Shown here: one piece after another, positions 1-64,000 of the stretch | Numbering within the stretch: the stretch's first letter is position 1 | Layout of the letters: each line of letters starts with the position of its first letter | Source: Candidatus Levyibacteriota bacterium | GTDB taxonomy: Bacteria; Patescibacteriota; Microgenomatia; Levybacterales; UBA12049 | NCBI GenBank assembly: GCA_016182185.1 | Contig: JACOXU010000003.1 | Coordinates: 123,881 to 187,880, forward strand | Length of the DNA stretch: 64,000 bases | Direction of reading: 5' to 3' | Translations under genes and position numbers: made by a program | Notes under the pieces: generated by a model | The model's database searches: none | Told to the model about the DNA's origin: nothing | Seen by the model: only the letters and a program-made list of their open reading frames with translations

Positions 1-151
1 AATTACTCAGGAAATGAAAGACAAAGCATCAAATAAACTTGCCTCTCTGGTAAACAATTCATCACCGACAAATATTATTCCTGATATGTTTTATCCCCGT
101 CTTGCGGAACATATTGCCAATTCCATTCTTACGAACTAAAATTAACAAACC

Positions 152-1453
152 ATGGATAACTCAAATATTTATCAAAAAGCAAAACAGGACCTGCTCGAAG
201 TTGGGAAAAAATACAATATTTCCGAAGATAAGTTAGAGGAATTTTTGGTACCTGACAAGGTTCTTGAAGTTAAACTTCCTTTAAATCTAGGATCTGAAAT
301 TATCGTATTTAAAGGATACAGAATTCAGCACAACAACAAACTCGGACCATATAAGGGTGGACTAAGATTTCATCCTCAAGTAAGTCGTGATGAAACAATG
401 GCTCTATCTTTATGGATGAGCCTAAAGGCAGCGGTTGCGGGAATTCCTTTTGGCGGTGCAAAAGGAGGAGTAACTGTTGATCCAAAAGTCCTCACAGAAA
501 AACAACTTGAAGAACTCTCAAGAGAATATGTAAGAAAAGTTTTTGATATTTTAGGACCCGACAAAGATATTCCGGCTCCGGATATTAATACCAATCCTAA
601 GATAATCGACTGGATGGTTGATGAGTACGTTAAGCTAAGTCAAAAAGCAACCCATTCGGCAGGCTCAGGGCAAGATGTCAAAAGTCAAAAGTCACAACCC
701 TATGCTGCTTTTACGGGCAAGAAAGCTCATGGTTTATCAGCTCGTATCGAATCTACAGGGTTTGGCGGTGTAATTGTTCTTGAAAAGCTTATTGAAAAAT
801 TAAATTTAAACCCTAAAGAACTTCAAGTCGCAGTTATGGGTTTTGGGAATGTCGGGTATCATTTTGCCGATTTTGCGAGTAAAAAGGGGTATAAAATAGT
901 CGCAGTTTCAGATTCAAAAGGAGGAATTGTTAAGAAAAATAAAGATAAATTTATTCCGCTTGACATTCCCCTCGTCAATGAATGCAAGCAAGAAAAAGGA
1001 AGCTTGGCCGGATGCTACTGTGCAGGCGGAGTCTGCGATACAAGAGGCGGGCAAATGATAACAAATGAAGAACTTCTGGAACTTCCGGTTGATATTCTTG
1101 TTCCGGCGGCTCTTGAGAATGTCATAAATGAAAATAATATGCAAAATATAAAAGCCAAAATAATCATTGAAATGGCCAATGGTCCAGTATCGCCTAAGGC
1201 ATATCATTATCTGGTTAATAAAGGGGTAATTATAGTTTCTGATATTCTGGCAAATTCAGGCGGAATTGTCGGATCGTATCTTGAATGGGAACAGAATTTT
1301 AAAAATATGAAATTTTCCCAAAAAGAAGCGCTTGCCAAAATTCAATCTATTCTTGAAAAATCTTTCGACAATGTCTGGAATCTTGCCAAGAAAAACAAAA
1401 CAAATCTGGTCGAAGCCTCATACCTCCTCGCCCTCGAGAAACTAATTAAATAA
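152..1453 (+). CDS. gdhA: Glu/Leu/Phe/Val dehydrogenase family protein (likely glutamate dehydrogenase)
   Basis: 433 aa; GGAKGG glycine-rich motif and K-containing catalytic region (GPYKGGLRFHP), C-terminal NAD(P) Rossmann GFGNVG; full-length. Confidence 0.8.
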   Translation: MDNSNIYQKAKQDLLEVGKKYNISEDKLEEFLVPDKVLEVKLPLNLGSEIIVFKGYRIQHNNKLGPYKGGLRFHPQVSRDETMALSLWMSLKAAVAGIPFGGAKGGVTVDPKVLTEKQLEELSREYVRKVFDILGPDKDIPAPDINTNPKIIDWMVDEYVKLSQKATHSAGSGQDVKSQKSQPYAAFTGKKAHGLSARIESTGFGGVIVLEKLIEKLNLNPKELQVAVMGFGNVGYHFADFASKKGYKIVAVSDSKGGIVKKNKDKFIPLDIPLVNECKQEKGSLAGCYCAGGVCDTRGGQMITNEELLELPVDILVPAALENVINENNMQNIKAKIIIEMANGPVSPKAYHYLVNKGVIIVSDILANSGGIVGSYLEWEQNFKNMKFSQKEALAKIQSILEKSFDNVWNLAKKNKTNLVEASYLLALEKLIK

Positions 1454-1461
1454 TTTGCGAT

Positions 1462-2058
1462 TTATTTTATTTCTCTTAAGGATATCAACGGTCTAACGCT
1501 GGAGTAATTTCTTGAATAGCGATTTTTTACGAATTTAATTTCTTCGTCTCCACCCTTACCGTCTGTATAAACCAAAACTGCTGCAGTTTCTTTGTCAAGC
1601 GGAATTTCTACGACTAGCTTCTCTTCAAATTCTTGATCTACTTGATCTTTCACTTGTTGAAAAGACACCCTCTCTGCTCCTAATACATAAATTTTAAATT
1701 CCGGTAATCTAGGATTTTCAATTCCTTGATCACTAACAACCTCAACTGCCGCTGCTAAAGCTAAGCTATCAAGCTCAAACCCCTCTAGCCCAATAACCGC
1801 AATGTCGTATGCTTTAGTCCATGCCTGACTACGATTCATTTTAGTTGTTTGAGAAGCTGCAACATTCCAAGCTCTTCCAAACGCACCCCTCCAACTTCCT
1901 TTTTCTTTAAATGGTCTTGCCTTATCAAAAACTTCCTGCGCTAGTTCTGTGATTTGCGGAATTAATTTATTTACTTCTTCGGGGGTTTTTGTAATATCCC
2001 AACCAATTTTTCTTTTTTCCCTAAACAATGATAAAGCTTGGACAAGATTTTGTTGCAC
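1462..2058 (-). CDS. hypothetical protein (non-ATG start, preceded in-frame by a 26-codon ORF ending in TAA)
   Basis: 198 aa ORF; no recognisable motifs; short upstream in-frame ORF repeats the QAWTK motif. Confidence 0.35.
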   Translation of the reverse strand: MQQNLVQALSLFREKRKIGWDITKTPEEVNKLIPQITELAQEVFDKARPFKEKGSWRGAFGRAWNVAASQTTKMNRSQAWTKAYDIAVIGLEGFELDSLALAAAVEVVSDQGIENPRLPEFKIYVLGAERVSFQQVKDQVDQEFEEKLVVEIPLDKETAAVLVYTDGKGGDEEIKFVKNRYSRNYSSVRPLISLREIK

Positions 2059-2216
2059 TTAGTCAGGAAGCATACCAAACACCATCGGCAAGTCTTTTGT
2101 CCATGCTTGTTCTCGTCCCGTTTCTGCGCGTTTCGTCATATTGCTTTGGAATATAGCACCAAAGAAACATTGTGTCAATCATAGAAATTAGGAATTAGAA
2201 ATTAGAAATTCTCAGG

Positions 2217-3338
2217 TTAGGGTTTGGGGAGAATGGATTGGCCTGAGATAAGGCGAATAATATCAGAAAGAGTTATAAAAGCAATAAGTGCTAGAAGTAT
2301 TGCCATCCCTATTGCATGAGCATAGGCTTCATATTTCTGAGGAACTTTTCTGCCTGTTACTCCCTCTATAAGAATAAAAAACAGTCTTCCGCCGTCAAGT
2401 GCCGGAATAGGCAGAATATTTAAGATTGCAAGATTTAAAGAAAGAAGTGAAACCAAAGACAGAACTGCCAAGGGGCCGAATTGAATAAACTGCCCTGTAA
2501 GTTGCGCTATGCCTACAGGTCCTGCGACGCCTTTGGGAATTTGCGCATGAAACAAGAGCTGGGAGAATACCATACCAAGCCCTGCAATAATAGCCCATGA
2601 CTGCTTAAATGCTTCCATAAGCCCAATAAGCGGAGCCTGATAAAGAGGATATTTTTTCGTTACTATATTTGAGGATATAGAAATTCCCATGGGTCCTTCG
2701 TTGGTGGGATAATTTTTTCGGGGAACCAATGTTATATCTTTTTCTTCCCCTGATTCTTTTTGAACATGAAGTGCTATTTTTTCTCCCAAATGGCTTTTGG
2801 TAACTGAAACAAGTGTTTTGGGACTTGTGATTTGTATGCCATTAATTGTCTCAATAATATCTCCGCTTTTAAGCCCCGACTTATCAGCCGGAGAATTTTT
2901 GACAATTTGACTCACGATCACTTTGTCCCCCGGAGCTTGGACACCGGCAACTCCAAAAAAGTAGGTTATTATAACAACTGCCAGCAAAAAATTCATTACA
3001 ACCCCTGCAACGACCACCAATGCTCTTTGCCAGACTGGCCGGGCAAAAAAAGCCCGATCTTTATCTACAGCCTTTGATTCTTTTTCAGTGAAACCGCGTT
3101 TGACGCGGCCTGCTCCTGCCTCATCTTCTCCATAAAGCTTTACAAATCCACCTATGGGTAGTAAATTAATCGAATAAATTGTTTCTCCCCTTTTGATTCC
3201 AAAAATTCTTGGCGGAAGTCCAAATCCGAATTCTTCAACTTTAATCCCCAATTTTTTTGCCACAAAAAAATGCCCCGCCTCATGAACAAGAACCAAAACA
3301 CTAAGTATTAATAAAAAAACTAAAACTGTAATGATCAT
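2217..3338 (-). CDS. rseP: RIP site-2 zinc metalloprotease RseP (M50 family with PDZ domain)
   Basis: 373 aa; N-terminal HEAGH zinc motif (VHEAGHFFVAKKLG), central PDZ-like segment, C-terminal LDGG motif and multiple TM helices. Confidence 0.8.
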   Translation of the reverse strand: MIITVLVFLLILSVLVLVHEAGHFFVAKKLGIKVEEFGFGLPPRIFGIKRGETIYSINLLPIGGFVKLYGEDEAGAGRVKRGFTEKESKAVDKDRAFFARPVWQRALVVVAGVVMNFLLAVVIITYFFGVAGVQAPGDKVIVSQIVKNSPADKSGLKSGDIIETINGIQITSPKTLVSVTKSHLGEKIALHVQKESGEEKDITLVPRKNYPTNEGPMGISISSNIVTKKYPLYQAPLIGLMEAFKQSWAIIAGLGMVFSQLLFHAQIPKGVAGPVGIAQLTGQFIQFGPLAVLSLVSLLSLNLAILNILPIPALDGGRLFFILIEGVTGRKVPQKYEAYAHAIGMAILLALIAFITLSDIIRLISGQSILPKP

Positions 3339-3466
3339 AATGATAAATTTCTAATTATTCTAATTTCTAATTGATCTAAACAAATTCCAATTTCAAAATT
3401 TCCCAAATAAAACTTTATGCTTGTAATTTTTTAGAAATTAGGTTAATTAGATCAATTAGGTCAATT
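3339..3466. repeat. intergenic AT-rich degenerate tandem repeat array (AATTAGRAATT family)
   Basis: CTAATTTCTAATTGATCTAA ... TTAGAAATTAGGTTAATTAGATCAATTAGGTCAATT. Confidence 0.5.
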
Positions 3467-4021
3467 TTATATTTGCAGGAGCTCTTCTTCCTTCTTTTTT
3501 CCCAGTCCTTCAATATCCACCATCAACTCATCCGTAAGTTTTTGCACTTCTTTCTCATGCCTTGCCATCTCATCTTCTGAAATTTCTTTATCGGCATGTT
3601 GCTTCTTGACATGGACCATTGCCTCATGTCTTATTTGACGCACCATAATTCTGGCATTTTCAAGTTTTTGGTGCATAAGATGAATCAGCTCTTTTCTTCT
3701 CTCCTCGGAAAGCTGAGGAATTGTAATTCTTATAACTTGCCCATCGTTTGCAGGATTAAGGCCTAAATTTGCCTCAAGAATTCCTTTCTGAATCTCTCCA
3801 ATAATAGAAGCGTCAAACGGGGTAATCATCAAAGTTTGTGAATCAGATGTGGTGATTGTAGCAAGCTCCATGAGTTTAAGCTTTTGAGTTCCGCCATAAA
3901 CTGAAAGGACGATATTTTCTACGAGGGACGGGGCTGCGCGTCCAGTTCTGACTGTGGCAAGGTCAGACCTTAAAAGATCAAGAACTTTCTGCATTCTTAA
4001 TCTTACTTTTTCTAAATTCAT
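3467..4021 (-). CDS. frr: ribosome recycling factor
   Basis: 184 aa; typical RRF sequence (RTGRA..., VRQIRH...), conserved position downstream of tsf. Confidence 0.9.
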   Translation of the reverse strand: MNLEKVRLRMQKVLDLLRSDLATVRTGRAAPSLVENIVLSVYGGTQKLKLMELATITTSDSQTLMITPFDASIIGEIQKGILEANLGLNPANDGQVIRITIPQLSEERRKELIHLMHQKLENARIMVRQIRHEAMVHVKKQHADKEISEDEMARHEKEVQKLTDELMVDIEGLGKKKEEELLQI

Positions 4022-4033
4022 CTGTACTTTTTA

Positions 4034-4258
4034 TTATACACTATTATGATTTGTCGGAAACGAAGCGGCTACTTCTTCTAAAACCTCCATTTTCCTAGCA
4101 TAGAAGAGGTTTATTTCTTTTCTGTTATTCTGTCTCACTGCAGTCCGAATGCCAGCTTCGTAGTATCCTGCGTGAGCCAACAGGTCTATTCTCCTGGCTT
4201 CTTCTGGTGTTCGAGGGTCAGATGATATTATATTCCCTTCTGATTCAGATTTATTCAT
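4034..4258 (-). CDS. hypothetical small protein occupying the position where pyrH normally lies
   Basis: 74 aa ORF between tsf and frr; no similarity to UMP kinase; may be spurious. Confidence 0.2.
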   Translation of the reverse strand: MNKSESEGNIISSDPRTPEEARRIDLLAHAGYYEAGIRTAVRQNNRKEINLFYARKMEVLEEVAASFPTNHNSV

Positions 4259-4269
4259 ATTATTTAACT

Positions 4270-4725
4270 CTAAAGTGAGAATCTGGTAATTTTTTTAACT
4301 ACAATATTTTCTCCAAGTTTCCCGATTGCCTGCTTTATTAAATCTGAAATCGTAATTGAGGAATCTCGGATATACTCCTGCTTAAGAAGTGAGTTGACAT
4401 CCTTGGGATCCATAGCCGCAACCTGCATTGCAATCTCATGAGCGAGTTTTTTGAACTCATCCGTTCTTGCCACAAAATCTGTTTCGCAAAGAATCTCGAT
4501 GAGTGCTCCCACCTTTCCGTTTTGATGTATGTAAGCCTCGACTAGTCCTTGTGAAGTTTCACGATCTTTCTTTTTTTCTGCCTTCTCTTTACTTCTTTTT
4601 TGAATGAAGGCAAGTGCCTTTTTATAATCGTTATTTGACTCCTCAAGAGCAATCCTGCAATCAGAAATTGAAGCCGAAGTTTCATCACGAAGTTTTTTAA
4701 GAAGCTTTATGTCTGCTGATATCAT
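4270..4725 (-). CDS. tsf: elongation factor Ts (short form)
   Basis: 151 aa; N-terminal UBA-like ISADIKLLKKLRDETSASISDCRIALEE motif; adjacent to rpsB with start/stop overlap. Confidence 0.75.
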   Translation of the reverse strand: MISADIKLLKKLRDETSASISDCRIALEESNNDYKKALAFIQKRSKEKAEKKKDRETSQGLVEAYIHQNGKVGALIEILCETDFVARTDEFKKLAHEIAMQVAAMDPKDVNSLLKQEYIRDSSITISDLIKQAIGKLGENIVVKKITRFSL

Positions 4726-5585
4726 TATTTTTTCTCCTTATTTTTTGGAACCTTTTCTTTTTTGACTGTTATTTTTTTTGCGCCTTCTTTCTTCTTCTCT
4801 GATTTTTCAGAACCTTCTTCTTTGATCTGGGTTTTCTCTTTTTTTTCTGTTTCTTTTTTCTCTTCTTTCTTCGCCTTTTGCTTTCCCTCTATCCATGCAT
4901 CAATTATATAATGAGTGATCAATTTTATTGAACCGGTAGCATCATCATTGGCCGGAATTGGATAGTCGATAATTTCAGGATTCGCATTCGTATCTACGAT
5001 ACCGACTGTTTTCACATTTTCCTTAAGCGCCTCTCTAACTACCAAATCTTCAAGATGCGTATCGATAATAAAAAGTAGATCAGGCTTCTGTATCAAGTTA
5101 TAAATTCCTCCGTATAACGTTTCGAGTTTTTGCTTTTCTTTAAACCAGAGTCCTATTTCTTTTTTCGTGTATTTTGCTTTTTCCTCTTCGTCCCCAAGAC
5201 GTTTTGTTAAATCCTTAAGTTTTTCAAAGTTTTTAGAAACTTCGGAAAAATTTGTAAGAATTCCTCCTATCCATCGGTTGGTTACAGAAAAGATTCCAGA
5301 TGTCTCTCCCCCGATCTGCTGGACGGCTCTTTTTACTTCTTCATCAACAATCCCGCGGGCTTGTCTTTTGGTTCCTACAACTATCAAAACTTTGTTTTGA
5401 GAAGCTTGATCTCGGATAAATACTAAGGCGTTTTCTAATCCTTCCTTGGTTTTGGCCAGATCTATGATGTGGATATTATCGCGGGCTTCAAAAATGTAGT
5501 CTCGTGCTTTTGGATTTCCGCGCGTTACTTGGTGTCCAAAATGGCAACCGGCCTCAAGAAGCTCTTCAAGTGTAATCTCTTTCAT
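4725..5585 (-). CDS. rpsB: 30S ribosomal protein S2 with K/E-rich C-terminal extension
   Basis: 286 aa; canonical S2 N-terminus (LLEAGCHFGHQVTRGNPK), about 50 aa lysine/glutamate-rich tail; GGAGGA SD upstream. Confidence 0.9.
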   Translation of the reverse strand: MKEITLEELLEAGCHFGHQVTRGNPKARDYIFEARDNIHIIDLAKTKEGLENALVFIRDQASQNKVLIVVGTKRQARGIVDEEVKRAVQQIGGETSGIFSVTNRWIGGILTNFSEVSKNFEKLKDLTKRLGDEEEKAKYTKKEIGLWFKEKQKLETLYGGIYNLIQKPDLLFIIDTHLEDLVVREALKENVKTVGIVDTNANPEIIDYPIPANDDATGSIKLITHYIIDAWIEGKQKAKKEEKKETEKKEKTQIKEEGSEKSEKKKEGAKKITVKKEKVPKNKEKK

Positions 5586-5747
5586 ATGTCCTTATATCCT
5601 CCGCTTGGTTTGGTTTTGAAAACCAGAACATTTAATTCAAGCGTGTGTGATAGCAGTAAATATATCAAATTTCCTGCCAAAAAACAACACTCAAAATAGA
5701 ATTTCAATTGACAGTAAAGGTCATAAATAAGTATCATAAAATAATAG

Positions 5748-6671
5748 ATGAAGCCTTCGAAAAATCATTTTAGTTTTTATATATACATCATTTTTGGAAT
5801 GATGGTAATCGGTGCATCCACTTTGGTAGGCGGATTTTTCCCCGAGAAAAAAAGCACATCTTCGGACTTCTATCAAATAGATAATTCCAAACTTCCTCAA
5901 AATAGTTCAACAAATTCGGTAATTCAGCTCCATGCATTAAAATTTAAAAAAAATTTTGAAAGTATCACGCCTATTCTTTCTCCTTCATCCTCTCCAACAA
6001 ATCCCACAGTCATTCCTACTGCCATTCCAGTTTCTTGCACTGAAAGTCTCACACTGGATCTTTTACTTGATAAATCAGGTTCTATGGACAGTCTAACCCC
6101 AAGCGGGGTCTCAAAAATAAGAAGATTAAAAGAAGCAGTCCTGTTTCTCTCAAGCAAGCTTGGACCTAACACGATTATTGGAGTTCAATCTTTTAATAAA
6201 CGTGATTGTAATGTTTTCGAAAAATGTCCTTATGGAATAAAAGAAGATATACCTATTTCATATTATAAAGATGTCTCAAGTATTTTTTCTTCAAAAATAA
6301 ATGGTTTGGTAATTGGAGGTTCTACGCCTACTAACGACGGGCTGGTTTTTTCGCTGGGCAAACTAAGAGAAGCTCAAACAAAGTTTCCAGATAGAAAATT
6401 TAAATTTATTCTAATTTCAGATGGACAACCTGTTCCCTCTTCTCAGGATCCATATGTAAATAATCCAAATCCAGTTACTGAAATTAAGAATTTAGGGATT
6501 GAGATCTACACAATTGCTATTTATGATTCCACTCAAGCTAACACTCCTAATTCGCCTCTAAAAAGACTTATGCAGAAAATTGCCTCAAGTCCTGGAAATT
6601 TTTATGAAGCAGATACTGCAGATCAATTAAAAAATTTAATGGATGACATCTTTAAAAAAACTTGTACGTAG
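5748..6671 (+). CDS. membrane-anchored von Willebrand factor A (vWA) domain protein
   Basis: 307 aa; N-terminal TM helix ending in GGFFP, Ser/Pro linker, MIDAS motif DKSGSMD, conserved C-terminal SSPGNFYEA...C tail shared with 8101..9000. Confidence 0.65.
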   Translation: MKPSKNHFSFYIYIIFGMMVIGASTLVGGFFPEKKSTSSDFYQIDNSKLPQNSSTNSVIQLHALKFKKNFESITPILSPSSSPTNPTVIPTAIPVSCTESLTLDLLLDKSGSMDSLTPSGVSKIRRLKEAVLFLSSKLGPNTIIGVQSFNKRDCNVFEKCPYGIKEDIPISYYKDVSSIFSSKINGLVIGGSTPTNDGLVFSLGKLREAQTKFPDRKFKFILISDGQPVPSSQDPYVNNPNPVTEIKNLGIEIYTIAIYDSTQANTPNSPLKRLMQKIASSPGNFYEADTADQLKNLMDDIFKKTCT

Positions 6672-6711
6672 CTTGATTGACAAACCCAGAAAGCAACTGT
6701 AGGATTTAATT

Positions 6712-8085
6712 GTGGTTAAATTTAAAAAAAGCAAAGAGAAATTTTTATTTGGAAAAAGCTCAATTGGCATTTTACTTGTTCTTCTTATTGTTGCTTTCGG
6801 ACTTCTATTTTCAGGAATTTTATCTAAAAGAAAATTTCAGCAAAGCCCCATCACAGGAAACGTTTCAAGCTACTGCTGCGATACTGGAAGCGGTGACAAC
6901 TGCCAACCTCAAACAGGTCCGGGACAAAAACTTACTTTCCGAGGCGCTGAGTATGGACTGCTACGGACAAATACTATTCTTGCCGAGGGAAATGTTCATC
7001 TTAAAGATTCTGGTGAGAACCTCGATGGCAAACCTATCATATTAAACTCATCTGATACGCACATCATTCCGGATCAATTTGCCACTGCAGATTGCAGAAC
7101 CGAGCCTAAGGATAAATATTTAAAGGCTATTCCTCCGCCCCCAATTGTCGTCGGCACTCCGCAATCTGTACCTTATTGCACTTCAATTCCCAACGATGAA
7201 ATTATATTCGTCTGTAAGAAAAATTGCCATCCGGCAACATGTTCGCCGATTTGGGGTTCTGAGGTTACATGTTATGGGGATAAAGATTCTGAATATGACG
7301 CGTATTTCAGACTTTCGGATGTCTCTTCTCCCGGAATTCCTGATTTTATTAAAAATTGTGATGCATCAACCCTCCCAACCGGAACGTCCTCAACTGGTAA
7401 ACAAGTAATAGTAACTCCTACAGGACAAGATGCCAAAAAAAATCTACAGCTTGAAACCTTTAAAATAAAACTTGAGACTCCTCTTATTCCCTGGCTGTCT
7501 CCCTTTTGTAAACCTGCAATTTATTTGTACCCTGAAGAAGAAACAAACGTTCACGTGGGTATTGCACCAAAAGGAAAACTTTCCTACACGATTCCGCCTT
7601 ATCCCTTAAATGGCTGGAAGGTAACGGCAAGACCTGACGGAATGATTACCTATAATCAAGGACAATACGATTATCTTTATTACGAGGCGGAAATTCCAGA
7701 CTCTGAGATTAAAAAACCAACCGAAGGATTTATTGTAGGAATGAATAAAATTAAACCATTTCTCGAAAGCCTATTACCCAAATTGTCACTGAATGAAAAA
7801 GAATCCGAACAATTTGTAGATTACTGGGTTTCAGTACTGCCGGACTCCCCCTACTACTTCATCGGGGTTATCTCAAGAAAGACTTTGGATTCAATCGCTC
7901 CTCTTTCTTTTTCTCCAAAACCGGATACTATTATAAGAGTTACGCTCTACTTTGAGGCGCTTGGAAAAACAATAGACGTTAAAGAACCAATAATTAATCC
8001 CATCAAAAGGCAAGGGTTTACGGTTGTTGAATGGGGAGGAATTTTCAAGAAAGACATAAACCATAATTTTTCCTGTTTTGAGTAA
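6712..8085 (+). CDS. membrane-anchored Cys-rich extracellular protein with C-terminal LNEKES domain
   Basis: 457 aa; N-terminal TM, many Cys pairs, C-terminal about 250 aa homologous to C-terminus of 24403..26610 (YLY..E, LNEKES, RxGFTxVE motifs). Confidence 0.5.
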   Translation: MVKFKKSKEKFLFGKSSIGILLVLLIVAFGLLFSGILSKRKFQQSPITGNVSSYCCDTGSGDNCQPQTGPGQKLTFRGAEYGLLRTNTILAEGNVHLKDSGENLDGKPIILNSSDTHIIPDQFATADCRTEPKDKYLKAIPPPPIVVGTPQSVPYCTSIPNDEIIFVCKKNCHPATCSPIWGSEVTCYGDKDSEYDAYFRLSDVSSPGIPDFIKNCDASTLPTGTSSTGKQVIVTPTGQDAKKNLQLETFKIKLETPLIPWLSPFCKPAIYLYPEEETNVHVGIAPKGKLSYTIPPYPLNGWKVTARPDGMITYNQGQYDYLYYEAEIPDSEIKKPTEGFIVGMNKIKPFLESLLPKLSLNEKESEQFVDYWVSVLPDSPYYFIGVISRKTLDSIAPLSFSPKPDTIIRVTLYFEALGKTIDVKEPIINPIKRQGFTVVEWGGIFKKDINHNFSCFE

Positions 8086-8100
8086 AACATATTATAATAA

Positions 8101-9000
8101 ATGATTAAGAACCTGTCTAAAATTCTTAAAAATTCCCGCGGCGGCGCGGAGATTCTTATCCTGGTGATAATAATTCTCGGCAGTGTGCTTCTGACAGGAG
8201 GATTTTTCCCAAAAATTATTCCCCCTGATCCTAATGCTCCCAGATATACTGAAATTTCTGAAATTCAACCGGACAGTCAAAAAACGCTTCAGCTTAAAAC
8301 GATAAAATTTAAAGGTTGCACTTCAATTGTTGCGGTTGATTTCTTGGTAGACAGATCCGGTTCCATGAGATACGGCACGAAACTTGATAATTTGAAAAAT
8401 GCATTAAATGTTTTTGCCGGCAGTTTCCCTGAGGATGGAATAATTGGCATGCAGTCATATAGCGAGCCATCGTTTGGACCAACCGCTGATGTTCCGATTG
8501 ATTATTTTAAAAACGTAAAATCTCAATTTTTATCCGCTGTTTCCAGCTTATTTCCAAATGGCGGAACTTATTCAAAAGACGCATTTTCTTTTACAAAACC
8601 ATTACTTGATTCTGCCAGGGCCAAATTCCCCGATCATAAATTTTCCTTGATTTTTATATCAGATGGGGTGCCGGAGACATGGGAAGGAACGCGAAGATTG
8701 TGTCCCGACGGACCCGCAACTGCAGATCAAAGATATTGCGGACCAAAACCCGATAATCCAACTCAATGCAGATGTTTTGATACGAACCAGGATCCAACAT
8801 CAGTTGCCAATGAAATAAAACTCTCAGGTGTCAGAATTTTCACCATCGGTTATATCCATGACGAGGACCTTAAATTTCAAGATGATTTAAGAACGCTGAT
8901 GACCAACACTGCATCCTCTCCAACTGACTTCTATGAAGCGCCAATCGATAATCAGCTTACAGATATTCTCTCCCAAATCTCCCAAAAACTCTGTAATTAA
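8101..9000 (+). CDS. membrane-anchored vWA domain protein (paralog of 5748..6671)
   Basis: 299 aa; TM ending in GGFFP, MIDAS DRSGSM, Cys-rich insert, C-terminal SSPTDFYEA...C tail. Confidence 0.65.
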   Translation: MIKNLSKILKNSRGGAEILILVIIILGSVLLTGGFFPKIIPPDPNAPRYTEISEIQPDSQKTLQLKTIKFKGCTSIVAVDFLVDRSGSMRYGTKLDNLKNALNVFAGSFPEDGIIGMQSYSEPSFGPTADVPIDYFKNVKSQFLSAVSSLFPNGGTYSKDAFSFTKPLLDSARAKFPDHKFSLIFISDGVPETWEGTRRLCPDGPATADQRYCGPKPDNPTQCRCFDTNQDPTSVANEIKLSGVRIFTIGYIHDEDLKFQDDLRTLMTNTASSPTDFYEAPIDNQLTDILSQISQKLCN

Positions 9001-9006
9001 GTAGTT

Positions 9007-10065
9007 TTATTTCTTATTTGGCAACCCAATCATTGGCAGAATTCCAGCAGCAAAAGTTAATCCTGCCCCAAAGGTTGCAAATAGAAGAATATCATTTCTT
9101 TTTATTTTTCCTTTATCCCATGCCTCTCTTAGTGCTGTCGGAATAGTTGCAGTTGAAGTATTACCGTATCTATCGATGGTAATAATTACTTTACTTTCAG
9201 GAATATTTAAAACCCCTGCAGTCTCCTTCATGATCGACAAGTTTGCTTGGTGAGGTATGAAAAGAGTTACATTCTCAATAGATAGATTTGCTTCTTCAAG
9301 AACTCTCTTACTAACCTCAGCCATTCTGACTGGGGCTTGCTCTCCGATCTCTTTTCCGTCCATGTGAAGCGTGTGCCATCCCTTTGCCATGGTTTCTATC
9401 GTGCCTGGATTTTTGCTTCCTCCTGCTCGCATGCATAGGTTCTCAGCAAATTTTCCATCAACTCCACATCTTATTACAGGCTTTATATCCATTCCGTTAT
9501 CTGGCTCAACTAAATCCGCGATGGTTGCCCCTGCACCATCGCCAAATAGAGGAAACGAAAGTCTTTCTTCTCTATTAAGAGCAGGGCTTAAGATCTCAGA
9601 ACCGATTGCTACCTGAGGTCCTCCATCCCCATAGGGACTTGAAATGTCGGAAAAGATATTTTTCAAAGCCTGGGCCCAACCGGTGCATCCCGCACTTACG
9701 TCATATCCTCGAACACTGACGGGCAAACCCATACGATCCTGAATAATAGCCGCATCTGCAACTCCGTAGTAATCAGGAGAAGAGGTTCCTACGACAATTG
9801 ATTTTAATGCCTCTTTTTCAATCCCTGCCATATCCAATGCCTGATTTAAGGCTTCGACTGCCAAATCAGAGGTTGTTTGTTCTCCCGGAATCACCCACCG
9901 TCTTTCCTGTATTCCTACTATTCTTCTCATCAGTCTATCAGTAAGGCCAGGCTTTCCTCCGATCATTGGATCTACCATTTCATTAGTTACGACTCTTTGT
10001 GGAAAAGCTGACCCCACACCAATAATTGCCGGAATTTTTTCTTTCATATTTACGCATGCTAGCAA
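9007..10065 (-). CDS. 3-oxoacyl-ACP synthase III (FabH/KAS III)-like condensing enzyme
   Basis: 352 aa; Cys-His-Asn triad contexts SAGCTGW, IPHQAN, YGNTSTATIP typical of FabH/type III PKS fold. Confidence 0.7.
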   Translation of the reverse strand: MLACVNMKEKIPAIIGVGSAFPQRVVTNEMVDPMIGGKPGLTDRLMRRIVGIQERRWVIPGEQTTSDLAVEALNQALDMAGIEKEALKSIVVGTSSPDYYGVADAAIIQDRMGLPVSVRGYDVSAGCTGWAQALKNIFSDISSPYGDGGPQVAIGSEILSPALNREERLSFPLFGDGAGATIADLVEPDNGMDIKPVIRCGVDGKFAENLCMRAGGSKNPGTIETMAKGWHTLHMDGKEIGEQAPVRMAEVSKRVLEEANLSIENVTLFIPHQANLSIMKETAGVLNIPESKVIITIDRYGNTSTATIPTALREAWDKGKIKRNDILLFATFGAGLTFAAGILPMIGLPNKK

Positions 10066-10135
10066 AGAAGTTTTTTCTTGTCAATAAATATCCAATTGAC
10101 AAACAAAAATCCTCTGTTATACTAGCGACAACATC

Positions 10136-10969
10136 ATGACAACACAGGAAAAAGAACCACGAAGTCATCATTCTTACGAAGAATTCACCAATCGCCCCTT
10201 TTATATAGCGCTCAACAAAGAGACTATGAGACTTGCTCCAAGACCAGTAAGATATGCAGTTGATATTGGGACAGGAAAAACTGCGATGATTGATCAGATG
10301 TTTGATGAGAAAAAACTAACAATTGACTTCCAAATTAGAGGCTATGACCCTGATGAAGAAGCATTGGCCGGCGACCGAATCAAATATTACCATTATAGAG
10401 ATAAGATTCTTTTTATTGAAGCCTGGGCAGAAAACATTCCCTTACAAGATAGATGGTCTGAGCTGACAGTTTGCGCAAATGCTATTCATTTAACAGAGGT
10501 ACCAAAGACAATCAAGGAATTTGCAAGAATTACAGACGATGAAGGAACTCTTCTTATAAATACTGCGTACACACGCGACCATGCATATCCTGAAGCGTCA
10601 GAAGCCTCATGGGGAGCATTAGTTGTCAATGCAAGAATCGCCGCACGAAAGACTCACGGAATAACTGATATTCCCAAGCCTGTTCAGCTTCAAACTTATA
10701 AGCTTGAAGATTATGAAGCTATGCTAAAGGACGCTGGATTTGTTGTTGAAAAAGCCTATCCCAAGGTAGTACACATGAATCGGGAAGATCTGGAAGCAAT
10801 TTGCCATTATGATGAATTTGCCAAGGGCGCACTTCCTGGCGTAGAACTTGAGCTTGCCAAAGAATTACTTGTTGATGCAATTAAACCGACTCTGGAAAGA
10901 AGAGGTTCCGACAGTTTACCCCGAGGATGGGGTATCATAAAAGCTACAAGACTTCCTAGAGCTGCGTGA
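10136..10969 (+). CDS. putative class I SAM-dependent methyltransferase
   Basis: 277 aa; motif I-like AVDIGTGKTA, acidic post-I GYDPDEEAL, motif II-like ELTVCANAIHL; weak. Confidence 0.4.
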   Translation: MTTQEKEPRSHHSYEEFTNRPFYIALNKETMRLAPRPVRYAVDIGTGKTAMIDQMFDEKKLTIDFQIRGYDPDEEALAGDRIKYYHYRDKILFIEAWAENIPLQDRWSELTVCANAIHLTEVPKTIKEFARITDDEGTLLINTAYTRDHAYPEASEASWGALVVNARIAARKTHGITDIPKPVQLQTYKLEDYEAMLKDAGFVVEKAYPKVVHMNREDLEAICHYDEFAKGALPGVELELAKELLVDAIKPTLERRGSDSLPRGWGIIKATRLPRAA

Positions 10970-10971
10970 TT

Positions 10972-12294
10972 TTACGGTAGAGAAAATTTACTACAGAGTG
11001 TTTTTACCTCTTCTTTAATTTCCAATAATTTTTTATTCTTCTCAACCCTTTTTTTGAAATCTTTCCAGAATTCGCTTCTTTTGGCTTTATCCAAAGGTAA
11101 AACCTCACTGGAAATCTCATTTATTACATCATTTATCCATTTGGCAATTTGCACCATTTCTTTCTCTTTTATGCCCCGAGTCGTGATAGCAGGAGTTCCC
11201 AATCGAATTCCTGAAGGATAAAATGGAGGCATGGGATCGTTGGGAACTGCATTCTTATTCACTACGATTCCTGCTACTTCCAAGGCATAAGCCGCCAAAG
11301 CGCCATTAATTTTCTTATTAGCAAGATCAATCAAAAGTAAATGGTTGTCTGTCCCGCCGCTTACAAGGTTGAACCTCGATTTGGTCAATTCCTCAGCCAA
11401 AACTTTCGCATTTTTAACAACCTGCTCTGAGTATTTTTTAAATTCCAGCTTACTTGCCTCAAGTAAAGAAACTGCAATTGCGGCTGTTTGGTTATCATGC
11501 GGTCCTCCCTGCAAGCCCGGAAAAACTGCTTTATCAATTTTACCTGCTAGCTCCGGGTCTTTTTTTAGTCCTTTTTCTGTCACCATAATCATGGCACCTC
11601 TTGGCCCCCTTAATGTCTTATGGGTTGTTGTCATGACGATATGAACATAAGGAATTGGGCTTGGATGAGTCCCTCCAATAATCAATCCCGCTATATGAGA
11701 TACGTCAGCTAGTAGATACGCTTCGACTTTATCTGCAATTTCTCCAAATCTTTTGAAATCTATAATTCGGGGATATGCCGTGGCTCCGCATACTATTATA
11801 TTGGGTCTTTCCTTCAAAGCTAGTTTTTCTACTTCGTCGTAATTAATCAGGCCGTTCTTGTCAAGATTATAAGGGATAATTTTAAAGTACTTTCCGGAAA
11901 ATGAAACGGGAGATCCGTGCGTTAAATGCCCTCCGAATGCAAGAGATAATCCTAAAATTTTGCTTTTAAAAGGCTCCAAAAGAGCAAAATATACGGCTGT
12001 ATTTGCCGGAGATCCGGAATATGGCTGCACATTTACATGCGGAACACCGAATAATTTTTTTGCTCTTTCTTGCGCTAAAATCTCTATATCGTCGATCAAA
12101 GTGTTTCCCTGATAATATCTTTTCTTCGGATAACCCTCTGAATATTTATTATTAAGAACTGATCCAAGAACTTCAAGCACGGCTTTTGAAGCGTAGTTTT
12201 CCGATGGAATCATCTCCAAAACATCTTCCTGCCTTTTTTCCTCTTCTTTTACTAATTTGTAAATTTGCGGATCAACCGCTTTTAAATTCTTCAT
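10972..12294 (-). CDS. glyA: serine hydroxymethyltransferase
   Basis: 440 aa; PLP-lysine motif VMTTTHKTLRGPRG, full-length SHMT. Confidence 0.9.
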   Translation of the reverse strand: MKNLKAVDPQIYKLVKEEEKRQEDVLEMIPSENYASKAVLEVLGSVLNNKYSEGYPKKRYYQGNTLIDDIEILAQERAKKLFGVPHVNVQPYSGSPANTAVYFALLEPFKSKILGLSLAFGGHLTHGSPVSFSGKYFKIIPYNLDKNGLINYDEVEKLALKERPNIIVCGATAYPRIIDFKRFGEIADKVEAYLLADVSHIAGLIIGGTHPSPIPYVHIVMTTTHKTLRGPRGAMIMVTEKGLKKDPELAGKIDKAVFPGLQGGPHDNQTAAIAVSLLEASKLEFKKYSEQVVKNAKVLAEELTKSRFNLVSGGTDNHLLLIDLANKKINGALAAYALEVAGIVVNKNAVPNDPMPPFYPSGIRLGTPAITTRGIKEKEMVQIAKWINDVINEISSEVLPLDKAKRSEFWKDFKKRVEKNKKLLEIKEEVKTLCSKFSLP

Positions 12295-12320
12295 ACTATC
12301 TTTACTGTAATGCGGAGAGC

Positions 12321-12412
12321 TTACAAAATTTTCTCAGCGAGCTTTTGCGCCATCAGTCAGCTTGTCAGGTAATAACTTACTCGCACTGCGAACGAGAAAA
12401 TTTTCGTAAGCG
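12321..12412 (-). ncRNA. structured intercistronic element between folA and glyA (long-range 17-bp stem)
   Basis: GCTTACAAAATTTTCTC ... GAGAAAATTTTCGTAAGC arms enclosing about 55 nt with internal GCGAG/CTCGC pairing. Confidence 0.3.
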
Positions 12413-12422
12413 ACCTCAGCAT

Positions 12423-12935
12423 TTATTTTTCTAGGTCAATAAATCTGAATTTTATTCCCTCTGATTCTCCAAATTCTTCTTTCATCAACCTTTTAAATTC
12501 TGAATAATCCGGAAAAAATGTATCAGCCCCAAAATCCCCCTCTACTATTGTTAAGTATAGCTTATCTACAAGCCCCTTTTCTATGGCCTCTCTGAAAATT
12601 TCTCCTCCTCCGAATATAAAAATTTCTTCGGATCCCGGACTTTGCTTTGCTTTTTCAATGCCTGCAATAAGATCTCGAGCGATCGTAACTTCAGGGGAAT
12701 AAAAACTTACGCTTCTAACCCGTTCAGGATCTCTGGTAATCACGATACTCGTTCTTTCAGGCAATACTCTTCCGATAGATTCAAATGTTTTCCTGCCCAT
12801 TACAAGCGGGTGGCCGCGGGTGAGTCGCCTCATCCTTTCAAAGTCCTGGGGAATGCGAAAAAGAAGATCATTATTCTTCCCTATCCCTCTTTTTTCATCC
12901 ATCGCCGCAACAATACTAACTAAATTTTCTTTCAT
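12423..12935 (-). CDS. folA: dihydrofolate reductase
   Basis: 170 aa; N-terminal IVAAMDEKRGIGKNNDLLFRIPQDF and GRKTFESIG motifs of DHFR. Confidence 0.85.
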   Translation of the reverse strand: MKENLVSIVAAMDEKRGIGKNNDLLFRIPQDFERMRRLTRGHPLVMGRKTFESIGRVLPERTSIVITRDPERVRSVSFYSPEVTIARDLIAGIEKAKQSPGSEEIFIFGGGEIFREAIEKGLVDKLYLTIVEGDFGADTFFPDYSEFKRLMKEEFGESEGIKFRFIDLEK

Positions 12936-13348
12936 AACTTCAATCCTTTTTTTACCACATCTTCTGTATTCTTCAGGAGATTATAGTTCTTTAAGCTCCC
13001 TATCTCAACCCATTCCGGAATCGTCTCTTCTGCTTTCTTAATTTCGCCTTTGAATACCCGGCAGAAAAATACCCTCCAGGAATATGTTTTTATCCCATCT
13101 TTTCTTTCAAGATCTGTGATATATAGATTTCCGGGAAAATCCAAAAGATTATCAATTGTCGTTTGAAGCCCAGTCTCTTCTTCTAATTCTCTTTTGGCTG
13201 CCTCGATTTCGTCTTCCCCTAGATCTAATCTTCCACCCGGCAGGCCGTAAATCCCAGTCAGGTGCCCTGCTTTTTCAGTATGTTTTACAAGTAAAACTTT
13301 TCCGTTTTTAATGATCAAAACCGCAACACTTGGAATTATTTCTGTCAT
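12932..13348 (-). CDS. NUDIX hydrolase
   Basis: 138 aa; Nudix box GGRLDLGEDEIEAAKRELEEETGL; 4-nt overlap with folA. Confidence 0.75.
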   Translation of the reverse strand: MTEIIPSVAVLIIKNGKVLLVKHTEKAGHLTGIYGLPGGRLDLGEDEIEAAKRELEEETGLQTTIDNLLDFPGNLYITDLERKDGIKTYSWRVFFCRVFKGEIKKAEETIPEWVEIGSLKNYNLLKNTEDVVKKGLKL

Positions 13349-13372
13349 TTATTAAAATATTAATTGCTGGAT

Positions 13373-13400
13373 TATAGTGATGTATCAATACATCACTATA
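13373..13400. promoter_or_regulatory. 28-bp perfect inverted repeat TATAGTGATGTAT-CA-ATACATCACTATA (putative operator)
   Basis: 13-bp arms, 2-bp spacer between trpR-like gene end and NUDIX/folA start; related split copy at about 13801..13853 upstream of the trpR-like gene. Confidence 0.5.
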
Positions 13401-13402
13401 AA

Positions 13403-13837
13403 TTAACCAAACCATCTTTTTACAAATTTTGAACTGTGAAGATATCTATCTTTAAATACCTTTCTCTCCTTATTTATTTCCTTTTCTGTTCTCTTTAATG
13501 CTAAAACAATTCCTCCTTCGCCTTCTTCGATTATTTTTTTTATTTTCGAAACAGTTTGAGTGCTTGTTTTTGATTTGGATGCGACAGTTCTTAAATCTAA
13601 ACCTTTTACCAAAAGGCTTGCTATGTGCCATCTCCTTTTAAGCATCCTAAGCTCGGATTTTGTAAGAATATCTTTCAAAAACTTTTTGATCTCCTCTGTA
13701 TTTTTTAAAGAATTGACAATTTCGTAAAGAAAATGAATTTCTTTGAAATATTCTTTATTTTGAACTTCTTCTTTTGGTTTTGACATATTAATTAAGAATT
13801 GTAGTCCTAAATTATCAAATTTGTTTCCATGTATCAA
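13403..13837 (-). CDS. TrpR/YerC-YecD-like HTH DNA-binding protein
   Basis: 144 aa; SELRMLKRRWHIASLL...GLDLRTVASKSKTSTQTVSKI resembles Trp-repressor-like YerC family; flanked by 28-bp palindromes. Confidence 0.5.
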   Translation of the reverse strand: MIHGNKFDNLGLQFLINMSKPKEEVQNKEYFKEIHFLYEIVNSLKNTEEIKKFLKDILTKSELRMLKRRWHIASLLVKGLDLRTVASKSKTSTQTVSKIKKIIEEGEGGIVLALKRTEKEINKERKVFKDRYLHSSKFVKRWFG

Positions 13838-13941
13838 TACATCACTACAATATCAAAATAAAACAAAGTATGGTAATTTCCAATTTCAATATGTAGGAAA
13901 CATCAAAAATAATTCGTAAAGACTTTTAAAAAGAGGGGTCT

Positions 13942-14925
13942 TTAAAATCCTCCCACCACTGTGACTTCTCCTCTAATCGGTGGCCAGGGATTATAATTTT
14001 CCAGTGTAAAATCTTCGTATTTTATATCATCGATATCTTTGAGTTTGGGATTTATTTTCATCCTCGGGAAAGGACGCGGTTTTCTTTTGAGCTGCTCTTT
14101 TACCTGTTCAAAATGATTGCTATAAATATGCGCATCTCCAAAAGTGTGAACAAAATCCCCTGCTGGATAACCAGTCAGATGAGCAAAAATCATGGTGAAA
14201 AGCGCGTAGCTTGCGATGTTAAAGGGAACTCCCAGAAAAAGATCAGCGCTTCTTTGATAAAGCTGGCATGAGAGCTTTCCGTTTATGACATTGAATTGAA
14301 AGAGTGTATGACAAGGCGGAAGAGCAACCGACTTTCCCTTGCCTGCCATCTCGTAGACAAATTCAGGATTCCAGGCAGAAATAACAATATGTCTTCTTTC
14401 CGGTGTTTTTTTGATCTTTTCAATCGCCCATTTCACCTGGTCAATTTTCCGTCCGTCTGATGCCGGCCATCTTCTCCACTGAACCCCATAAACCGGCCCC
14501 AATTCTCCAAATTTTTCCGCAAACTTTTTGTCATTTTTAACTCTTTCTATGTACTCGTCCTGGCTTAGCATTTTTTTATTTTTAATATTTTTTTTGTGTT
14601 TTTTATTTTTTATATTTAATTTTTTATTTTCAAACGATTCTTTATATCGTTTGAAACCCCAATCATCCCAGATATGAACACCATTATCCACCAGATATTT
14701 AATATTTGAATCGCCCCTGAGAAACCAGATCAGCTCATGCAGAATTCCGCGCAAGAATACTTTTTTGGTTGTAAGAAGAGGAAGTCCTCGAGAAAGATCG
14801 AAGCGTATCTGCCGACCAAACACGCTTTTAAACATGATGCCCGAATTAAACTCGTGCTTCTCGAATCCATTCTCCATAACGTCTTTTAATAAATTCAAAT
14901 ACTGATATTCTTCACTTCGTTTCAT
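13942..14925 (-). CDS. thyA: thymidylate synthase ThyA with lysine-rich insertion
   Basis: 327 aa; catalytic [21 protein letters not shown] (Asn specificity residue kept), about 45 aa K-rich insert. Confidence 0.9.
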
Positions 14926-14982
14926 ATTAAAAATTAAATATTAAATAGTAAATATTTTATTTTTTATATTTAATATTCTATA

Positions 14983-15516
14983 TTACACTTGCCGTTCCTT
15001 GCGCCGAGTCGTGACTCTTCCTCCCTGCCATTGGCCGCGGTATTTGCTTCCTCCACCCCTTACTTCATGGAATATTACATGCACAAATCTTGCTCCCATT
15101 TCTATCTCAACACTCACCGGCCCTTCGTTCTTAAGACCAAATGTAAGTTCTCCTTGATATCCGGGTTGTATCGGTCCGGTTCTGATAAAAACTCCCGAGC
15201 GAAAAGTCGTAGTTCTGGGAATTATAACCGCAGATAAATTAATGGGAAGATTTATTTTCTCAATTGTCTTGACCAGATAAAAATCTCCGGGTTTTATTTT
15301 GATTTTTTTATCTTTTCCGATTTTTGCTACAGTTTTTACCTCGGGTGTTTTTCTGTGCGTTTCTCCGAGGAGCGCCTCGCCTGAGATTTTGTAAACCTCA
15401 CCCAATCTTAAATCAAATCCTGCTCCTTCAGGATTCTTTAATTCTCTTCCTGATAAACCTTCTACCAGTTTTTTTGTTTTTACTAATTCTAAAAGTTTCT
15501 TTGGTCCAAGAATCAT
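14983..15516 (-). CDS. dUTPase/dCTP deaminase family protein (likely dUTPase role)
   Basis: 177 aa; motif GPIQPGYQGELTFGLKN typical of Dut/Dcd beta-clip fold. Confidence 0.6.
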   Translation of the reverse strand: MILGPKKLLELVKTKKLVEGLSGRELKNPEGAGFDLRLGEVYKISGEALLGETHRKTPEVKTVAKIGKDKKIKIKPGDFYLVKTIEKINLPINLSAVIIPRTTTFRSGVFIRTGPIQPGYQGELTFGLKNEGPVSVEIEMGARFVHVIFHEVRGGGSKYRGQWQGGRVTTRRKERQV

Positions 15517-15523
15517 AATATTC

Positions 15524-16204
15524 TTAATTCTTAAATCTTAAATCGTAAATCTTGATTATATCGGCAGTCACTTTCTCGACTGATTGTTCTCCATTTATTG
15601 TAATAATTTCATTGCTAAACTTTTTTGCGAGCCAGTCATATCCTTCCTTTATTTTCTTAAGTTTTTCCAAAGTTTCATAATATTCCTGTTTCTTATCCAT
15701 CTTTGCCAGTCTTTTTACTGCCGCCTCTTCTGAGATTTTAATGTAAAAAGTAAAATCCGGAATTATAAACTGATGATACATTGACAAAATACTTTGAGCC
15801 ACAAGGAGTATCTCGCTACCATTTAATTTATCTGACTTATCCAAAATCCCATAGGCAACTGATGACCAGAAACATCTATCAGTAATAATTATTTTTCCTT
15901 GTTCCAAAAACGGTTCAATAGTTGTCTTTGAGTGTACTTCCCGATCCGCTGCAAACAAATACTGAAAAGAGGAAGCAGGAAGTTTTATATTGCCCTGAAT
16001 AACATTATGAATAAGATCGCCGATTGGAGGTTTTCTGGTGGGCTCATGTGTTAATAAAACTTTTTTCCTTTTTTCTTCAAAATACTCTTTTAATTTTTCT
16101 GCCTGGGTTGACTTGCCGCTTCCGTCAATTCCTTCAACTGCAATATATCTACCTTTATACGGATTTCTTCTAAAATCTATATCGAACGAAACATGGTACT
16201 TCAT
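15524..16204 (-). CDS. tmk: thymidylate kinase
   Basis: 226 aa; P-loop IAVEGIDGSGKSTQ. Confidence 0.85.
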   Translation of the reverse strand: MKYHVSFDIDFRRNPYKGRYIAVEGIDGSGKSTQAEKLKEYFEEKRKKVLLTHEPTRKPPIGDLIHNVIQGNIKLPASSFQYLFAADREVHSKTTIEPFLEQGKIIITDRCFWSSVAYGILDKSDKLNGSEILLVAQSILSMYHQFIIPDFTFYIKISEEAAVKRLAKMDKKQEYYETLEKLKKIKEGYDWLAKKFSNEIITINGEQSVEKVTADIIKIYDLRFKN

Positions 16205-16348
16205 AAATTAAATTCTAAACTCAAAGCATCAAATCACAAATAATATCCAATTTCCAATACTCAAAATTCAAAATTGTTTTGGATATTAGAATTTTATATT
16301 TGTAATTTATTTGAAATTTGTAATTCTGGATTTAGAATTTAAGCAAGA

Positions 16349-16918
16349 TTATCTTTCTTCGTGAATTTTGCTTTCATCCGGTCCTTTTTGACCAACATAC
16401 TTCGCACTTTTCTTTTTGTAATAAGGAATTTCAGCTGGGGTAGAAAGTTGTTCAAAAGAGACGCTACAGATTCTCATTCCGGGGTAAAGTGCAACGGGCA
16501 TTTTGCCCATATTAGCAAGCTCAAGCGTAATGTGCCCTCGAAAACCGCATTCGATATGGGCCGCAGTTGAATGCACAACAACACCGAGCCTTCCAATGCT
16601 TGATCGTCCTTCAAGCCTCCCGGTCAGATCGTCCGGCACTTCGACATATTCAACTGTTGCACCCAAAACAAAATCCCCGGGCTGAATTATAAACGGCTGT
16701 CCATCTTTAACGCGGAATTCCTTGGTGATTTCTTCTCTTACCTCTTTCTTGAACGGATCCACATATGCATGGCGAGAATGTTCAAATACTCGAAATGAAT
16801 ACCCTAAGCGAAAATCTATCGAACACGCGCCAAGCTGGGTTGAAAAATCAGGGACAGGTTTTATCACAATTTTTTTAGACTTAATCGCCTTTTTAAGATC
16901 TCTGTCCGATAGCACCAT
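16349..16918 (-). CDS. dcd: dCTP deaminase
   Basis: ORF track gives 16349..16987; homology to Dcd begins at internal Met (MVLSDRDLKKAI vs MRLCDRDIEAWL), so start placed at 16918; palindrome ATCGCGTCTGACGCGAT lies just upstream. Confidence 0.75.
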   Translation of the reverse strand: MVLSDRDLKKAIKSKKIVIKPVPDFSTQLGACSIDFRLGYSFRVFEHSRHAYVDPFKKEVREEITKEFRVKDGQPFIIQPGDFVLGATVEYVEVPDDLTGRLEGRSSIGRLGVVVHSTAAHIECGFRGHITLELANMGKMPVALYPGMRICSVSFEQLSTPAEIPYYKKKSAKYVGQKGPDESKIHEER

Positions 16919-17073
16919 ATTAAAATTTAATTTTAAAGATGGAATCGCGTCTGACGCGATAAAACCATAGCAAAAGTTTAACATCAAAAAAGGAAATTTA
17001 AAAGTAGTAAATTAACCATCTCTTGACAATTAATTAAATTTACTTTACTGTTTTTATAGAACTTATTTAAATA

Positions 17074-17610
17074 ATGGCAAAAGTAAAATCAGGTCATGGA
17101 AGATTAATTGCGCTTTTTGTTTTATTTGTGATACTTGCGGCAATTCCCCTGACTGTTAAGATATCTCAGGAACAACAGGAAATCCGCCAGCGTGCGGCAT
17201 ATGTTATTCCAACACCAGCTCCCAGATCATCTCCTCCCTGTTTTGTTCCCCAAGCAGTTCTTGACAAGCTGAAAAGATCGATGAATATAATTTCTCAAAA
17301 TTATGGCTATGGTGATGTAGACCAAGATGGAAGTATAACAACAAAGGATGCCCTACTGATTTTAAGATATGTAGCCAAGGCGACTACTCTTTCTCCTCTT
17401 CAGATAGAAGTAGCAGATGTGGATGGAGCACCGAATCTTTTATCATATGCCTCAAACGTTACCGCAGTTGATTCCCTTTTGATACAAAGATATATCGCTA
17501 GACTTCCTCTTCCTGACGGAAGATACAGTTTTCCGGTCTGTCCCAAACCGACGCCAACTCCTGCCCCTCTTATTTCTCCTTGGTCAGTTACTCCGATTCC
17601 TACTAATTAA
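17074..17610 (+). CDS. membrane-anchored dockerin-like repeat protein
   Basis: 178 aa; TM then SQEQQEIRQRAA motif shared with next gene; Ca-binding dockerin-like segment GDVDQDGSITTKDALLILRYV ... VDSLLIQRYI. Confidence 0.5.
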   Translation: MAKVKSGHGRLIALFVLFVILAAIPLTVKISQEQQEIRQRAAYVIPTPAPRSSPPCFVPQAVLDKLKRSMNIISQNYGYGDVDQDGSITTKDALLILRYVAKATTLSPLQIEVADVDGAPNLLSYASNVTAVDSLLIQRYIARLPLPDGRYSFPVCPKPTPTPAPLISPWSVTPIPTN

Positions 17611-17661
17611 TGTCTTTTTTACTATTGACAAAGCATCTTTAACTATTCTATTCTTGTATTA

Positions 17662-20253
17662 ATGGGAAATCCTTTGCAGAAGGTAGTTGAACTTATTAAA
17701 ACATCAAGCCCCAAAAGGACAATAAGCATAATTGTCATCCTTATCATCGCCGCCGCCGTACCTCTCACTGTCATTGTTTCCCAACAACAGCAGGAAATCC
17801 GTCAGCGTGCAGCAGACTGTACAAACGGAATAATATCTGGAAGAGTCTTTTATGATAACAATCCCGAAAATGGCGTTTTTGACCCTACAGAACAAGGTTT
17901 CGATTTAATCGGACAACCAAATGTTGCCCAGGTGAACATGTGGAATAACGACACTGGAATAGCACTCAACAAAGATATAAGCGCCGGAAATGGTGTCTAT
18001 CAATTTACAGCCTCTACCAATAGAGATGGTTACCGCCTAAGATTTACTGCTCCCACGGGGTACAGGATCACAACGCCCCAAAATATTTCTCCATGGCAAG
18101 TAAGTCCGAGATCTGACGGGCGCTGGCAGGCAGATTACCCTGCCTTAAGACTCCCTCCATGTGCGCAAATATACGATTTTGGAATTACCAACGGTCAACC
18201 TCCTACGCCAACTGCTACACCTCCTCCAATCTCAAGCTGTGGTACAAATGGAAATGTTGTTTTTGACAATAAATCTTCGAGTCTCACAACTACAGCGGGC
18301 GCACCCACGACTCTTACGTGGAACCATACTGTGGGCTCTGGAAATAGTCGGCTATTGATTGTCGGGGTTAATCTTCGCACGTCTTCGGGAGGAAATATCA
18401 CTTCTGTTAGAGCCAACAATCAAAACTTGACTCGAATAGGAAATGTAATAAGTGTAGGCGGAACCTCAAGTCCGACAAGTAACTCCATGTGGTACTTACT
18501 TAATCCTCCCAGCGGTTTAGTGTCAATTTCGGTCACGGCAGACAGAAGTCTGACTATCTCAGCCGGTGCTTCAAGCTGGTCCAATGTAGACCCGAATAAT
18601 CCTTTGGGCAACTCAGTCGCAAATACAGGCAACAACTCCAATCCCAATCTATCAATAGCAGGACCTGCTTGCGGTGTTGTAGTTGATAATCTTGCCACAC
18701 CTATCGGCGACTGTCCTCAAACTCCATCTCCTGATTCGCTTCAGACCCTGCTTTGGAGCGTGAATGTGCCTGGAGATAATCTCTCTGATCAGGGAGGAAA
18801 GGGTCAAAGCGCAGGCAGTTATAAACAATCAGCTACTCAGACAACTATGTGGTGGAATAATGCTTGCAGCGGAGCTTGGGCTTTAAAAGCCGTTCCGGTA
18901 GCGGCATTTGAACCCACTCCCACACCAACAAATATTCCGACACCGACACCTACTCTAGTTGCTGGTGCCAAACCTCCCCCTTGTTTTGTCCCTGCTTCGC
19001 TTCTAAGTCAACTCGGGCTCCCAACTACTGCTGTAAGAGGCTATGGAGATGTTGATTTGGATGGTGATGTTGACATGACTGATGCTACCAAAATATTAAA
19101 TTTTGTTGCTCTAATTCCACCGCTTCCTTCACCTCTTCAAATTGAAGTGGCTGATGTTGATTCAACTTGGGGTGTTCTTTCCAATGCGTCAAGCATAACC
19201 TCAGTTGATTCACTCATGGTTCAAAGATATTTACAAAACTTACCCATACCATCACAATATAATCCACCGAACTCAAATACAATAAGTCTGCCGGTTTGTT
19301 TAGGCCAGCCTACAATCACGCCAACCCAACCGCCAACCCCTATTCCAACTACTATCAGGACGCCAACTCCAACCACTACGCCTCAGTGTACATCCGGTCA
19401 AACATGCACTGCATGTACTGCACCTGCTAATACTTGTAATGGTTCAGGCACTCAAAGCTGTACTCTGACAACAACCTCTACTGGATCTACAAACTGCCAG
19501 CAAGTTACGACTCATAATATTTCCTGTACCGGCGCGCCGGCCAACTGCACAAATGGTAATGTTTGTGTAAGTAACGCCTGTGTTGCTCCAACCGGAGTGC
19601 CCACGGCAACTGTTGTACCCACCCTGACGAAGCCTCCAGGAGTTACTGTTACAGAAGCGCCAAGAATAAGCCCGACCGCTGTTCCGACTATTCCAACCGG
19701 TAATACAGTCTTTGCCCTAAACATTGGACTTGATGGAATTGGAACTGTCGGAGATAATGTCAATCCGAATAATTCGAGTGGCTCCAATAAAAATCCATTG
19801 AGAACATCAAGAAGCGTAACTATTCAGGTGTTTGATAACAACAACACCGAGGTAGCAAATAAGTCCGGCACGCTTACCTATCAAACAGGAAGCGGCAGAT
19901 TTACCGGAAATGTGGATATGGATAGGCTTGCAAGCGCAAATTACAATGTCAAAGTAAAATCTCCAGGCTATCTAAGACGTCTTATTCCTGGAATTCAAAA
20001 TGTGACTGCCGGTCAGGCGTTTAATCTCCCGAATGAAAACTTGGTTACGGGCGATATCAACGGGGACAATGCAATTAATATTCTGGACTACAATATATTT
20101 ATAAGCTGTTCTATCTTCAGTAAAGACGGACAAGCAGTCTGCAACCAGAACCCTGACTACAAAACGCTCTCTGACCTTGATGACAACGGGGCAACTGATC
20201 AGTTTGATTACAATCTGTTTGTCAGAGAACTTTCAGTCCAAAACGGAGATTGA
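17662..20253 (+). CDS. large cell-surface protein with SdrD-B-like domain, Cys-rich module and two dockerin-like modules
   Basis: 863 aa; N-terminal TM+SQQQQEIRQRAAD; GRVFYDNNPENGVFD (Cna/SdrD B-like); Thr/Pro linkers; dockerin-like GDVDLDGDVDMTDATKILNFV...VDSLMVQRYL and C-terminal GDINGDNAINILDYNIF...DLDDNGATDQFDYNLF; about 180-aa domain shared with the giant protein at 58607..64000. Confidence 0.55.
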   Translation: MGNPLQKVVELIKTSSPKRTISIIVILIIAAAVPLTVIVSQQQQEIRQRAADCTNGIISGRVFYDNNPENGVFDPTEQGFDLIGQPNVAQVNMWNNDTGIALNKDISAGNGVYQFTASTNRDGYRLRFTAPTGYRITTPQNISPWQVSPRSDGRWQADYPALRLPPCAQIYDFGITNGQPPTPTATPPPISSCGTNGNVVFDNKSSSLTTTAGAPTTLTWNHTVGSGNSRLLIVGVNLRTSSGGNITSVRANNQNLTRIGNVISVGGTSSPTSNSMWYLLNPPSGLVSISVTADRSLTISAGASSWSNVDPNNPLGNSVANTGNNSNPNLSIAGPACGVVVDNLATPIGDCPQTPSPDSLQTLLWSVNVPGDNLSDQGGKGQSAGSYKQSATQTTMWWNNACSGAWALKAVPVAAFEPTPTPTNIPTPTPTLVAGAKPPPCFVPASLLSQLGLPTTAVRGYGDVDLDGDVDMTDATKILNFVALIPPLPSPLQIEVADVDSTWGVLSNASSITSVDSLMVQRYLQNLPIPSQYNPPNSNTISLPVCLGQPTITPTQPPTPIPTTIRTPTPTTTPQCTSGQTCTACTAPANTCNGSGTQSCTLTTTSTGSTNCQQVTTHNISCTGAPANCTNGNVCVSNACVAPTGVPTATVVPTLTKPPGVTVTEAPRISPTAVPTIPTGNTVFALNIGLDGIGTVGDNVNPNNSSGSNKNPLRTSRSVTIQVFDNNNTEVANKSGTLTYQTGSGRFTGNVDMDRLASANYNVKVKSPGYLRRLIPGIQNVTAGQAFNLPNENLVTGDINGDNAINILDYNIFISCSIFSKDGQAVCNQNPDYKTLSDLDDNGATDQFDYNLFVRELSVQNGD

Positions 20254-20330
20254 CAAGAAAAACAAAATATTTAATACTAAATTAAGTGTAGGTTTTGATT
20301 TTTGCCTTTTGAATTTTAAATTTAATTAGT

Positions 20331-20981
20331 ATGTCCAGACGAACAATTATATTAATCATAGCACTTGTCGGTATAACAGGAATCTTACTTGCTATTGCCC
20401 TGACTCAAAAAAAGGGTCCGGGACCTTCTGTGACTAAACCTTCGCCTCAGGTTCAGGTGCCTTACGCTCATACGTCGCTTGAGATAAGCAGTAATCCCGT
20501 TTCCCAGGCAACTTCTTCGGGATCATCCACCTATTCCCTGGATGTGAATATTAACACGGAAACAGATAAGGTGACTGCAGTCCAGCTTGAATTATCTTTC
20601 GACCCCAAGGCAATCTCAAATGTAGATGTTAAACCAGGCACTTTCTTTAAAAATCCTGCCCAACTTATCAAAAGAGTAAATGCTAAGGACGGAACAATCT
20701 CATATGCGCTAGGAATAAATCCCGGAGAAAATGGAATACAAGGAAGTGGAGTCGTTGCCGAAATCTCATATCGGGAAATTGGCCAATCCGGAACTTACAC
20801 CCAGATTAATTTTCTACCCAAAACATTGGTAAGCGCTGAGGGAACGGATAAATCTGTTCTTAAAAAATCAATCGGATCACTAATTATGCTCGGGGGAGCA
20901 AGTCCTGCAAATTCGACTAAGCCCGCCACTTCAGGTGCTATTCCTCAAACGACAAGAACTCAGCCTAATCCTTTTCAATAA
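20331..20981 (+). CDS. membrane-anchored cohesin-like domain protein
   Basis: 216 aa; TM anchor; LELSFDPKAISNVDVKPGTFF...DGTISYAL...GSGVVAEISYREIG pattern resembles cohesin type-I beta-sandwich. Confidence 0.45.
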   Translation: MSRRTIILIIALVGITGILLAIALTQKKGPGPSVTKPSPQVQVPYAHTSLEISSNPVSQATSSGSSTYSLDVNINTETDKVTAVQLELSFDPKAISNVDVKPGTFFKNPAQLIKRVNAKDGTISYALGINPGENGIQGSGVVAEISYREIGQSGTYTQINFLPKTLVSAEGTDKSVLKKSIGSLIMLGGASPANSTKPATSGAIPQTTRTQPNPFQ

Positions 20982-21718
20982 TCACCCTTCTCCCAGGAAA
21001 CAGCTTTTATAAGAGGAGCGTAAAGATCATCTTCGATGCTTATTTTTAATTCTTCTAATTCTTTTTCTGTAGGATTTCGTGACTGAAAATTGACAAATGG
21101 GACATCTTCAATAATTGCAAGCGGGGTTTGTTCATCTCCCTCACCCATCACGCCAACAGCCGAGGAGGCTAAAGAATCTGCAACATTTAGCTTTTCTGCC
21201 TGAAGTTTTCTTCCGAAGATATCAGGTTTCCCAATATAGCTGTTAAGAGCCGAAAAACCGCTGTGGGCAATTGCTACACCGGTTACTCCCCAGCGAAGAG
21301 GAGTAGTTTTACTGTCAGTAACTATAACTCCCAAATTTTTAATTTTAAATTTTTTCAAAAAATATTCGCGGATTTTATTGGCTGATCTTTGCGGATCTTT
21401 GGGCCAAAGAATATAGTATCCATTTCCGTTTGACTCGTCAATTCCAGCTGAGGCGGTAAAAATACCGCGCTTAATGCTTATAGAAAAATCGTACTTGCTC
21501 ATGTGTCTTGGAAGATAAAACTCTGCCTCTTTTTTTACCAATTCATCTTTAGTTTTACTGCCGATTCTGACCATCCTTCCCTCGCAAATTGAAATTATTT
21601 TGGATGTTACGGCGATTATCGACCTTTCAGGAGTTTTTTTTATATAACGGTCCACAATTTTAAGAATATCCTTATCTTTTTGCGTAATTTTGTGGGTCTT
21701 AACCGAGGTAACTTTCAT
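20975..21718 (-). CDS. CofE-like (F420-0:gamma-glutamyl ligase family) protein
   Basis: 247 aa; AVTSKIISICEGR, GIDESN, VTDS segments typical of PF01996. Confidence 0.5.
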   Translation of the reverse strand: MKVTSVKTHKITQKDKDILKIVDRYIKKTPERSIIAVTSKIISICEGRMVRIGSKTKDELVKKEAEFYLPRHMSKYDFSISIKRGIFTASAGIDESNGNGYYILWPKDPQRSANKIREYFLKKFKIKNLGVIVTDSKTTPLRWGVTGVAIAHSGFSALNSYIGKPDIFGRKLQAEKLNVADSLASSAVGVMGEGDEQTPLAIIEDVPFVNFQSRNPTEKELEELKISIEDDLYAPLIKAVSWEKGDY

Positions 21719-22170
21719 TAAAGCTCTTCAACAATCCAATCGTCATTCTTTTTTTTTACAAAAACAGGAACAACAGATACTGCGGGGAACATCATTTTGA
21801 CAAGTTCCGCTGTCTTTATTACGTCTTTTTTATGCTTTTCCTCAGAAACCGGATTTCCTGCGCAATCTTCATGTCCCGAAACGACAATATTTTGAGAATG
21901 ATGCTTCTCAATCGATATCAAAATCTTTCCCTTAATAGACTCCATCAGTTCTGACGATCCCGTATCGTTAGCCTTGAAATGATCACCTGATAATAAACCT
22001 ACTAATCCTGCCTCGGTAATCGCATCTGCATATTTGACTCCGAATTTTTCTCTTCCCCACTTGGCAACCGTGCATTCTGATCTTCCATCCATACACCCAA
22101 CGCTTGTAAAAAATGTTTCACCAGCCTTTGACATAAAACTGATAGTACAACAGTTTTCAAAAAAATTCAA
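21718..22170 (-). CDS. beta-carbonic-anhydrase-like protein
   Basis: 150 aa; CMDGRS and IVVSGHEDCAGN match C-x-D-x-R ... H-x-x-C zinc-ligand spacing of beta-CA. Confidence 0.35.
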   Translation of the reverse strand: MNFFENCCTISFMSKAGETFFTSVGCMDGRSECTVAKWGREKFGVKYADAITEAGLVGLLSGDHFKANDTGSSELMESIKGKILISIEKHHSQNIVVSGHEDCAGNPVSEEKHKKDVIKTAELVKMMFPAVSVVPVFVKKKNDDWIVEEL

Positions 22171-22209
22171 TTATTGAAAAACGAATAAAATTTGTTATAA
22201 TGACACCTT

Positions 22210-23400
22210 ATGCCAAATCCAGCAGAGCTAGGTCCCAATGGAAAAGATCTTGAAATAAGCGAACTAAGAACTAATATTACTATCGAAGGTCTTCTTCAAG
22301 ACAATCACTCATCAGCTGCAAAAAAGAGAATAAGAACATGGTTTGAGACAAAAGATGCTGGAGAGCTAGACAAACTAAGAATATGCGGTGATTCTAGAGT
22401 AATTCCTCCAAATCCCGACAAAGAAATCATCGTAAATTATATCGCGGGAGGATCAACCCCTGAGCCCGCTTCAGGCATCGTCAATAATCCAGGTGTAAAA
22501 TCAGCTATTATCATGACTCATTTTGATGGTGAAACAGCCACCCTTAAAAAACCTCCTAAAGGCTGTGCGGGCTTAGCAGCAAAAGAAGTTCAGATTCAAA
22601 ATGGAAAAAGTAACCAAAAACTCGACAATTATGTCGAAAAACATATTTGGCATCCTGATCCTGTAGTCCAGGCTGTCATTTCGGCTGAAGAACTTGCCTG
22701 TGAAACAGAAAAACCGGTGCTTGCCGCGACTCAAGATCACAGAGATGGTTCAATCTTTCCCCTCGCTGTTATGTATCCATGGAATAAAAGCGTTATAACT
22801 GTAGCTCCTAGGAGAATAAAAAAGATGCTTCATGGCCGAAGATACATTCCAGAAGAACTTTATGAAGAAGGAATTCCTACGATAGATGTGGACGAAGGCT
22901 TCAAGTTCTATGATTTTTTGGAAGAAAGTAAACGGCGAGTTCTAGAGCTCAAAGATGCTTATCCTGATCTTTATGAAGGATCTAGGGTGCAAAACCCATC
23001 CTTAATTGCCTGGTCAACTTGTGTAGTATCATTTCAAACTCGTTTCCCCATCATTGGGGACAGACCCGGAACTGTGTTTCAGGTATTTGTTTCAAGAACC
23101 AAGGATGATTTAGATAATCTAAAGATTTCTCCAGAAGACCTTCAATCATCTCTTGAGCAAATGGAATTTCCTGTAAAAGCATCTCTTGAAAATCATGCGC
23201 AGAGTAGGAAGTCTTTCGCAAGCACAAATACAATTCTCATTGATACGGAACATTTTGCTCATTCAGTTGCTCTTGCTCTTAGGTTTGTAAGAAAAGAGAG
23301 ATCAATACCAAGATGGCTTGAGCTTCCAAATCACAAAATACTGGTTTCAGAAACCACTGAAGGGGTAATTACTCGAATTGAAGAATTTAAACCACGATAA
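22210..23400 (+). CDS. hypothetical protein with beta-CA-like CGDSRV motif
   Basis: 396 aa; RICGDSRVIP and THFDGE...KGCAGL; divergent from 21718..22170. Confidence 0.3.
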   Translation: MPNPAELGPNGKDLEISELRTNITIEGLLQDNHSSAAKKRIRTWFETKDAGELDKLRICGDSRVIPPNPDKEIIVNYIAGGSTPEPASGIVNNPGVKSAIIMTHFDGETATLKKPPKGCAGLAAKEVQIQNGKSNQKLDNYVEKHIWHPDPVVQAVISAEELACETEKPVLAATQDHRDGSIFPLAVMYPWNKSVITVAPRRIKKMLHGRRYIPEELYEEGIPTIDVDEGFKFYDFLEESKRRVLELKDAYPDLYEGSRVQNPSLIAWSTCVVSFQTRFPIIGDRPGTVFQVFVSRTKDDLDNLKISPEDLQSSLEQMEFPVKASLENHAQSRKSFASTNTILIDTEHFAHSVALALRFVRKERSIPRWLELPNHKILVSETTEGVITRIEEFKPR

Positions 23401-23404
23401 TTTG

Positions 23405-23477
23405 TGGGCAGCCGTGGAATCGAACCACGTACCTCTTCTTTATCAGAGAAGCGTTCTAACCGGTGAACTAGCTGCCC
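23405..23477 (-). tRNA. tRNA-Ile (anticodon GAT)
   Basis: cloverleaf on minus strand: acceptor GGGCAGC/GCTGCCC, anticodon stem CTTCT/AGAAG with loop CTGATAA, T-arm GGTTCGATTCC. Confidence 0.75.
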
Positions 23478-23484
23478 AACTTCC

Positions 23485-23859
23485 CTATTCTATCAAATTC
23501 CACACTTCTTTTGGAACCATGTCTTTTTTAAGCTGTCCCTGGGGCTCCCAAACTAGACAATTCATCAGAATTTCCTGAATAAGTCGCAGTTTTCTCAACT
23601 GATCAAGCATTTTCTTTGCCTGTTTGGGATTGGTACCTACAAATTTGTAATACATTCCCACTAATTGATTCAAACGGTTGGATACTGCTTGATAAGTGGC
23701 AATTATTTTACCTTGTCTTGAACGTTTTTGATAAGTCCTGAATTTCTTAAGATTCTGCCATTCTCCTGCCCGTACTTCGATATCAAGATCCAATTCTTTT
23801 TCAGAAAATCCCTGATCGCCTGTTTCGCCATGAAATTTGTCAGCTTCGGGGTTATTCAT
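23485..23859 (-). CDS. hypothetical protein
   Basis: 124 aa ORF, no recognisable motif. Confidence 0.3.
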   Translation of the reverse strand: MNNPEADKFHGETGDQGFSEKELDLDIEVRAGEWQNLKKFRTYQKRSRQGKIIATYQAVSNRLNQLVGMYYKFVGTNPKQAKKMLDQLRKLRLIQEILMNCLVWEPQGQLKKDMVPKEVWNLIE

Positions 23860-24028
23860 TTTTCTTTCTACCTACTCTTCTTAAAATTTCTCCTCCAACT
23901 GCAGTTCCGACCCCCGCCGCAAAAATTGCAGGATTTGTAACAATGCCGATTATACCAGCAATCACCCCTCCGGCTCTTATGGCACGGCCGGTGTTTTCAA
24001 GAAAAGTCTCCCTCCTGTCGTCTTTCCT

Positions 24029-24259
24029 TCATAGCTTATGATCGTCCATAAATTTCTTTTCCTCTTGCATTGTTTTCCATTCCATAAAAGTATTAACTAT
24101 AGCTGCAGAGCTTACAGCCCCGGCCGATGCTAACATACTTTGTTCAAAGAATGAAACGGACGCAACAACTATTATTCCTATAATTCCAAAGTAATCTTTG
24201 ACATCGCTCGCATTTAATTCAGGATAACCTTTAGGCTGATTTTCTTTATTTCTGCCCAT
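24029..24259 (-). CDS. small glycine-zipper membrane protein (start trimmed to avoid tRNA-Cys)
   Basis: track ORF 24029..24322 overlaps tRNA-Cys; internal Met gives about 76 aa with YFGIIGIIVVASVSF helix; a second Gly-zipper mini-ORF (VIAGIIGIVTNPAIFAAGVG) follows at about 23873..24000. Confidence 0.25.
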   Translation of the reverse strand: MGRNKENQPKGYPELNASDVKDYFGIIGIIVVASVSFFEQSMLASAGAVSSAAIVNTFMEWKTMQEEKKFMDDHKL

Positions 24260-24276
24260 AGAAATAATAATTTGGG

Positions 24277-24349
24277 AGGCGCAGGGGGGAGTTGCACCCC
24301 CGAATAGATGTTCTGCAGACACCCGTGTTAGCTACTTCACCACTGCGCC
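24277..24349 (-). tRNA. tRNA-Cys (anticodon GCA)
   Basis: acceptor GGCGCAG/CTGCGCC, anticodon stem GGTGT/ACATC loop CTGCAGA, T-arm GGGGG-TGCAACT-CCCCC (non-canonical T-loop). Confidence 0.6.
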
Positions 24350-24402
24350 ATTGTGGGATAATTTTATCAAAAAACAAGCTGAATTACTATGGAAAGAGGA
24401 TT

Positions 24403-26610
24403 TTATCTCACCATGAAGCTTATCTCAACTGCAGTGAATCCTTTTCGTTCAATTTTTTCTATAACAGGCGGTATGTAAGAATAACTGGGGCTATTATCGA
24501 GATTTTCTATATAAAAAACTATATTTCGATAGGTGTCAGGAGATGGAGCTATTACGAGCGGGAGGATTTTTTTAGATGTCGCATCATCAAACAAAGATAT
24601 AAAAATATAAGAAGAAACTGCTCTCGTTTTTACAAATTCCAGGGTATCGGCAGATTCTTTCTCGTTTAAGCCCAACCGGCTAGATATTTGCTCAATTAAA
24701 TCCTGGACTTTTTCTTTCCTGACTACATATCCCTTAACTGGTTTATCAACATTAATCGCAGGCTCATAATCGAATTTAAAAGAAGAAACTCTTTCATTTC
24801 CGCTTGTAAAAGTACCATCACCATTTAGAATAACATTTAATCCCAAAGCTGGACTATAATTAGTATTTAAAGGATAAATGGCCGTAGTAGAATAAACAGA
24901 AACGCTTTTCCCTTCCTGTCCATACAGATACAATGGGCTGTCAGAGCATGATCCTGCCAAGTCTATCCAGGCATCGTGAAAACACTGTTGAAATTCAGGA
25001 TCTTCGGGATAATCAGGATCCCACACGCGGTTTTTCATGATATCCAATGGGTAATCTTTTCCGAGAATTTCATTGCATTGCGCAGCAGCTCTCGCGTAGC
25101 AAGCATTGGGATTTATGACATGCTTAGGAGCTGAACTTGGTGCCGGCTGAGGAGGCACAGGATCAGATTGCTGAACCAGTCTCTTGGGAGCAAGGGATGG
25201 TTTAAGTTCAAATGTTTGTAGTTGGATTTGGTTTCTTAATTGATCTGTTCCTAGAGAAAGAAGCTTAGACGAAAAATAACCCTGCGGTTTCAGATCAATC
25301 ATTTGCACGAGGCCTTTATCAAGATTCACCGTTGTTCTACTTTGAGCTGGTATATCCAGTAAATACATTGAATTAATTAATTGACTGTACTTCCCGCCAA
25401 GATTTCCCAGTTCTGAATCAGAGGTTGTTTTATCTACAGCAAGATACTTATTTTCAGAAACTAATGTAAGTATGTCCGTCAATTTTGTCCCAGTCGCAAT
25501 GTTATCTAAATTAATTTTTTGAGAGTTATTTGTGCTGACATTATAGAAATACGTGCCAGACAAAGAATCGTTTTTTGAAATTAATCTATAAACAATATTT
25601 CCGGTGAGCCTATCCCAGTTGGGATCTGAAAATATATCGTCGTTACTAGTTGCAAGAAGAGTCTTTTTCTGCCTTGTGGCAAGATCGAAGATTTCAAGCG
25701 TGTTGGATGACAAAATCGCCCTTCTGAATCCGTCAGTCTCCGAAGTTCCAGAACCTTTACGTCCATCGTAGCCTGCAAAAAGCAGTTTCTTGCCGTCCGG
25801 CGATACTTCAGGCTGGGTACTTATCATCCCATTGGTAAGTGAGGGAATATCCTGTTTATTCGTGCCTGTAAAATTTGAAACCGAGACACCGTAACCCCAG
25901 CCAGCACCTGAATTTGGGAGAAATTTATCAGTAAATAAATCTCCGCTGTCAGTTATGGCAATCGGATACGCCAGAGTAACTCCAAGTCCTGAAGTTTCAT
26001 CGTAGATAAGATTTTTTTGTGCTGGATTTGATGTATCAAGTGTATATACCCTTGATTTCCCCCCAAAGAGTGCGCCTCCCTCAGATGGGCTTACTTCCCA
26101 AACTGCCAAATATTTGGAGTTTGGGGAAACGACATAATCATCAATCCCATACCCGCTATCTGCGGTTATAACAGTTGTTTCTGTCTTAGTATCAAATGCT
26201 CTAATTACGACTTGTTTCCCGTAGTCATTTGCATCGGTATCTTTAATATAGCTAATTCTTTTCGAATCTAAAATTTTGACATGTTTTACATTCGATGGAA
26301 GCTCAACAAGTATACCGCTTTGACTTGTTGATAGGTCCAAAACTGAAATTGTTGATTTGTCTTTACTCCAAGATCCATAGATAAATGAAACTGGAGCGAT
26401 GTATGCGGTTTGTGTTTTATTTTTGTCGTCTTGCTGCTGTGGAGGATTATTTGCCTTATCGTTTTGGCTTTTTATAAATATGCCTCCTGCCAAAGAAAAA
26501 ACAACCAGAAAAAAGATTAAAATCCATTTGGCGCTATCAGAACCCAGACCAAAAAACCTTTTGACTTGAGGTGCTTCAGAAGGTAAATTTTGGGCAGTAT
26601 TTTCTTCCAT
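24403..26610 (-). CDS. large membrane-anchored extracellular protein, beta-propeller-like repeats plus C-terminal LNEKES domain
   Basis: 735 aa; N-terminal TM; TolB/WD-like SPDGKKL, SPNSKYLAVW repeats; C-terminal 250 aa homologous to 6712..8085. Confidence 0.5.
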   Translation of the reverse strand: MEENTAQNLPSEAPQVKRFFGLGSDSAKWILIFFLVVFSLAGGIFIKSQNDKANNPPQQQDDKNKTQTAYIAPVSFIYGSWSKDKSTISVLDLSTSQSGILVELPSNVKHVKILDSKRISYIKDTDANDYGKQVVIRAFDTKTETTVITADSGYGIDDYVVSPNSKYLAVWEVSPSEGGALFGGKSRVYTLDTSNPAQKNLIYDETSGLGVTLAYPIAITDSGDLFTDKFLPNSGAGWGYGVSVSNFTGTNKQDIPSLTNGMISTQPEVSPDGKKLLFAGYDGRKGSGTSETDGFRRAILSSNTLEIFDLATRQKKTLLATSNDDIFSDPNWDRLTGNIVYRLISKNDSLSGTYFYNVSTNNSQKINLDNIATGTKLTDILTLVSENKYLAVDKTTSDSELGNLGGKYSQLINSMYLLDIPAQSRTTVNLDKGLVQMIDLKPQGYFSSKLLSLGTDQLRNQIQLQTFELKPSLAPKRLVQQSDPVPPQPAPSSAPKHVINPNACYARAAAQCNEILGKDYPLDIMKNRVWDPDYPEDPEFQQCFHDAWIDLAGSCSDSPLYLYGQEGKSVSVYSTTAIYPLNTNYSPALGLNVILNGDGTFTSGNERVSSFKFDYEPAINVDKPVKGYVVRKEKVQDLIEQISSRLGLNEKESADTLEFVKTRAVSSYIFISLFDDATSKKILPLVIAPSPDTYRNIVFYIENLDNSPSYSYIPPVIEKIERKGFTAVEISFMVR

Positions 26611-26887
26611 TACTTAAATAATAGTGGAAAAATATTCGTCGGTCAAGAGGTGGTAGGAAACTATTGAATAGAATTTATCTACCCTCAGTATAACGGATAG
26701 ATCAAGCGCTATTCATTCTCCCGCCAAAGGCGGGATTCGCTTGTGGCCAATACACTTTCTCGCAAAATTTCTACTCTTAACCTAATTAGAAATTAGAAAA
26801 TTAAAAATTAGAAATTCCACTCCGCGTCAGCGGAGGGGCTTAGGTGTCTTCTCTCAATCCAATACTGAGTAAAATCGAAGTATTAGA

Positions 26888-28340
<1,453 letters not shown>

Positions 28341-28678
28341 TTCCTACCACTTCCTGACCGAGAAACCCTGAGTTTATCGAAGGGTTTCATTTCAAGAAGT
28401 AAATCCAAAATGTGTGCTGATTCACTTTTTAAAGTGCAACTTTTATATAAGATCTTAAGACAATCCACCTTGCCTTACCACTCGGCTTTAGATTCCATTC
28501 GAATACGCCTCGTGGAGCAGCTTTTGGCGGATAATGAATTTTTAATTTTCAAATGAGCATTAAAAATCCCGCCAAAGGCGGGTTCTATATTCCTTTTTTA
28601 GGAACCAGACTTTCGGCGAAAGGTCTTACATATCTTCAAATTTGCTTACCCAGTTAAAGGTTTACAAACAGTAAATCT

Positions 28679-28706
28679 ATTATAGTTGAATATTAATCTT
28701 TGTCAA
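28679..28706 (-). promoter_or_regulatory. consensus sigma70-type promoter (TTGACA-16-TATAAT) reading into 16S leader
   Basis: minus strand -35 TTGACA at 28701..28706 and -10 TATAAT at 28679..28684, about 340 nt upstream of 16S 5-prime end. Confidence 0.5.
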
Positions 28707-29229
28707 GAATCAGTTTGTCTTTCATTGACTGTTAAATTCGATCTTGCCTTATTCAAAAATTCTCTGACTTGATCACTTGACCATCTTTCATATTTTAACC
28801 CTCTTGGTTTTCTCATGCTGTGGTTCGTCTTTCTGACGCTAAAATCCTTAAAAGCAGGCTGTTCTTCGCGCGACAATCTGTTCCAAACTTGCCTGAGAAA
28901 ACTTATATTATGTAAAGATGTGCTTGCCCGTGTTTCATTGTAGCTATCAGCGATTTCCCTTAGATTACTCGGTCCAAAAACCCAAGCAATTCCTATATTT
29001 AATGTTTTTTCAGATATGCCTTCGTACAAAATCCTTTTTCGATAAGTTTTTGAACCAAGTACTGTCTCTGTTGATGACGCTTGGCCGGACTCATCTCTTT
29101 TTCCACCATAGCGTGGATTATAACATAAACATCGACTAAATCAGCTTTCCAGCAGTAAAATGGTCCAGGGAAAAGGATGGCGAACCTTTTTAATTGTCGA
29201 TTGTGAATTGTTAGTTGTAAATTGTTCAA
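28703..29229 (-). pseudogene. truncated/frameshifted tyrosine recombinase (integrase) N-terminal fragment
   Basis: two overlapping ORFs (28999..29229, 28703..29029); core-binding-domain-like TRASTSLHNISFLRQVWNRL and linker RKPRGLKYERWSSDQVREFL; catalytic domain absent. Confidence 0.35.
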
Positions 29230-29734
29230 ACCTCTTTGCCGTCCAGTGGTGGATGTGTTCGATGTCGTTTCCTAAACGAGTAATGTTTTTGCCTCTTAAA
29301 AAATTTGCCCCCATAAAAAACGGCTCATTGGGAACCGAAAGCAGAATATATTTTTTTGAAACTCGAATTAGTTCTTTTAAACCCTTTCTGGGATCTTCCA
29401 AATGCTCTAAGACTTCTGTCGCCATAACTAAATCGAATGCGTTGTCTTGATATTTAAGTTTATAGATATCTCCCTGATTTAAAATAAGATGTGGATGGGT
29501 TTTTTTACCAAGCTCTATGGCTGTTTCCAAAAAATCTACTCCTTCAAGTTTTTTGCCAATCTTATTTTCGTAAAGCTTGTTAAGAGTAAATCCCTCACCG
29601 CATCCCACATCCAAGACAGAGTTAATTTTTAAATCTTTGATAACGCTGATCAGATTCTTATAAAAATTATCTATAAGAAACTTTTGAAGAGGATTTTGAC
29701 TTGTGTGTTTTCTGAAATTATCTGTTTTTTCCAT
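29141..29734 (-). CDS. class I SAM-dependent methyltransferase
   Basis: 197 aa; motif I VLDVGCGEGFTL, motif II DLVMATEVLEHL. Confidence 0.7.
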   Translation of the reverse strand: MEKTDNFRKHTSQNPLQKFLIDNFYKNLISVIKDLKINSVLDVGCGEGFTLNKLYENKIGKKLEGVDFLETAIELGKKTHPHLILNQGDIYKLKYQDNAFDLVMATEVLEHLEDPRKGLKELIRVSKKYILLSVPNEPFFMGANFLRGKNITRLGNDIEHIHHWTAKRFEQFTTNNSQSTIKKVRHPFPWTILLLES

Positions 29735-30257
29735 ATTTTATTGCTTCAAATAGAACAATTCCTAAGGAAACAATGACATTCAAACTTTTGTTGACTCCCC
29801 ACATTGGAATTTCTGCTATATGATCTGCTATATCTAAAACCTCCTTTGAAACGCCTATGGTTTCATGTCCTACAACAAATGCAACAGGAAATTTATAATC
29901 GACTTTATTGTATGGAATACTTTTGGAATTCTGCTCAATGGCAATAATTTTGACTTTTGAATTTTGACTTTTGAGTTCGCGGATTGCTTGAACCGCGGTT
30001 GAAGAATAACTCCACGCCACCCATTCCGTTGTATTGATTGAGGCCTTTTTGATGCGAGAATTTGGCGGAGTCTCGGTTTCCCCGCACAAAATGACTTTTT
30101 CCGCCGCTACGGCATCGGCAAGCCTGAATATCCCGCCCACATTATAACTATCAAGTACATTGTCTACTATTATATATATGGAATTTTTCTTAATCTTTTT
30201 AAGATCTTTTTGCAAAGGAGAACTTGATCTTAATTCTTTGGCTCCCAGCTTGATCAT
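29718..30257 (-). CDS. SpoU/TrmH-family RNA 2-prime-O-methyltransferase
   Basis: 179 aa; SPOUT motifs VVGHETIGVSKEVL and IPMWGVNKSLNVIVSLGIVLFE. Confidence 0.7.
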   Translation of the reverse strand: MIKLGAKELRSSSPLQKDLKKIKKNSIYIIVDNVLDSYNVGGIFRLADAVAAEKVILCGETETPPNSRIKKASINTTEWVAWSYSSTAVQAIRELKSQNSKVKIIAIEQNSKSIPYNKVDYKFPVAFVVGHETIGVSKEVLDIADHIAEIPMWGVNKSLNVIVSLGIVLFEAIKYGKNR

Positions 30258-30291
30258 GGAACTAATTATACACTAAGAAGGTTTATTGAGG

Positions 30292-31338
30292 CTAATCTTC
30301 TTCCTCCTGCTCTCCGGATGAACTATTTCCGCTTGAAGATGAACCGCTATTTGAAGAGGAGCTACCACTTGAAGCAGATGGTCCAGAACTGTCGCTTGAT
30401 TCTTCATGAATTTTATCAACTTCGTTTTGGGCTTCCTCAAACTTCTTTGCCGCCTCTTTTGCTTTTTCGATAGCCTCTTTTGCACGCTCTGCCGCTTTTT
30501 TTCGAGCCTCAAACAATTTCTCCTGTTTTTTCTTTTCTGCTTCTAACAATTTTTCCTGGGCCTTTTTTCGAGCCTCATTTTTCTCCTCAATTGCTTTTCC
30601 TAGAGCCTCTTCTCTTCTTTTAAGAGCCCTTTGTGCGGCTTCTGTTGCTTCATGCTCGAGCTCATCCAATTCATCTTCAAGTTCCAGGGCCGATTCTGTC
30701 GCAGCTTCAATTCTTCTTTCAATTTCTCTATTTAGGTCATCACGAACTTCTATTTCGAATTCATCATCAGGTAAGCCATCCTCCACTTTTATCTTTGAAT
30801 TAAGAATTGATGCCTGAACGACTGAAACCATTAGTTCAAGTTGTCCGTCGGCTTGACTCTCTAAAACATCTAATAATTCCTGTCTTCTTTCGATATCAAC
30901 ATTGATTGTTCTTGCAGTCTCTGAAACATCTTCACCTTTAAGCTGTGCATTATTTAAATTATCTGCAGCCTGTTCCAGATTTTTGGAGACCCCTTCAAGA
31001 GCCGTTTCTATACCGCTTGGATTTTGGCGGGCAAGCATAAGACGAAGTTCTGCCAATCTCTCACCCGCAACTGCATTATGGATTTTTGCTTTGTCTTGAG
31101 GACTAAAGGTGAAGAACAAACGTGTTGCCTGCTTAATTTGATCTAAGAAAAAGAACGGGCTGTCAGGCAAGATCAATCCCGGTCCTTCAATAGTTGGCGG
31201 AAGTTGAGGAGTAGCAGATTGAGTTGAGACTCCCAACACTCTTCTGTGACGAGCATATACGGGTTCTGAGGTCACCAGAATTAAGATTAATATAGCGAAA
31301 GAGATTAAACCTATATAAACTGATGTTTTCCTGATCAC
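30292..31338 (-). CDS. membrane-anchored coiled-coil protein with acidic/Ser-rich C-terminus
   Basis: 348 aa; N-terminal TM, long E/K/A coiled-coil, C-terminal SSGSSSSNSGSSSSGNSSSGEQEEED. Confidence 0.4.
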   Translation of the reverse strand: MIRKTSVYIGLISFAILILILVTSEPVYARHRRVLGVSTQSATPQLPPTIEGPGLILPDSPFFFLDQIKQATRLFFTFSPQDKAKIHNAVAGERLAELRLMLARQNPSGIETALEGVSKNLEQAADNLNNAQLKGEDVSETARTINVDIERRQELLDVLESQADGQLELMVSVVQASILNSKIKVEDGLPDDEFEIEVRDDLNREIERRIEAATESALELEDELDELEHEATEAAQRALKRREEALGKAIEEKNEARKKAQEKLLEAEKKKQEKLFEARKKAAERAKEAIEKAKEAAKKFEEAQNEVDKIHEESSDSSGPSASSGSSSSNSGSSSSGNSSSGEQEEED

Positions 31339-31424
31339 ATTTTATTATGATCATATCTTTTAAATCTTGTCAAGTGTTGCCACTTAATACTTAATACTCT
31401 ATACTGAATACTAACTACAGTATT

Positions 31425-31865
31425 ATGACTGCAACCGGACACGCGATAATTGGAACTTTAATCGCTGCGAAATTTGGCGACCCTACTCTTGCCGTCCCCC
31501 TTGCTTTTGGCTCTCATATAGTAGCCGATGCACTACCCCATTGGGATGAAGGTGTTAACCCCAAAAAGAGTAAGCAAAAAATCGCATTTGATGCGGTAAT
31601 CGACGTAATCGCAGGTTTTATAATCTCCTATCTTATCGTTTTTATGCTCTTTCCGGGAACAAACCTTTTCTATGTTTTTATTTTGATTCTTGTTTCCCAA
31701 TCTCTTGACTGGATTACAGCACCTTATTATTTATTTGGAGTAAAACCGTTTAAGATTTTTTATAAATTTCAGAAGTTATTTGATAATCCGCAGGATAAAC
31801 CTTGGGGAATCATCAACCAGGTAGTAATTTTGGTTATATTGATTGCTCTTGCGAAGCTTTTTTGA
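31425..31865 (+). CDS. YdjM/DUF457-like membrane-bound metal-dependent hydrolase (putative)
   Basis: 146 aa; GSHIVADALPHWD motif and 3-4 TM helices. Confidence 0.35.
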   Translation: MTATGHAIIGTLIAAKFGDPTLAVPLAFGSHIVADALPHWDEGVNPKKSKQKIAFDAVIDVIAGFIISYLIVFMLFPGTNLFYVFILILVSQSLDWITAPYYLFGVKPFKIFYKFQKLFDNPQDKPWGIINQVVILVILIALAKLF

Positions 31866-33849
31866 TGTCTTGTAATTTCCAGGCGGCAAAAGTGCATTTG
31901 GGGTAATTTGAGCAACCATAAAAATATCGGCCTTTTTTTGACTTTTTGAGTATAATTTTCCCTCCATCATTTGGACAAATTTGGCCAGTCTCTTCTGCAT
32001 ATGGCTTGGTAAAATTACATTTAGGAAAAGCGCTGCATGCCAAAAACTTTCCAAATTTACCGATTCGAATTACGAGATCTGATCCGCATTTTGGACATTT
32101 TTCATCTGTTTTTTCAACTTCAATTTTGACTCTTTCGGCGTCTTTAACATCATTTAATGTTTTCTCAAAATCTTTATAAAAACTTCCTATCACAGGGATC
32201 CACTCTTTCTTGTCATTTGCAACAGCATCCAGCTCATCCTCCATTTCGGCCGTAAACGGTATGTCATCAACTGTTGAGAAATTTTTGACCAGAAAATCAT
32301 TTACTGCTACACCTACCGGTGTCGGGACAAATCTTCCTTCCATTCTCTCGATGTATTGCCTTGACTCAATTGTCGAAACGATAGTTGCATAAGTCGAAGG
32401 ACGCCCTATTCCCTTTTCCTCAAGAGTTGCTACCAAAGATGCATCATTGTAACGAGGTGGGGGTAATGTTTCATGTTCTTCTTCTTGAATTTTATCAGCC
32501 CTTAACTCTTCACCAGTCTTAAACTCAGGTAAAATTTTATCATTAATCGCCTGAGGCGTAAGCTTTAAGAATCCATCGAATATCAAAACCGACCCAGTCG
32601 TCTTCAACCGATATTTTTTGTCGTTTGAGTCTGTCAATACCGTAGTTGACTCAATGATTGCATCAGCCATCTGCGACGCTACTGCCCTATTCCAGATGAG
32701 TTCATAAAGTCTTCCATGATCTTGCTGCAGATCCTTCGCAACTTCTTCTTTTGAAACACTTATTGCAGTGGGTCGAATAGCTTCATGCGCTTCCTGAGCC
32801 AGCTTTTGCTTTGTTCTGTATACTCTTGGTACATCAGGCGTATATTTTTTTCCGAACTTCTTTTCTATATAATTTCTGATGGATGTTACTGCCGAGCTTG
32901 CTATGATTACCGAATCGGTTCGATGATAAGTAATATAACCTTCTTCATATAGCTTTTGAGCAAGTGCCATAGTTCTTTTTCCAGACATTCCGAGGCGTCT
33001 TGACGCATCTTGTTGAAGAGTTGAGGTGGTAAACGGAGCATAAGGGCTTCTTTTTGCTTCTTTCTGCAAAATATCAGCTACGACAAACTGCTTTGCCCTA
33101 AGATCTTCGACAATTTTCTTAGCTTGTTCCAACAATCCGATGGATGTTTTGCTGACTCTGTACTGCCCGTCATACAGCTCATGAATTTTTTGGATTTCTA
33201 ACTTTTCACCATTTATTTCTATTAGTTCAAATTCCGTAGTTTTATTCTCTTTTTCAAAAAAAACCGAAATAGTCCAATACTTTTCCTTTTTGAACTTTTC
33301 AATTTCTCTTTCTCTCTCAACAATAAGTCTTAAAGCAACTGATTGTACACGGCCGGCTGACAAGCCACGTCTAATCTTCTGCCACAAGATCGGTGAAAGT
33401 TTATAACCGACCAGCCTGTCCAACACCCTTCTTGCAGTTTGAGCATCGACCAAATTATCATCAACTTCCCGCGGATGATTCAAGGCTTCATCTATGGCTT
33501 CTTTGGTTATTTCATGAAAAACAATGCGGTTGAATTTTTTTGCCTTATCTTCCTCAAGTAAAATATCTCTTACATGGGCTGCTATGGCCTCTCCTTCACG
33601 GTCCGGATCTGTCGCCAGAATTACAGTTTCAGCAGTTTTACTGGCTGACTTAAGATCTGAGATGACCTTTTTTTTGGCCTCAACCAACTGAAAATCAGGC
33701 TTGAAGTTTTTTTCTGTATCGACTCCAAGTTTACTCTTGGGCAAATCCATAACATGCCCCATTGAGGCTTTTATTTCATAATCGCTGCCCAGGAATCTTC
33801 GCAGTGTTCTTGCCTTTGTCGGTGATTCAACAACTACCAAATGCTTCAT
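31834..33849 (-). CDS. topA: DNA topoisomerase I with C-terminal zinc ribbons
   Basis: 671 aa; Toprim N-terminus MKHLVVVESPTKARTL, catalytic Tyr region, three C4 zinc-ribbon repeats (CPKCGSDL..., CPNDGGKI...). Confidence 0.9.
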   Translation of the reverse strand: MKHLVVVESPTKARTLRRFLGSDYEIKASMGHVMDLPKSKLGVDTEKNFKPDFQLVEAKKKVISDLKSASKTAETVILATDPDREGEAIAAHVRDILLEEDKAKKFNRIVFHEITKEAIDEALNHPREVDDNLVDAQTARRVLDRLVGYKLSPILWQKIRRGLSAGRVQSVALRLIVEREREIEKFKKEKYWTISVFFEKENKTTEFELIEINGEKLEIQKIHELYDGQYRVSKTSIGLLEQAKKIVEDLRAKQFVVADILQKEAKRSPYAPFTTSTLQQDASRRLGMSGKRTMALAQKLYEEGYITYHRTDSVIIASSAVTSIRNYIEKKFGKKYTPDVPRVYRTKQKLAQEAHEAIRPTAISVSKEEVAKDLQQDHGRLYELIWNRAVASQMADAIIESTTVLTDSNDKKYRLKTTGSVLIFDGFLKLTPQAINDKILPEFKTGEELRADKIQEEEHETLPPPRYNDASLVATLEEKGIGRPSTYATIVSTIESRQYIERMEGRFVPTPVGVAVNDFLVKNFSTVDDIPFTAEMEDELDAVANDKKEWIPVIGSFYKDFEKTLNDVKDAERVKIEVEKTDEKCPKCGSDLVIRIGKFGKFLACSAFPKCNFTKPYAEETGQICPNDGGKIILKKSKKGRYFYGCSNYPKCTFAAWKLQDIKKASQEQSI

Positions 33850-33919
33850 AACTTATACAGTTTATTTTAAACTATACCATACTTGTCAAGAACGAATTAT
33901 TAACTCTTGACTCTTGCTG

Positions 33920-33947
33920 TTATAATGTGTTATAACAAATTATAACG
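33920..33947 (+). promoter_or_regulatory. three direct TTATAAY repeats at 10-nt spacing upstream of AbrB-like gene
   Basis: TTATAATgtgTTATAACaaaTTATAAC. Confidence 0.4.
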
Positions 33948-33961
33948 ATACAAACCTAACA

Positions 33962-34123
33962 ATGGTAAGAAAATTATTAAGAATTGGAAATTCAGTTGGA
34001 GTAACGCTTGACAAAAAGATGTTAAGAAGTCTTGGGATGGATGGCGTGACCTGGGTCTGGATTGAACCGGATAAAAAGCACAACACAATTCTAATCCGCA
34101 AACGCGAAGAAACCGACTGGTAA
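33962..34123 (+). CDS. AbrB/MazE (SpoVT-AbrB)-like small DNA-binding protein (not in ORF track, 53 aa)
   Basis: MVRKLLRIGNSVGVTLDKKMLRSLGMDG...WIEPDKKHNTILIRKRE matches swapped-hairpin antitoxin fold; three TTATAAY direct repeats upstream. Confidence 0.5.
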   Translation: MVRKLLRIGNSVGVTLDKKMLRSLGMDGVTWVWIEPDKKHNTILIRKREETDW

Positions 34124-34171
34124 TCTTTAGCAAAGTTTGATTTTACGGTCCACAGTGATATAATTTCCCCT

Positions 34172-34555
34172 ATGCAGTCGCATGAGAGAGAAAAAAGGCT
34201 ACCTGTTGGATTCGATATTGAAAAAATAGCTGAGAATTTAAGAGGATGGGAGTTAAGACAATTTTCTTTCATGAGAGAAGAAGGTGAATGGCAGCTTTAT
34301 AGAGTAGTCTCTGACGATAATGTAAGTCTAGAAATGAAACCGGCTAAGAGGTACGTTTGTTTAAGAGCAGCTACAGGAAGGCATTTTTCGACCAATGCTA
34401 ATATCTTTTGTAGAAATATAGAATCTGTTAATATTTCTAAAGGTGAGGTGGAATTTAAAGGAGATGTAAATTTAATTGTCCGAACATACAGCTTTGAAGT
34501 AAGACTCCCGGATGCTCCTCGAGAAGATGCTATTATTGTACATTTTACTCCTTAA
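34172..34555 (+). CDS. hypothetical protein, probably leaderless transcript
   Basis: 127 aa; own TTGATT-16-TGATATAAT promoter ending 7 nt before ATG. Confidence 0.35.
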   Translation: MQSHEREKRLPVGFDIEKIAENLRGWELRQFSFMREEGEWQLYRVVSDDNVSLEMKPAKRYVCLRAATGRHFSTNANIFCRNIESVNISKGEVEFKGDVNLIVRTYSFEVRLPDAPREDAIIVHFTP

Positions 34556-35657
34556 CTGAATAGGTACTATTACCCACATTTTTAACTATCCCCTTAATCT
34601 CCATCATTGATAAAATACTCCCGAGTTTTGAGGAATCAATCCTTGTCTTTCGGGCAATTTCATCAAAATACAATTCCTCATTCCTCAAAGCTTGTAAAAT
34701 CAATCTCTCTTCTTTACTCTCTGTTTTATATTTTGTAGTTTGGGTTTTTGGATTTATTTGAGATTTGTAATTTGGAATTTGTAATTTTAATTCATTTAGT
34801 ATATCTTCAGTAGACGTTACCAACTTCGCTCCCTTATTTATCAGCTTATAAGGTCCTTTCGACAAGACAGAATTAATCGGACCCGGCACTGCGAAAACCT
34901 TGCGATTAAATTTGAAGGCAAAATCAGCTGTAATAAGAGAGCCCGAATCCTCTGCTCCTTCTGTGACTAAAACTGCCTTGGATAATCCTGCTATAATTCT
35001 ATTTCGTGAAGGGAAAAGACCCTTGCCTGGTAAGTAACTTAGGGGAACCTCGGAAATTACGCAGCCTCTGCCATTAATAATTTTGTCATAAATATTTTTA
35101 TTATGTATCGGCGTGCAGCAATCCACTCCACATCCCAAAACTGCGATAGTCTTCCCGCCATTTTCAAGAGTAGATAAATGCGAAATCCCGTCAATGCCTA
35201 ACGCCAGACCAGATACTATTGTAAAACCTGATAAGCTTAAATCTTCAGCAAACTTCTGGGTGACTTCCTTTCCATAATTTGTTGGCTTTCTTGATCCGAC
35301 AATTCCAATTGTCTGTTTCAATTCATCTTTAAACTTCTCAAATCTTAATCCTCTGCCAAAAAGGACAAATGGCGGATTGGGAATCTCAAGAAGAAGTTCG
35401 GGATAACTTGTGTCATTACTTGTGATGAACCAGGCATTCTTCTTTTTTAATTTTTCCAAGTAATCTTTTATAGAAAATTCATTCCTGAATTTATCAAACT
35501 TAATTGTCAGCTTGTCCCCCAAAACTTTTTTTAAATCTGTTATTTCGGCTTTCCATGCTTTTTCTGCTGTTCCAAACTCGGCAAGCAGTTTTTTAAATTT
35601 CAAAGGTCCTACTCCAGAAAACACCGAAAACCCCAACCAATAATTTCTTTCCTCCAT
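34545..35657 (-). CDS. dprA: DNA processing protein DprA (Smf) with C-terminal winged helix
   Basis: 370 aa; Rossmann core GIVGSRKPTNYG...GLALGIDGISH; linker codes an intergenic-type repeat word. Confidence 0.8.
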   Translation of the reverse strand: MEERNYWLGFSVFSGVGPLKFKKLLAEFGTAEKAWKAEITDLKKVLGDKLTIKFDKFRNEFSIKDYLEKLKKKNAWFITSNDTSYPELLLEIPNPPFVLFGRGLRFEKFKDELKQTIGIVGSRKPTNYGKEVTQKFAEDLSLSGFTIVSGLALGIDGISHLSTLENGGKTIAVLGCGVDCCTPIHNKNIYDKIINGRGCVISEVPLSYLPGKGLFPSRNRIIAGLSKAVLVTEGAEDSGSLITADFAFKFNRKVFAVPGPINSVLSKGPYKLINKGAKLVTSTEDILNELKLQIPNYKSQINPKTQTTKYKTESKEERLILQALRNEELYFDEIARKTRIDSSKLGSILSMMEIKGIVKNVGNSTYSVKE

Positions 35658-35705
35658 TATCTAATAATATTTTCAAATTCTGGCAAAATAAGCAATATTG
35701 ACGGC

Positions 35706-36188
35706 GTGAAAACACTTTGGTATGATTTTCAAATGGAGTTAGGAGATATTCCAAAACAGCTTAAAAAGGCTCTAGGAAGGCCGCAACCTGCTCTACCAAA
35801 GCAATCTGGATTAGATATTCCTTTCCCCAGATCTCCTGTTGAACATTTAAGACCAGATCTTAAAAACGGTCCTTTAAAAGATTCTATTGCGGGAAACGGA
35901 ACTAAATCTTTGTCAAATGCGGTCGCACAAGGATTGATCAAACAAGGAGATAAAATACATGTAATATCAAAACCAGATTCTGGTGATGATCTTGTTTATT
36001 TAGGACCCAGTCAAAACAATAACCCAAACAATCCTCCTTCTCACAGCTTCTACTGGTTAAAAGAAAGACAACCTGTCGCAGTTAATAATATTACAAGATG
36101 GATGAGGCTTGGACAAGAATCAGAATTACCAGATCATGCTAAGCAGGCAATAGAAAAGTTTCAAACAAAAAAATCAGGTCAAAAATAA
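35706..36188 (+). CDS. hypothetical protein
   Basis: 160 aa ORF, Pro/Asn-rich, no motif recognised. Confidence 0.3.
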   Translation: MKTLWYDFQMELGDIPKQLKKALGRPQPALPKQSGLDIPFPRSPVEHLRPDLKNGPLKDSIAGNGTKSLSNAVAQGLIKQGDKIHVISKPDSGDDLVYLGPSQNNNPNNPPSHSFYWLKERQPVAVNNITRWMRLGQESELPDHAKQAIEKFQTKKSGQK

Positions 36189-36194
36189 TTATTT

Positions 36195-37985
36195 CTATTC
36201 TCTACTAAACCATTCCTCCAGCACCTTTTTTGCAATCGGTGTAGCAATATTTGATCCCTCACCGCTCTCCTCAGCCAAAACAGTAACAATTATTTGAGGA
36301 TCATATGCCGGTGCAAAAAGCGTTATCCAGGCGTGAGGAAGGGTCTTTTCTGTCCCGTGTTGTGCTGTTCCGGTTTTGCAGGCTATTGATATCTTTCTAT
36401 AATCTTTAAAGCTTCCCGAAGTAGTAGACTGCGGTGCCTCCAAAAAATTTTTTCCATCAACTTTTAACTTTTCATTTTTAACTGTAAAGTTAAAAAGCGG
36501 CCAGGCAACCCCGCCCGGACTGCAGGATTCAACCATGCCCTGGCGAATAAGATCTGCCGAATCAGGAGACAATAAATCTTTTTTAAAAACCATTGGCTTT
36601 GTATTCATTAGTAAATGTGGCTTATAAATGATTCCCTCATTGGAAATTGCCTGGGTCCAAATATTGACCTGAAGCGGAGTAGTCAAAACGTACCCCTGTC
36701 CAATTCCATAATGATAGGTATCACCCAAATACCATTGTTCCCCGATCTCCTTTTCTTTCCATAGCGGAGTTGGCACATTCCCAGCTGCTTCCCCGGCCAA
36801 GTCAATTCCGAGCCTTTCTCCAAGACCAAACTTTTCAGCAGTCTTTGAAATTTTTTCAACGCCGATTTTTTCGCCAAGTTTATAAAAAAATATGTCATTT
36901 GAGCGCTTGATTCCTTTGATAACGTCAACTGCCCCATCTTTTCTACCATACTGGCTGTAGTACCAATTTGAAAAGGAGAAAGAACCCACATTTATGATTC
37001 CTGTATCTTCGACTTCGTAGCTTCTGTCAATAATTTTATTTTCAAGGCCTGAGGCTGCAACTATCAATTTAAAGGTCGATCCGGGAGGATAAACACCTGA
37101 GATAGAACGATTTAATAACGGTTGGTTGTTGTTATCGGTAAGAGCTTGCTCTATTGTTTGATAGTTATTATCAGGATCTGTTCTATAATCTTGTCCCATT
37201 GTAAAGAGGTTGGGATCAAATGAAGGTTTTGAGACCATAGAAAGAACTTCCCCATTTGGTGTCGATACTATAACAGTTCCTTTTTTTACATTTTTTAATG
37301 CTTCAAAAGCTGTTTTCTGAAGCTTTGCATCAAGAGTAAATGTAAGATCTTTTCCAGGAATTGGATCTGTCTGACCGAGTTTTCTCACAGATTTTCCCAG
37401 ACTGTCTGTTTCGAGCAATTGTTTACCGTCTATTCCTTTAAGAAAGGTTTCGTATTCCTGCTCAACGCCCATCTTGCCAATTAAATCCCCTCCTTTATAG
37501 GCTGAAAATTTCGATTCTTTAAGCTCTTCTTTGTCAATTTGGCCAATGTATCCAACTACATGGGCAAAAATATCTTTATAGGGGTATGAACGGAGCGCAT
37601 CAACCTCAAGATCTTTCTTTCCCTGAGCAATCAATGTTATAGCTTTTTCATTATCAATTACTCTTGTCTTGCCGTTTATCGTTTCACGGAAACCCGGAAC
37701 ATTAAAAACCAATGGATCTTTATTTCGATCAAAGATTATACCGCGGGGAGCATGAATTACGACTGTTCTTATTCTGTTATTGTCAGACAAATCCCTATAA
37801 TATGATCCCTGAATAATCTGAAGATCAAATAGCCGAAAAAAGATAACCACTGCTGCTAGAACAAGCAAAAGCGGCATAAAGAAAACCCGCATATTACTGG
37901 GCTTGTCAAAATGTCTCGATGCACTGCTCCTTGGTTTTTCAGAGGTTATATAGTCAGGAAATGCAATTCCAGTCTTGAGCATCAT
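36195..37985 (-). CDS. mrdA: penicillin-binding protein 2 (transpeptidase)
   Basis: 596 aa; STFK (PPGSTFKL), SxN and KTGTA motifs; follows mreCD. Confidence 0.8.
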   Translation of the reverse strand: MMLKTGIAFPDYITSEKPRSSASRHFDKPSNMRVFFMPLLLVLAAVVIFFRLFDLQIIQGSYYRDLSDNNRIRTVVIHAPRGIIFDRNKDPLVFNVPGFRETINGKTRVIDNEKAITLIAQGKKDLEVDALRSYPYKDIFAHVVGYIGQIDKEELKESKFSAYKGGDLIGKMGVEQEYETFLKGIDGKQLLETDSLGKSVRKLGQTDPIPGKDLTFTLDAKLQKTAFEALKNVKKGTVIVSTPNGEVLSMVSKPSFDPNLFTMGQDYRTDPDNNYQTIEQALTDNNNQPLLNRSISGVYPPGSTFKLIVAASGLENKIIDRSYEVEDTGIINVGSFSFSNWYYSQYGRKDGAVDVIKGIKRSNDIFFYKLGEKIGVEKISKTAEKFGLGERLGIDLAGEAAGNVPTPLWKEKEIGEQWYLGDTYHYGIGQGYVLTTPLQVNIWTQAISNEGIIYKPHLLMNTKPMVFKKDLLSPDSADLIRQGMVESCSPGGVAWPLFNFTVKNEKLKVDGKNFLEAPQSTTSGSFKDYRKISIACKTGTAQHGTEKTLPHAWITLFAPAYDPQIIVTVLAEESGEGSNIATPIAKKVLEEWFSRE

Positions 37986-38404
37986 AAGGTTACTTTAGAA
38001 CTATCTGATTTCATTATTTTTTTAACTGCTATAAAAGAAAGAATCCCTATGATCGAACTCGTAATTGCCTGAAACAAAATATCGCGATAGCCGAAAAAAA
38101 TAAGATATGCGATGCTTCCCAAAAATGATGCCATAAATACAAAAGGAACTGTTCTTATTTCAAATTTTTTGTCGTAGAGAAGAACTATGAATAAAAAAAT
38201 TGTCAGAAAAAGACTTGTTTTTCCTATTGGGTTTAGTTTTATTAGATCGATCATTAATCCTGCCGAAAAAGCCAAAAGGAAAATCCAAGATTTCTTGCTT
38301 ATTACTGATATTAGCAAAATGGCCAGCAGAACTAAAGGAATCGTAGTGATACTTGCTTCAAGAAGTATAAGAAATATGATAAAGATTATCAAGAAGATAT
38401 ACAT
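37982..38404 (-). CDS. mreD: rod shape-determining protein MreD (putative)
   Basis: 140 aa polytopic membrane protein between mreC and pbp2. Confidence 0.5.
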   Translation of the reverse strand: MYIFLIIFIIFLILLEASITTIPLVLLAILLISVISKKSWIFLLAFSAGLMIDLIKLNPIGKTSLFLTIFLFIVLLYDKKFEIRTVPFVFMASFLGSIAYLIFFGYRDILFQAITSSIIGILSFIAVKKIMKSDSSKVTL

Positions 38405-38406
38405 GA

Positions 38407-39291
38407 TTATTGGCTCTTGATTACAAATACTGTAGAAAGGCTAGAAAAATTCAAATCACTCACTATATTAGCGTTTTGAAAAAGAGCGCTTGGTTTTTTT
38501 TCAACCGAAATAATTGTTCCTACAGTCAAATCTGGTGGATATCCGCTTCCCCCCAACTCCTGGCCTCCCTTTGTGACAATTATGTCCTTTTCCTTGATAT
38601 CTGCTTCCTGCATTATATTTTGAAGACTCATTTCCCTTCCTGCCTCTCCTCTCACAACGCCGATCGCACCAGTTCTTAAGGTTTTGGCCGTAAATGAAGA
38701 TGTTGCATTTGTAATCAAATTTACCTTGGATCGAAATTCAGTAACTTCTGTTATACTTCCTACTAAATTATCTTTCAAAATCACAGCATCGTGAATTCTT
38801 ATTCCGCTTGATTTTCCAACATCAAGGATAAATATTGAAGGCTCTGTCACTCCCGGGACGAAATTAGGAGCGCCAATAATCTTAGCCGCAATTAAAGTAG
38901 TGCTTTTAATAGTTGCGGTTTGAAACTGATCCCGAAGAGCTGAATTTTCTTTCTCAAGCTTCTCTTGATTCACCAATTGGCGGGCAAGATTAATATTTTC
39001 TTCTTTTAGATTCTTGAGATTCTCTTCTTCATTTAAATTTAAAATTGACTGAAATGTTTGAAATGTAACTTCTTGCACAGGAGAAAAAATATTTCCAATT
39101 GCTCCAAAGAGATTGTTGAAAAAATTAAATCTTATTAGTCCAAGAATTATGAGCGAGAAAGCTAAAAAGAAGATAAAAATAGGAGCAAAATTTTCCTTTT
39201 TTTTCATAGGTCCATTGTAGACTTTTTGAGAAAATCTTACAAGCTGCAATGAATCTGGTATAATTATGGCCACAAATGAAGAGATTGGCAA
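38407..39291 (-). CDS. mreC: rod shape-determining protein MreC
   Basis: 294 aa; N-terminal TM, coiled coil, C-terminal beta-barrel region (VGTIISVEK); position between mreB and mreD. Confidence 0.7.
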   Translation of the reverse strand: MPISSFVAIIIPDSLQLVRFSQKVYNGPMKKKENFAPIFIFFLAFSLIILGLIRFNFFNNLFGAIGNIFSPVQEVTFQTFQSILNLNEEENLKNLKEENINLARQLVNQEKLEKENSALRDQFQTATIKSTTLIAAKIIGAPNFVPGVTEPSIFILDVGKSSGIRIHDAVILKDNLVGSITEVTEFRSKVNLITNATSSFTAKTLRTGAIGVVRGEAGREMSLQNIMQEADIKEKDIIVTKGGQELGGSGYPPDLTVGTIISVEKKPSALFQNANIVSDLNFSSLSTVFVIKSQ

Positions 39292-40430
39292 AAAAAAATT
39301 TGACTAAAGTCATCTTTGCTCTTATTCTAATATTTATTCTCTCTACTCAAATTCAACCAACCAGAGCATTTTATCAAGCGGTTCTTACAGCGCCTGAGTT
39401 AATTCAAAATTTTCCCTTAAAACCGCTGATCTATCTGACTAATAAACCAAAAGTAAAAGAAGTGGTAATCAAATCGTCAAATCGAGAGATTTATGCAGAT
39501 CTCTATATTCCAAATGATAGGGAAAAACACCCAGCTGCGGTATTGGACCTTGGTCTTGATATTGATCGGAAAGACCCAAGAGTTGTCAAAGTCGCTGAAA
39601 CATTTGCCAGAAATGAATATATTATACTTGCTCCTAATATTCCTTATCTTTCATCAAGAAGATTAACAACAACCGCAGTTGAAGATTTCATAGCCTCCTA
39701 TAAATTTCTTGAAAACCAACCAAACGTCAAAAAAAATAAAATCGGATTCATTGGTTTCTGTACCTCGGGAGGATTAACATTAATAGCAGCCGAAAACGAA
39801 AAAATCTCCCAAAAAGTCTCCTTCGTTGTCGCCATTAATCCTTATTTCGATCTTAAAAGCCTCTATATTGCCTTAACTATAAGAGAGGTTGAAGGTCAAA
39901 AATGGACCCCTCACTTCAAGAGCGTTGAAGTATTCAACCGGGAAGCCATCGCCCTACTGGACAAAACTGCTGATCAGACAATTCTGTTTAATAATCTTGT
40001 AAATATCAGCGAGGAGGATCTAGCAAAAGGAAATTTCCCCAAACTTTTAAAAGAGGACGAACTTAGACTTTCAAAAGCAGCAATATTTACTTACCACACT
40101 CTGACCAATAAAGACTCCGATAAATCCACATTCTACTTGGAAAATGCTCAGGATTCGCAAAAAGAATTTTTAATCTCAATGTCACCTTCTACAAACATTC
40201 AGAAATTAAACGCCAAAACGTATATTTTTGCTGAAAAAGGTTTTAATTACATTCCCTATACCGAAGCAAGAAGACTTTCCCGGAAACTTGAAAAAGAAGG
40301 TAAATATCTCACTTACCAAGAAATATCAGTCCTACCGCAATCGATTCAAGAACAAACATTTAAAGAACAATTGGTTGGAATAATTAAACTTACACAGTTC
40401 ATTTTCGGTTTTTTTAAAGAGACTAACTAA
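39276..40430 (+). CDS. secreted alpha/beta-hydrolase (dienelactone-hydrolase-like, Cys nucleophile?)
   Basis: 384 aa; signal/TM; GFIGFCTSGG nucleophile-elbow-like motif. Confidence 0.35.
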   Translation: MKRLAKKNLTKVIFALILIFILSTQIQPTRAFYQAVLTAPELIQNFPLKPLIYLTNKPKVKEVVIKSSNREIYADLYIPNDREKHPAAVLDLGLDIDRKDPRVVKVAETFARNEYIILAPNIPYLSSRRLTTTAVEDFIASYKFLENQPNVKKNKIGFIGFCTSGGLTLIAAENEKISQKVSFVVAINPYFDLKSLYIALTIREVEGQKWTPHFKSVEVFNREAIALLDKTADQTILFNNLVNISEEDLAKGNFPKLLKEDELRLSKAAIFTYHTLTNKDSDKSTFYLENAQDSQKEFLISMSPSTNIQKLNAKTYIFAEKGFNYIPYTEARRLSRKLEKEGKYLTYQEISVLPQSIQEQTFKEQLVGIIKLTQFIFGFFKETN

Positions 40431-41392
40431 TTTGAGGGACAATTCTGATAATAACTATTATAAATAACGGTGCCGCCGTAAAATAAAAGCCCGTGTCCAA
40501 AAGTGCTGTCAATGCCCGTGGTTCCAATATCCTGAGCGGGATTTAAAACTGCATCTTTAAGCTTACCCACTGTAAAATTTGGAATACACGCAGCAACAGC
40601 TGCCGCAGTCCCCGAAACAAATGGTGCCGCAATCGATGTCGCTTGAGCATTTACAACCGTATTTGAGCCATCATTTAACACCATTAGTGTTTTAATGTCA
40701 TGACCCGGTGCCGAGATATCGACTCCCGAATATGTATTTCCGTCCAGTGTAGTCCGGTTGCAACCGTAACTATGATGATAGACAGAATTGGCATCACGCC
40801 AAACGGCGACCACAGATACTACTTGCCAATAAGCAGCCGGAAAGCCGATGAAGCAATTTTCAGGAGCAGTAAAATCATCCTCATTCTTCGCCCCAGCGAC
40901 CACTAGAACATTGCGATTATAGGCATTACCGATTGCATCTCGAAGCTCCAGATGATCGATATCATTCGTTGAAGCTAAACTTATATTAATCACCCTGATG
41001 TTTAAGTTTGAATATATTGGATTTGTAATAACATCGTTAATAGCAGCAGCCAAGTCTTGAACAGTCCCTTCGTTGGCTCCATTTTGAACCCTGGAAATTA
41101 ATACTTTTGTTTTCCAGTTAACCGCCGCGATATCCTGTCCGTTATTCGTTTTTGCCAGAATGATAGAAGCCACCTTAGTCCCGTGACCGTCATCGTCAGT
41201 CACATCGCTTGAACCATCGATATAATTTTTTCCCAGCACTGTCCTCGCAACATCCGTATCCCTGTGAATGTCGTAGCCGGTATCCAAAACGGCAACAGTT
41301 GATGCCCCGGCAACAATCCCGGGCTTCTTTTCGGGCTGATTATTTCTAAAATAACCGTTGGCAGGCTGCGGGCTAAATTCAACTCTGCTCAT
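40427..41392 (-). CDS. subtilisin-like serine protease (S8)
   Basis: 321 aa; Asp AVLDTGYD, His DDGHGTKVAS, Ser ATSIAAPFVSG. Confidence 0.7.
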   Translation of the reverse strand: MSRVEFSPQPANGYFRNNQPEKKPGIVAGASTVAVLDTGYDIHRDTDVARTVLGKNYIDGSSDVTDDDGHGTKVASIILAKTNNGQDIAAVNWKTKVLISRVQNGANEGTVQDLAAAINDVITNPIYSNLNIRVINISLASTNDIDHLELRDAIGNAYNRNVLVVAGAKNEDDFTAPENCFIGFPAAYWQVVSVVAVWRDANSVYHHSYGCNRTTLDGNTYSGVDISAPGHDIKTLMVLNDGSNTVVNAQATSIAAPFVSGTAAAVAACIPNFTVGKLKDAVLNPAQDIGTTGIDSTFGHGLLFYGGTVIYNSYYQNCPSN

Positions 41393-41435
41393 GTTTGTGA
41401 CGCGAACATACTCCTTTTGACCCTTTTTGTCAAAC

Positions 41436-42584
41436 TTATCTTAGCCCGCCTATGACCTTTACTCTATGAAGAAGTGTGTCGTCCTCAAGAACTTTCCCAG
41501 CTCCTCTTACAACGGTCGTAAGGGGATCATCGGATCTTATCACCGGAAGATGAGTTCTCTCAACTATCATATGTTCAAGACCCGGCAGAAGAGATCCTCC
41601 GCCTGTTAAAACAATACCATGTTCCAAAATATCAGAAGTAAGCTCTGGCGGCGCATCTTCTAAGACATCTGAAATTCCTTCGATTATTTCGGATAACACC
41701 GGAGCAAGTGCCTCTCTTACCTCAGTTTCACTAATTCGAAGACTTTTAGGAAGTCCTGTTTCTATATCTCTTCCTCTTACCACAGCAAATTTTTCTCTAG
41801 GCGTCACATTTATCGTTTCTGATTTACCTTCTTCGCTTTTGAGCCTTGAGCTTTGCCGTGCGTCGCCAGAGGCTATGCCGGCGGCGCGAGGTTTGACTTT
41901 TTCTTCATATGCGCTGCCAATTTTTATTTTTAAATCTTCAATTGTTTTTTCACCCAAAAGTAGTCCGTGACGTAGTCTAATATAATGAGCAATTGCTTTA
42001 TCCATCTCATCGCCTGCAGAAAGCAATGACTTGCTAATCACAATTCCACCTAATGAGATAACAGCTATCTCGGTGGTCCCTCCTCCGATATCAACAACCA
42101 TTGCTCCTGTTGGAGAAAATACAGATATACCTTCTCCAATTGCTGCTGCCATTGGCTCCTCGATGAGAAATGCTTCTCTTGCCCCGCTTGCCAAAGCTGC
42201 CTCCCAAACAGCTCTTCTTTGCACCTCGGTGACTGCCGAAGGAATTCCGATCACAACTCTTGGCTTTGACAAAGCAGTTGGTAAATAACTTCCGACCTCA
42301 TGAACTGCCTGGATGTAGTGAGAAATCATGCTTGCTGTTGCATCAAAATCAGCTATCACTCCGCCTCTTATTGGCCGCACAGTTATAATAGATGCCGGAG
42401 TTTTACCTAACATTCTTTTGGCCTCGCTCCCTATTGCAATAACTTTTTTGCTTCTCTTGTGCATTGCCACAACCGAAGGCTCTCTTATTACGATCCCCTT
42501 CCCTTTCACCCACACAAGCGTATTGGCAGTTCCTAGATCAATGCCGATATCATGAGAAAAGAAACCAAAAAGTTTATTTAACAT
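41436..42584 (-). CDS. mreB: rod shape-determining protein MreB (with about 35 aa insertion)
   Basis: 382 aa; actin-fold motifs DLGTANT, VVDIGGGTTE, GGGSLLPGL. Confidence 0.9.
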   Translation of the reverse strand: MLNKLFGFFSHDIGIDLGTANTLVWVKGKGIVIREPSVVAMHKRSKKVIAIGSEAKRMLGKTPASIITVRPIRGGVIADFDATASMISHYIQAVHEVGSYLPTALSKPRVVIGIPSAVTEVQRRAVWEAALASGAREAFLIEEPMAAAIGEGISVFSPTGAMVVDIGGGTTEIAVISLGGIVISKSLLSAGDEMDKAIAHYIRLRHGLLLGEKTIEDLKIKIGSAYEEKVKPRAAGIASGDARQSSRLKSEEGKSETINVTPREKFAVVRGRDIETGLPKSLRISETEVREALAPVLSEIIEGISDVLEDAPPELTSDILEHGIVLTGGGSLLPGLEHMIVERTHLPVIRSDDPLTTVVRGAGKVLEDDTLLHRVKVIGGLR

Positions 42585-42713
42585 CTGGATAGGTCAATTT
42601 GTAATTCCCATCATACCATCTTGCCCAAAGATTTCCAATATGATAATCTTAAATAAATTTTTAATTTCTAATTTAGGTGAATTAGGTTAATTAGAACAAT
42701 TAGGTCAATTTAG

Positions 42714-45008
42714 ATGAAGATCATTAATATTTGTAACCGTGTTATCGAGTTTTCCTTCTATTTTCTTTTCTTCTTTATCCCTCTTATTCTTTTCGGAACT
42801 ACATCAGAACTTTTTGAATTCAATAAAATGTGGTTCACTTTTGGAATCACGATTTTAATTTCGGTAAGCTGGATAATTAAATCAATCATTAAAAAACAGT
42901 TTCAAATCCAGAAAACTCCTCTTGATATTCCAATTCTTCTTTTTCTACTTTCTCAAATAATCTCTACCCTTTTCTCATGGGATTTTCATGTTTCATTTTG
43001 GGGTTACTATTCGAGGTTCAACGGAGGGCTCCTCTCTACAATTTCTTACATTGCCCTTTATTATGCTTTTGTCAGCAACTTCACTGCAAAAAATGAAAAC
43101 AATAAAATTGAAACTCTCGAAGGCACAAAAATGGTAAAAAACGTTCTCTTGGTCAGTCTCATGTCAGGAGTTGTTGTTGCCCTATGGGGAATTCCCTCTC
43201 ATTTTGGCTATGACCCGACTTGTCTTGTTTTCAGGGGAACGTTTGATGTATCGTGTTGGACTTTTGACTTTCAACCAAAAGTGAGAATTTTTTCAACGCT
43301 TGGTCAACCGGGATGGCTTGCAGCCTATCTTGCAATTCTTCTGCCTATATCTATTTATTTTTTTATTAAAAATTTTAAGCACAAAGATAATGAAGAAAAA
43401 TCTTCATTTTTTGATTTAAAGTTTCCAGACAAACCTAAGCCTATACTGCTCTCTCTATTTTATCTTTCATCAATTATTTTGTTTTCCATATCTCTTATTT
43501 ATTCTGTCTCTCGTTCTGGTGTCCTGGGCGTTTTAATCTCCTTAGGTTTTTTTGTCGCCGTCTATATATGGCATCGATACAAGAAAAGCTCAATTAATTT
43601 ACCAATCCTTATTATCCTCGCAGGATTAATCGTTCTTATTCTTTCAAATCAGACGCTGATAAATCTAAAATTCGATATCGGTTCTGAGCCTACCAATATT
43701 GCGAAGGAGTCCTCAGAACAAATTCAAGAGGTAAAACCTCATGTTGAAGCACTCGGTGGAACCGATTCAGGAAGGATCAGAGAGTATGTTTGGAGCGGTG
43801 CAATTGAGGCCTGGAAAAATTACCCGCTCTTTGGCACAGGAGTTGAGACATTTGCATTTGCCTATTATAAATACAAACCCGTCGGTCAAAACTTAACAAG
43901 TGAATGGAATTTCCTGTACAATAAAGCCCATAACGAATTTCTTAATTACCTCGCAACGACAGGAATTTTTGGTCTCGGGAGTTATCTCTTGTTAATCGGT
44001 TACTTTTTTTATCTTCTTTTCAAAAGACTTAAATATGCCGTTTTAAAACCCCAGGAAAACCGCCTGCCTCTTCTTACTCTTGCTCTTCTTTCTTCCTATA
44101 TATCGATTCTTATAACTAATTTTTTTGGCTTCTCCGTTGTAATAGTAAATATTTATTTTTTCCTTATACCTGCCTTCGTTTTGCTTCAGGAAAAACTTAT
44201 AGATCCTGAAAGAAAAATAATGATCCCAAAAACAGTTTCTGAGAATAGCGATTCTTCAAAGTTTTCACCATTTCAATGGAGTAGCATAACCATAACTGCC
44301 CTTATAGCTCTATATTTTCTTTATACTCTTTATGTCTATTGGGATTCAGACAAGCTATACGCTTACGGCTCGAATCTTGATAAAGCCGGATACCCGCAAG
44401 AAGCATATAAATATCTTCATAAAGCGGTTGCGCGCAGAAGCTCTGAACCGGTTTTCAAGGACGCCTTGATTGTTAACAATGCAAATGTTGCTGCACAAAT
44501 GCTTCTTGAATCTGATAAAGTAACGAGCGAGTCCGCCCAGCAAGCATCGGCGATTGCCCAAGAGGCAATAAATATAAGTAATGAATTGACTCTCAATTAT
44601 TCAAATAACATTGTTTTTTGGAAATCTCGGGTGCGCATGTTTTACACCTTATCGCAAGTTGATGCAAGATTCTTGCCGCAAGCCCTTGAGGCAATAAGAC
44701 GTGCAAGTGAACTTGCTCCGAATGATACAAGCATTCTTTACAACCATGGCGTACTTGAGGGACAAAATGGGAATATCAACGAAGCAATAAGGGTTCTTGA
44801 AAAGACAGTTACGCTTAAGCCGGATTATAGAGATCCTCATTTTGCTTTGGGACTTTTCTATCATCAGGCCGCGGTTGACAAAAACGGTAAGGTTATAAAT
44901 CAGGAATTTTTTCAAAAAGGGGTCGATCAAATGCAGTTTATCCTGAATCGCCTAAGCCCCACTGATGATGGTGCCAAAGAAGCACTCAAATCCTGGGGAA
45001 AACTATAA
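42714..45008 (+). CDS. O-antigen ligase (Wzy_C)-like polytopic membrane protein with C-terminal TPR repeats
   Basis: 764 aa; about 12 TM helices, SRSG loop region, C-terminal TPR-like repeats. Confidence 0.6.
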   Translation: MKIINICNRVIEFSFYFLFFFIPLILFGTTSELFEFNKMWFTFGITILISVSWIIKSIIKKQFQIQKTPLDIPILLFLLSQIISTLFSWDFHVSFWGYYSRFNGGLLSTISYIALYYAFVSNFTAKNENNKIETLEGTKMVKNVLLVSLMSGVVVALWGIPSHFGYDPTCLVFRGTFDVSCWTFDFQPKVRIFSTLGQPGWLAAYLAILLPISIYFFIKNFKHKDNEEKSSFFDLKFPDKPKPILLSLFYLSSIILFSISLIYSVSRSGVLGVLISLGFFVAVYIWHRYKKSSINLPILIILAGLIVLILSNQTLINLKFDIGSEPTNIAKESSEQIQEVKPHVEALGGTDSGRIREYVWSGAIEAWKNYPLFGTGVETFAFAYYKYKPVGQNLTSEWNFLYNKAHNEFLNYLATTGIFGLGSYLLLIGYFFYLLFKRLKYAVLKPQENRLPLLTLALLSSYISILITNFFGFSVVIVNIYFFLIPAFVLLQEKLIDPERKIMIPKTVSENSDSSKFSPFQWSSITITALIALYFLYTLYVYWDSDKLYAYGSNLDKAGYPQEAYKYLHKAVARRSSEPVFKDALIVNNANVAAQMLLESDKVTSESAQQASAIAQEAINISNELTLNYSNNIVFWKSRVRMFYTLSQVDARFLPQALEAIRRASELAPNDTSILYNHGVLEGQNGNINEAIRVLEKTVTLKPDYRDPHFALGLFYHQAAVDKNGKVINQEFFQKGVDQMQFILNRLSPTDDGAKEALKSWGKL

Positions 45009-45044
45009 ATTCCAAATTCCGCTTATATTTGCTATAATTTCAAG

Positions 45045-45611
45045 ATGCTCAAAATTATTACTGCTCCTGATCGAGTTCTCTCTCAAAGAGCAAAAAGAGT
45101 TAAAAAGATAGATAAATCCATCTTGGAATTTGTTGAAGAGATGAAAATGGCGCTTCTTGCGGCCAAAGATCCCGAAGGCGTGGGTCTTGCCGCACCTCAG
45201 GTTGGCAAATCTCTTTCAGTTTTTATCACAAAGCAAAACGCTAAGTCACCCATCAAAGTCTTTATAAATCCCCACCTTAAACTTGATCAAATAAATTTTA
45301 ATCCTGAAAATAAAAATCAAAAAAGAGGAGCAAAAAAATCAATTTCAAAAAGACTAGAAGGATGTCTTTCTCTTCCGAACATTTGGGGACACGTAAAACG
45401 TGGCTCCAATTTATCGATTTCGTATCAGGATGAAAATGGCAAAAATCATTCGAAAAAATTTACTGGGTTTATGGCCACAATAATTCAACACGAAATGGAT
45501 CATTTAAACGGCGCTCTTTTTACCAAAAGAGTTCTTCAACAGAATGGAATTCTCTATAAATCACATAAAAATGAACAAGGCGAAGATATTTTTGAAGAAA
45601 TAGAAGTGTAA
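45045..45611 (+). CDS. def: peptide deformylase
   Basis: 188 aa; GVGLAAPQVG, EGCLS, QHEMDHLNG motifs. Confidence 0.85.
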   Translation: MLKIITAPDRVLSQRAKRVKKIDKSILEFVEEMKMALLAAKDPEGVGLAAPQVGKSLSVFITKQNAKSPIKVFINPHLKLDQINFNPENKNQKRGAKKSISKRLEGCLSLPNIWGHVKRGSNLSISYQDENGKNHSKKFTGFMATIIQHEMDHLNGALFTKRVLQQNGILYKSHKNEQGEDIFEEIEV

Positions 45612-45694
45612 ATTAACCTAATTAATCTAATTGACCTAATTTCTAAATTGGGATTCTGTTTAGGTTAACTAGAAATTAGAGTGATTAGAAATTT

Positions 45695-46519
45695 ATGAAG
45701 ATCATCTTCTTTGGAAGCTCAAAATATTCGGTCATTGTTGCTAAAAAACTCCATCAGGAATTCAATTTAAAACTTGTTGTTACTACTCAAGCCGATTCCT
45801 TTCCTGTTAAATTTGCAGCAGAAAATAATATCGACCATAAGGTTGTCTCGAAGTTTGATAGAGAAACTATCGAACAGATAGAAAAATACAAACCCGATTT
45901 TAATGTTGTGGCTGATTTTGGCAAAATTCTTCCCGAAGAATTGCTCAAACTACCTAAATTTGATTCTTTAAATGTCCATCACTCACTTCTTCCCAAATAT
46001 CGAGGGCCATCCCCTGCTCCCACTGCGATTTTAAATGGAGAGAAAGTAACCGGCGTGTCAATTATTTCTATGCAAAGGGGCGTGGATCAAGGACCAGTCT
46101 TTCTCCAAAATGAATATGAAATAAAAGATATCGATACAACTGATTCGCTTCTTACCAAATTGAATGTTTTGGGCGCTGATTTAGTATCTAAAGTCATTAA
46201 AAATTTTGAGAATGAAAAGCCTATTCCGCAAGATGAATCCGAAGTGACGATTACATATCTTTTAAAAAGAGCTGATGGTTTTATTGATATAGATAATCCT
46301 CCACCGCCTGATAAATTAAATCGAATGATCAGAGCTTATTTTCCTTGGCCCAATGTTTTCTTTGAGGCTAAATTAAATGGAAAGGGGAAAATTATTAAGC
46401 TCTTGCCGGATAAACAAATTCAAGCCGAGGGAAAAAAGCCAATGAGCTATAAAGACTTTATCAATGGCTATAAAGAGGGAAAATATTTACTCCGCAAAAT
46501 TAACCTAATTTCTAATTGA
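45695..46519 (+). CDS. fmt: methionyl-tRNA formyltransferase (short C-terminus)
   Basis: 274 aa; SLLPKYRGPSP motif, follows def. Confidence 0.8.
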   Translation: MKIIFFGSSKYSVIVAKKLHQEFNLKLVVTTQADSFPVKFAAENNIDHKVVSKFDRETIEQIEKYKPDFNVVADFGKILPEELLKLPKFDSLNVHHSLLPKYRGPSPAPTAILNGEKVTGVSIISMQRGVDQGPVFLQNEYEIKDIDTTDSLLTKLNVLGADLVSKVIKNFENEKPIPQDESEVTITYLLKRADGFIDIDNPPPPDKLNRMIRAYFPWPNVFFEAKLNGKGKIIKLLPDKQIQAEGKKPMSYKDFINGYKEGKYLLRKINLISN

Positions 46520-46610
46520 TCTAATGTCTAAAACTTTGTTTTGAATTTAAGATTTTGAATTTGGAATTTGTTTAGAAATTGGAAATTAGGATTTAGAAAT
46601 TTGGTGCTAT
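46500..46610. repeat. intergenic degenerate tandem repeat array (GGAATTTGG / AGAAATT units, about 11-bp period)
   Basis: TTGAATTTAAGATTTTGAATTTGGAATTTGTTTAGAAATTGGAAATTAGGATTTAGAAATTTGG. Confidence 0.5.
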
Positions 46611-46831
46611 ACAGTTATGCTAATCGTAGCTTCAGGGGACTTAACAGATTCTTTTGTTTTACTTTTAAACATCCTCAGGCATTTTGTACAAAGCTTCATT
46701 CTCCTTGAAATACCATTTACCATTACCCTTGCCATATGAAGATTTGGCTTGAAAATCCTTCTGGTTCTCCTTTTGGAATGAGAAACATTATGGCCGTACA
46801 TTATGCCTTTTCCGCAATTTTCACATTTCAT
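46607..46831 (-). CDS. rpmB: 50S ribosomal protein L28
   Basis: track ORF 46607..46855; conserved start MKCENCGKG...NVSHSKRRTRRIFKPNLH chosen. Confidence 0.7.
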   Translation of the reverse strand: MKCENCGKGIMYGHNVSHSKRRTRRIFKPNLHMARVMVNGISRRMKLCTKCLRMFKSKTKESVKSPEATISITV

Positions 46832-46875
46832 ACCCATAGGCAAATATGATATCATATTAAATGTTTTAAGACAAC

Positions 46876-47523
46876 ATGAACCTTCTTGCCGGACTAATCT
46901 CTCTTATCATACTTTTATTTTCAGCCATACTTCACGAGGTAGCACACGGTTTTGTGGCAGAACGTCTGGGAGACCCGACTGCAAGGCTTGCCGGAAGACT
47001 AACTCTGAACCCAAGAAAACATATAGATCTTTATATGAGCATTCTTCTTCCGCTCTTACTGATCATTTCAGGTTCTCCTGTTATCTTCGGCGCGGCTAAG
47101 CCCGTTCCGGTTGATCCTTTTAATCTCAAAGACGGAAGAAAGGATATGGCCCTCGTTTCTCTAGCCGGGCCTCTGACCAATATTATAATTGCAATAATTT
47201 CTGTAACGCTTATTAAAATCATTAATTTGACTGCCGGACCGTTTTTCCCTCCTTTTTTATCTTTAATTTATTTTTTGCTTCTTCAGATTACGCACCTTAA
47301 CCTTCTTCTGGCAATCTTTAATCTTATTCCAATTCCGCCTCTTGACGGATCGAAGATATTTGCGCTAATCCTCCCTGATAAAGAAGCGGCAATTTATCTT
47401 TCTCTTTCGTCAATCGGATTTTTCATCATTTTTTTTCTTCTTCTTTTTCCAATTGGCGGATTTTCGCTGGGAAGCATGGTCTACAACATTCTAATCTTTG
47501 CCGAAAAGCTTTTGGGAATTTGA
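46876..47523 (+). CDS. M50-family (SpoIVFB-type) membrane zinc metalloprotease
   Basis: 215 aa; HEVAHGF zinc motif in TM, second motif region LIPIPPLDGSKI. Confidence 0.6.
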   Translation: MNLLAGLISLIILLFSAILHEVAHGFVAERLGDPTARLAGRLTLNPRKHIDLYMSILLPLLLIISGSPVIFGAAKPVPVDPFNLKDGRKDMALVSLAGPLTNIIIAIISVTLIKIINLTAGPFFPPFLSLIYFLLLQITHLNLLLAIFNLIPIPPLDGSKIFALILPDKEAAIYLSLSSIGFFIIFFLLLFPIGGFSLGSMVYNILIFAEKLLGI

Positions 47524-47535
47524 TATACTGAGTCT

Positions 47536-48141
47536 ATGGCAATACTTGCCCTAGTCAGACACGGCGAATCAGAATGGAACGCAAAGGGTCTTTGGACTGG
47601 CTGGACAGATATTTCGCTCTCCAAAATTGGAAGAGATGAGGCCAAACAGGCCGCAGAAACACTTCGAAATGTTCAGTTTGACGTATCATATACCTCTATA
47701 CTCTCAAGAGCCAAAGAAACACTTGAAATAATAAAGCAAACTATTGGAAGTACTGGTTTAAAAACCATTGAATCTCCAGCCTTAAACGAAAGAGATTATG
47801 GAGAATTTACCGGCAAAAATAAATGGGAAATAGAAAAAGAAGTAGGCCGAGAAAATTTTCAAAAACTACGACGTGGCTGGTATTATCCGATTGAAAATGG
47901 AGAGACGCTTAAAGATGTTTATGAAAGAGTAGTCCCGTATTACAGACAGGAGATTTTGCCGAACCTAGAACAAGGTAAAAATGTACTAATTTCTGCCCAC
48001 GGCAACAGTCTCAGGGCGCTTGTAAAATACCTGGATAATATTTCAGATGTTGATATCTCAAATCTTGAAATCGCCACAGGTGAGGCAGTAATCTACGAGG
48101 TAAATTCAGAAGGGAAAGCAATCCGCAAAAAAGTTAGCTAA
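47536..48141 (+). CDS. gpmA: histidine phosphatase family protein, phosphoglycerate mutase-like
   Basis: 201 aa; LVRHGESEWN catalytic His motif, SAHGNSLRAL. Confidence 0.75.
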   Translation: MAILALVRHGESEWNAKGLWTGWTDISLSKIGRDEAKQAAETLRNVQFDVSYTSILSRAKETLEIIKQTIGSTGLKTIESPALNERDYGEFTGKNKWEIEKEVGRENFQKLRRGWYYPIENGETLKDVYERVVPYYRQEILPNLEQGKNVLISAHGNSLRALVKYLDNISDVDISNLEIATGEAVIYEVNSEGKAIRKKVS

Positions 48142-48146
48142 ACCTT

Positions 48147-48218
48147 GCAGGGACGCTCGGACTCGAACCGAGAAAAGCAGTTTTGGAGACTGCTGTGATA
48201 ACCATTTCACCACGTCCC
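48147..48218 (-). tRNA. tRNA-Trp (anticodon CCA)
   Basis: acceptor GGGACGT.., anticodon stem GCAGT/ACTGC loop CTCCAAA, T-arm GGTTCGAGTCC. Confidence 0.75.
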
Positions 48219-48304
48219 TAATTTAAAGTTAAAATTCAAAAGACAAAAGTCAAAATTGCCTTTTTAATATACAGTTTTCGTAACAAACTTGCAATTTTGG
48301 TTTC

Positions 48305-48481
48305 TTACTTTAATTTTTCTGTTTCCTTGTGATCGGTTTTCTTTCGACAATGTCTGCAATATTTTTTAAGCAATAATTTCTCGGTCGTATTTAACTTATT
48401 TCTAGTTGTTACATAATTTCTGTTTTTGCAGACCGTACAGACAAGTCCGACTTTTACCCTGTGTTCACCTTTTTTCGCCAT
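48305..48481 (-). CDS. rpmG: 50S ribosomal protein L33 (not in ORF track, 58 aa)
   Basis: translation MAKKGEHRVKVGLVCTVCKNRNYVTTRNKLNTTEKLLLKKYCRHCRKKTDHKETEKLK; AGGAGG SD upstream. Confidence 0.75.
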   Translation of the reverse strand: MAKKGEHRVKVGLVCTVCKNRNYVTTRNKLNTTEKLLLKKYCRHCRKKTDHKETEKLK

Positions 48482-48508
48482 AAATTCCTCCTTTCATGTT
48501 AATTTGAG

Positions 48509-48578
48509 CCGACGATGGGAATCGAACCCATGACCTAGTCATTACCAATGACTTGCTCTGCCACTGAGCCACGTCGGC
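48509..48578 (-). tRNA. tRNA-Thr (anticodon GGT)
   Basis: acceptor GCCGACG/CGTCGGC, anticodon stem AGTCA/TGACT loop TTGGTAA, T-arm GGGTTCGATTCCC. Confidence 0.7.
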
Positions 48579-48600
48579 CTACAAAGCCCGTTTGACGCAG

Positions 48601-48684
48601 TGCTAGGTGAGGGACTCGAACCCCCGTAGCCCTTCCGGGCGCCTCGTCTACAGCGAGGAGCAATTGCCGCTATGCGAACCTAGC
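48601..48684 (-). tRNA. tRNA-Tyr (anticodon GTA, long variable arm)
   Basis: acceptor GCTAGGT/ACCTAGC, anticodon stem CCTCG/CGAGG loop CTGTAGA, variable arm CGCCCGGAAGGGCTAC. Confidence 0.7.
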
Positions 48685-49041
48685 ATTTAAATTCATTCCA
48701 ACTTTTAGAACCAACAACTATATGAGCTTTTGTGATTACTTTTTCTGCAGGAATCAAATATTTTTCTCCATTACTGCAATAAATAAATAAGAAATCGAAA
48801 TCCTCGCTTTTATATCTATTATGATATGTCTTTTTTCTATATCCACCAAATGTTCTTAAATCAATATTGTAACCACCGCTTGATTCCTTGTCATCTGTAT
48901 ATTTACATTGAATCTTCTTAAAATTACCATCGTCTATCACCAAATCATACAAATCGCAATCCGCTATTGGAAGAAGAACAGTATTCCCTTTGGCTATAAA
49001 ATGATCGATGGCTACTCCCAATGCCAAACTTCCTTTTCGTT
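48680..49041 (-). CDS. hypothetical small protein with possible PD-(D/E)xK / Hjc-like nuclease core (start trimmed; track ORF reads through tRNA-Thr)
   Basis: about 120 aa; LLPIADCDLYDLVIDDGNFKKIQCK resembles restriction-endonuclease-like core; inserted between tRNA-Thr(TGT) and tRNA-Tyr. Confidence 0.3.
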
Positions 49042-49093
49042 TAGTATTCACGTATTTATTATACGTGGTTACTATACACGTGTCAATGTGCTG

Positions 49094-49165
49094 AGCCGAA
49101 GGTGGGATTCGAACCCACGACTTGCTGTTTACAAAACAGCTACTCTGCCACTGAGTTACTTCGGC
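49094..49165 (-). tRNA. tRNA-Thr (anticodon TGT)
   Basis: acceptor GCCGAAG/CTTCGGC, D-arm ACTCAGTGGCAGAGT, anticodon stem GCTGT/ACAGC loop TTTGTAA, T-arm GGGTTCGAATCCC. Confidence 0.7.
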
Positions 49166-49470
49166 CAATCCAACCTATTTTACCAAAAAGAAAATGAAAT
49201 TAATATCCCCTTTGGGGCCTGAACCAGAAGATTGTAGGAGAGATAAATTCGTCCTTGATACCGAGAACAGCTGGTGTCTCCCCATATATGTAATTTAGGA
49301 AGGCTATTAAATTTGGCGCACCAAACCTAAACTTGCCTCGTCCCCCCCCTTTTTTAAAAAAGAGGGGGTACCTCATATGTGGTGAATTTGTAGAGGAAAA
49401 ATATCCAACTTTCTCTAGTATCAAAGAACAAGAATAGTATAAATCTATTTACTGAAAAAAGTCAATCCCA

Positions 49471-49860
49471 TTATTCTCTTGTTTTAACCAGCTGAAAGTA
49501 ATTTCCATCAGGATCCGCGAGGGTTGCTATCAAACCGTAATTTTCAACGTGATAGATGTCTGCAACAATTTTTACTTTTTCCTTTTTAAGTCTCTTTAAC
49601 TCTTTTTCTATATCATCTACTTCAAGATTAAACATTACTCTATCAGGTGAAACGCTCTTCCCTTTCACTTTGGAATGATCAATTATATAAAGACTGACAT
49701 TATTTTTGAGATCAAATCCAATTCCGTATTCATTATTTTCGCCAAATTCCATCTCTTCAATGACTTTAAGTTTCAAGGTATCTTTGTAAAATTTACCCAG
49801 TTTTTTTGCATCTGGTGATCCTATCAGGATTGTTTCAAGTCCTAGTATCATTTTTTCCAC
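49471..49860 (-). CDS. VOC/glyoxalase-family protein
   Basis: 129 aa; paired beta-alpha-beta-beta-beta modules typical of glyoxalase I fold. Confidence 0.45.
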   Translation of the reverse strand: MEKMILGLETILIGSPDAKKLGKFYKDTLKLKVIEEMEFGENNEYGIGFDLKNNVSLYIIDHSKVKGKSVSPDRVMFNLEVDDIEKELKRLKKEKVKIVADIYHVENYGLIATLADPDGNYFQLVKTRE

Positions 49861-49983
49861 CTCCTTTGCCCGCCGAAGCCTTGTGCGAAGGCGGGTTCGC
49901 GCTTTACCAAGCTATAAAATCCCACTCAAAAAGTCAACCCCTTTCTTGCAAATAAATTGCTAATTGGTATAATTATCAACCGT

Positions 49984-50619
49984 ATGTCAGTCGAATCCTT
50001 AATCGGAAGAAAATATAGCCAAATTCTAGAAGCTCAATCCTATGTGAATGAAAAAGTTAGAAGAGAAAAGGAATTGGGCCATACAAGATCTCATATTTAT
50101 ATCGTTTCGAGTGTTTTTATAGATAAAGGACGAAAAGAACTTAAGGAAATTTCTGAAAAATTGAATAAATCAGGTATCAGGATTAATCCAATCTCCCACA
50201 TTCCTCTTTTCCGTCAAGTTCCCAAAACAGAGCGGAAAAAGGCAGGTTTGGCCTATGCAGCGCTTACTTTTGGAGTGGTAATGATTTCTGCTAAGCAACT
50301 CGTCGATGATAAGATATTCAGACCTTCGGAAATGGTTGGGCTGTTTAATTATTCTGTAGATGGAACTTTTATTCCTAAATGGAACTCGAATGGATTGGGA
50401 GATATCGCTATACCGAAACCCCAACAGCTACTTCTAAATAATTTTGCCCATGATGATCCTTCTCTTTCGTTCATATTCACAAAAGGATGGGAACAACTTC
50501 CCGAGCAATTAAGAAGAGTTATCGAGAACGTCGGTCTTGTTCCTCTGGCGACTACTGTACTTATCCCTCCCTATTCACGCCTTGTAAGAAAACAGATTAG
50601 AGAAACTAGAGGGCGATGA
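49984..50619 (+). CDS. hypothetical protein (start moved to ATG downstream of TTGCAA-17-TATAAT promoter)
   Basis: track ORF 49957..50619 begins with TTG inside promoter -10; ATG at 49984 preferred. Confidence 0.35.
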   Translation: MSVESLIGRKYSQILEAQSYVNEKVRREKELGHTRSHIYIVSSVFIDKGRKELKEISEKLNKSGIRINPISHIPLFRQVPKTERKKAGLAYAALTFGVVMISAKQLVDDKIFRPSEMVGLFNYSVDGTFIPKWNSNGLGDIAIPKPQQLLLNNFAHDDPSLSFIFTKGWEQLPEQLRRVIENVGLVPLATTVLIPPYSRLVRKQIRETRGR

Positions 50620-51229
50620 GTGATATTAAGCCTAGGCTTGTCCCAAGGAGTGCACCGCCTATCACATCGGAGGTCCAGTGTTCCCCCAGATAGACTCTGC
50701 TGACAAGCATAGCAATATCAAAGAGCAAAACTAGAGAGAAAAGTATGGTTTTCTGAAAGGGTGTTAGTTTTTTAGAACTTCCAATCATAAACATTAAAAC
50801 CATAGAAATAAATAGTGTCCGCGTGCTATGGCCGGACGGATAAGATGATCCCGGTTGAACATAAGAACTGGGAAAATTAAACGGAATATCGTTTCGAAAA
50901 AAAAGATAAGGAGGACCGGGATGAATAACAAAAATCTTTCCGTAAAGCTCAAGGAAAATCGCCGAAAAATATAAAATAAAAACCAATACAGCCTTAATTT
51001 TCCGCCTTATAATAACCAGAAATAACAAAAAAAGAGTTGATATTTCAAAACTACCTATAAGACTTAAAACTGAAAAAGGGGTGTCAAATCTTCTGCTTAT
51101 TCGGTCCTGAAGTTTAACCGTATTATCAAAATCTAATTGCGTAAATAAATCCTTGTGAACTAAATAAGAGAAGAGTATGAAAACCAAAAACAACAAAATA
51201 CCCAACAGAAAAAGATTTTTTTTATTCAT
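50606..51229 (-). CDS. PAP2-family membrane phosphatase
   Basis: 207 aa; PSGHS and SRVYLGEHWTSDV phosphatase motifs. Confidence 0.7.
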   Translation of the reverse strand: MNKKNLFLLGILLFLVFILFSYLVHKDLFTQLDFDNTVKLQDRISRRFDTPFSVLSLIGSFEISTLFLLFLVIIRRKIKAVLVFILYFSAIFLELYGKIFVIHPGPPYLFFRNDIPFNFPSSYVQPGSSYPSGHSTRTLFISMVLMFMIGSSKKLTPFQKTILFSLVLLFDIAMLVSRVYLGEHWTSDVIGGALLGTSLGLISLIAL

Positions 51230-51235
51230 GAAGAT

Positions 51236-52126
51236 CTAGAACTTTAACCCTTCGAGAAACTTGCGGAAATCTCCATTTATATCTTCGTGTTCAAGCCCAA
51301 ATTCAACCACAGTCTTCATGTATTCGAGCTTGTTTCCTGTATCATAGTACTTTCCGCCTCTAATTTCTGAGGCAATCATTCTTTTTTCATCCGAAAGCAT
51401 GAGTTTAAGCGCATCGTTATAATATAGCTCCTCCCCTTCGTTTAAATTAGCCATTGCTTTATGAATATATTCAAAAATATCCGGAGTAAATATAAATCCT
51501 GAGACAGTAGCAAGATCAGACGGTGCATTTTTTTTGCCGGGTTTTTCTATGATCTTATCTACATCAATTAAACCCTCCTTTAATTTTTTTCCTCCTGCAA
51601 ATCCATATTTTTCATAATCCCCTTCGCTTCTTGCCTTGACAGCGCTTAAAACAGAACATCCATACTCCTCGTACACATTAATTAACTGTTTAAAACGCGA
51701 AGGATCAGCCTTGATAAAATCATCGCTCCAGGTATAAATAAATGGCTCATCGCCAATGATTGCCTCAACATTAAGAAGCGGGGTTCCATTCCCGTATGGC
51801 CCTTTTTGCCTTATGTATACAAAATTTGCCAGAGTTGAAATATTCTCAACATCTTCAATCAGTTTAAGTTTTGTTTCCCCGCCGTTACGGAGATTTTCAA
51901 TAAGCTCAAGACTGGGTCTATCGAAATGATCTTCGATTGTTCTTTTGTGATATCCTGTAACAATAATTATGTCTTCTATTCCAACTCCGACAAGTTCTTC
52001 CACAATATATTGAATTATCGGCTTGTCAACAATTGGCAGCATTTCCTTAGGCATCGCCTTTGTTTGAGGCAAAAATCTGGTGCCAAAACCTGCCGCGGGA
52101 ATTACAGCCTTGCGTATTTTCTTCAT
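51236..52126 (-). CDS. galU: UTP-glucose-1-phosphate uridylyltransferase
   Basis: 296 aa; AVIPAAGFGTRFLPQTKAMPKEMLPIVDKP signature. Confidence 0.85.
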   Translation of the reverse strand: MKKIRKAVIPAAGFGTRFLPQTKAMPKEMLPIVDKPIIQYIVEELVGVGIEDIIIVTGYHKRTIEDHFDRPSLELIENLRNGGETKLKLIEDVENISTLANFVYIRQKGPYGNGTPLLNVEAIIGDEPFIYTWSDDFIKADPSRFKQLINVYEEYGCSVLSAVKARSEGDYEKYGFAGGKKLKEGLIDVDKIIEKPGKKNAPSDLATVSGFIFTPDIFEYIHKAMANLNEGEELYYNDALKLMLSDEKRMIASEIRGGKYYDTGNKLEYMKTVVEFGLEHEDINGDFRKFLEGLKF

Positions 52127-52310
52127 AACAAACTAGTCTATCGTCATATGGTAAATGGTAAATTGTAAATTGTCAATCCCGCCAAGAGGCGGGACTCTTT
52201 ACATGTCAGTTAACTTTTGTTAAAATAACAAAAGCAAATTCTAAATTCAAAATCCTAAATTCTAAATAAACTCAATATCAGAATTTTGAAAATTAAAAAT
52301 TATTTGGGAT

Positions 52311-52529
52311 TTGGTGCTTGAAATTTGGGATTTATTTTTTGTTATGGCAACCACACCAACGGTTTTCTTAAAGGAAGTTCAGGATGAGCTTAAGAAGGTT
52401 ACCTGGCCCACCAGAAGTGAGGTTATAAGACTCACCGCTGTAGTAATCATTGTAAGTCTTATCGTCGGGGTTTTTTTAGGCGGATTGGATTTTGTTTTTG
52501 TCAACGTTACAAAACTATTACTAAAATAG
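52311..52529 (+). CDS. secE: preprotein translocase subunit SecE
   Basis: 72 aa; KVTWPTRSEV + single TM; precedes nusG. Confidence 0.8.
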   Translation: MVLEIWDLFFVMATTPTVFLKEVQDELKKVTWPTRSEVIRLTAVVIIVSLIVGVFLGGLDFVFVNVTKLLLK

Positions 52530-52568
52530 TTTAGAAATTAGAAATTAAGATTTAGAAATTTTAAGGAT

Positions 52569-53159
52569 ATGGATACTCAAAAAACAGAACAGTCAAAGGA
52601 AAATATACCGTCCAAATCGGACAAAAAAGTTTCAGGACAAGATAAGTGGTACATAGTTCATACCTACTCGGGCCATGAAGACAGAGTTACCAAGTCTCTC
52701 AAACAAAGAGTTCAAAGTTTGGGTTTTGAGGACAGAATTTTTGATATTATCGTTCCTAAACGAAATACAATCAAGGTGTCAGGAGGCAAAAAGGAATCCG
52801 TCAAGGAAAAGATTTTCCCCGGATATATTATAGTCAGAATGATCTTAGATGATGAGAGCTGGCTTTTGGTTCGAACCACACAAGGCGTTACCTCTTTCAT
52901 TGGTGCCGGAAATAAACCGACTCCGATTTCCGAAAAGGAAGTAGAAGCTATTCAGAAATTTATGACCATGGAGGAACCCCTTTACAAAGCTGCTTTTACC
53001 AAGGGTGAAGCTGTAAAAATTATTGACGGGCCCTTCGCAGACTTCTTAGGAACCATCGACGAGATTGATGAAGCCAAAGGGAGGCTTAAGGTTTTGGTTT
53101 CAATCTTCGGGCGCGAAACACCCGTGGAATTGGACTTTCTGCAGGTGACGAAGCTTTAA
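52569..53159 (+). CDS. nusG: transcription antiterminator NusG
   Basis: 196 aa; NGN domain [16 protein letters not shown]-terminal KOW. Confidence 0.9.
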
Positions 53160-53261
53160 TTCTAAAATAGAAAATCAAAAATAAAAGATAAAAAATACAT
53201 ATGAAAAATAAAATAGAAAGAAATATTTTATATTTAATTTTTAATATTTAATATTCCAACC

Positions 53262-53684
53262 ATGGCAAAAAAGATTAAAACTATTATTAAATTAAATATC
53301 TCAGGCGGAGAAGCAACTCCTGCTCCGCCCGTGGGTCCGGCATTGGGGCAGCACGGACTCCCTATCATGGAGTTTGTCAAAGCCTTCAACGATAAAACTG
53401 CCGATCAAAAAGGAACTATAATTCCTGCGGTTATTACTGTTTACGAAGACCGCACCTTTTCTTTTATCACCAAGAAACCGCCAGTGGCTGAAATGATCAA
53501 AAAAGCAGCAGGTCTTGAAAAAGGTTCCCAAAAACCGGGACGAGAATCAGGCGGAACACTGTCCAAAGCCCAGGTTGAAGAAATTGCCAAAGCCAAGATG
53601 GAAGATCTCAACGCAAATGATCTTGAGGCAGCAGCGAAAATTGTTGAAGGTGCAGCAAGATCAATGGGAATACAAGTAAAGTAG
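53262..53684 (+). CDS. rplK: 50S ribosomal protein L11
   Basis: 140 aa; [11 protein letters not shown] motif. Confidence 0.9.
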
Positions 53685-53773
53685 CTCAGAGTTAAAAACT
53701 AAGAGTTAAAAGTTAAAAAAGTTTTTAGTTATTCGTTTTTAGTTCTTAGCTTGACTGACTGAAAGGAAAAAAC

Positions 53774-54601
53774 ATGGGAAAAGTAAGAGTAAAAACTTTC
53801 GGGTTACCCGAAGAAGAACAAGAAAAGAAAAAGTTAAAGCAAAAAAAAGAAGCCAAAAAGATGGCCAAAGCTCCCGGTCTTAAGGGCGGAGAGCGCGTAG
53901 TTTCTGTGGGCCCAAGCGAGGAAGAAATTTTGGAATCTGCAGAAAATGTTCAAGAAGTCTCTGAGGAAACTCAGGAAAAAAAGACAAAATCGAAAAAAGA
54001 AAAATTCATTAAAAAAAGGACGAGATCCCAAAGATACCAGCAAAGCGCACAGGTTTTGGACAAAACAAAAACATATTCGTTAAATCAAGCGTTGGAGCTT
54101 CTTTCCAAATTCCAGAAAACAAAATTCGATGAAACAGTCGAGCTTCACGTCAATACAACTCAAGGCGGTGTTTCCGCAACTATTGCCCTTCCCCATGGAA
54201 CAGGCAAGAAAGTGCGGGTTGCTGTTGCGGATGAGAAATTAATTACAGAAATAGAAACAGGGAAGATTAATTTTGACATACTTGTCTCAACTCCTGCGAT
54301 GATGCCCAAGCTTGCCAAAGTTGCCAAAATTTTAGGCCCGCGTGGACTTATGCCCAATCCCAAAAATGGTACGATAACCGACAAACCCCAGGATCTTATC
54401 AAAAAGTATGAAGACGGACAGATTAATATCCGAACAGAAGCCAAAGCTCCATTAATTCACCTCACAGTGGGTAAAGTTTCTTTTGGAGAAAAAAAACTGG
54501 CGGACAATATAGAAAGCATAATCAGTGCAATCAAGAAGGAAAATATCACAAAAGTCATCCTTAAATCCACCATGTCCCCCGGAATAAAAATTAAGGTATA
54601 A
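53774..54601 (+). CDS. rplA: 50S ribosomal protein L1 with about 75-aa K/E-rich N-terminal extension
   Basis: 275 aa; L1 core from YSLNQALELL onward. Confidence 0.85.
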   Translation: MGKVRVKTFGLPEEEQEKKKLKQKKEAKKMAKAPGLKGGERVVSVGPSEEEILESAENVQEVSEETQEKKTKSKKEKFIKKRTRSQRYQQSAQVLDKTKTYSLNQALELLSKFQKTKFDETVELHVNTTQGGVSATIALPHGTGKKVRVAVADEKLITEIETGKINFDILVSTPAMMPKLAKVAKILGPRGLMPNPKNGTITDKPQDLIKKYEDGQINIRTEAKAPLIHLTVGKVSFGEKKLADNIESIISAIKKENITKVILKSTMSPGIKIKV

Positions 54602-54617
54602 ATTAATTTTCTGCTCT

Positions 54618-55940
54618 TTATTTCAATTTGTCACTAACAAAGACGTCTCCTGCAAGCGGAATTCTTGGACCTCTTCTTATCTTCCACTTGGGTAATTCCC
54701 CGTGTTTTGAAAGCACTTCGTCATAATATGCGACATGTTGTCCAGCGATTATTTTCCAGGCAAATCTTTCCCGAACATCCTGTCCTGATTTCACTCTTAT
54801 TTCTCTGGCGGCCTCCTCCGGAAGACTTAAAACCCTATTTATCTGAGTTGCAAGACTATCGGAATCAAAAGGCCTTGCCATAAATCCATATAAATCATCA
54901 CCTATTGCCTCATTCTGTCCTCTAATGTCAGTACAAACCACCAATGTTCCACAGCTTCTGGCCTCAGCTATCGTTCTGTTGAATCCCTCTCCTCCAATTG
55001 ATGGAGCAACTACAACATCCGCACTTCTGTAAGCCCGCGCAAGATCTTCTTTGGATAAGACTCCAAGAAATTCTACGTCAGGAATGTCCTCTTTTTTAAC
55101 TATTTCTTTTAACCTTTCCGTCATGTCCCCTTTCCCGGCTAGTTTTAATTTAAGAGCATCAAATCCTACCCGTCTCAAAGAGGCATAAGCCTGCAAGAGA
55201 TATTCAAGTCCTTTCCGCCCGTCATGTCTTCCGGCAAAAAAGATCGTTTTCTTTCCATCTTCCCATTTTTCAAGTTTTGGGCCATCCGGATTAAAAAATC
55301 CTACATTAATTCCGTTATAAATCACTCTGTACTCTCCCGGAAACATTTCATTCCAAAACTGCGCAGTCCCATTTGAGACTGCAATTCTTCCGCTCAAAGT
55401 CTTTTCTATTGTATTTACATATCCCATAGTCAATCCTGTAGGAATACCATAACTAAACTTTGGCCTGCGAAGTATCTTTGCTGCAATTGTATATGCCCTG
55501 GCCAGCGCATCGATTCCATGCGGAGGATAACCGGCATGAAATTGTCCGACAACAGGAACTATCCTTTTTTCATTTTCATCTTTGGGAATAGCAGAAAATA
55601 GTGTGTGCGAAGAATTGGGAACACCCGGCTCATGGGAAATAATAATATGAGGCTTTACAGCCTCAAGAATCTGCCTTGCTCTTCCTTTATTAAATGTCAC
55701 AGCGGCATCAATTTTGGTTTCGATGACAGGAATACTTACGGGATTGCCTAAATGATAATCCGCCCTGTCACTTTGTCTATTTTTATTGGTAGGACCAAGT
55801 GTCCTCACATCACAGCCCTGTGCCTCAAGAAACGGGATTATTTCCTGTATAAAACTACTAACCCCGCTGGGATAATCAGTTCTGATCGGATATGGTGAAT
55901 GAATTAAGACTTTAAGACTTGATCGTCTTTCCTGATTCAT
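54618..55940 (-). CDS. GT4-family glycosyltransferase
   Basis: 440 aa; C-terminal EGFNRTIAEARSCGTLVV (E-x7-E region). Confidence 0.7.
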   Translation of the reverse strand: MNQERRSSLKVLIHSPYPIRTDYPSGVSSFIQEIIPFLEAQGCDVRTLGPTNKNRQSDRADYHLGNPVSIPVIETKIDAAVTFNKGRARQILEAVKPHIIISHEPGVPNSSHTLFSAIPKDENEKRIVPVVGQFHAGYPPHGIDALARAYTIAAKILRRPKFSYGIPTGLTMGYVNTIEKTLSGRIAVSNGTAQFWNEMFPGEYRVIYNGINVGFFNPDGPKLEKWEDGKKTIFFAGRHDGRKGLEYLLQAYASLRRVGFDALKLKLAGKGDMTERLKEIVKKEDIPDVEFLGVLSKEDLARAYRSADVVVAPSIGGEGFNRTIAEARSCGTLVVCTDIRGQNEAIGDDLYGFMARPFDSDSLATQINRVLSLPEEAAREIRVKSGQDVRERFAWKIIAGQHVAYYDEVLSKHGELPKWKIRRGPRIPLAGDVFVSDKLK

Positions 55941-55959
55941 AGGGTGGATTCTAGCATTT

Positions 55960-56170
55960 CCCTAGTTAGGTTTCAATAAACTTCTTGACTATTCCAAAAT
56001 GTTTTGCTAAACTTACAAAACCTAAGACAGCAAGAGTTCAGCGGCTAGCAATTAGTAATTAGCCACTAGAACATAAACACTTGCCGAGGATATTAGCAAC
56101 TAGCCACTAGTAGCTGGATACTAGTTGCTTCGCTACTCGCTTAGGCGAGTTTTTTTATGAGCAAATAACT
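55960..56170 (+). promoter_or_regulatory. rplJ (L10) leader: promoter TTGACT-17-TAAACT, stem-loops and intrinsic-terminator-like attenuator (CTCGC-TTAG-GCGAG-T7)
   Basis: about 190-nt leader with alternative stems (GGCTA...TAGCC; GCAACTAG...CTAGTTGC) ending in hairpin+T-run 56136..56157 just before rplJ ATG. Confidence 0.45.
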
Positions 56171-56174
56171 ACAT

Positions 56175-56714
56175 ATGAGTAATAAAATAAGTACCAACAG
56201 ACAGAAAAAAGAACAGATAATTGCCGGCCTTAGCGAGAAGATCGAAAAGGCTCAAAGCATAGTCTTTACCAACTATCAGGGGCTTACTCACAAACAGCTT
56301 GAAGATCTTAAAAAAGCTTTAAGGGCTTTGAATGCAGAAATCATCGTAGTGAAAAATACCCTACTTGCCCGCGCGCTTCAAATTTCATCCGCCAATTCGG
56401 CGGATCAAATTTCAAATTTTGAGGGCCCTACCGGTGCCCTCTTTATCTATGAAGATATCATTCTTCCTCTAAAACAGCTAGCCAAAAGTATCAAATTATT
56501 AGGTTTGCCCACGATAAAATTTGGCATATTGGATAATCAAGCGCTAACCGGCGAACAGGTGCTAAAATTAGCCTCACTTCCCTCCCGTGAAGTCCTCCTA
56601 GCGCAAGTGGTCGGCGGACTCAAGTCGCCTATTTATGGACTACATCGCGCACTTAATTGGAACCTTAATAAACTTGCATTAACAATCTCTGCTATAAGGC
56701 AGAACAAATCCTAA
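56175..56714 (+). CDS. rplJ: 50S ribosomal protein L10
   Basis: 179 aa; typical L10 N-terminus. Confidence 0.85.
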   Translation: MSNKISTNRQKKEQIIAGLSEKIEKAQSIVFTNYQGLTHKQLEDLKKALRALNAEIIVVKNTLLARALQISSANSADQISNFEGPTGALFIYEDIILPLKQLAKSIKLLGLPTIKFGILDNQALTGEQVLKLASLPSREVLLAQVVGGLKSPIYGLHRALNWNLNKLALTISAIRQNKS

Positions 56715-56719
56715 GCACA

Positions 56720-56805
56720 AAATTCAAAACAGTTTGGAATTTGGGATTTTGAGAATTGGAATTTGTTTAGAATTTAGATATTTGGATTTAGAAATTACCG
56801 ACCGA
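56720..56805. repeat. intergenic degenerate tandem repeat array between rplJ and rplL
   Basis: GTTTGGAATTTGGGATTTTGAGAATTGGAATTTGTTTAGAATTTAGATATTTGGATTTAGAAATT. Confidence 0.5.
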
Positions 56806-56819
56806 AGGGAGGTGTACAT

Positions 56820-57221
56820 ATGGCAGAAAAGAAATCGAAAATTGATGAATTAATGAAGACAGTCGAGGAAATGTCTGTTCTTGAACTTTCAGAGTTTGTG
56901 AAAGCACTGGAAGAAAAATTTGGTGTAACTGCACAAGCTATGGCCACGTCAAACGTGGTTACAGGAGGAAGCGAAGCCGCGTCTGACGCGGAGCCGAAAG
57001 AGGAACAAACAGTCTTTAACGTAGTAGTCGCAAGTTCCGGCGCCAACAAAATCTCTGTTATCAAAGCCTTAAGAGAACTCGTTCCCACATTGGGACTTAA
57101 AGAAGCCAAAGATTTGGTCGATGCAGCTCCAAAAGAAGTAATGACCCAAGTCAACAAAAAAACAGCAGACGAAGCCAAGGAAAAACTCACGGCAGCCGGC
57201 GCAACAATAGAGCTAAAGTAA
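56820..57221 (+). CDS. rplL: 50S ribosomal protein L7/L12
   Basis: 133 aa; NTD MAEKKSKIDELMKTVEEMSVLELSEFVKALEEKFGV, Ala/Glu hinge, CTD; carries 26-nt GC element in hinge. Confidence 0.9.
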   Translation: MAEKKSKIDELMKTVEEMSVLELSEFVKALEEKFGVTAQAMATSNVVTGGSEAASDAEPKEEQTVFNVVVASSGANKISVIKALRELVPTLGLKEAKDLVDAAPKEVMTQVNKKTADEAKEKLTAAGATIELK

Positions 57222-57239
57222 GAATCGCTAAAAAGTCTT

Positions 57240-57350
57240 AACGAGTCTTAATGAGATTTCTTAACGATCTTAACGATACGGGATCGTCAAATGTCATCAA
57301 ATGTCATCAAAGAAATGCGTTGTTCTTACGTAATTATCTGCGTAATTCTG
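57240..57350. repeat. cluster of short direct-repeat iterons downstream of rplL
   Basis: 4x CTTAAYGA(G/T), 2.5x GTCATCAAAT, 2x GCGTAATTnTCTGCG, followed by palindrome GGGCAACAAGTTGCCC and TTGACA. Confidence 0.5.
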
Positions 57351-57471
57351 CGGAGGGCAACAAGTTGCCCCTTGACAAGAAGTGTTATGGTTTGTTATTT
57401 TGTAGATAGTTAACTTATATATTGATCCTAATTAAATATGGATTGATTAGAATAAATATAGTCTTGAGCCT

Positions 57472-57687
57472 ATGAGTAATCAAACTCTATCAATCAATAA
57501 TCTTCCTGATCTTCTTACTGTTCGTGAAGTTGCTCAAATTCTCCGTGTTTCTCCGCTTACTATAAAACGCTGGGGCAAAAGAGGTAAGCTTCCTGCCATC
57601 CGTATAAATTCCCGTGGCGACCGAAGATATAAAAAAGAAGCAGTAATGTGGCTACTTGGCATACAGGAAAAAAGAGAAATCCTCTAG
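57472..57687 (+). CDS. excisionase-family (MerR-like) HTH DNA-binding protein
   Basis: 71 aa; LLTVREVAQILRVSPLTIKRWGKRGKLPAIRINSRGDRRYKKE matches helix_turn_helix excisionase-family pattern. Confidence 0.55.
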   Translation: MSNQTLSINNLPDLLTVREVAQILRVSPLTIKRWGKRGKLPAIRINSRGDRRYKKEAVMWLLGIQEKREIL

Positions 57688-57781
57688 AAAATTCCTAAAT
57701 CCTAATTACCCTAATTACTCTAAATAAATCCCAAGTCCCAATTTTAAATTTTTAGATCAATTAGGTCAATTAGAAATTAGG
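57688..57781. repeat. intergenic degenerate tandem repeat array (AATTAGGTCAATTAGAAATTAGG family)
   Basis: CCTAAATCCTAATTACCCTAATTACTCTAAAT...TTAGATCAATTAGGTCAATTAGAAATTAGGTTAATTA. Confidence 0.5.
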
Positions 57782-58135
57782 TTAATTATTAATACTTAAT
57801 ATCCTTCCAAATATTCTGATTAGAGCTTCGCTTTCATCCTCAATAAACCCGATTGTCTGATGAGGCTTTCTACCCTCTGAGCTCTTCAGGATTTTTACCC
57901 AGTATTTAGTTTCTCTCATTTCTCTTTTGGCCTGTGTCATTTTAAACACGAAGTCTTTCCCTTCTGCAACTTTGGCTTTTTCATAAACCTCCTCTGCCAT
58001 TTTGATCTTGCGCGTAATCTGATTGGAAAGTACAAAATTCACACTGCTGTAAGGAAGTTTCTCCCTAAGCTCCATTGCGAAAGACAGGAGGTTCAATATC
58101 CTTCTCTCTATATAATGCGTTAGTTCAATACTCAT
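57782..58135 (-). CDS. four-helix-bundle protein (PF05635 / bAvd-like)
   Basis: 117 aa; RETKYWVKILKSS ... EALIRIFGRIL matches conserved ETxYWL core of family. Confidence 0.5.
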   Translation of the reverse strand: MSIELTHYIERRILNLLSFAMELREKLPYSSVNFVLSNQITRKIKMAEEVYEKAKVAEGKDFVFKMTQAKREMRETKYWVKILKSSEGRKPHQTIGFIEDESEALIRIFGRILSINN

Positions 58136-58197
58136 ATTATAAAATTTCTAAATCCTAATTATTCTAATTACTAATCAAATCCCAATTCTCCAATTTA

Positions 58198-58557
58198 TTA
58201 TTTAACTTTTTTATATATTGAATTGAAAATTAAGTTTAGTTCTTTTGCTTCCTGCCATAATATTCTTGCTTCTTCTTTTAACTGTGGGGCAGCAACTACA
58301 ATCATTCGCAGAAAATGTTTTACTTCTCTTGCTTCTTTTTTGCAGATTCCTATTTTATGCTTAAAATCTTGTTTACTTTCTGCATCATCCGCTTCTGAGT
58401 AATTTGCGCCAATACTTGTCTCTGCTTTAACAAGCTGACTAATCAAAGGGTTGGTTATTGGGTTTTTAGAAATTGACTTACAAAAGATAATGACATTCTT
58501 TCCAAACTTTGCCGTCCTCTCTTCCAGATCGTACTTGTTATTTATTTTTTTATTCAT
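58198..58557 (-). CDS. four-helix-bundle protein (PF05635 / bAvd-like)
   Basis: 119 aa; QLVKAETSIGANYSEADDAESKQDFKHKIGICKKEAREVKHFLRMI matches 23S-rRNA-IVS/Avd family core. Confidence 0.6.
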   Translation of the reverse strand: MNKKINNKYDLEERTAKFGKNVIIFCKSISKNPITNPLISQLVKAETSIGANYSEADDAESKQDFKHKIGICKKEAREVKHFLRMIVVAAPQLKEEARILWQEAKELNLIFNSIYKKVK

Positions 58558-58606
58558 TTATTAGGTTAATTAGGTCAATTAGAAATTAGTTCAATTTGCT
58601 GGTGAG
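58558..58606. repeat. intergenic repeat array between giant gene and 4HB gene
   Basis: TTAGGTTAATTAGGTCAATTAGAAATTAGTTCAATTT. Confidence 0.5.
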
Positions 58607-61600
58607 CTACCGTTCGTCGACTATCCACCAATCAAACTTGATATCTCGACTGTAGCGTCTTTCAATCTCAACTGTGAAGCCTGAGCCGGCTGCTTTATTC
58701 GTAACCACGAGCGGCTGGCCTCCGGTAAGGCTTGTGGCAGTCACAAATATTCTGGATTTATTGGTCACGGCAGCCGTATCAACTACCACACTCGTATCTC
58801 CTGCGAGCAGGGTCCCCGAACCCAGCGAAGCCGCGTTTGACGCGGTGGTATCGATATTGACTTTCTTGGCTGTGATTTCACCTTCTGTTTTTATATTTCC
58901 ATTGGTATCAATCGTGACTTTGCCTGAGAGTATATTTATCCCACCCAAGCCATTGCTCTGAAGGTTCAAATCTCCAATACTATTTATAGATGCTCCCCCA
59001 TCTCCATTGTTAAGCGATGAGTCAAGTCCGTGAATTGACAAGAGCCCTGCTGCGATGTTACCGGTCACTCCCAGATCTGCAGTCGTCGTTCTGCCCAGCA
59101 CCATCAAGTTGCCTGATATTGTCGCGCTCTCTGCGTTGATATTGGTCAGATCAGGTAGAAGCGAAGCCGCGTTTGACGCGGTTGAGACACCCAATACTGC
59201 TCCATTCAGCATGCTCTGCAGGAAGGCAGATTCTGATGCCAGCTGATCCACTCTTTGTGAGAGACTATTGGTATTAAGCTCTAAGCCGGTTACTCTATTT
59301 TGCATATCCGCGAACAACGGATCACTACTCAAATCAAATGTCCCCGAAGATGAAGCTGACGATACGGGATCGTTACTTGGGTTGATCAGTCCCAGCAACT
59401 GGCTCGCCTCCTCCGCACTAAACTGCGCATATGGATTAGTCACGCTCCCATCTGCTGCAATTTGAATCCTCGGATCTCTCCAGGAAAGGTTTATAAATAC
59501 TGAAATTTTACCAATAATATCCGGATCTGAGTTGCTGTAGCCTTCAATAGCAATCCCTATAACCATTCCCGGCTTTGTTGCCTTCATGGCTACACCGGGC
59601 TTACTTGATGCAGTAAGAGAATCACCCGGCATTATTTCTCCATTTTCCGCAGATACTTTTACAGGAACACGACCAGAAAGAGCAACAGCGACTTCTTTTA
59701 CTGATCGGGGGTCTGTTTTCTGACCATGCCCACCAAGCAACACACCTGGTTTTTCTGAGATGACACCAAGCATTGCAGAATTTGTGGATGACTTTTGAAC
59801 AAATTCTGTTTCGTAGTCATGTTCAAAAGGATTATCAGGTGGGGTATCAGGTTTGGGCTGATAATTTAAACTTACAACGTCCCCAGCTTCTATTGAATCA
59901 TCAAGCGTCGGGAAATTTTCAGCTATATCATCAATCGTAAAGCTTGAACTAATACCATATACAGTACCTGCAGTTCTTGAAGCATCAATACAGTCGTCTG
60001 CAGTATCTAGAGAATCATCTGCGCAGATAGCTCCATAGGCTAGTATACCATTGCCGCCTATATTAGTAGTCACATTAGCTCCGGCTGCTCCGACAAGCAA
60101 ATCCCCCCCGCTTCCTCCTGTGACAGTAAATATAGTAGCCCCCGAGGCTGAGGCGGTAAAAATATCTAGACCAGATGTTTGGTTTATAACTGCTGCTGCC
60201 TTACCGCCTGATGCTCCGGAAAGATTAAGCATCGAACCAAGACCCGAGCTTGTGACGTTAAGTACGGCCCCTGTTGAAAGCCCATTACTCTGGGTAAGAG
60301 AAAGAACATTTGCAGTATCGGTACAGCCGCCAGTGGTAATACTGCAATTGGATGTCAGATTTGCCAATGAGCCAGATAGACTAACAGATCCAACTGGTAT
60401 CATAGAGACTCCATTGTCTACCCAATTGCCTGACCCCGTATTAGACCACGAATGAGTTGGATTCTCTTGCGTGCTGTCTGAATAAGCTACGGATGGATTA
60501 AGAAATCCGCCCTGTCTTTTTGTATTAACCCCCGTAGTCGTGAGTGTTCCGCTAACCGCTGAGGCTACTATATCTATTGCCGTTCTGCCCAAAGAGTTTG
60601 TGATGGCATTATTAGGCGTAGTACTAGAACCAGTTGAAGAGGTACAACCTGCAAAAGCGCTTCCTACAGTTTGATTAATGTTAAAGTAGCTGGCAGTAAT
60701 AACATAACCACGATCACTTCCACTTCCATTGGTGAAGTTTACACTTGTTGTATTAGCGCCTGAAGATGAAGAATCCCCCATTGCTATAGCAAAAATATCC
60801 GTAGCTACACTAGTGCCATTTGTAGCCTGACTACAGACTCTCGTAGCGGAACTTCCGCCGTACGTTACAGTATTAATTGTTTCAGAATTTGCATTCTGAT
60901 ATGCAATGGCTATTACCACCATACGGTTGCTTCCTGCTCCCAAAGTATGGCTGTTAGTTATTGTAGTATTAGTAAGAGTCCAACTACTTATAACAGAGGA
61001 GTCATAAACACTTGTATTTATGCTTAAATTTCGATTTAGATTTAGCAAATTACCGGAGTCAGTATTGATAGCTGTATATGTAGCGGTATGATCTCCATTG
61101 ATAAGATTGGCAGAAGTCAAATTGGCAGAAGTGGAAAGGACATTTAGGCCCTTACCCGTAGTTAGGGAATTTGCGGCGATTGAGAACGCGTCTCCTGTAG
61201 TTGCAGAAGAGGTTGCAAAGACAGACCCCCAATTATTTATAGTAAAGACTGTGCTTCCCGATTTTGATGCTGTGAAAATATCTGCATTTGGTGAAAGGTC
61301 TGTTTGATTTACTCTAAGAGCTGCGTTATTCCCGCTGATGCCGGATATGTCTAATAATCCTATTGGACTTGTATTTCCGATACCTACTCTGCCAATATTA
61401 TTTATAACAAATTTTGTAGAGCCTGAAGAAGAGGCGGATAGAATATAATCATTTGTATTAGTTCCAGTTTGGTTGAGAATCATCAAAGCGTTGTGTCCGT
61501 TGTTGCCTGATAGATCAAGGAGTCCAAGTGGGCTTGTGTTGCCGACCCCGACCCTACCAAGATTGTTGATGACAAATTTGGTAACACCAGAGGATGAGGC

Positions 61601-64000
61601 AGCCAAAACATAATCGTTGGCATTGGTACCAGTCTGGTTAAGGATCATTAAGGCGTTTTGTCCGTTATTACCAGATAGATCAAAAAGACCTAAGGGAGTC
61701 GAATTCCCAATCCCAACTTTACCGAGTTTATTTATAACGAACTTAGTTGTCCCGCTCTTTGAAGCTGTAAAGATGTCATTATTCCCTGTCTGATTGATAA
61801 TTGCAGCTGCCTTACCACCGGAGGCTCCTGAAATATTTAGCATTGGCCCAAGACCTGAGGTGGCGATGTTGAGTACCGCACCTGTCGAAAGACCATAACT
61901 CTGGTTAAGAGAAAGAAGATTTGAACTATCATTGCAAATTCCAGCTGTTACAGTACAATTAGAGGTTATTGACGCAAGGCTTCCCGTAAGATCTGCTGTG
62001 CCTACTCCGGGAACGAGTGCCACTCCTAGATGATACCAAGATAAATCAGTACCACCGGCAGTCCAGGCCATGTTGGTGCTTGCACCTGTAGCTGATTCTT
62101 CCGAATAAGCGGCTACATAGACTGTCGAGCCGTATGTTTGGTTCCATCTCTGCGTTTGATTACTTCCTCCAGGAAGTGAGAGTGTCGGGTTTATGCCTGC
62201 ATTCAGCATAGAATCTATTACAACATCCCCGCTCTGGCTTGTAACATTTAAGCTTGGGCTGGTACCCGAACCTGTTTCGGTCTGACAAGTAGCACGAAAT
62301 GGGCTTGTTTGAGAGACTCCGCTATAAGTTGTTGCTAAAGCGACCCAGGTCTCACTATTACCTAATGTTATTGATACAGTATTTGAACCCGAACTTGGAT
62401 TAAGCAAATAATACATATCTATGGCTTCTGTTCCTGGTGAAAAAGTACAGCCTGGAATCAAAGTGAGCGCTGAACCGTTATAAGTAATAGATGATATTCC
62501 AGCATTTCCTGCTCTTGATACGGTAACTATTAATATACGGTTGTCACCCGTTCCGGTAGTGTGTGAAAAATTAGCTGAACTACCTGTTTGCTCAGCCAGA
62601 GTGGTACTATTATCATAAGCAATAGTTTGAGTTGAGGTATTCAGAGTATAATTTCTACTAAGGCTTGCTAAATTTCCAGAAATATTAGCATTACTCGTAC
62701 CGGTATACGTATTGGTCTGGTTTACATTTAATCCTTTACCACTCGTCAGCGAATTTGCTACGATTGAGAAGGCGTCTGTCGAAACTGCAGAAGAAGTGGC
62801 ATAGATACCTCTATTTATAGTATCAAAATTGAGCATCGAACTTCCGGCAGCATCTGCAATCTGAAGAGCTGTTGATGAATTGGTCAAAGGCAGCCATTGC
62901 GCACCTGCGACGGAGACCAGATTTCCTCCGTTTGTAATTCTGAACTTGGTCGTTCCGCTTGTTGAGGCGGCTAGAATGTCATTCGTGCTTGCGCCGGTTT
63001 GGTTGATGATAAGAGCGGCGTTTCCTCCCTGATTTCCTCCTTGCAAATCCAGAAGCGCAGTTGGGGTGGTTGTGCCGATGCCCGCCCAGACATAATTCGC
63101 TCCAGTCCCTCCAAGAACCAGCCTATTGCTTGCTCCCACAATCGCGTTGTATCCAAGGGCTGTAGAACCGTTGATGCTGTTTGATGATGTTTGAGATAGA
63201 TATCCTATGAATGTGTTGTTGCTTCCCGAGGTGAGTGGAACACCTTGAGTGCCTGCTGAAACTCCGATGGCTGTATTGCCCGAGCCTGTAACATTTTGAA
63301 GAGCAGCGTTTCCCAACGCAGTGTTATTGGTTCCTGTATTTCCAGAGCTAAGACCTACGAAGGTGTTCGTTCCTCCGGGTGCTCTGAATAGATTATTATT
63401 GGATTGTTTTATGATAATCTCTCCGGTCGTATCTCCTCCGATAGTCAAAGTCCTTTGGGCGGTTGACTGTATACTTCCGCCTGCTCCGAGCGAGAAATTA
63501 CCGGCGATAGAAGCAGTAGGAGTACCCGAATTGATATTCAAGACTGCGAACTTTGCAGATTGGGTCGTGGTTCCACCCAGAAGAAGATCAACTGTATTGG
63601 CAAAGGCAGGAGTATAAGCTCCACTCACCAGATCCCATCTTGCGCCTGCACAGTCACTTGAAGCAGTAACTATACCATTTGAGGTAGTTACACAGGAGCC
63701 TGATACATCTGCTCCGGCTGTGCCATTGATCCTGAGCTTACTTGATCCAGCCAAGCTGATATTTATATCTCCTGTGTCTCCTCCGCCCAAGGTCAGAGTT
63801 TGTCTATTCGTAGACGTAAGACTTCCTGCTGTATCTATAGTAAATCCTGCAGCAGATGAAGCATTACCGCTGTTGGTGACTCTGAATTTAGTTGCACCGG
63901 ATGAAGAGGCGGCAAGAATATCACCGTTTGAAGTAGAATTATTGACTATAAGAGTCGCGTTGTTGCCTGCGTCTCCGGTTATTTCAAGAAATGCTTTAGG
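58607..64000 (-). CDS. giant Gly/Ser/Thr/Asn-rich repetitive surface protein (partial; N-terminus beyond window)
   Basis: ORF track 58607..63790 (1727 aa) starts at an in-frame TTG; reading frame stays open to position 64000; tandem about 57-aa repeats (NQTGTN..DY.L.ASSSG.TKFVINN.GRVG.GNTSP.GLLD), two copies of about 180-aa domain shared with 17662..20253. Confidence 0.6.
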   Translation of the reverse strand, partial: PKAFLEITGDAGNNATLIVNNSTSNGDILAASSSGATKFRVTNSGNASSAAGFTIDTAGSLTSTNRQTLTLGGGDTGDINISLAGSSKLRINGTAGADVSGSCVTTSNGIVTASSDCAGARWDLVSGAYTPAFANTVDLLLGGTTTQSAKFAVLNINSGTPTASIAGNFSLGAGGSIQSTAQRTLTIGGDTTGEIIIKQSNNNLFRAPGGTNTFVGLSSGNTGTNNTALGNAALQNVTGSGNTAIGVSAGTQGVPLTSGSNNTFIGYLSQTSSNSINGSTALGYNAIVGASNRLVLGGTGANYVWAGIGTTTPTALLDLQGGNQGGNAALIINQTGASTNDILAASTSGTTKFRITNGGNLVSVAGAQWLPLTNSSTALQIADAAGSSMLNFDTINRGIYATSSAVSTDAFSIVANSLTSGKGLNVNQTNTYTGTSNANISGNLASLSRNYTLNTSTQTIAYDNSTTLAEQTGSSANFSHTTGTGDNRILIVTVSRAGNAGISSITYNGSALTLIPGCTFSPGTEAIDMYYLLNPSSGSNTVSITLGNSETWVALATTYSGVSQTSPFRATCQTETGSGTSPSLNVTSQSGDVVIDSMLNAGINPTLSLPGGSNQTQRWNQTYGSTVYVAAYSEESATGASTNMAWTAGGTDLSWYHLGVALVPGVGTADLTGSLASITSNCTVTAGICNDSSNLLSLNQSYGLSTGAVLNIATSGLGPMLNISGASGGKAAAIINQTGNNDIFTASKSGTTKFVINKLGKVGIGNSTPLGLFDLSGNNGQNALMILNQTGTNANDYVLAASSSGVTKFVINNLGRVGVGNTSPLGLLDLSGNNGHNALMILNQTGTNTNDYILSASSSGSTKFVINNIGRVGIGNTSPIGLLDISGISGNNAALRVNQTDLSPNADIFTASKSGSTVFTINNWGSVFATSSATTGDAFSIAANSLTTGKGLNVLSTSANLTSANLINGDHTATYTAINTDSGNLLNLNRNLSINTSVYDSSVISSWTLTNTTITNSHTLGAGSNRMVVIAIAYQNANSETINTVTYGGSSATRVCSQATNGTSVATDIFAIAMGDSSSSGANTTSVNFTNGSGSDRGYVITASYFNINQTVGSAFAGCTSSTGSSTTPNNAITNSLGRTAIDIVASAVSGTLTTTGVNTKRQGGFLNPSVAYSDSTQENPTHSWSNTGSGNWVDNGVSMIPVGSVSLSGSLANLTSNCSITTGGCTDTANVLSLTQSNGLSTGAVLNVTSSGLGSMLNLSGASGGKAAAVINQTSGLDIFTASASGATIFTVTGGSGGDLLVGAAGANVTTNIGGNGILAYGAICADDSLDTADDCIDASRTAGTVYGISSSFTIDDIAENFPTLDDSIEAGDVVSLNYQPKPDTPPDNPFEHDYETEFVQKSSTNSAMLGVISEKPGVLLGGHGQKTDPRSVKEVAVALSGRVPVKVSAENGEIMPGDSLTASSKPGVAMKATKPGMVIGIAIEGYSNSDPDIIGKISVFINLSWRDPRIQIAADGSVTNPYAQFSAEEASQLLGLINPSNDPVSSASSSGTFDLSSDPLFADMQNRVTGLELNTNSLSQRVDQLASESAFLQSMLNGAVLGVSTASNAASLLPDLTNINAESATISGNLMVLGRTTTADLGVTGNIAAGLLSIHGLDSSLNNGDGGASINSIGDLNLQSNGLGGINILSGKVTIDTNGNIKTEGEITAKKVNIDTTASNAASLGSGTLLAGDTSVVVDTAAVTNKSRIFVTATSLTGGQPLVVTNKAAGSGFTVEIERRYSRDIKFDWWIVDER
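61390..61900 (-). repeat. intragenic tandem repeats, about 171-nt unit x3, inside giant gene
   Basis: units share about 80 percent identity (…CAAATTTGGTAACACCAGAGGATGAGGCAGCCAAAACATAATC… vs …CAAATTTTGTAGAGCCTGAAGAAGAGGCGGATAGAATATAATC…). Confidence 0.6.

Follow-up and report, generated by a model that had tools for sequence, protein, structure and literature searches.

Intramolecular chaperone domains are required for the folding of trimers and are afterwards cleaved off (PMC3357383, PMC4690869). A chaperone of the Peptidase_G2 type is found in the phi29 pre-neck appendage protein gp12 (PF11962; PDB 3gqh and 3suc). Tail fibres such as endosialidase K1F and T5 pb1, and bacterial “tail fiber domain-containing proteins”, are long fibres with GxVGIG-type shaft units and a C-terminal chaperone of the Peptidase_S74 type (PF13884). 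A self-cleaving chaperone domain of phage origin is also found in MyRF, a eukaryotic membrane-bound transcription factor (PMC8326128). Patescibacteria in culture grow attached to other microbes, and little is known of their host recognition and binding beyond type IV pili (PMC12206443). The giant gene described here is best explained as coding for an N-terminally anchored, tail-fibre-like and probably trimeric adhesin of Candidatus Levybacteria, i.e., an extracellular cell-surface fibre made of phage tail-fibre parts; the probability of this reading is estimated at roughly 0.55. The function of the fibre is most likely attachment to another cell. Candidatus Levybacteria are ultrasmall, probably host-dependent bacteria, and the gene is a conserved core-genome candidate for the attachment fibre of this uncultured group, with phage receptor-binding parts and swappable binding modules.

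The gene is located on the minus strand of the 64,000-nt stretch of DNA analysed here (the window) and extends from its stop codon at 58607-58609 to >64000. In the ORF analysis, 58607-64000 is filled by a single open frame of 1797 codons plus the stop that is still open at the window edge, and the plus strand of the same interval is riddled with stops. The window holds the 3′ two-thirds of the gene, and the 5′ end lies beyond it. The encoded protein (residue numbers are those of the open frame) is 100% identical to P0001, a partial “hypothetical protein” of Candidatus Levybacteria with 2507 aa that is also interrupted by a contig end. From the alignment to the orthologue P0003, about 730 more N-terminal residues are expected for the window protein. 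Its Gly/Ser/Thr/Asn-rich character, claimed in the original prediction, is reflected in contents of 13.3% Ser, 12.1% Gly, 12.0% Thr and 9.6% Asn, and Ala accounts for a further 9.8%. The 12 cysteines are arranged as six close pairs. Because of these pairs, and because the module described below is accompanied elsewhere by DUF11, Ig and fn3 domains, the protein is likely located outside the cell. Sequence searches of Pfam, NCBIfam and PDB with the whole protein gave no matches, domain searches detected no catalytic domain, and no description of this giant fibre-protein family was found in literature searches.

Relatives of the protein were found in genome bins of Levybacteria, Microgenomates and Patescibacteria by a single-protein genome scan. 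The genes of the orthologues P0003 and P0004 are flanked by the ATP synthase operon on one side and by the 23S-IVP, L10, L12, GT4, L1, L11, NusG and SecE genes on the other. The window gene shares this neighbourhood (the 23S-IVP, L10, GT4 and L1 genes are common to all), and the location at the housekeeping operons is conserved in at least three Levybacteria genomes. Since the orthologues and the window gene adjoin the same housekeeping genes, the gene is regarded as cellular and not viral. Two Avd-like genes (PF05635) are found downstream of the giant gene. Its assignment as the target of a diversity-generating retroelement was considered and rejected, with no matching repeat pair in the window and no reverse transcriptase called in the orthologous loci.

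At the N-terminus of the orthologues P0003, P0004, P0005, P0010, P0011 and P0013, a MerR helix-turn-helix (HTH) is followed by one membrane helix. The hydrophobic helix of the closest full-length orthologues is preceded by three Lys/Arg residues and followed by one or two. By its conserved C-terminus and its neighbourhood, the giant protein is assigned at the sequence level to this Levybacteria orthologue group that combines a MerR HTH, a membrane helix and a fibre. For the window protein itself, whose N-terminus lies beyond both the window and the public record, we infer the same arrangement from synteny and from orthologues with 52-64% identity. The missing part would thus consist of a cytoplasmic MerR-type HTH and one membrane helix that serves as the anchor (N-in, C-out). 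The DNA-binding domain varies between lineages of the wider family, some of which have a MerR HTH and others an integrase SAM-like domain. The idea of a giant surface protein with internal repeats holds up, supported by the single N-terminal membrane helix of the orthologues, by the cysteines in six close pairs and by the phage tail-fibre parts found all along the protein.

In sequence, the C-terminal region resembles the folding chaperone of the phi29 appendage protein, a domain that cleaves itself off, and the Asp/Glu motif of the cleavage site is conserved. The chaperone-like stretch comprises aa 1346-1510 (59471-59965, minus strand). Its profile aligns to the phi29 autochaperone 3gqh from chain residue 1 (3gqh_A, E 5.2e-5), and the chaperone domain of the Dpo31 tailspike is matched as well (E 7e-4). 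The released chain of phi29 gp12 starts with DFAEYFE, which corresponds to the motif D1358-I-A-E1361-N-F of the giant protein (59912-59929, minus strand), with the predicted scissile bond just before D1358. D1358 and E1361 align to D1 and E4 of 3gqh and are at least 90% conserved across 19 aligned C-termini. The downstream blocks IGVIS..PG..LG and GRVPVKV...GD are likewise shared, the latter with the Dpo31 chaperone. PF11962 is present in 6 of the 19 homologous C-termini (best E 4.5e-10); the giant protein's own sequence scores below the Pfam cut-off for it, with no match at E ≤ 0.1. The giant protein follows the same general plan as the Peptidase_S74 fibres, with great length, recurring units of the GxVGIG type in the shaft and a putative folding chaperone at the C-terminus. 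PF13884 is absent from the giant protein and its close orthologues and occurs only in distant homologues; the chaperone would belong to the G2 type. If the region acts as in the phage proteins, it would nucleate trimerisation and then cut itself before D1358.

Unlike in phi29 gp12, the chaperone-like stretch is followed by about 290 extra residues, which contain a coiled coil and a K1-lyase_C-like domain. The coiled coil is a probable one (aa 1555-1598, 59207-59338, minus strand) that is suggested by weak profile matches to coiled-coil chains only (GCN4 fusions, YadA stalk, sigma-1). The best-conserved part of the C-terminus is a beta-rich region at aa 1626-1797 (58610-59125, minus strand). 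It includes the K1-lyase_C-like domain (aa 1724-1778, 58667-58831, minus strand), which matches PF24146 with 29 bits at a cut-off of 27; the same domain is found in 13 of the 19 homologous C-termini, the giant protein's included. Over the last 443 aa, the identity to the C-termini of Levybacteria orthologues is 52-63% (alignment A3), and the last 278 aa match P0003 with a phmmer E of 7e-126. As so many more residues follow the chaperone-like stretch than in gp12, it is uncertain whether cleavage and release take place, and the end with its high conservation could be a permanent tip instead of a released part. Further differences to gp12 are the approximately fourfold length of the giant protein, its cellular origin and presumed membrane anchoring, and that no beta-helix enzyme domain was detected in it.

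Two copies of an all-beta module are located in the middle of the protein. Copy 1 (aa 458-674) is encoded at 61979-62629 and copy 2 (aa 997-1210), which is 26% identical to it, at 60371-61012, both on the minus strand. The module matches PHROG 2106 (E 6.8e-16) and PHROG 553 (E 7.3e-13), both annotated as “minor tail protein”, and tblastn with the module finds minor tail genes of mycobacteriophages. Its AlphaFold model is confident (pLDDT 93.8) and superimposes on those of more than 20 minor tail proteins from actinophages of Mycobacterium and Gordonia (TM 0.67-0.80, probability 1.0) at 20-27% sequence identity. Profile and model comparison both identify it as the phage “minor tail protein” domain of PHROG 2106/553. 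The actinobacteriophage proteins, among them those of the Mycobacterium phages Tweety, Shauna1 and Tourach, share the module of about 215 aa (HMM E 7e-16) but carry it distally in small phage tail proteins, whereas it occurs twice in a giant cellular fibre here. When the model is compared to the PDB by Foldseek, only jelly-roll or beta-sandwich proteins are returned, all with TM < 0.3. No solved structure resembles the module, and no fold family is therefore assigned to it. In the proposed fibre, the two beta-sandwich modules of minor-tail-protein type would act as binding knobs, and their ligand would probably be a surface glycan or a protein of the partner or host cell.

Both modules are part of a larger super-repeat of about 360 aa that the original prediction had not noticed and that consists of a linker, the module, a cysteine segment and a repeat unit. 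Copy A (aa 399-756) is encoded at 61733-62806 and its counterpart, copy B (aa 927-1293), at 60122-61222, both on the minus strand. The tiles at aa 655-750 and 1193-1287 match each other with a BLASTP E of 3e-36. The conserved two-cysteine segment that follows module 1 (LASITSNCTVTAGICNDSS) is located at 61922-61978 and its counterpart after module 2 at 60311-60367, again on the minus strand. The two-cysteine motif also follows the module in the homologues P0030, P0049, P0054 and P0074. When motifs were searched for boundaries common to the cassettes, the result was no more than that the LASxxSNC segment travels with the module. Further upstream in the protein (aa 223-298), NTALGYxAL-type repeats look similar to YadA heads by eye, but this identity was rejected, with no match in Pfam or PDB. 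The giant protein also differs from YadA-like trimeric autotransporter adhesins in that no Hep_Hag/YadA head match is found and its C-terminus is K1-lyase_C-like and not a membrane anchor.

The shaft of the fibre would be built from recurring 55-aa units (consensus GIGxxxPxxxLDxSGxxGGNAAxIxNQTxxSxNDILxASxSGxTKFxIxNxG). Three full units of 165 nt each form a tandem array at 61220-61714 (U1, 61550-61714; U2, 61385-61549; U3, 61220-61384), and a degenerate unit U0 (aa 714-761, 61718-61861, i-E 6e-22) lies directly upstream of it in the protein. Dispersed copies are found at aa 307-360 (62921-63082, i-E 6e-25), at aa 1-46 (63863-64000, with the start outside the window) and at aa 1250-1294 (60119-60253, i-E 3.5e-16), where the unit closes the second super-repeat; all copies are encoded on the minus strand. 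Comparisons of unit with unit by BLASTP reach E values down to 3e-27. The 55-aa unit profile has no match in the PDB. The AlphaFold monomer model of the array is of low confidence (pLDDT 66), and at this pLDDT its local BFVD matches, which are exclusively phage tail-fibre or self-cleaving-chaperone proteins (E 1e-8 to 1e-6), lend weak local support. They hint at a local resemblance between the repeat region and the shafts of phage tail fibres equipped with a self-cleaving chaperone. Among 120 homologues, only the window protein has the head-to-tail array, so the copy number of the unit has changed at some point of its evolution.

The original prediction had described these tandem units as 57 aa and 171 nt long and near-identical in DNA, and had proposed that strand slippage or recombination may vary their length, as it does in phase-variable adhesins. 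The three units exist, but at 55 aa and 165 nt, and at the DNA level they are far from identical. While the pairwise amino acid identities are 82, 58 and 51%, those of the nucleotides are 72, 58 and 53% and those of the third codon positions 36, 38 and 22%, the longest exact run common to the copies is 10 nt, and Tandem Repeats Finder reports nothing. The 180-nt matches between the super-repeats are only 76% identical. The units are also too diverged to be an artefact of assembly collapse. A large Ser/Thr/Gly-rich surface protein with real tandem repeats in an array of its own is indeed reminiscent of phase- or size-variable adhesins, but these need near-identical DNA repeats. With synonymous sites saturated and no exact run above 10 nt, there is no support for length variation by strand slippage or recombination, and high-frequency length change between identical intragenic repeats can practically be discarded. 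The DNA of these old internal repeats has diverged, and the giant gene is therefore not a phase-variable repeat gene. Instead, the shaft would have been lengthened long ago, and in this lineage only, by an array that is maintained by selection on the protein and is no contingency locus. For genome scanning, this means that tandem repeats in a protein need not indicate unstable DNA. It is also very improbable that a tail-fibre gene of a prophage, tailocin or virion is located in the bacterial contig by chance. All recognisable parts of the protein have phage relatives, but the conserved locus between housekeeping operons, the lack of phage genes called around the two orthologous loci, and the scanned window neighbours, which are ribosomal, glycosyltransferase and 23S-IVP genes, speak against such an origin, as do the protein size of about 3000 aa and an N-terminal HTH and membrane helix in the orthologues in place of a virion-attachment domain.

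Two other possibilities accept a surface fibre but assign it a different task. A surface-tethered, tailspike-like depolymerase that degrades the capsule or wall of the partner, beyond merely binding it, is brought to mind by the K1-lyase_C match, by chaperone matches to tailspike depolymerases (phi29 gp12, Dpo31) and by the beta-helix or GDSL-lipase domains of some family members. It is unlikely for the giant protein, which lacks a detected catalytic domain and whose modules are beta-sandwiches as is typical of binding domains. K1-lyase_C itself is a domain of protein ends and has no catalytic role. The fibre might also be a structural component of the envelope or a surface layer that serves spacing, aggregation or protection without recognising a specific partner; this is doubtful, although it would fit a gene that is conserved and syntenic, occurs in single copy and codes for a highly conserved C-terminus and a low-complexity sequence rich in Ser, Gly, Thr and Asn. 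The protein middle differs greatly between orthologues and its modules are swapped, with the present module in only 8 of the 120 homologues and Kelch, beta-helix, collagen or lectin domains in others, a pattern shown by receptor-binding proteins that are under diversifying pressure.

The orthologues reveal an undescribed fusion of DNA-binding domains with a surface fibre. A membrane-spanning family that combines a cytoplasmic DNA-binding domain, a single helix and an extracellular chaperone-assembled fibre could couple host contact to DNA binding, a proposal that is speculative and rather improbable. If it is true, the coupling could mean that genes are regulated once the HTH has been released in a regulated manner, or that DNA is tethered or handled where the cells make contact, and the family would then correspond to eukaryotic MyRF in bacteria, with a different arrangement. 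As in MyRF, a DNA-binding domain, a membrane helix and a trimerising, self-cleaving phage tailspike chaperone would be joined on one polypeptide, with the HTH of the window protein predicted from its orthologues only. In contrast to MyRF, the chaperone is of a different type and located at the far extracellular end, from where it alone cannot set the HTH free.

The module extends well beyond the giant protein. It belongs to a very large family of about 43,000 sequence clusters that spans actinophage minor tail proteins, archaeal spindle-shaped viruses and cellular surface proteins. Pfam and NCBIfam hold no model for it: no match is obtained for the module in the giant protein, in the dockerin-bearing protein of the window or in the module region of nine representative family members, and 40 of 45 database homologues have no precomputed Pfam domain. 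The earlier statement that neither the repeat nor the module could be named is half right: Pfam, NCBIfam and PDB sequences give no match, and no well-known Pfam family covers the module, but the PHROG assignment supplies a name for it. The third copy of the module, in the dockerin protein (gene 17662-20253), is located at 18250-18924 on the plus strand (BLASTP E 1e-10, 33% identity; HMM E 9e-55), so the claim of a module shared by the two proteins stands, at a length of about 215 aa instead of roughly 180 aa. The dockerin protein carries a Dockerin_1 domain (E 1.3e-9, at about 20050-20232) and an SdrD_B domain, and its gene is adjoined by a cohesin gene at 20331-20981. A dockerin protein encoded alongside a cohesin protein recalls cellulosome-like display, with the differences that the cargo is a minor-tail-type module and SdrD_B with no glycoside hydrolase, and that the organism is a Levybacterium. 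The pair would provide a second route for the display of the module in the same genome.

The giant gene at 58607-64000 is best read as encoding an adhesin of the tail-fibre type, anchored at its N terminus and probably trimeric. It occupies a single open frame of 1797 codons on the minus strand that ends with a stop codon at 58607-58609 and is open at the window edge, from which residues are numbered here; the plus strand has stops throughout. The TTG start at 63790 is merely the first start codon visible to the ORF tool. Ser, Gly, Thr, Ala, and Asn make up 57% of the product, which is 100% identical to a 2507-aa public protein of Candidatus Levybacteria (P0001, 190-kb contig). This record is itself cut at the N terminus, and its first residues align near position 744 of the orthologue P0003 (64% identity), so that about 730 N-terminal residues would still be missing and the full protein would measure around 3200 aa. 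The 12 cysteines fall into six close pairs, which fits an extracellular location. Short repeats of the NTALGYxAL/NTAIG type occur at 63107-63334 (aa 223-298) and, outside of the window, at aa ~40-210 of P0001; a YadA-head/Hep_Hag identity was rejected for these runs, as the likeness is one by eye with no Pfam or PDB match.

The last ~500 residues are the hallmark of the family, with 51 homologues matching the first half and 22 the second. In an alignment of C termini, the last 443 residues are 52-63% identical to those of Levybacteria orthologues. A profile of 19 C termini matched the phi29 preneck appendage autochaperone in the PDB (3gqh, E = 5.2e-5) and the “chaperon domain D4” of the tailspike Dpo31 (E = 7e-4, including the GRVPVKV...GD block). 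The 3gqh alignment begins at the chain's first residue, pairing DFAEYFE of phi29 with D1358-IAENF of the giant protein; conservation of both D1358 and E1361 reaches at least 90% in the 19-sequence alignment. The C-terminal domains of phi29 and K1F are needed for trimer folding and are afterwards cleaved off (PMC3357383, PMC4690869). Trimerization and cleavage may also apply to the giant protein. PF11962 (Peptidase_G2, an autoproteolytic cleavage domain) is found in six of the 19 C termini and was not detected in the giant protein's own, and PF24146 (K1-lyase_C) is found in 13, the giant protein included (aa 1724-1778, 29 bits versus a cut-off of 27). The segment between the chaperone-like and K1-lyase_C-like stretches gave weak profile matches to coiled-coil chains. 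Compared to phi29-type phage proteins, in which fewer residues follow the chaperone stretch, the giant protein continues for ~290 residues after the aligned stretch.

AlphaFold modelled aa 700-935 poorly as a monomer (pLDDT 66, short strands only), as would be expected of a fold adopted only in the oligomer and equally of a thin, noisy alignment. In a local Foldseek search of a viral library, this model reached E values of 1e-8 to 1e-6 at TM scores of only 0.2-0.36. The named matches are phage tail fibres or proteins with a self-processing intramolecular chaperone domain, with a generic virion structural protein as the single exception, and hint weakly at a tail-fibre-like shaft.

Tiled self-BLASTP revealed a super-repeat of ~360 aa (aa 399-756 versus 927-1293) that contains both copies of a ~215-aa module and runs from a linker (DAFSI.ANSLT.G) through the module and a two-cysteine segment (LAS.TSNC....G.C.D) to a repeat unit. 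As originally predicted, the module is present twice in the giant protein (aa 458-674 and 997-1210, minus strand; self-BLASTP and HMM) and once in the dockerin protein (nt 18250-18924, plus strand; BLASTP E = 1e-10, 33% identity; HMM E = 9e-55); the HMM found no further copies in the window. The domain had been called nameless, which holds for Pfam, NCBIfam, and PDB sequence searches, but not for PHROGs, where phrog_2106 (E = 6.8e-16) and phrog_553 (E = 7.3e-13) are both titled “minor tail protein”. By tblastn, it was located in Mycobacterium phage genes for minor tail proteins and in ORFs of spindle-shaped (archaeal) viruses of Nitrosopumilaceae (BK067786.1, BK067783.1, and BK067791.1; 28% identity, covering 79-94% of the module), so that bacterial and archaeal viruses have the domain in common. 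An AlphaFold model built on a 49-sequence alignment is confidently all-beta with 15 strands (pLDDT 93.8, pTM 0.91). No PDB entry fits it (all TM < 0.3; top matches jelly-roll capsid proteins and carbohydrate-binding modules), and dozens of predicted viral structures superpose at TM 0.67-0.80 and probability 1.0, including minor tail proteins of the Mycobacterium/Gordonia phages Tweety, Shauna1, Tourach, and Gaia. An exhaustive profile search retrieved 43,106 representatives of 50%-identity clusters at E <= 1e-3 (7,222 at E <= 1e-30); the module is often present in two to six tandem copies, and the proteins that bear it reach 6,384 aa. In nine representatives scanned with Pfam, the module region gave no match and was adjoined by DUF11, Ig, and fn3 domains, neighbours typical of extracellular proteins. 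The module is thus a phage and cell-surface domain of very wide occurrence, and the giant protein brings to light a very large family for which Pfam and NCBIfam have no model. Few members of the giant-protein family have the module (8/120 homologues); in its stead, others have Kelch, beta-helix, collagen, H-lectin, or GDSL domains, which is the pattern of a constant scaffold fitted with interchangeable cassettes for binding or enzymatic activity.

At the very N terminus, full-length orthologues have one or two HTH domains of the MerR type (PF13411, E = 1e-22 in the orthologue P0011), followed at about aa 105-180 by a strongly hydrophobic helix with three K/R before and one or two after it, so that an N-in topology is predicted; the window protein would presumably share it. 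More distant members harbor phage-integrase SAM-like domains at the MerR position. Precomputed domains place MerR-type domains in 23 and integrase SAM-like domains in 16 of the 120 listed homologues; of the others, many are cut short or have the membrane helix at their very start.

The giant gene is followed immediately by two adjacent PF05635 four-helix-bundle genes (“23S rRNA intervening sequence”, Avd-like; 58198-58557 and 57782-58135, minus strand), with no terminator-like site in between; further downstream come L10, a GT4 glycosyltransferase, and L1. The loci of P0004 (820-kb contig) and P0003 share the order ATP synthase operon, DeoR-like gene, giant gene, PF05635 gene(s), and L10/L12; the former continues with GT4, L1, L11, NusG, and SecE, and the latter breaks off with its contig shortly past L12. 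This synteny marks a core-genome position and not a prophage. Genome bins of Levybacteria, Microgenomates, and Patescibacteria contain relatives of the C terminus. Loci in “uncultured Gammaproteobacteria” bins also encode such relatives (L008 and L010, 63% and 41% identical; L011, only 29%), and these bins are probably mislabelled or contaminated. The GT4 gene (54618-55940, minus strand) is inserted between the L1 and L10 genes (region 53774-56714), as it is in the orthologous locus L001. Near orthologous giant genes, PF05635 genes, some also matching the bAvd model, occur along with small stand-alone MerR/HTH_17 genes; the analysis turned up neither a repeat pair of a retroelement nor a reverse transcriptase.

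The giant gene had been proposed to carry near-identical 171-nt DNA repeats encoding 57-aa units, with length variation by slippage or recombination as in phase-variable adhesins. Tandem protein repeats are indeed present: self-BLASTP and an iterated unit HMM delineate three full head-to-tail units (U1-U3) at aa 763-817, 818-872, and 873-927 (nt 61550-61714, 61385-61549, and 61220-61384, minus strand). A degenerate unit (U0, aa 714-761) lies just before the array, dispersed units are found at aa 1-46, 307-360, and 1250-1294, and two further copies lie in the protein part outside of the window. The unit measures 55 aa, however, with a DNA period of 165 nt, and the copies are not near-identical. 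Identities at the amino acid, nucleotide, and third codon position level are 82%, 72%, and 36% for U1/U2, 58%, 58%, and 38% for U2/U3, and 51%, 53%, and 22% for U1/U3. The longest exact run common to any two units is 10 nt (11 nt with U0 counted), and Tandem Repeats Finder reported no repeat for the gene. The units thus show saturated synonymous sites but a maintained protein sequence, and the duplication is old. The substrate for slippage or homologous recombination is absent, which contradicts a phase-variable repeat gene, and the units are too diverged for assembly collapse to be a concern. The unit is a family-wide element, with at least one copy in 87 of the 120 listed homologues, usually as one to six dispersed copies. 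The giant protein has four tandem pairs and, across 40 homologues with positions compared, only one other protein has a single pair, so that the array is a lineage-specific lengthening.

A prophage fibre would share the phage-type chaperone and modules, but is contradicted by the synteny and the anchor. A tethered depolymerase is possible, although a catalytic domain was not seen. A non-specific envelope fibre is less consistent with the variability of the cassettes. In the anchored, tail-fibre-like adhesin, the C-terminal phi29-type chaperone would drive fibre assembly, the 55-aa units would form the shaft, and the two minor-tail-type modules would be binding knobs; the same module is also displayed via the dockerin-cohesin pair at 17074-20981. 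The giant protein is a good candidate for a role in host attachment.

Chaperone-bearing proteins of the tail-fibre type are widely annotated in cellular genomes, so their kind is already known. In a literature search, neither the Levybacteria family nor its fusion to cytoplasmic DNA-binding domains was found described. Conceptually, the closest precedent comes from eukaryotes: MyRF joins a DNA-binding domain to a membrane helix and a self-cleaving chaperone domain of phage origin (PMC8326128), though the domains stand in a different order.

By domain annotation, the cluster at 17074-20981 of this Levybacteria genome comprises two dockerin proteins and a cohesin protein. The dockerin genes share a 63-nt stretch (73% identical; 17137-17199 and 17752-17814) encoding an N-terminal membrane or signal segment, and the larger protein also has an SdrD_B domain. 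AT-rich intergenic repeats of ~89 nt (GGAATTTGTAATTT / GGATTTAGAAATT-like, 62-72% identical) are scattered across the window at 16253-16341, 34700-34788, 46514-46602, and 56709-56797. A 92-nt direct repeat in the window repeat search stems from a cluster of four tRNA genes (Trp-cca, Thr-ggt, Tyr-gta, and Thr-tgt; 48147-49165, minus strand).
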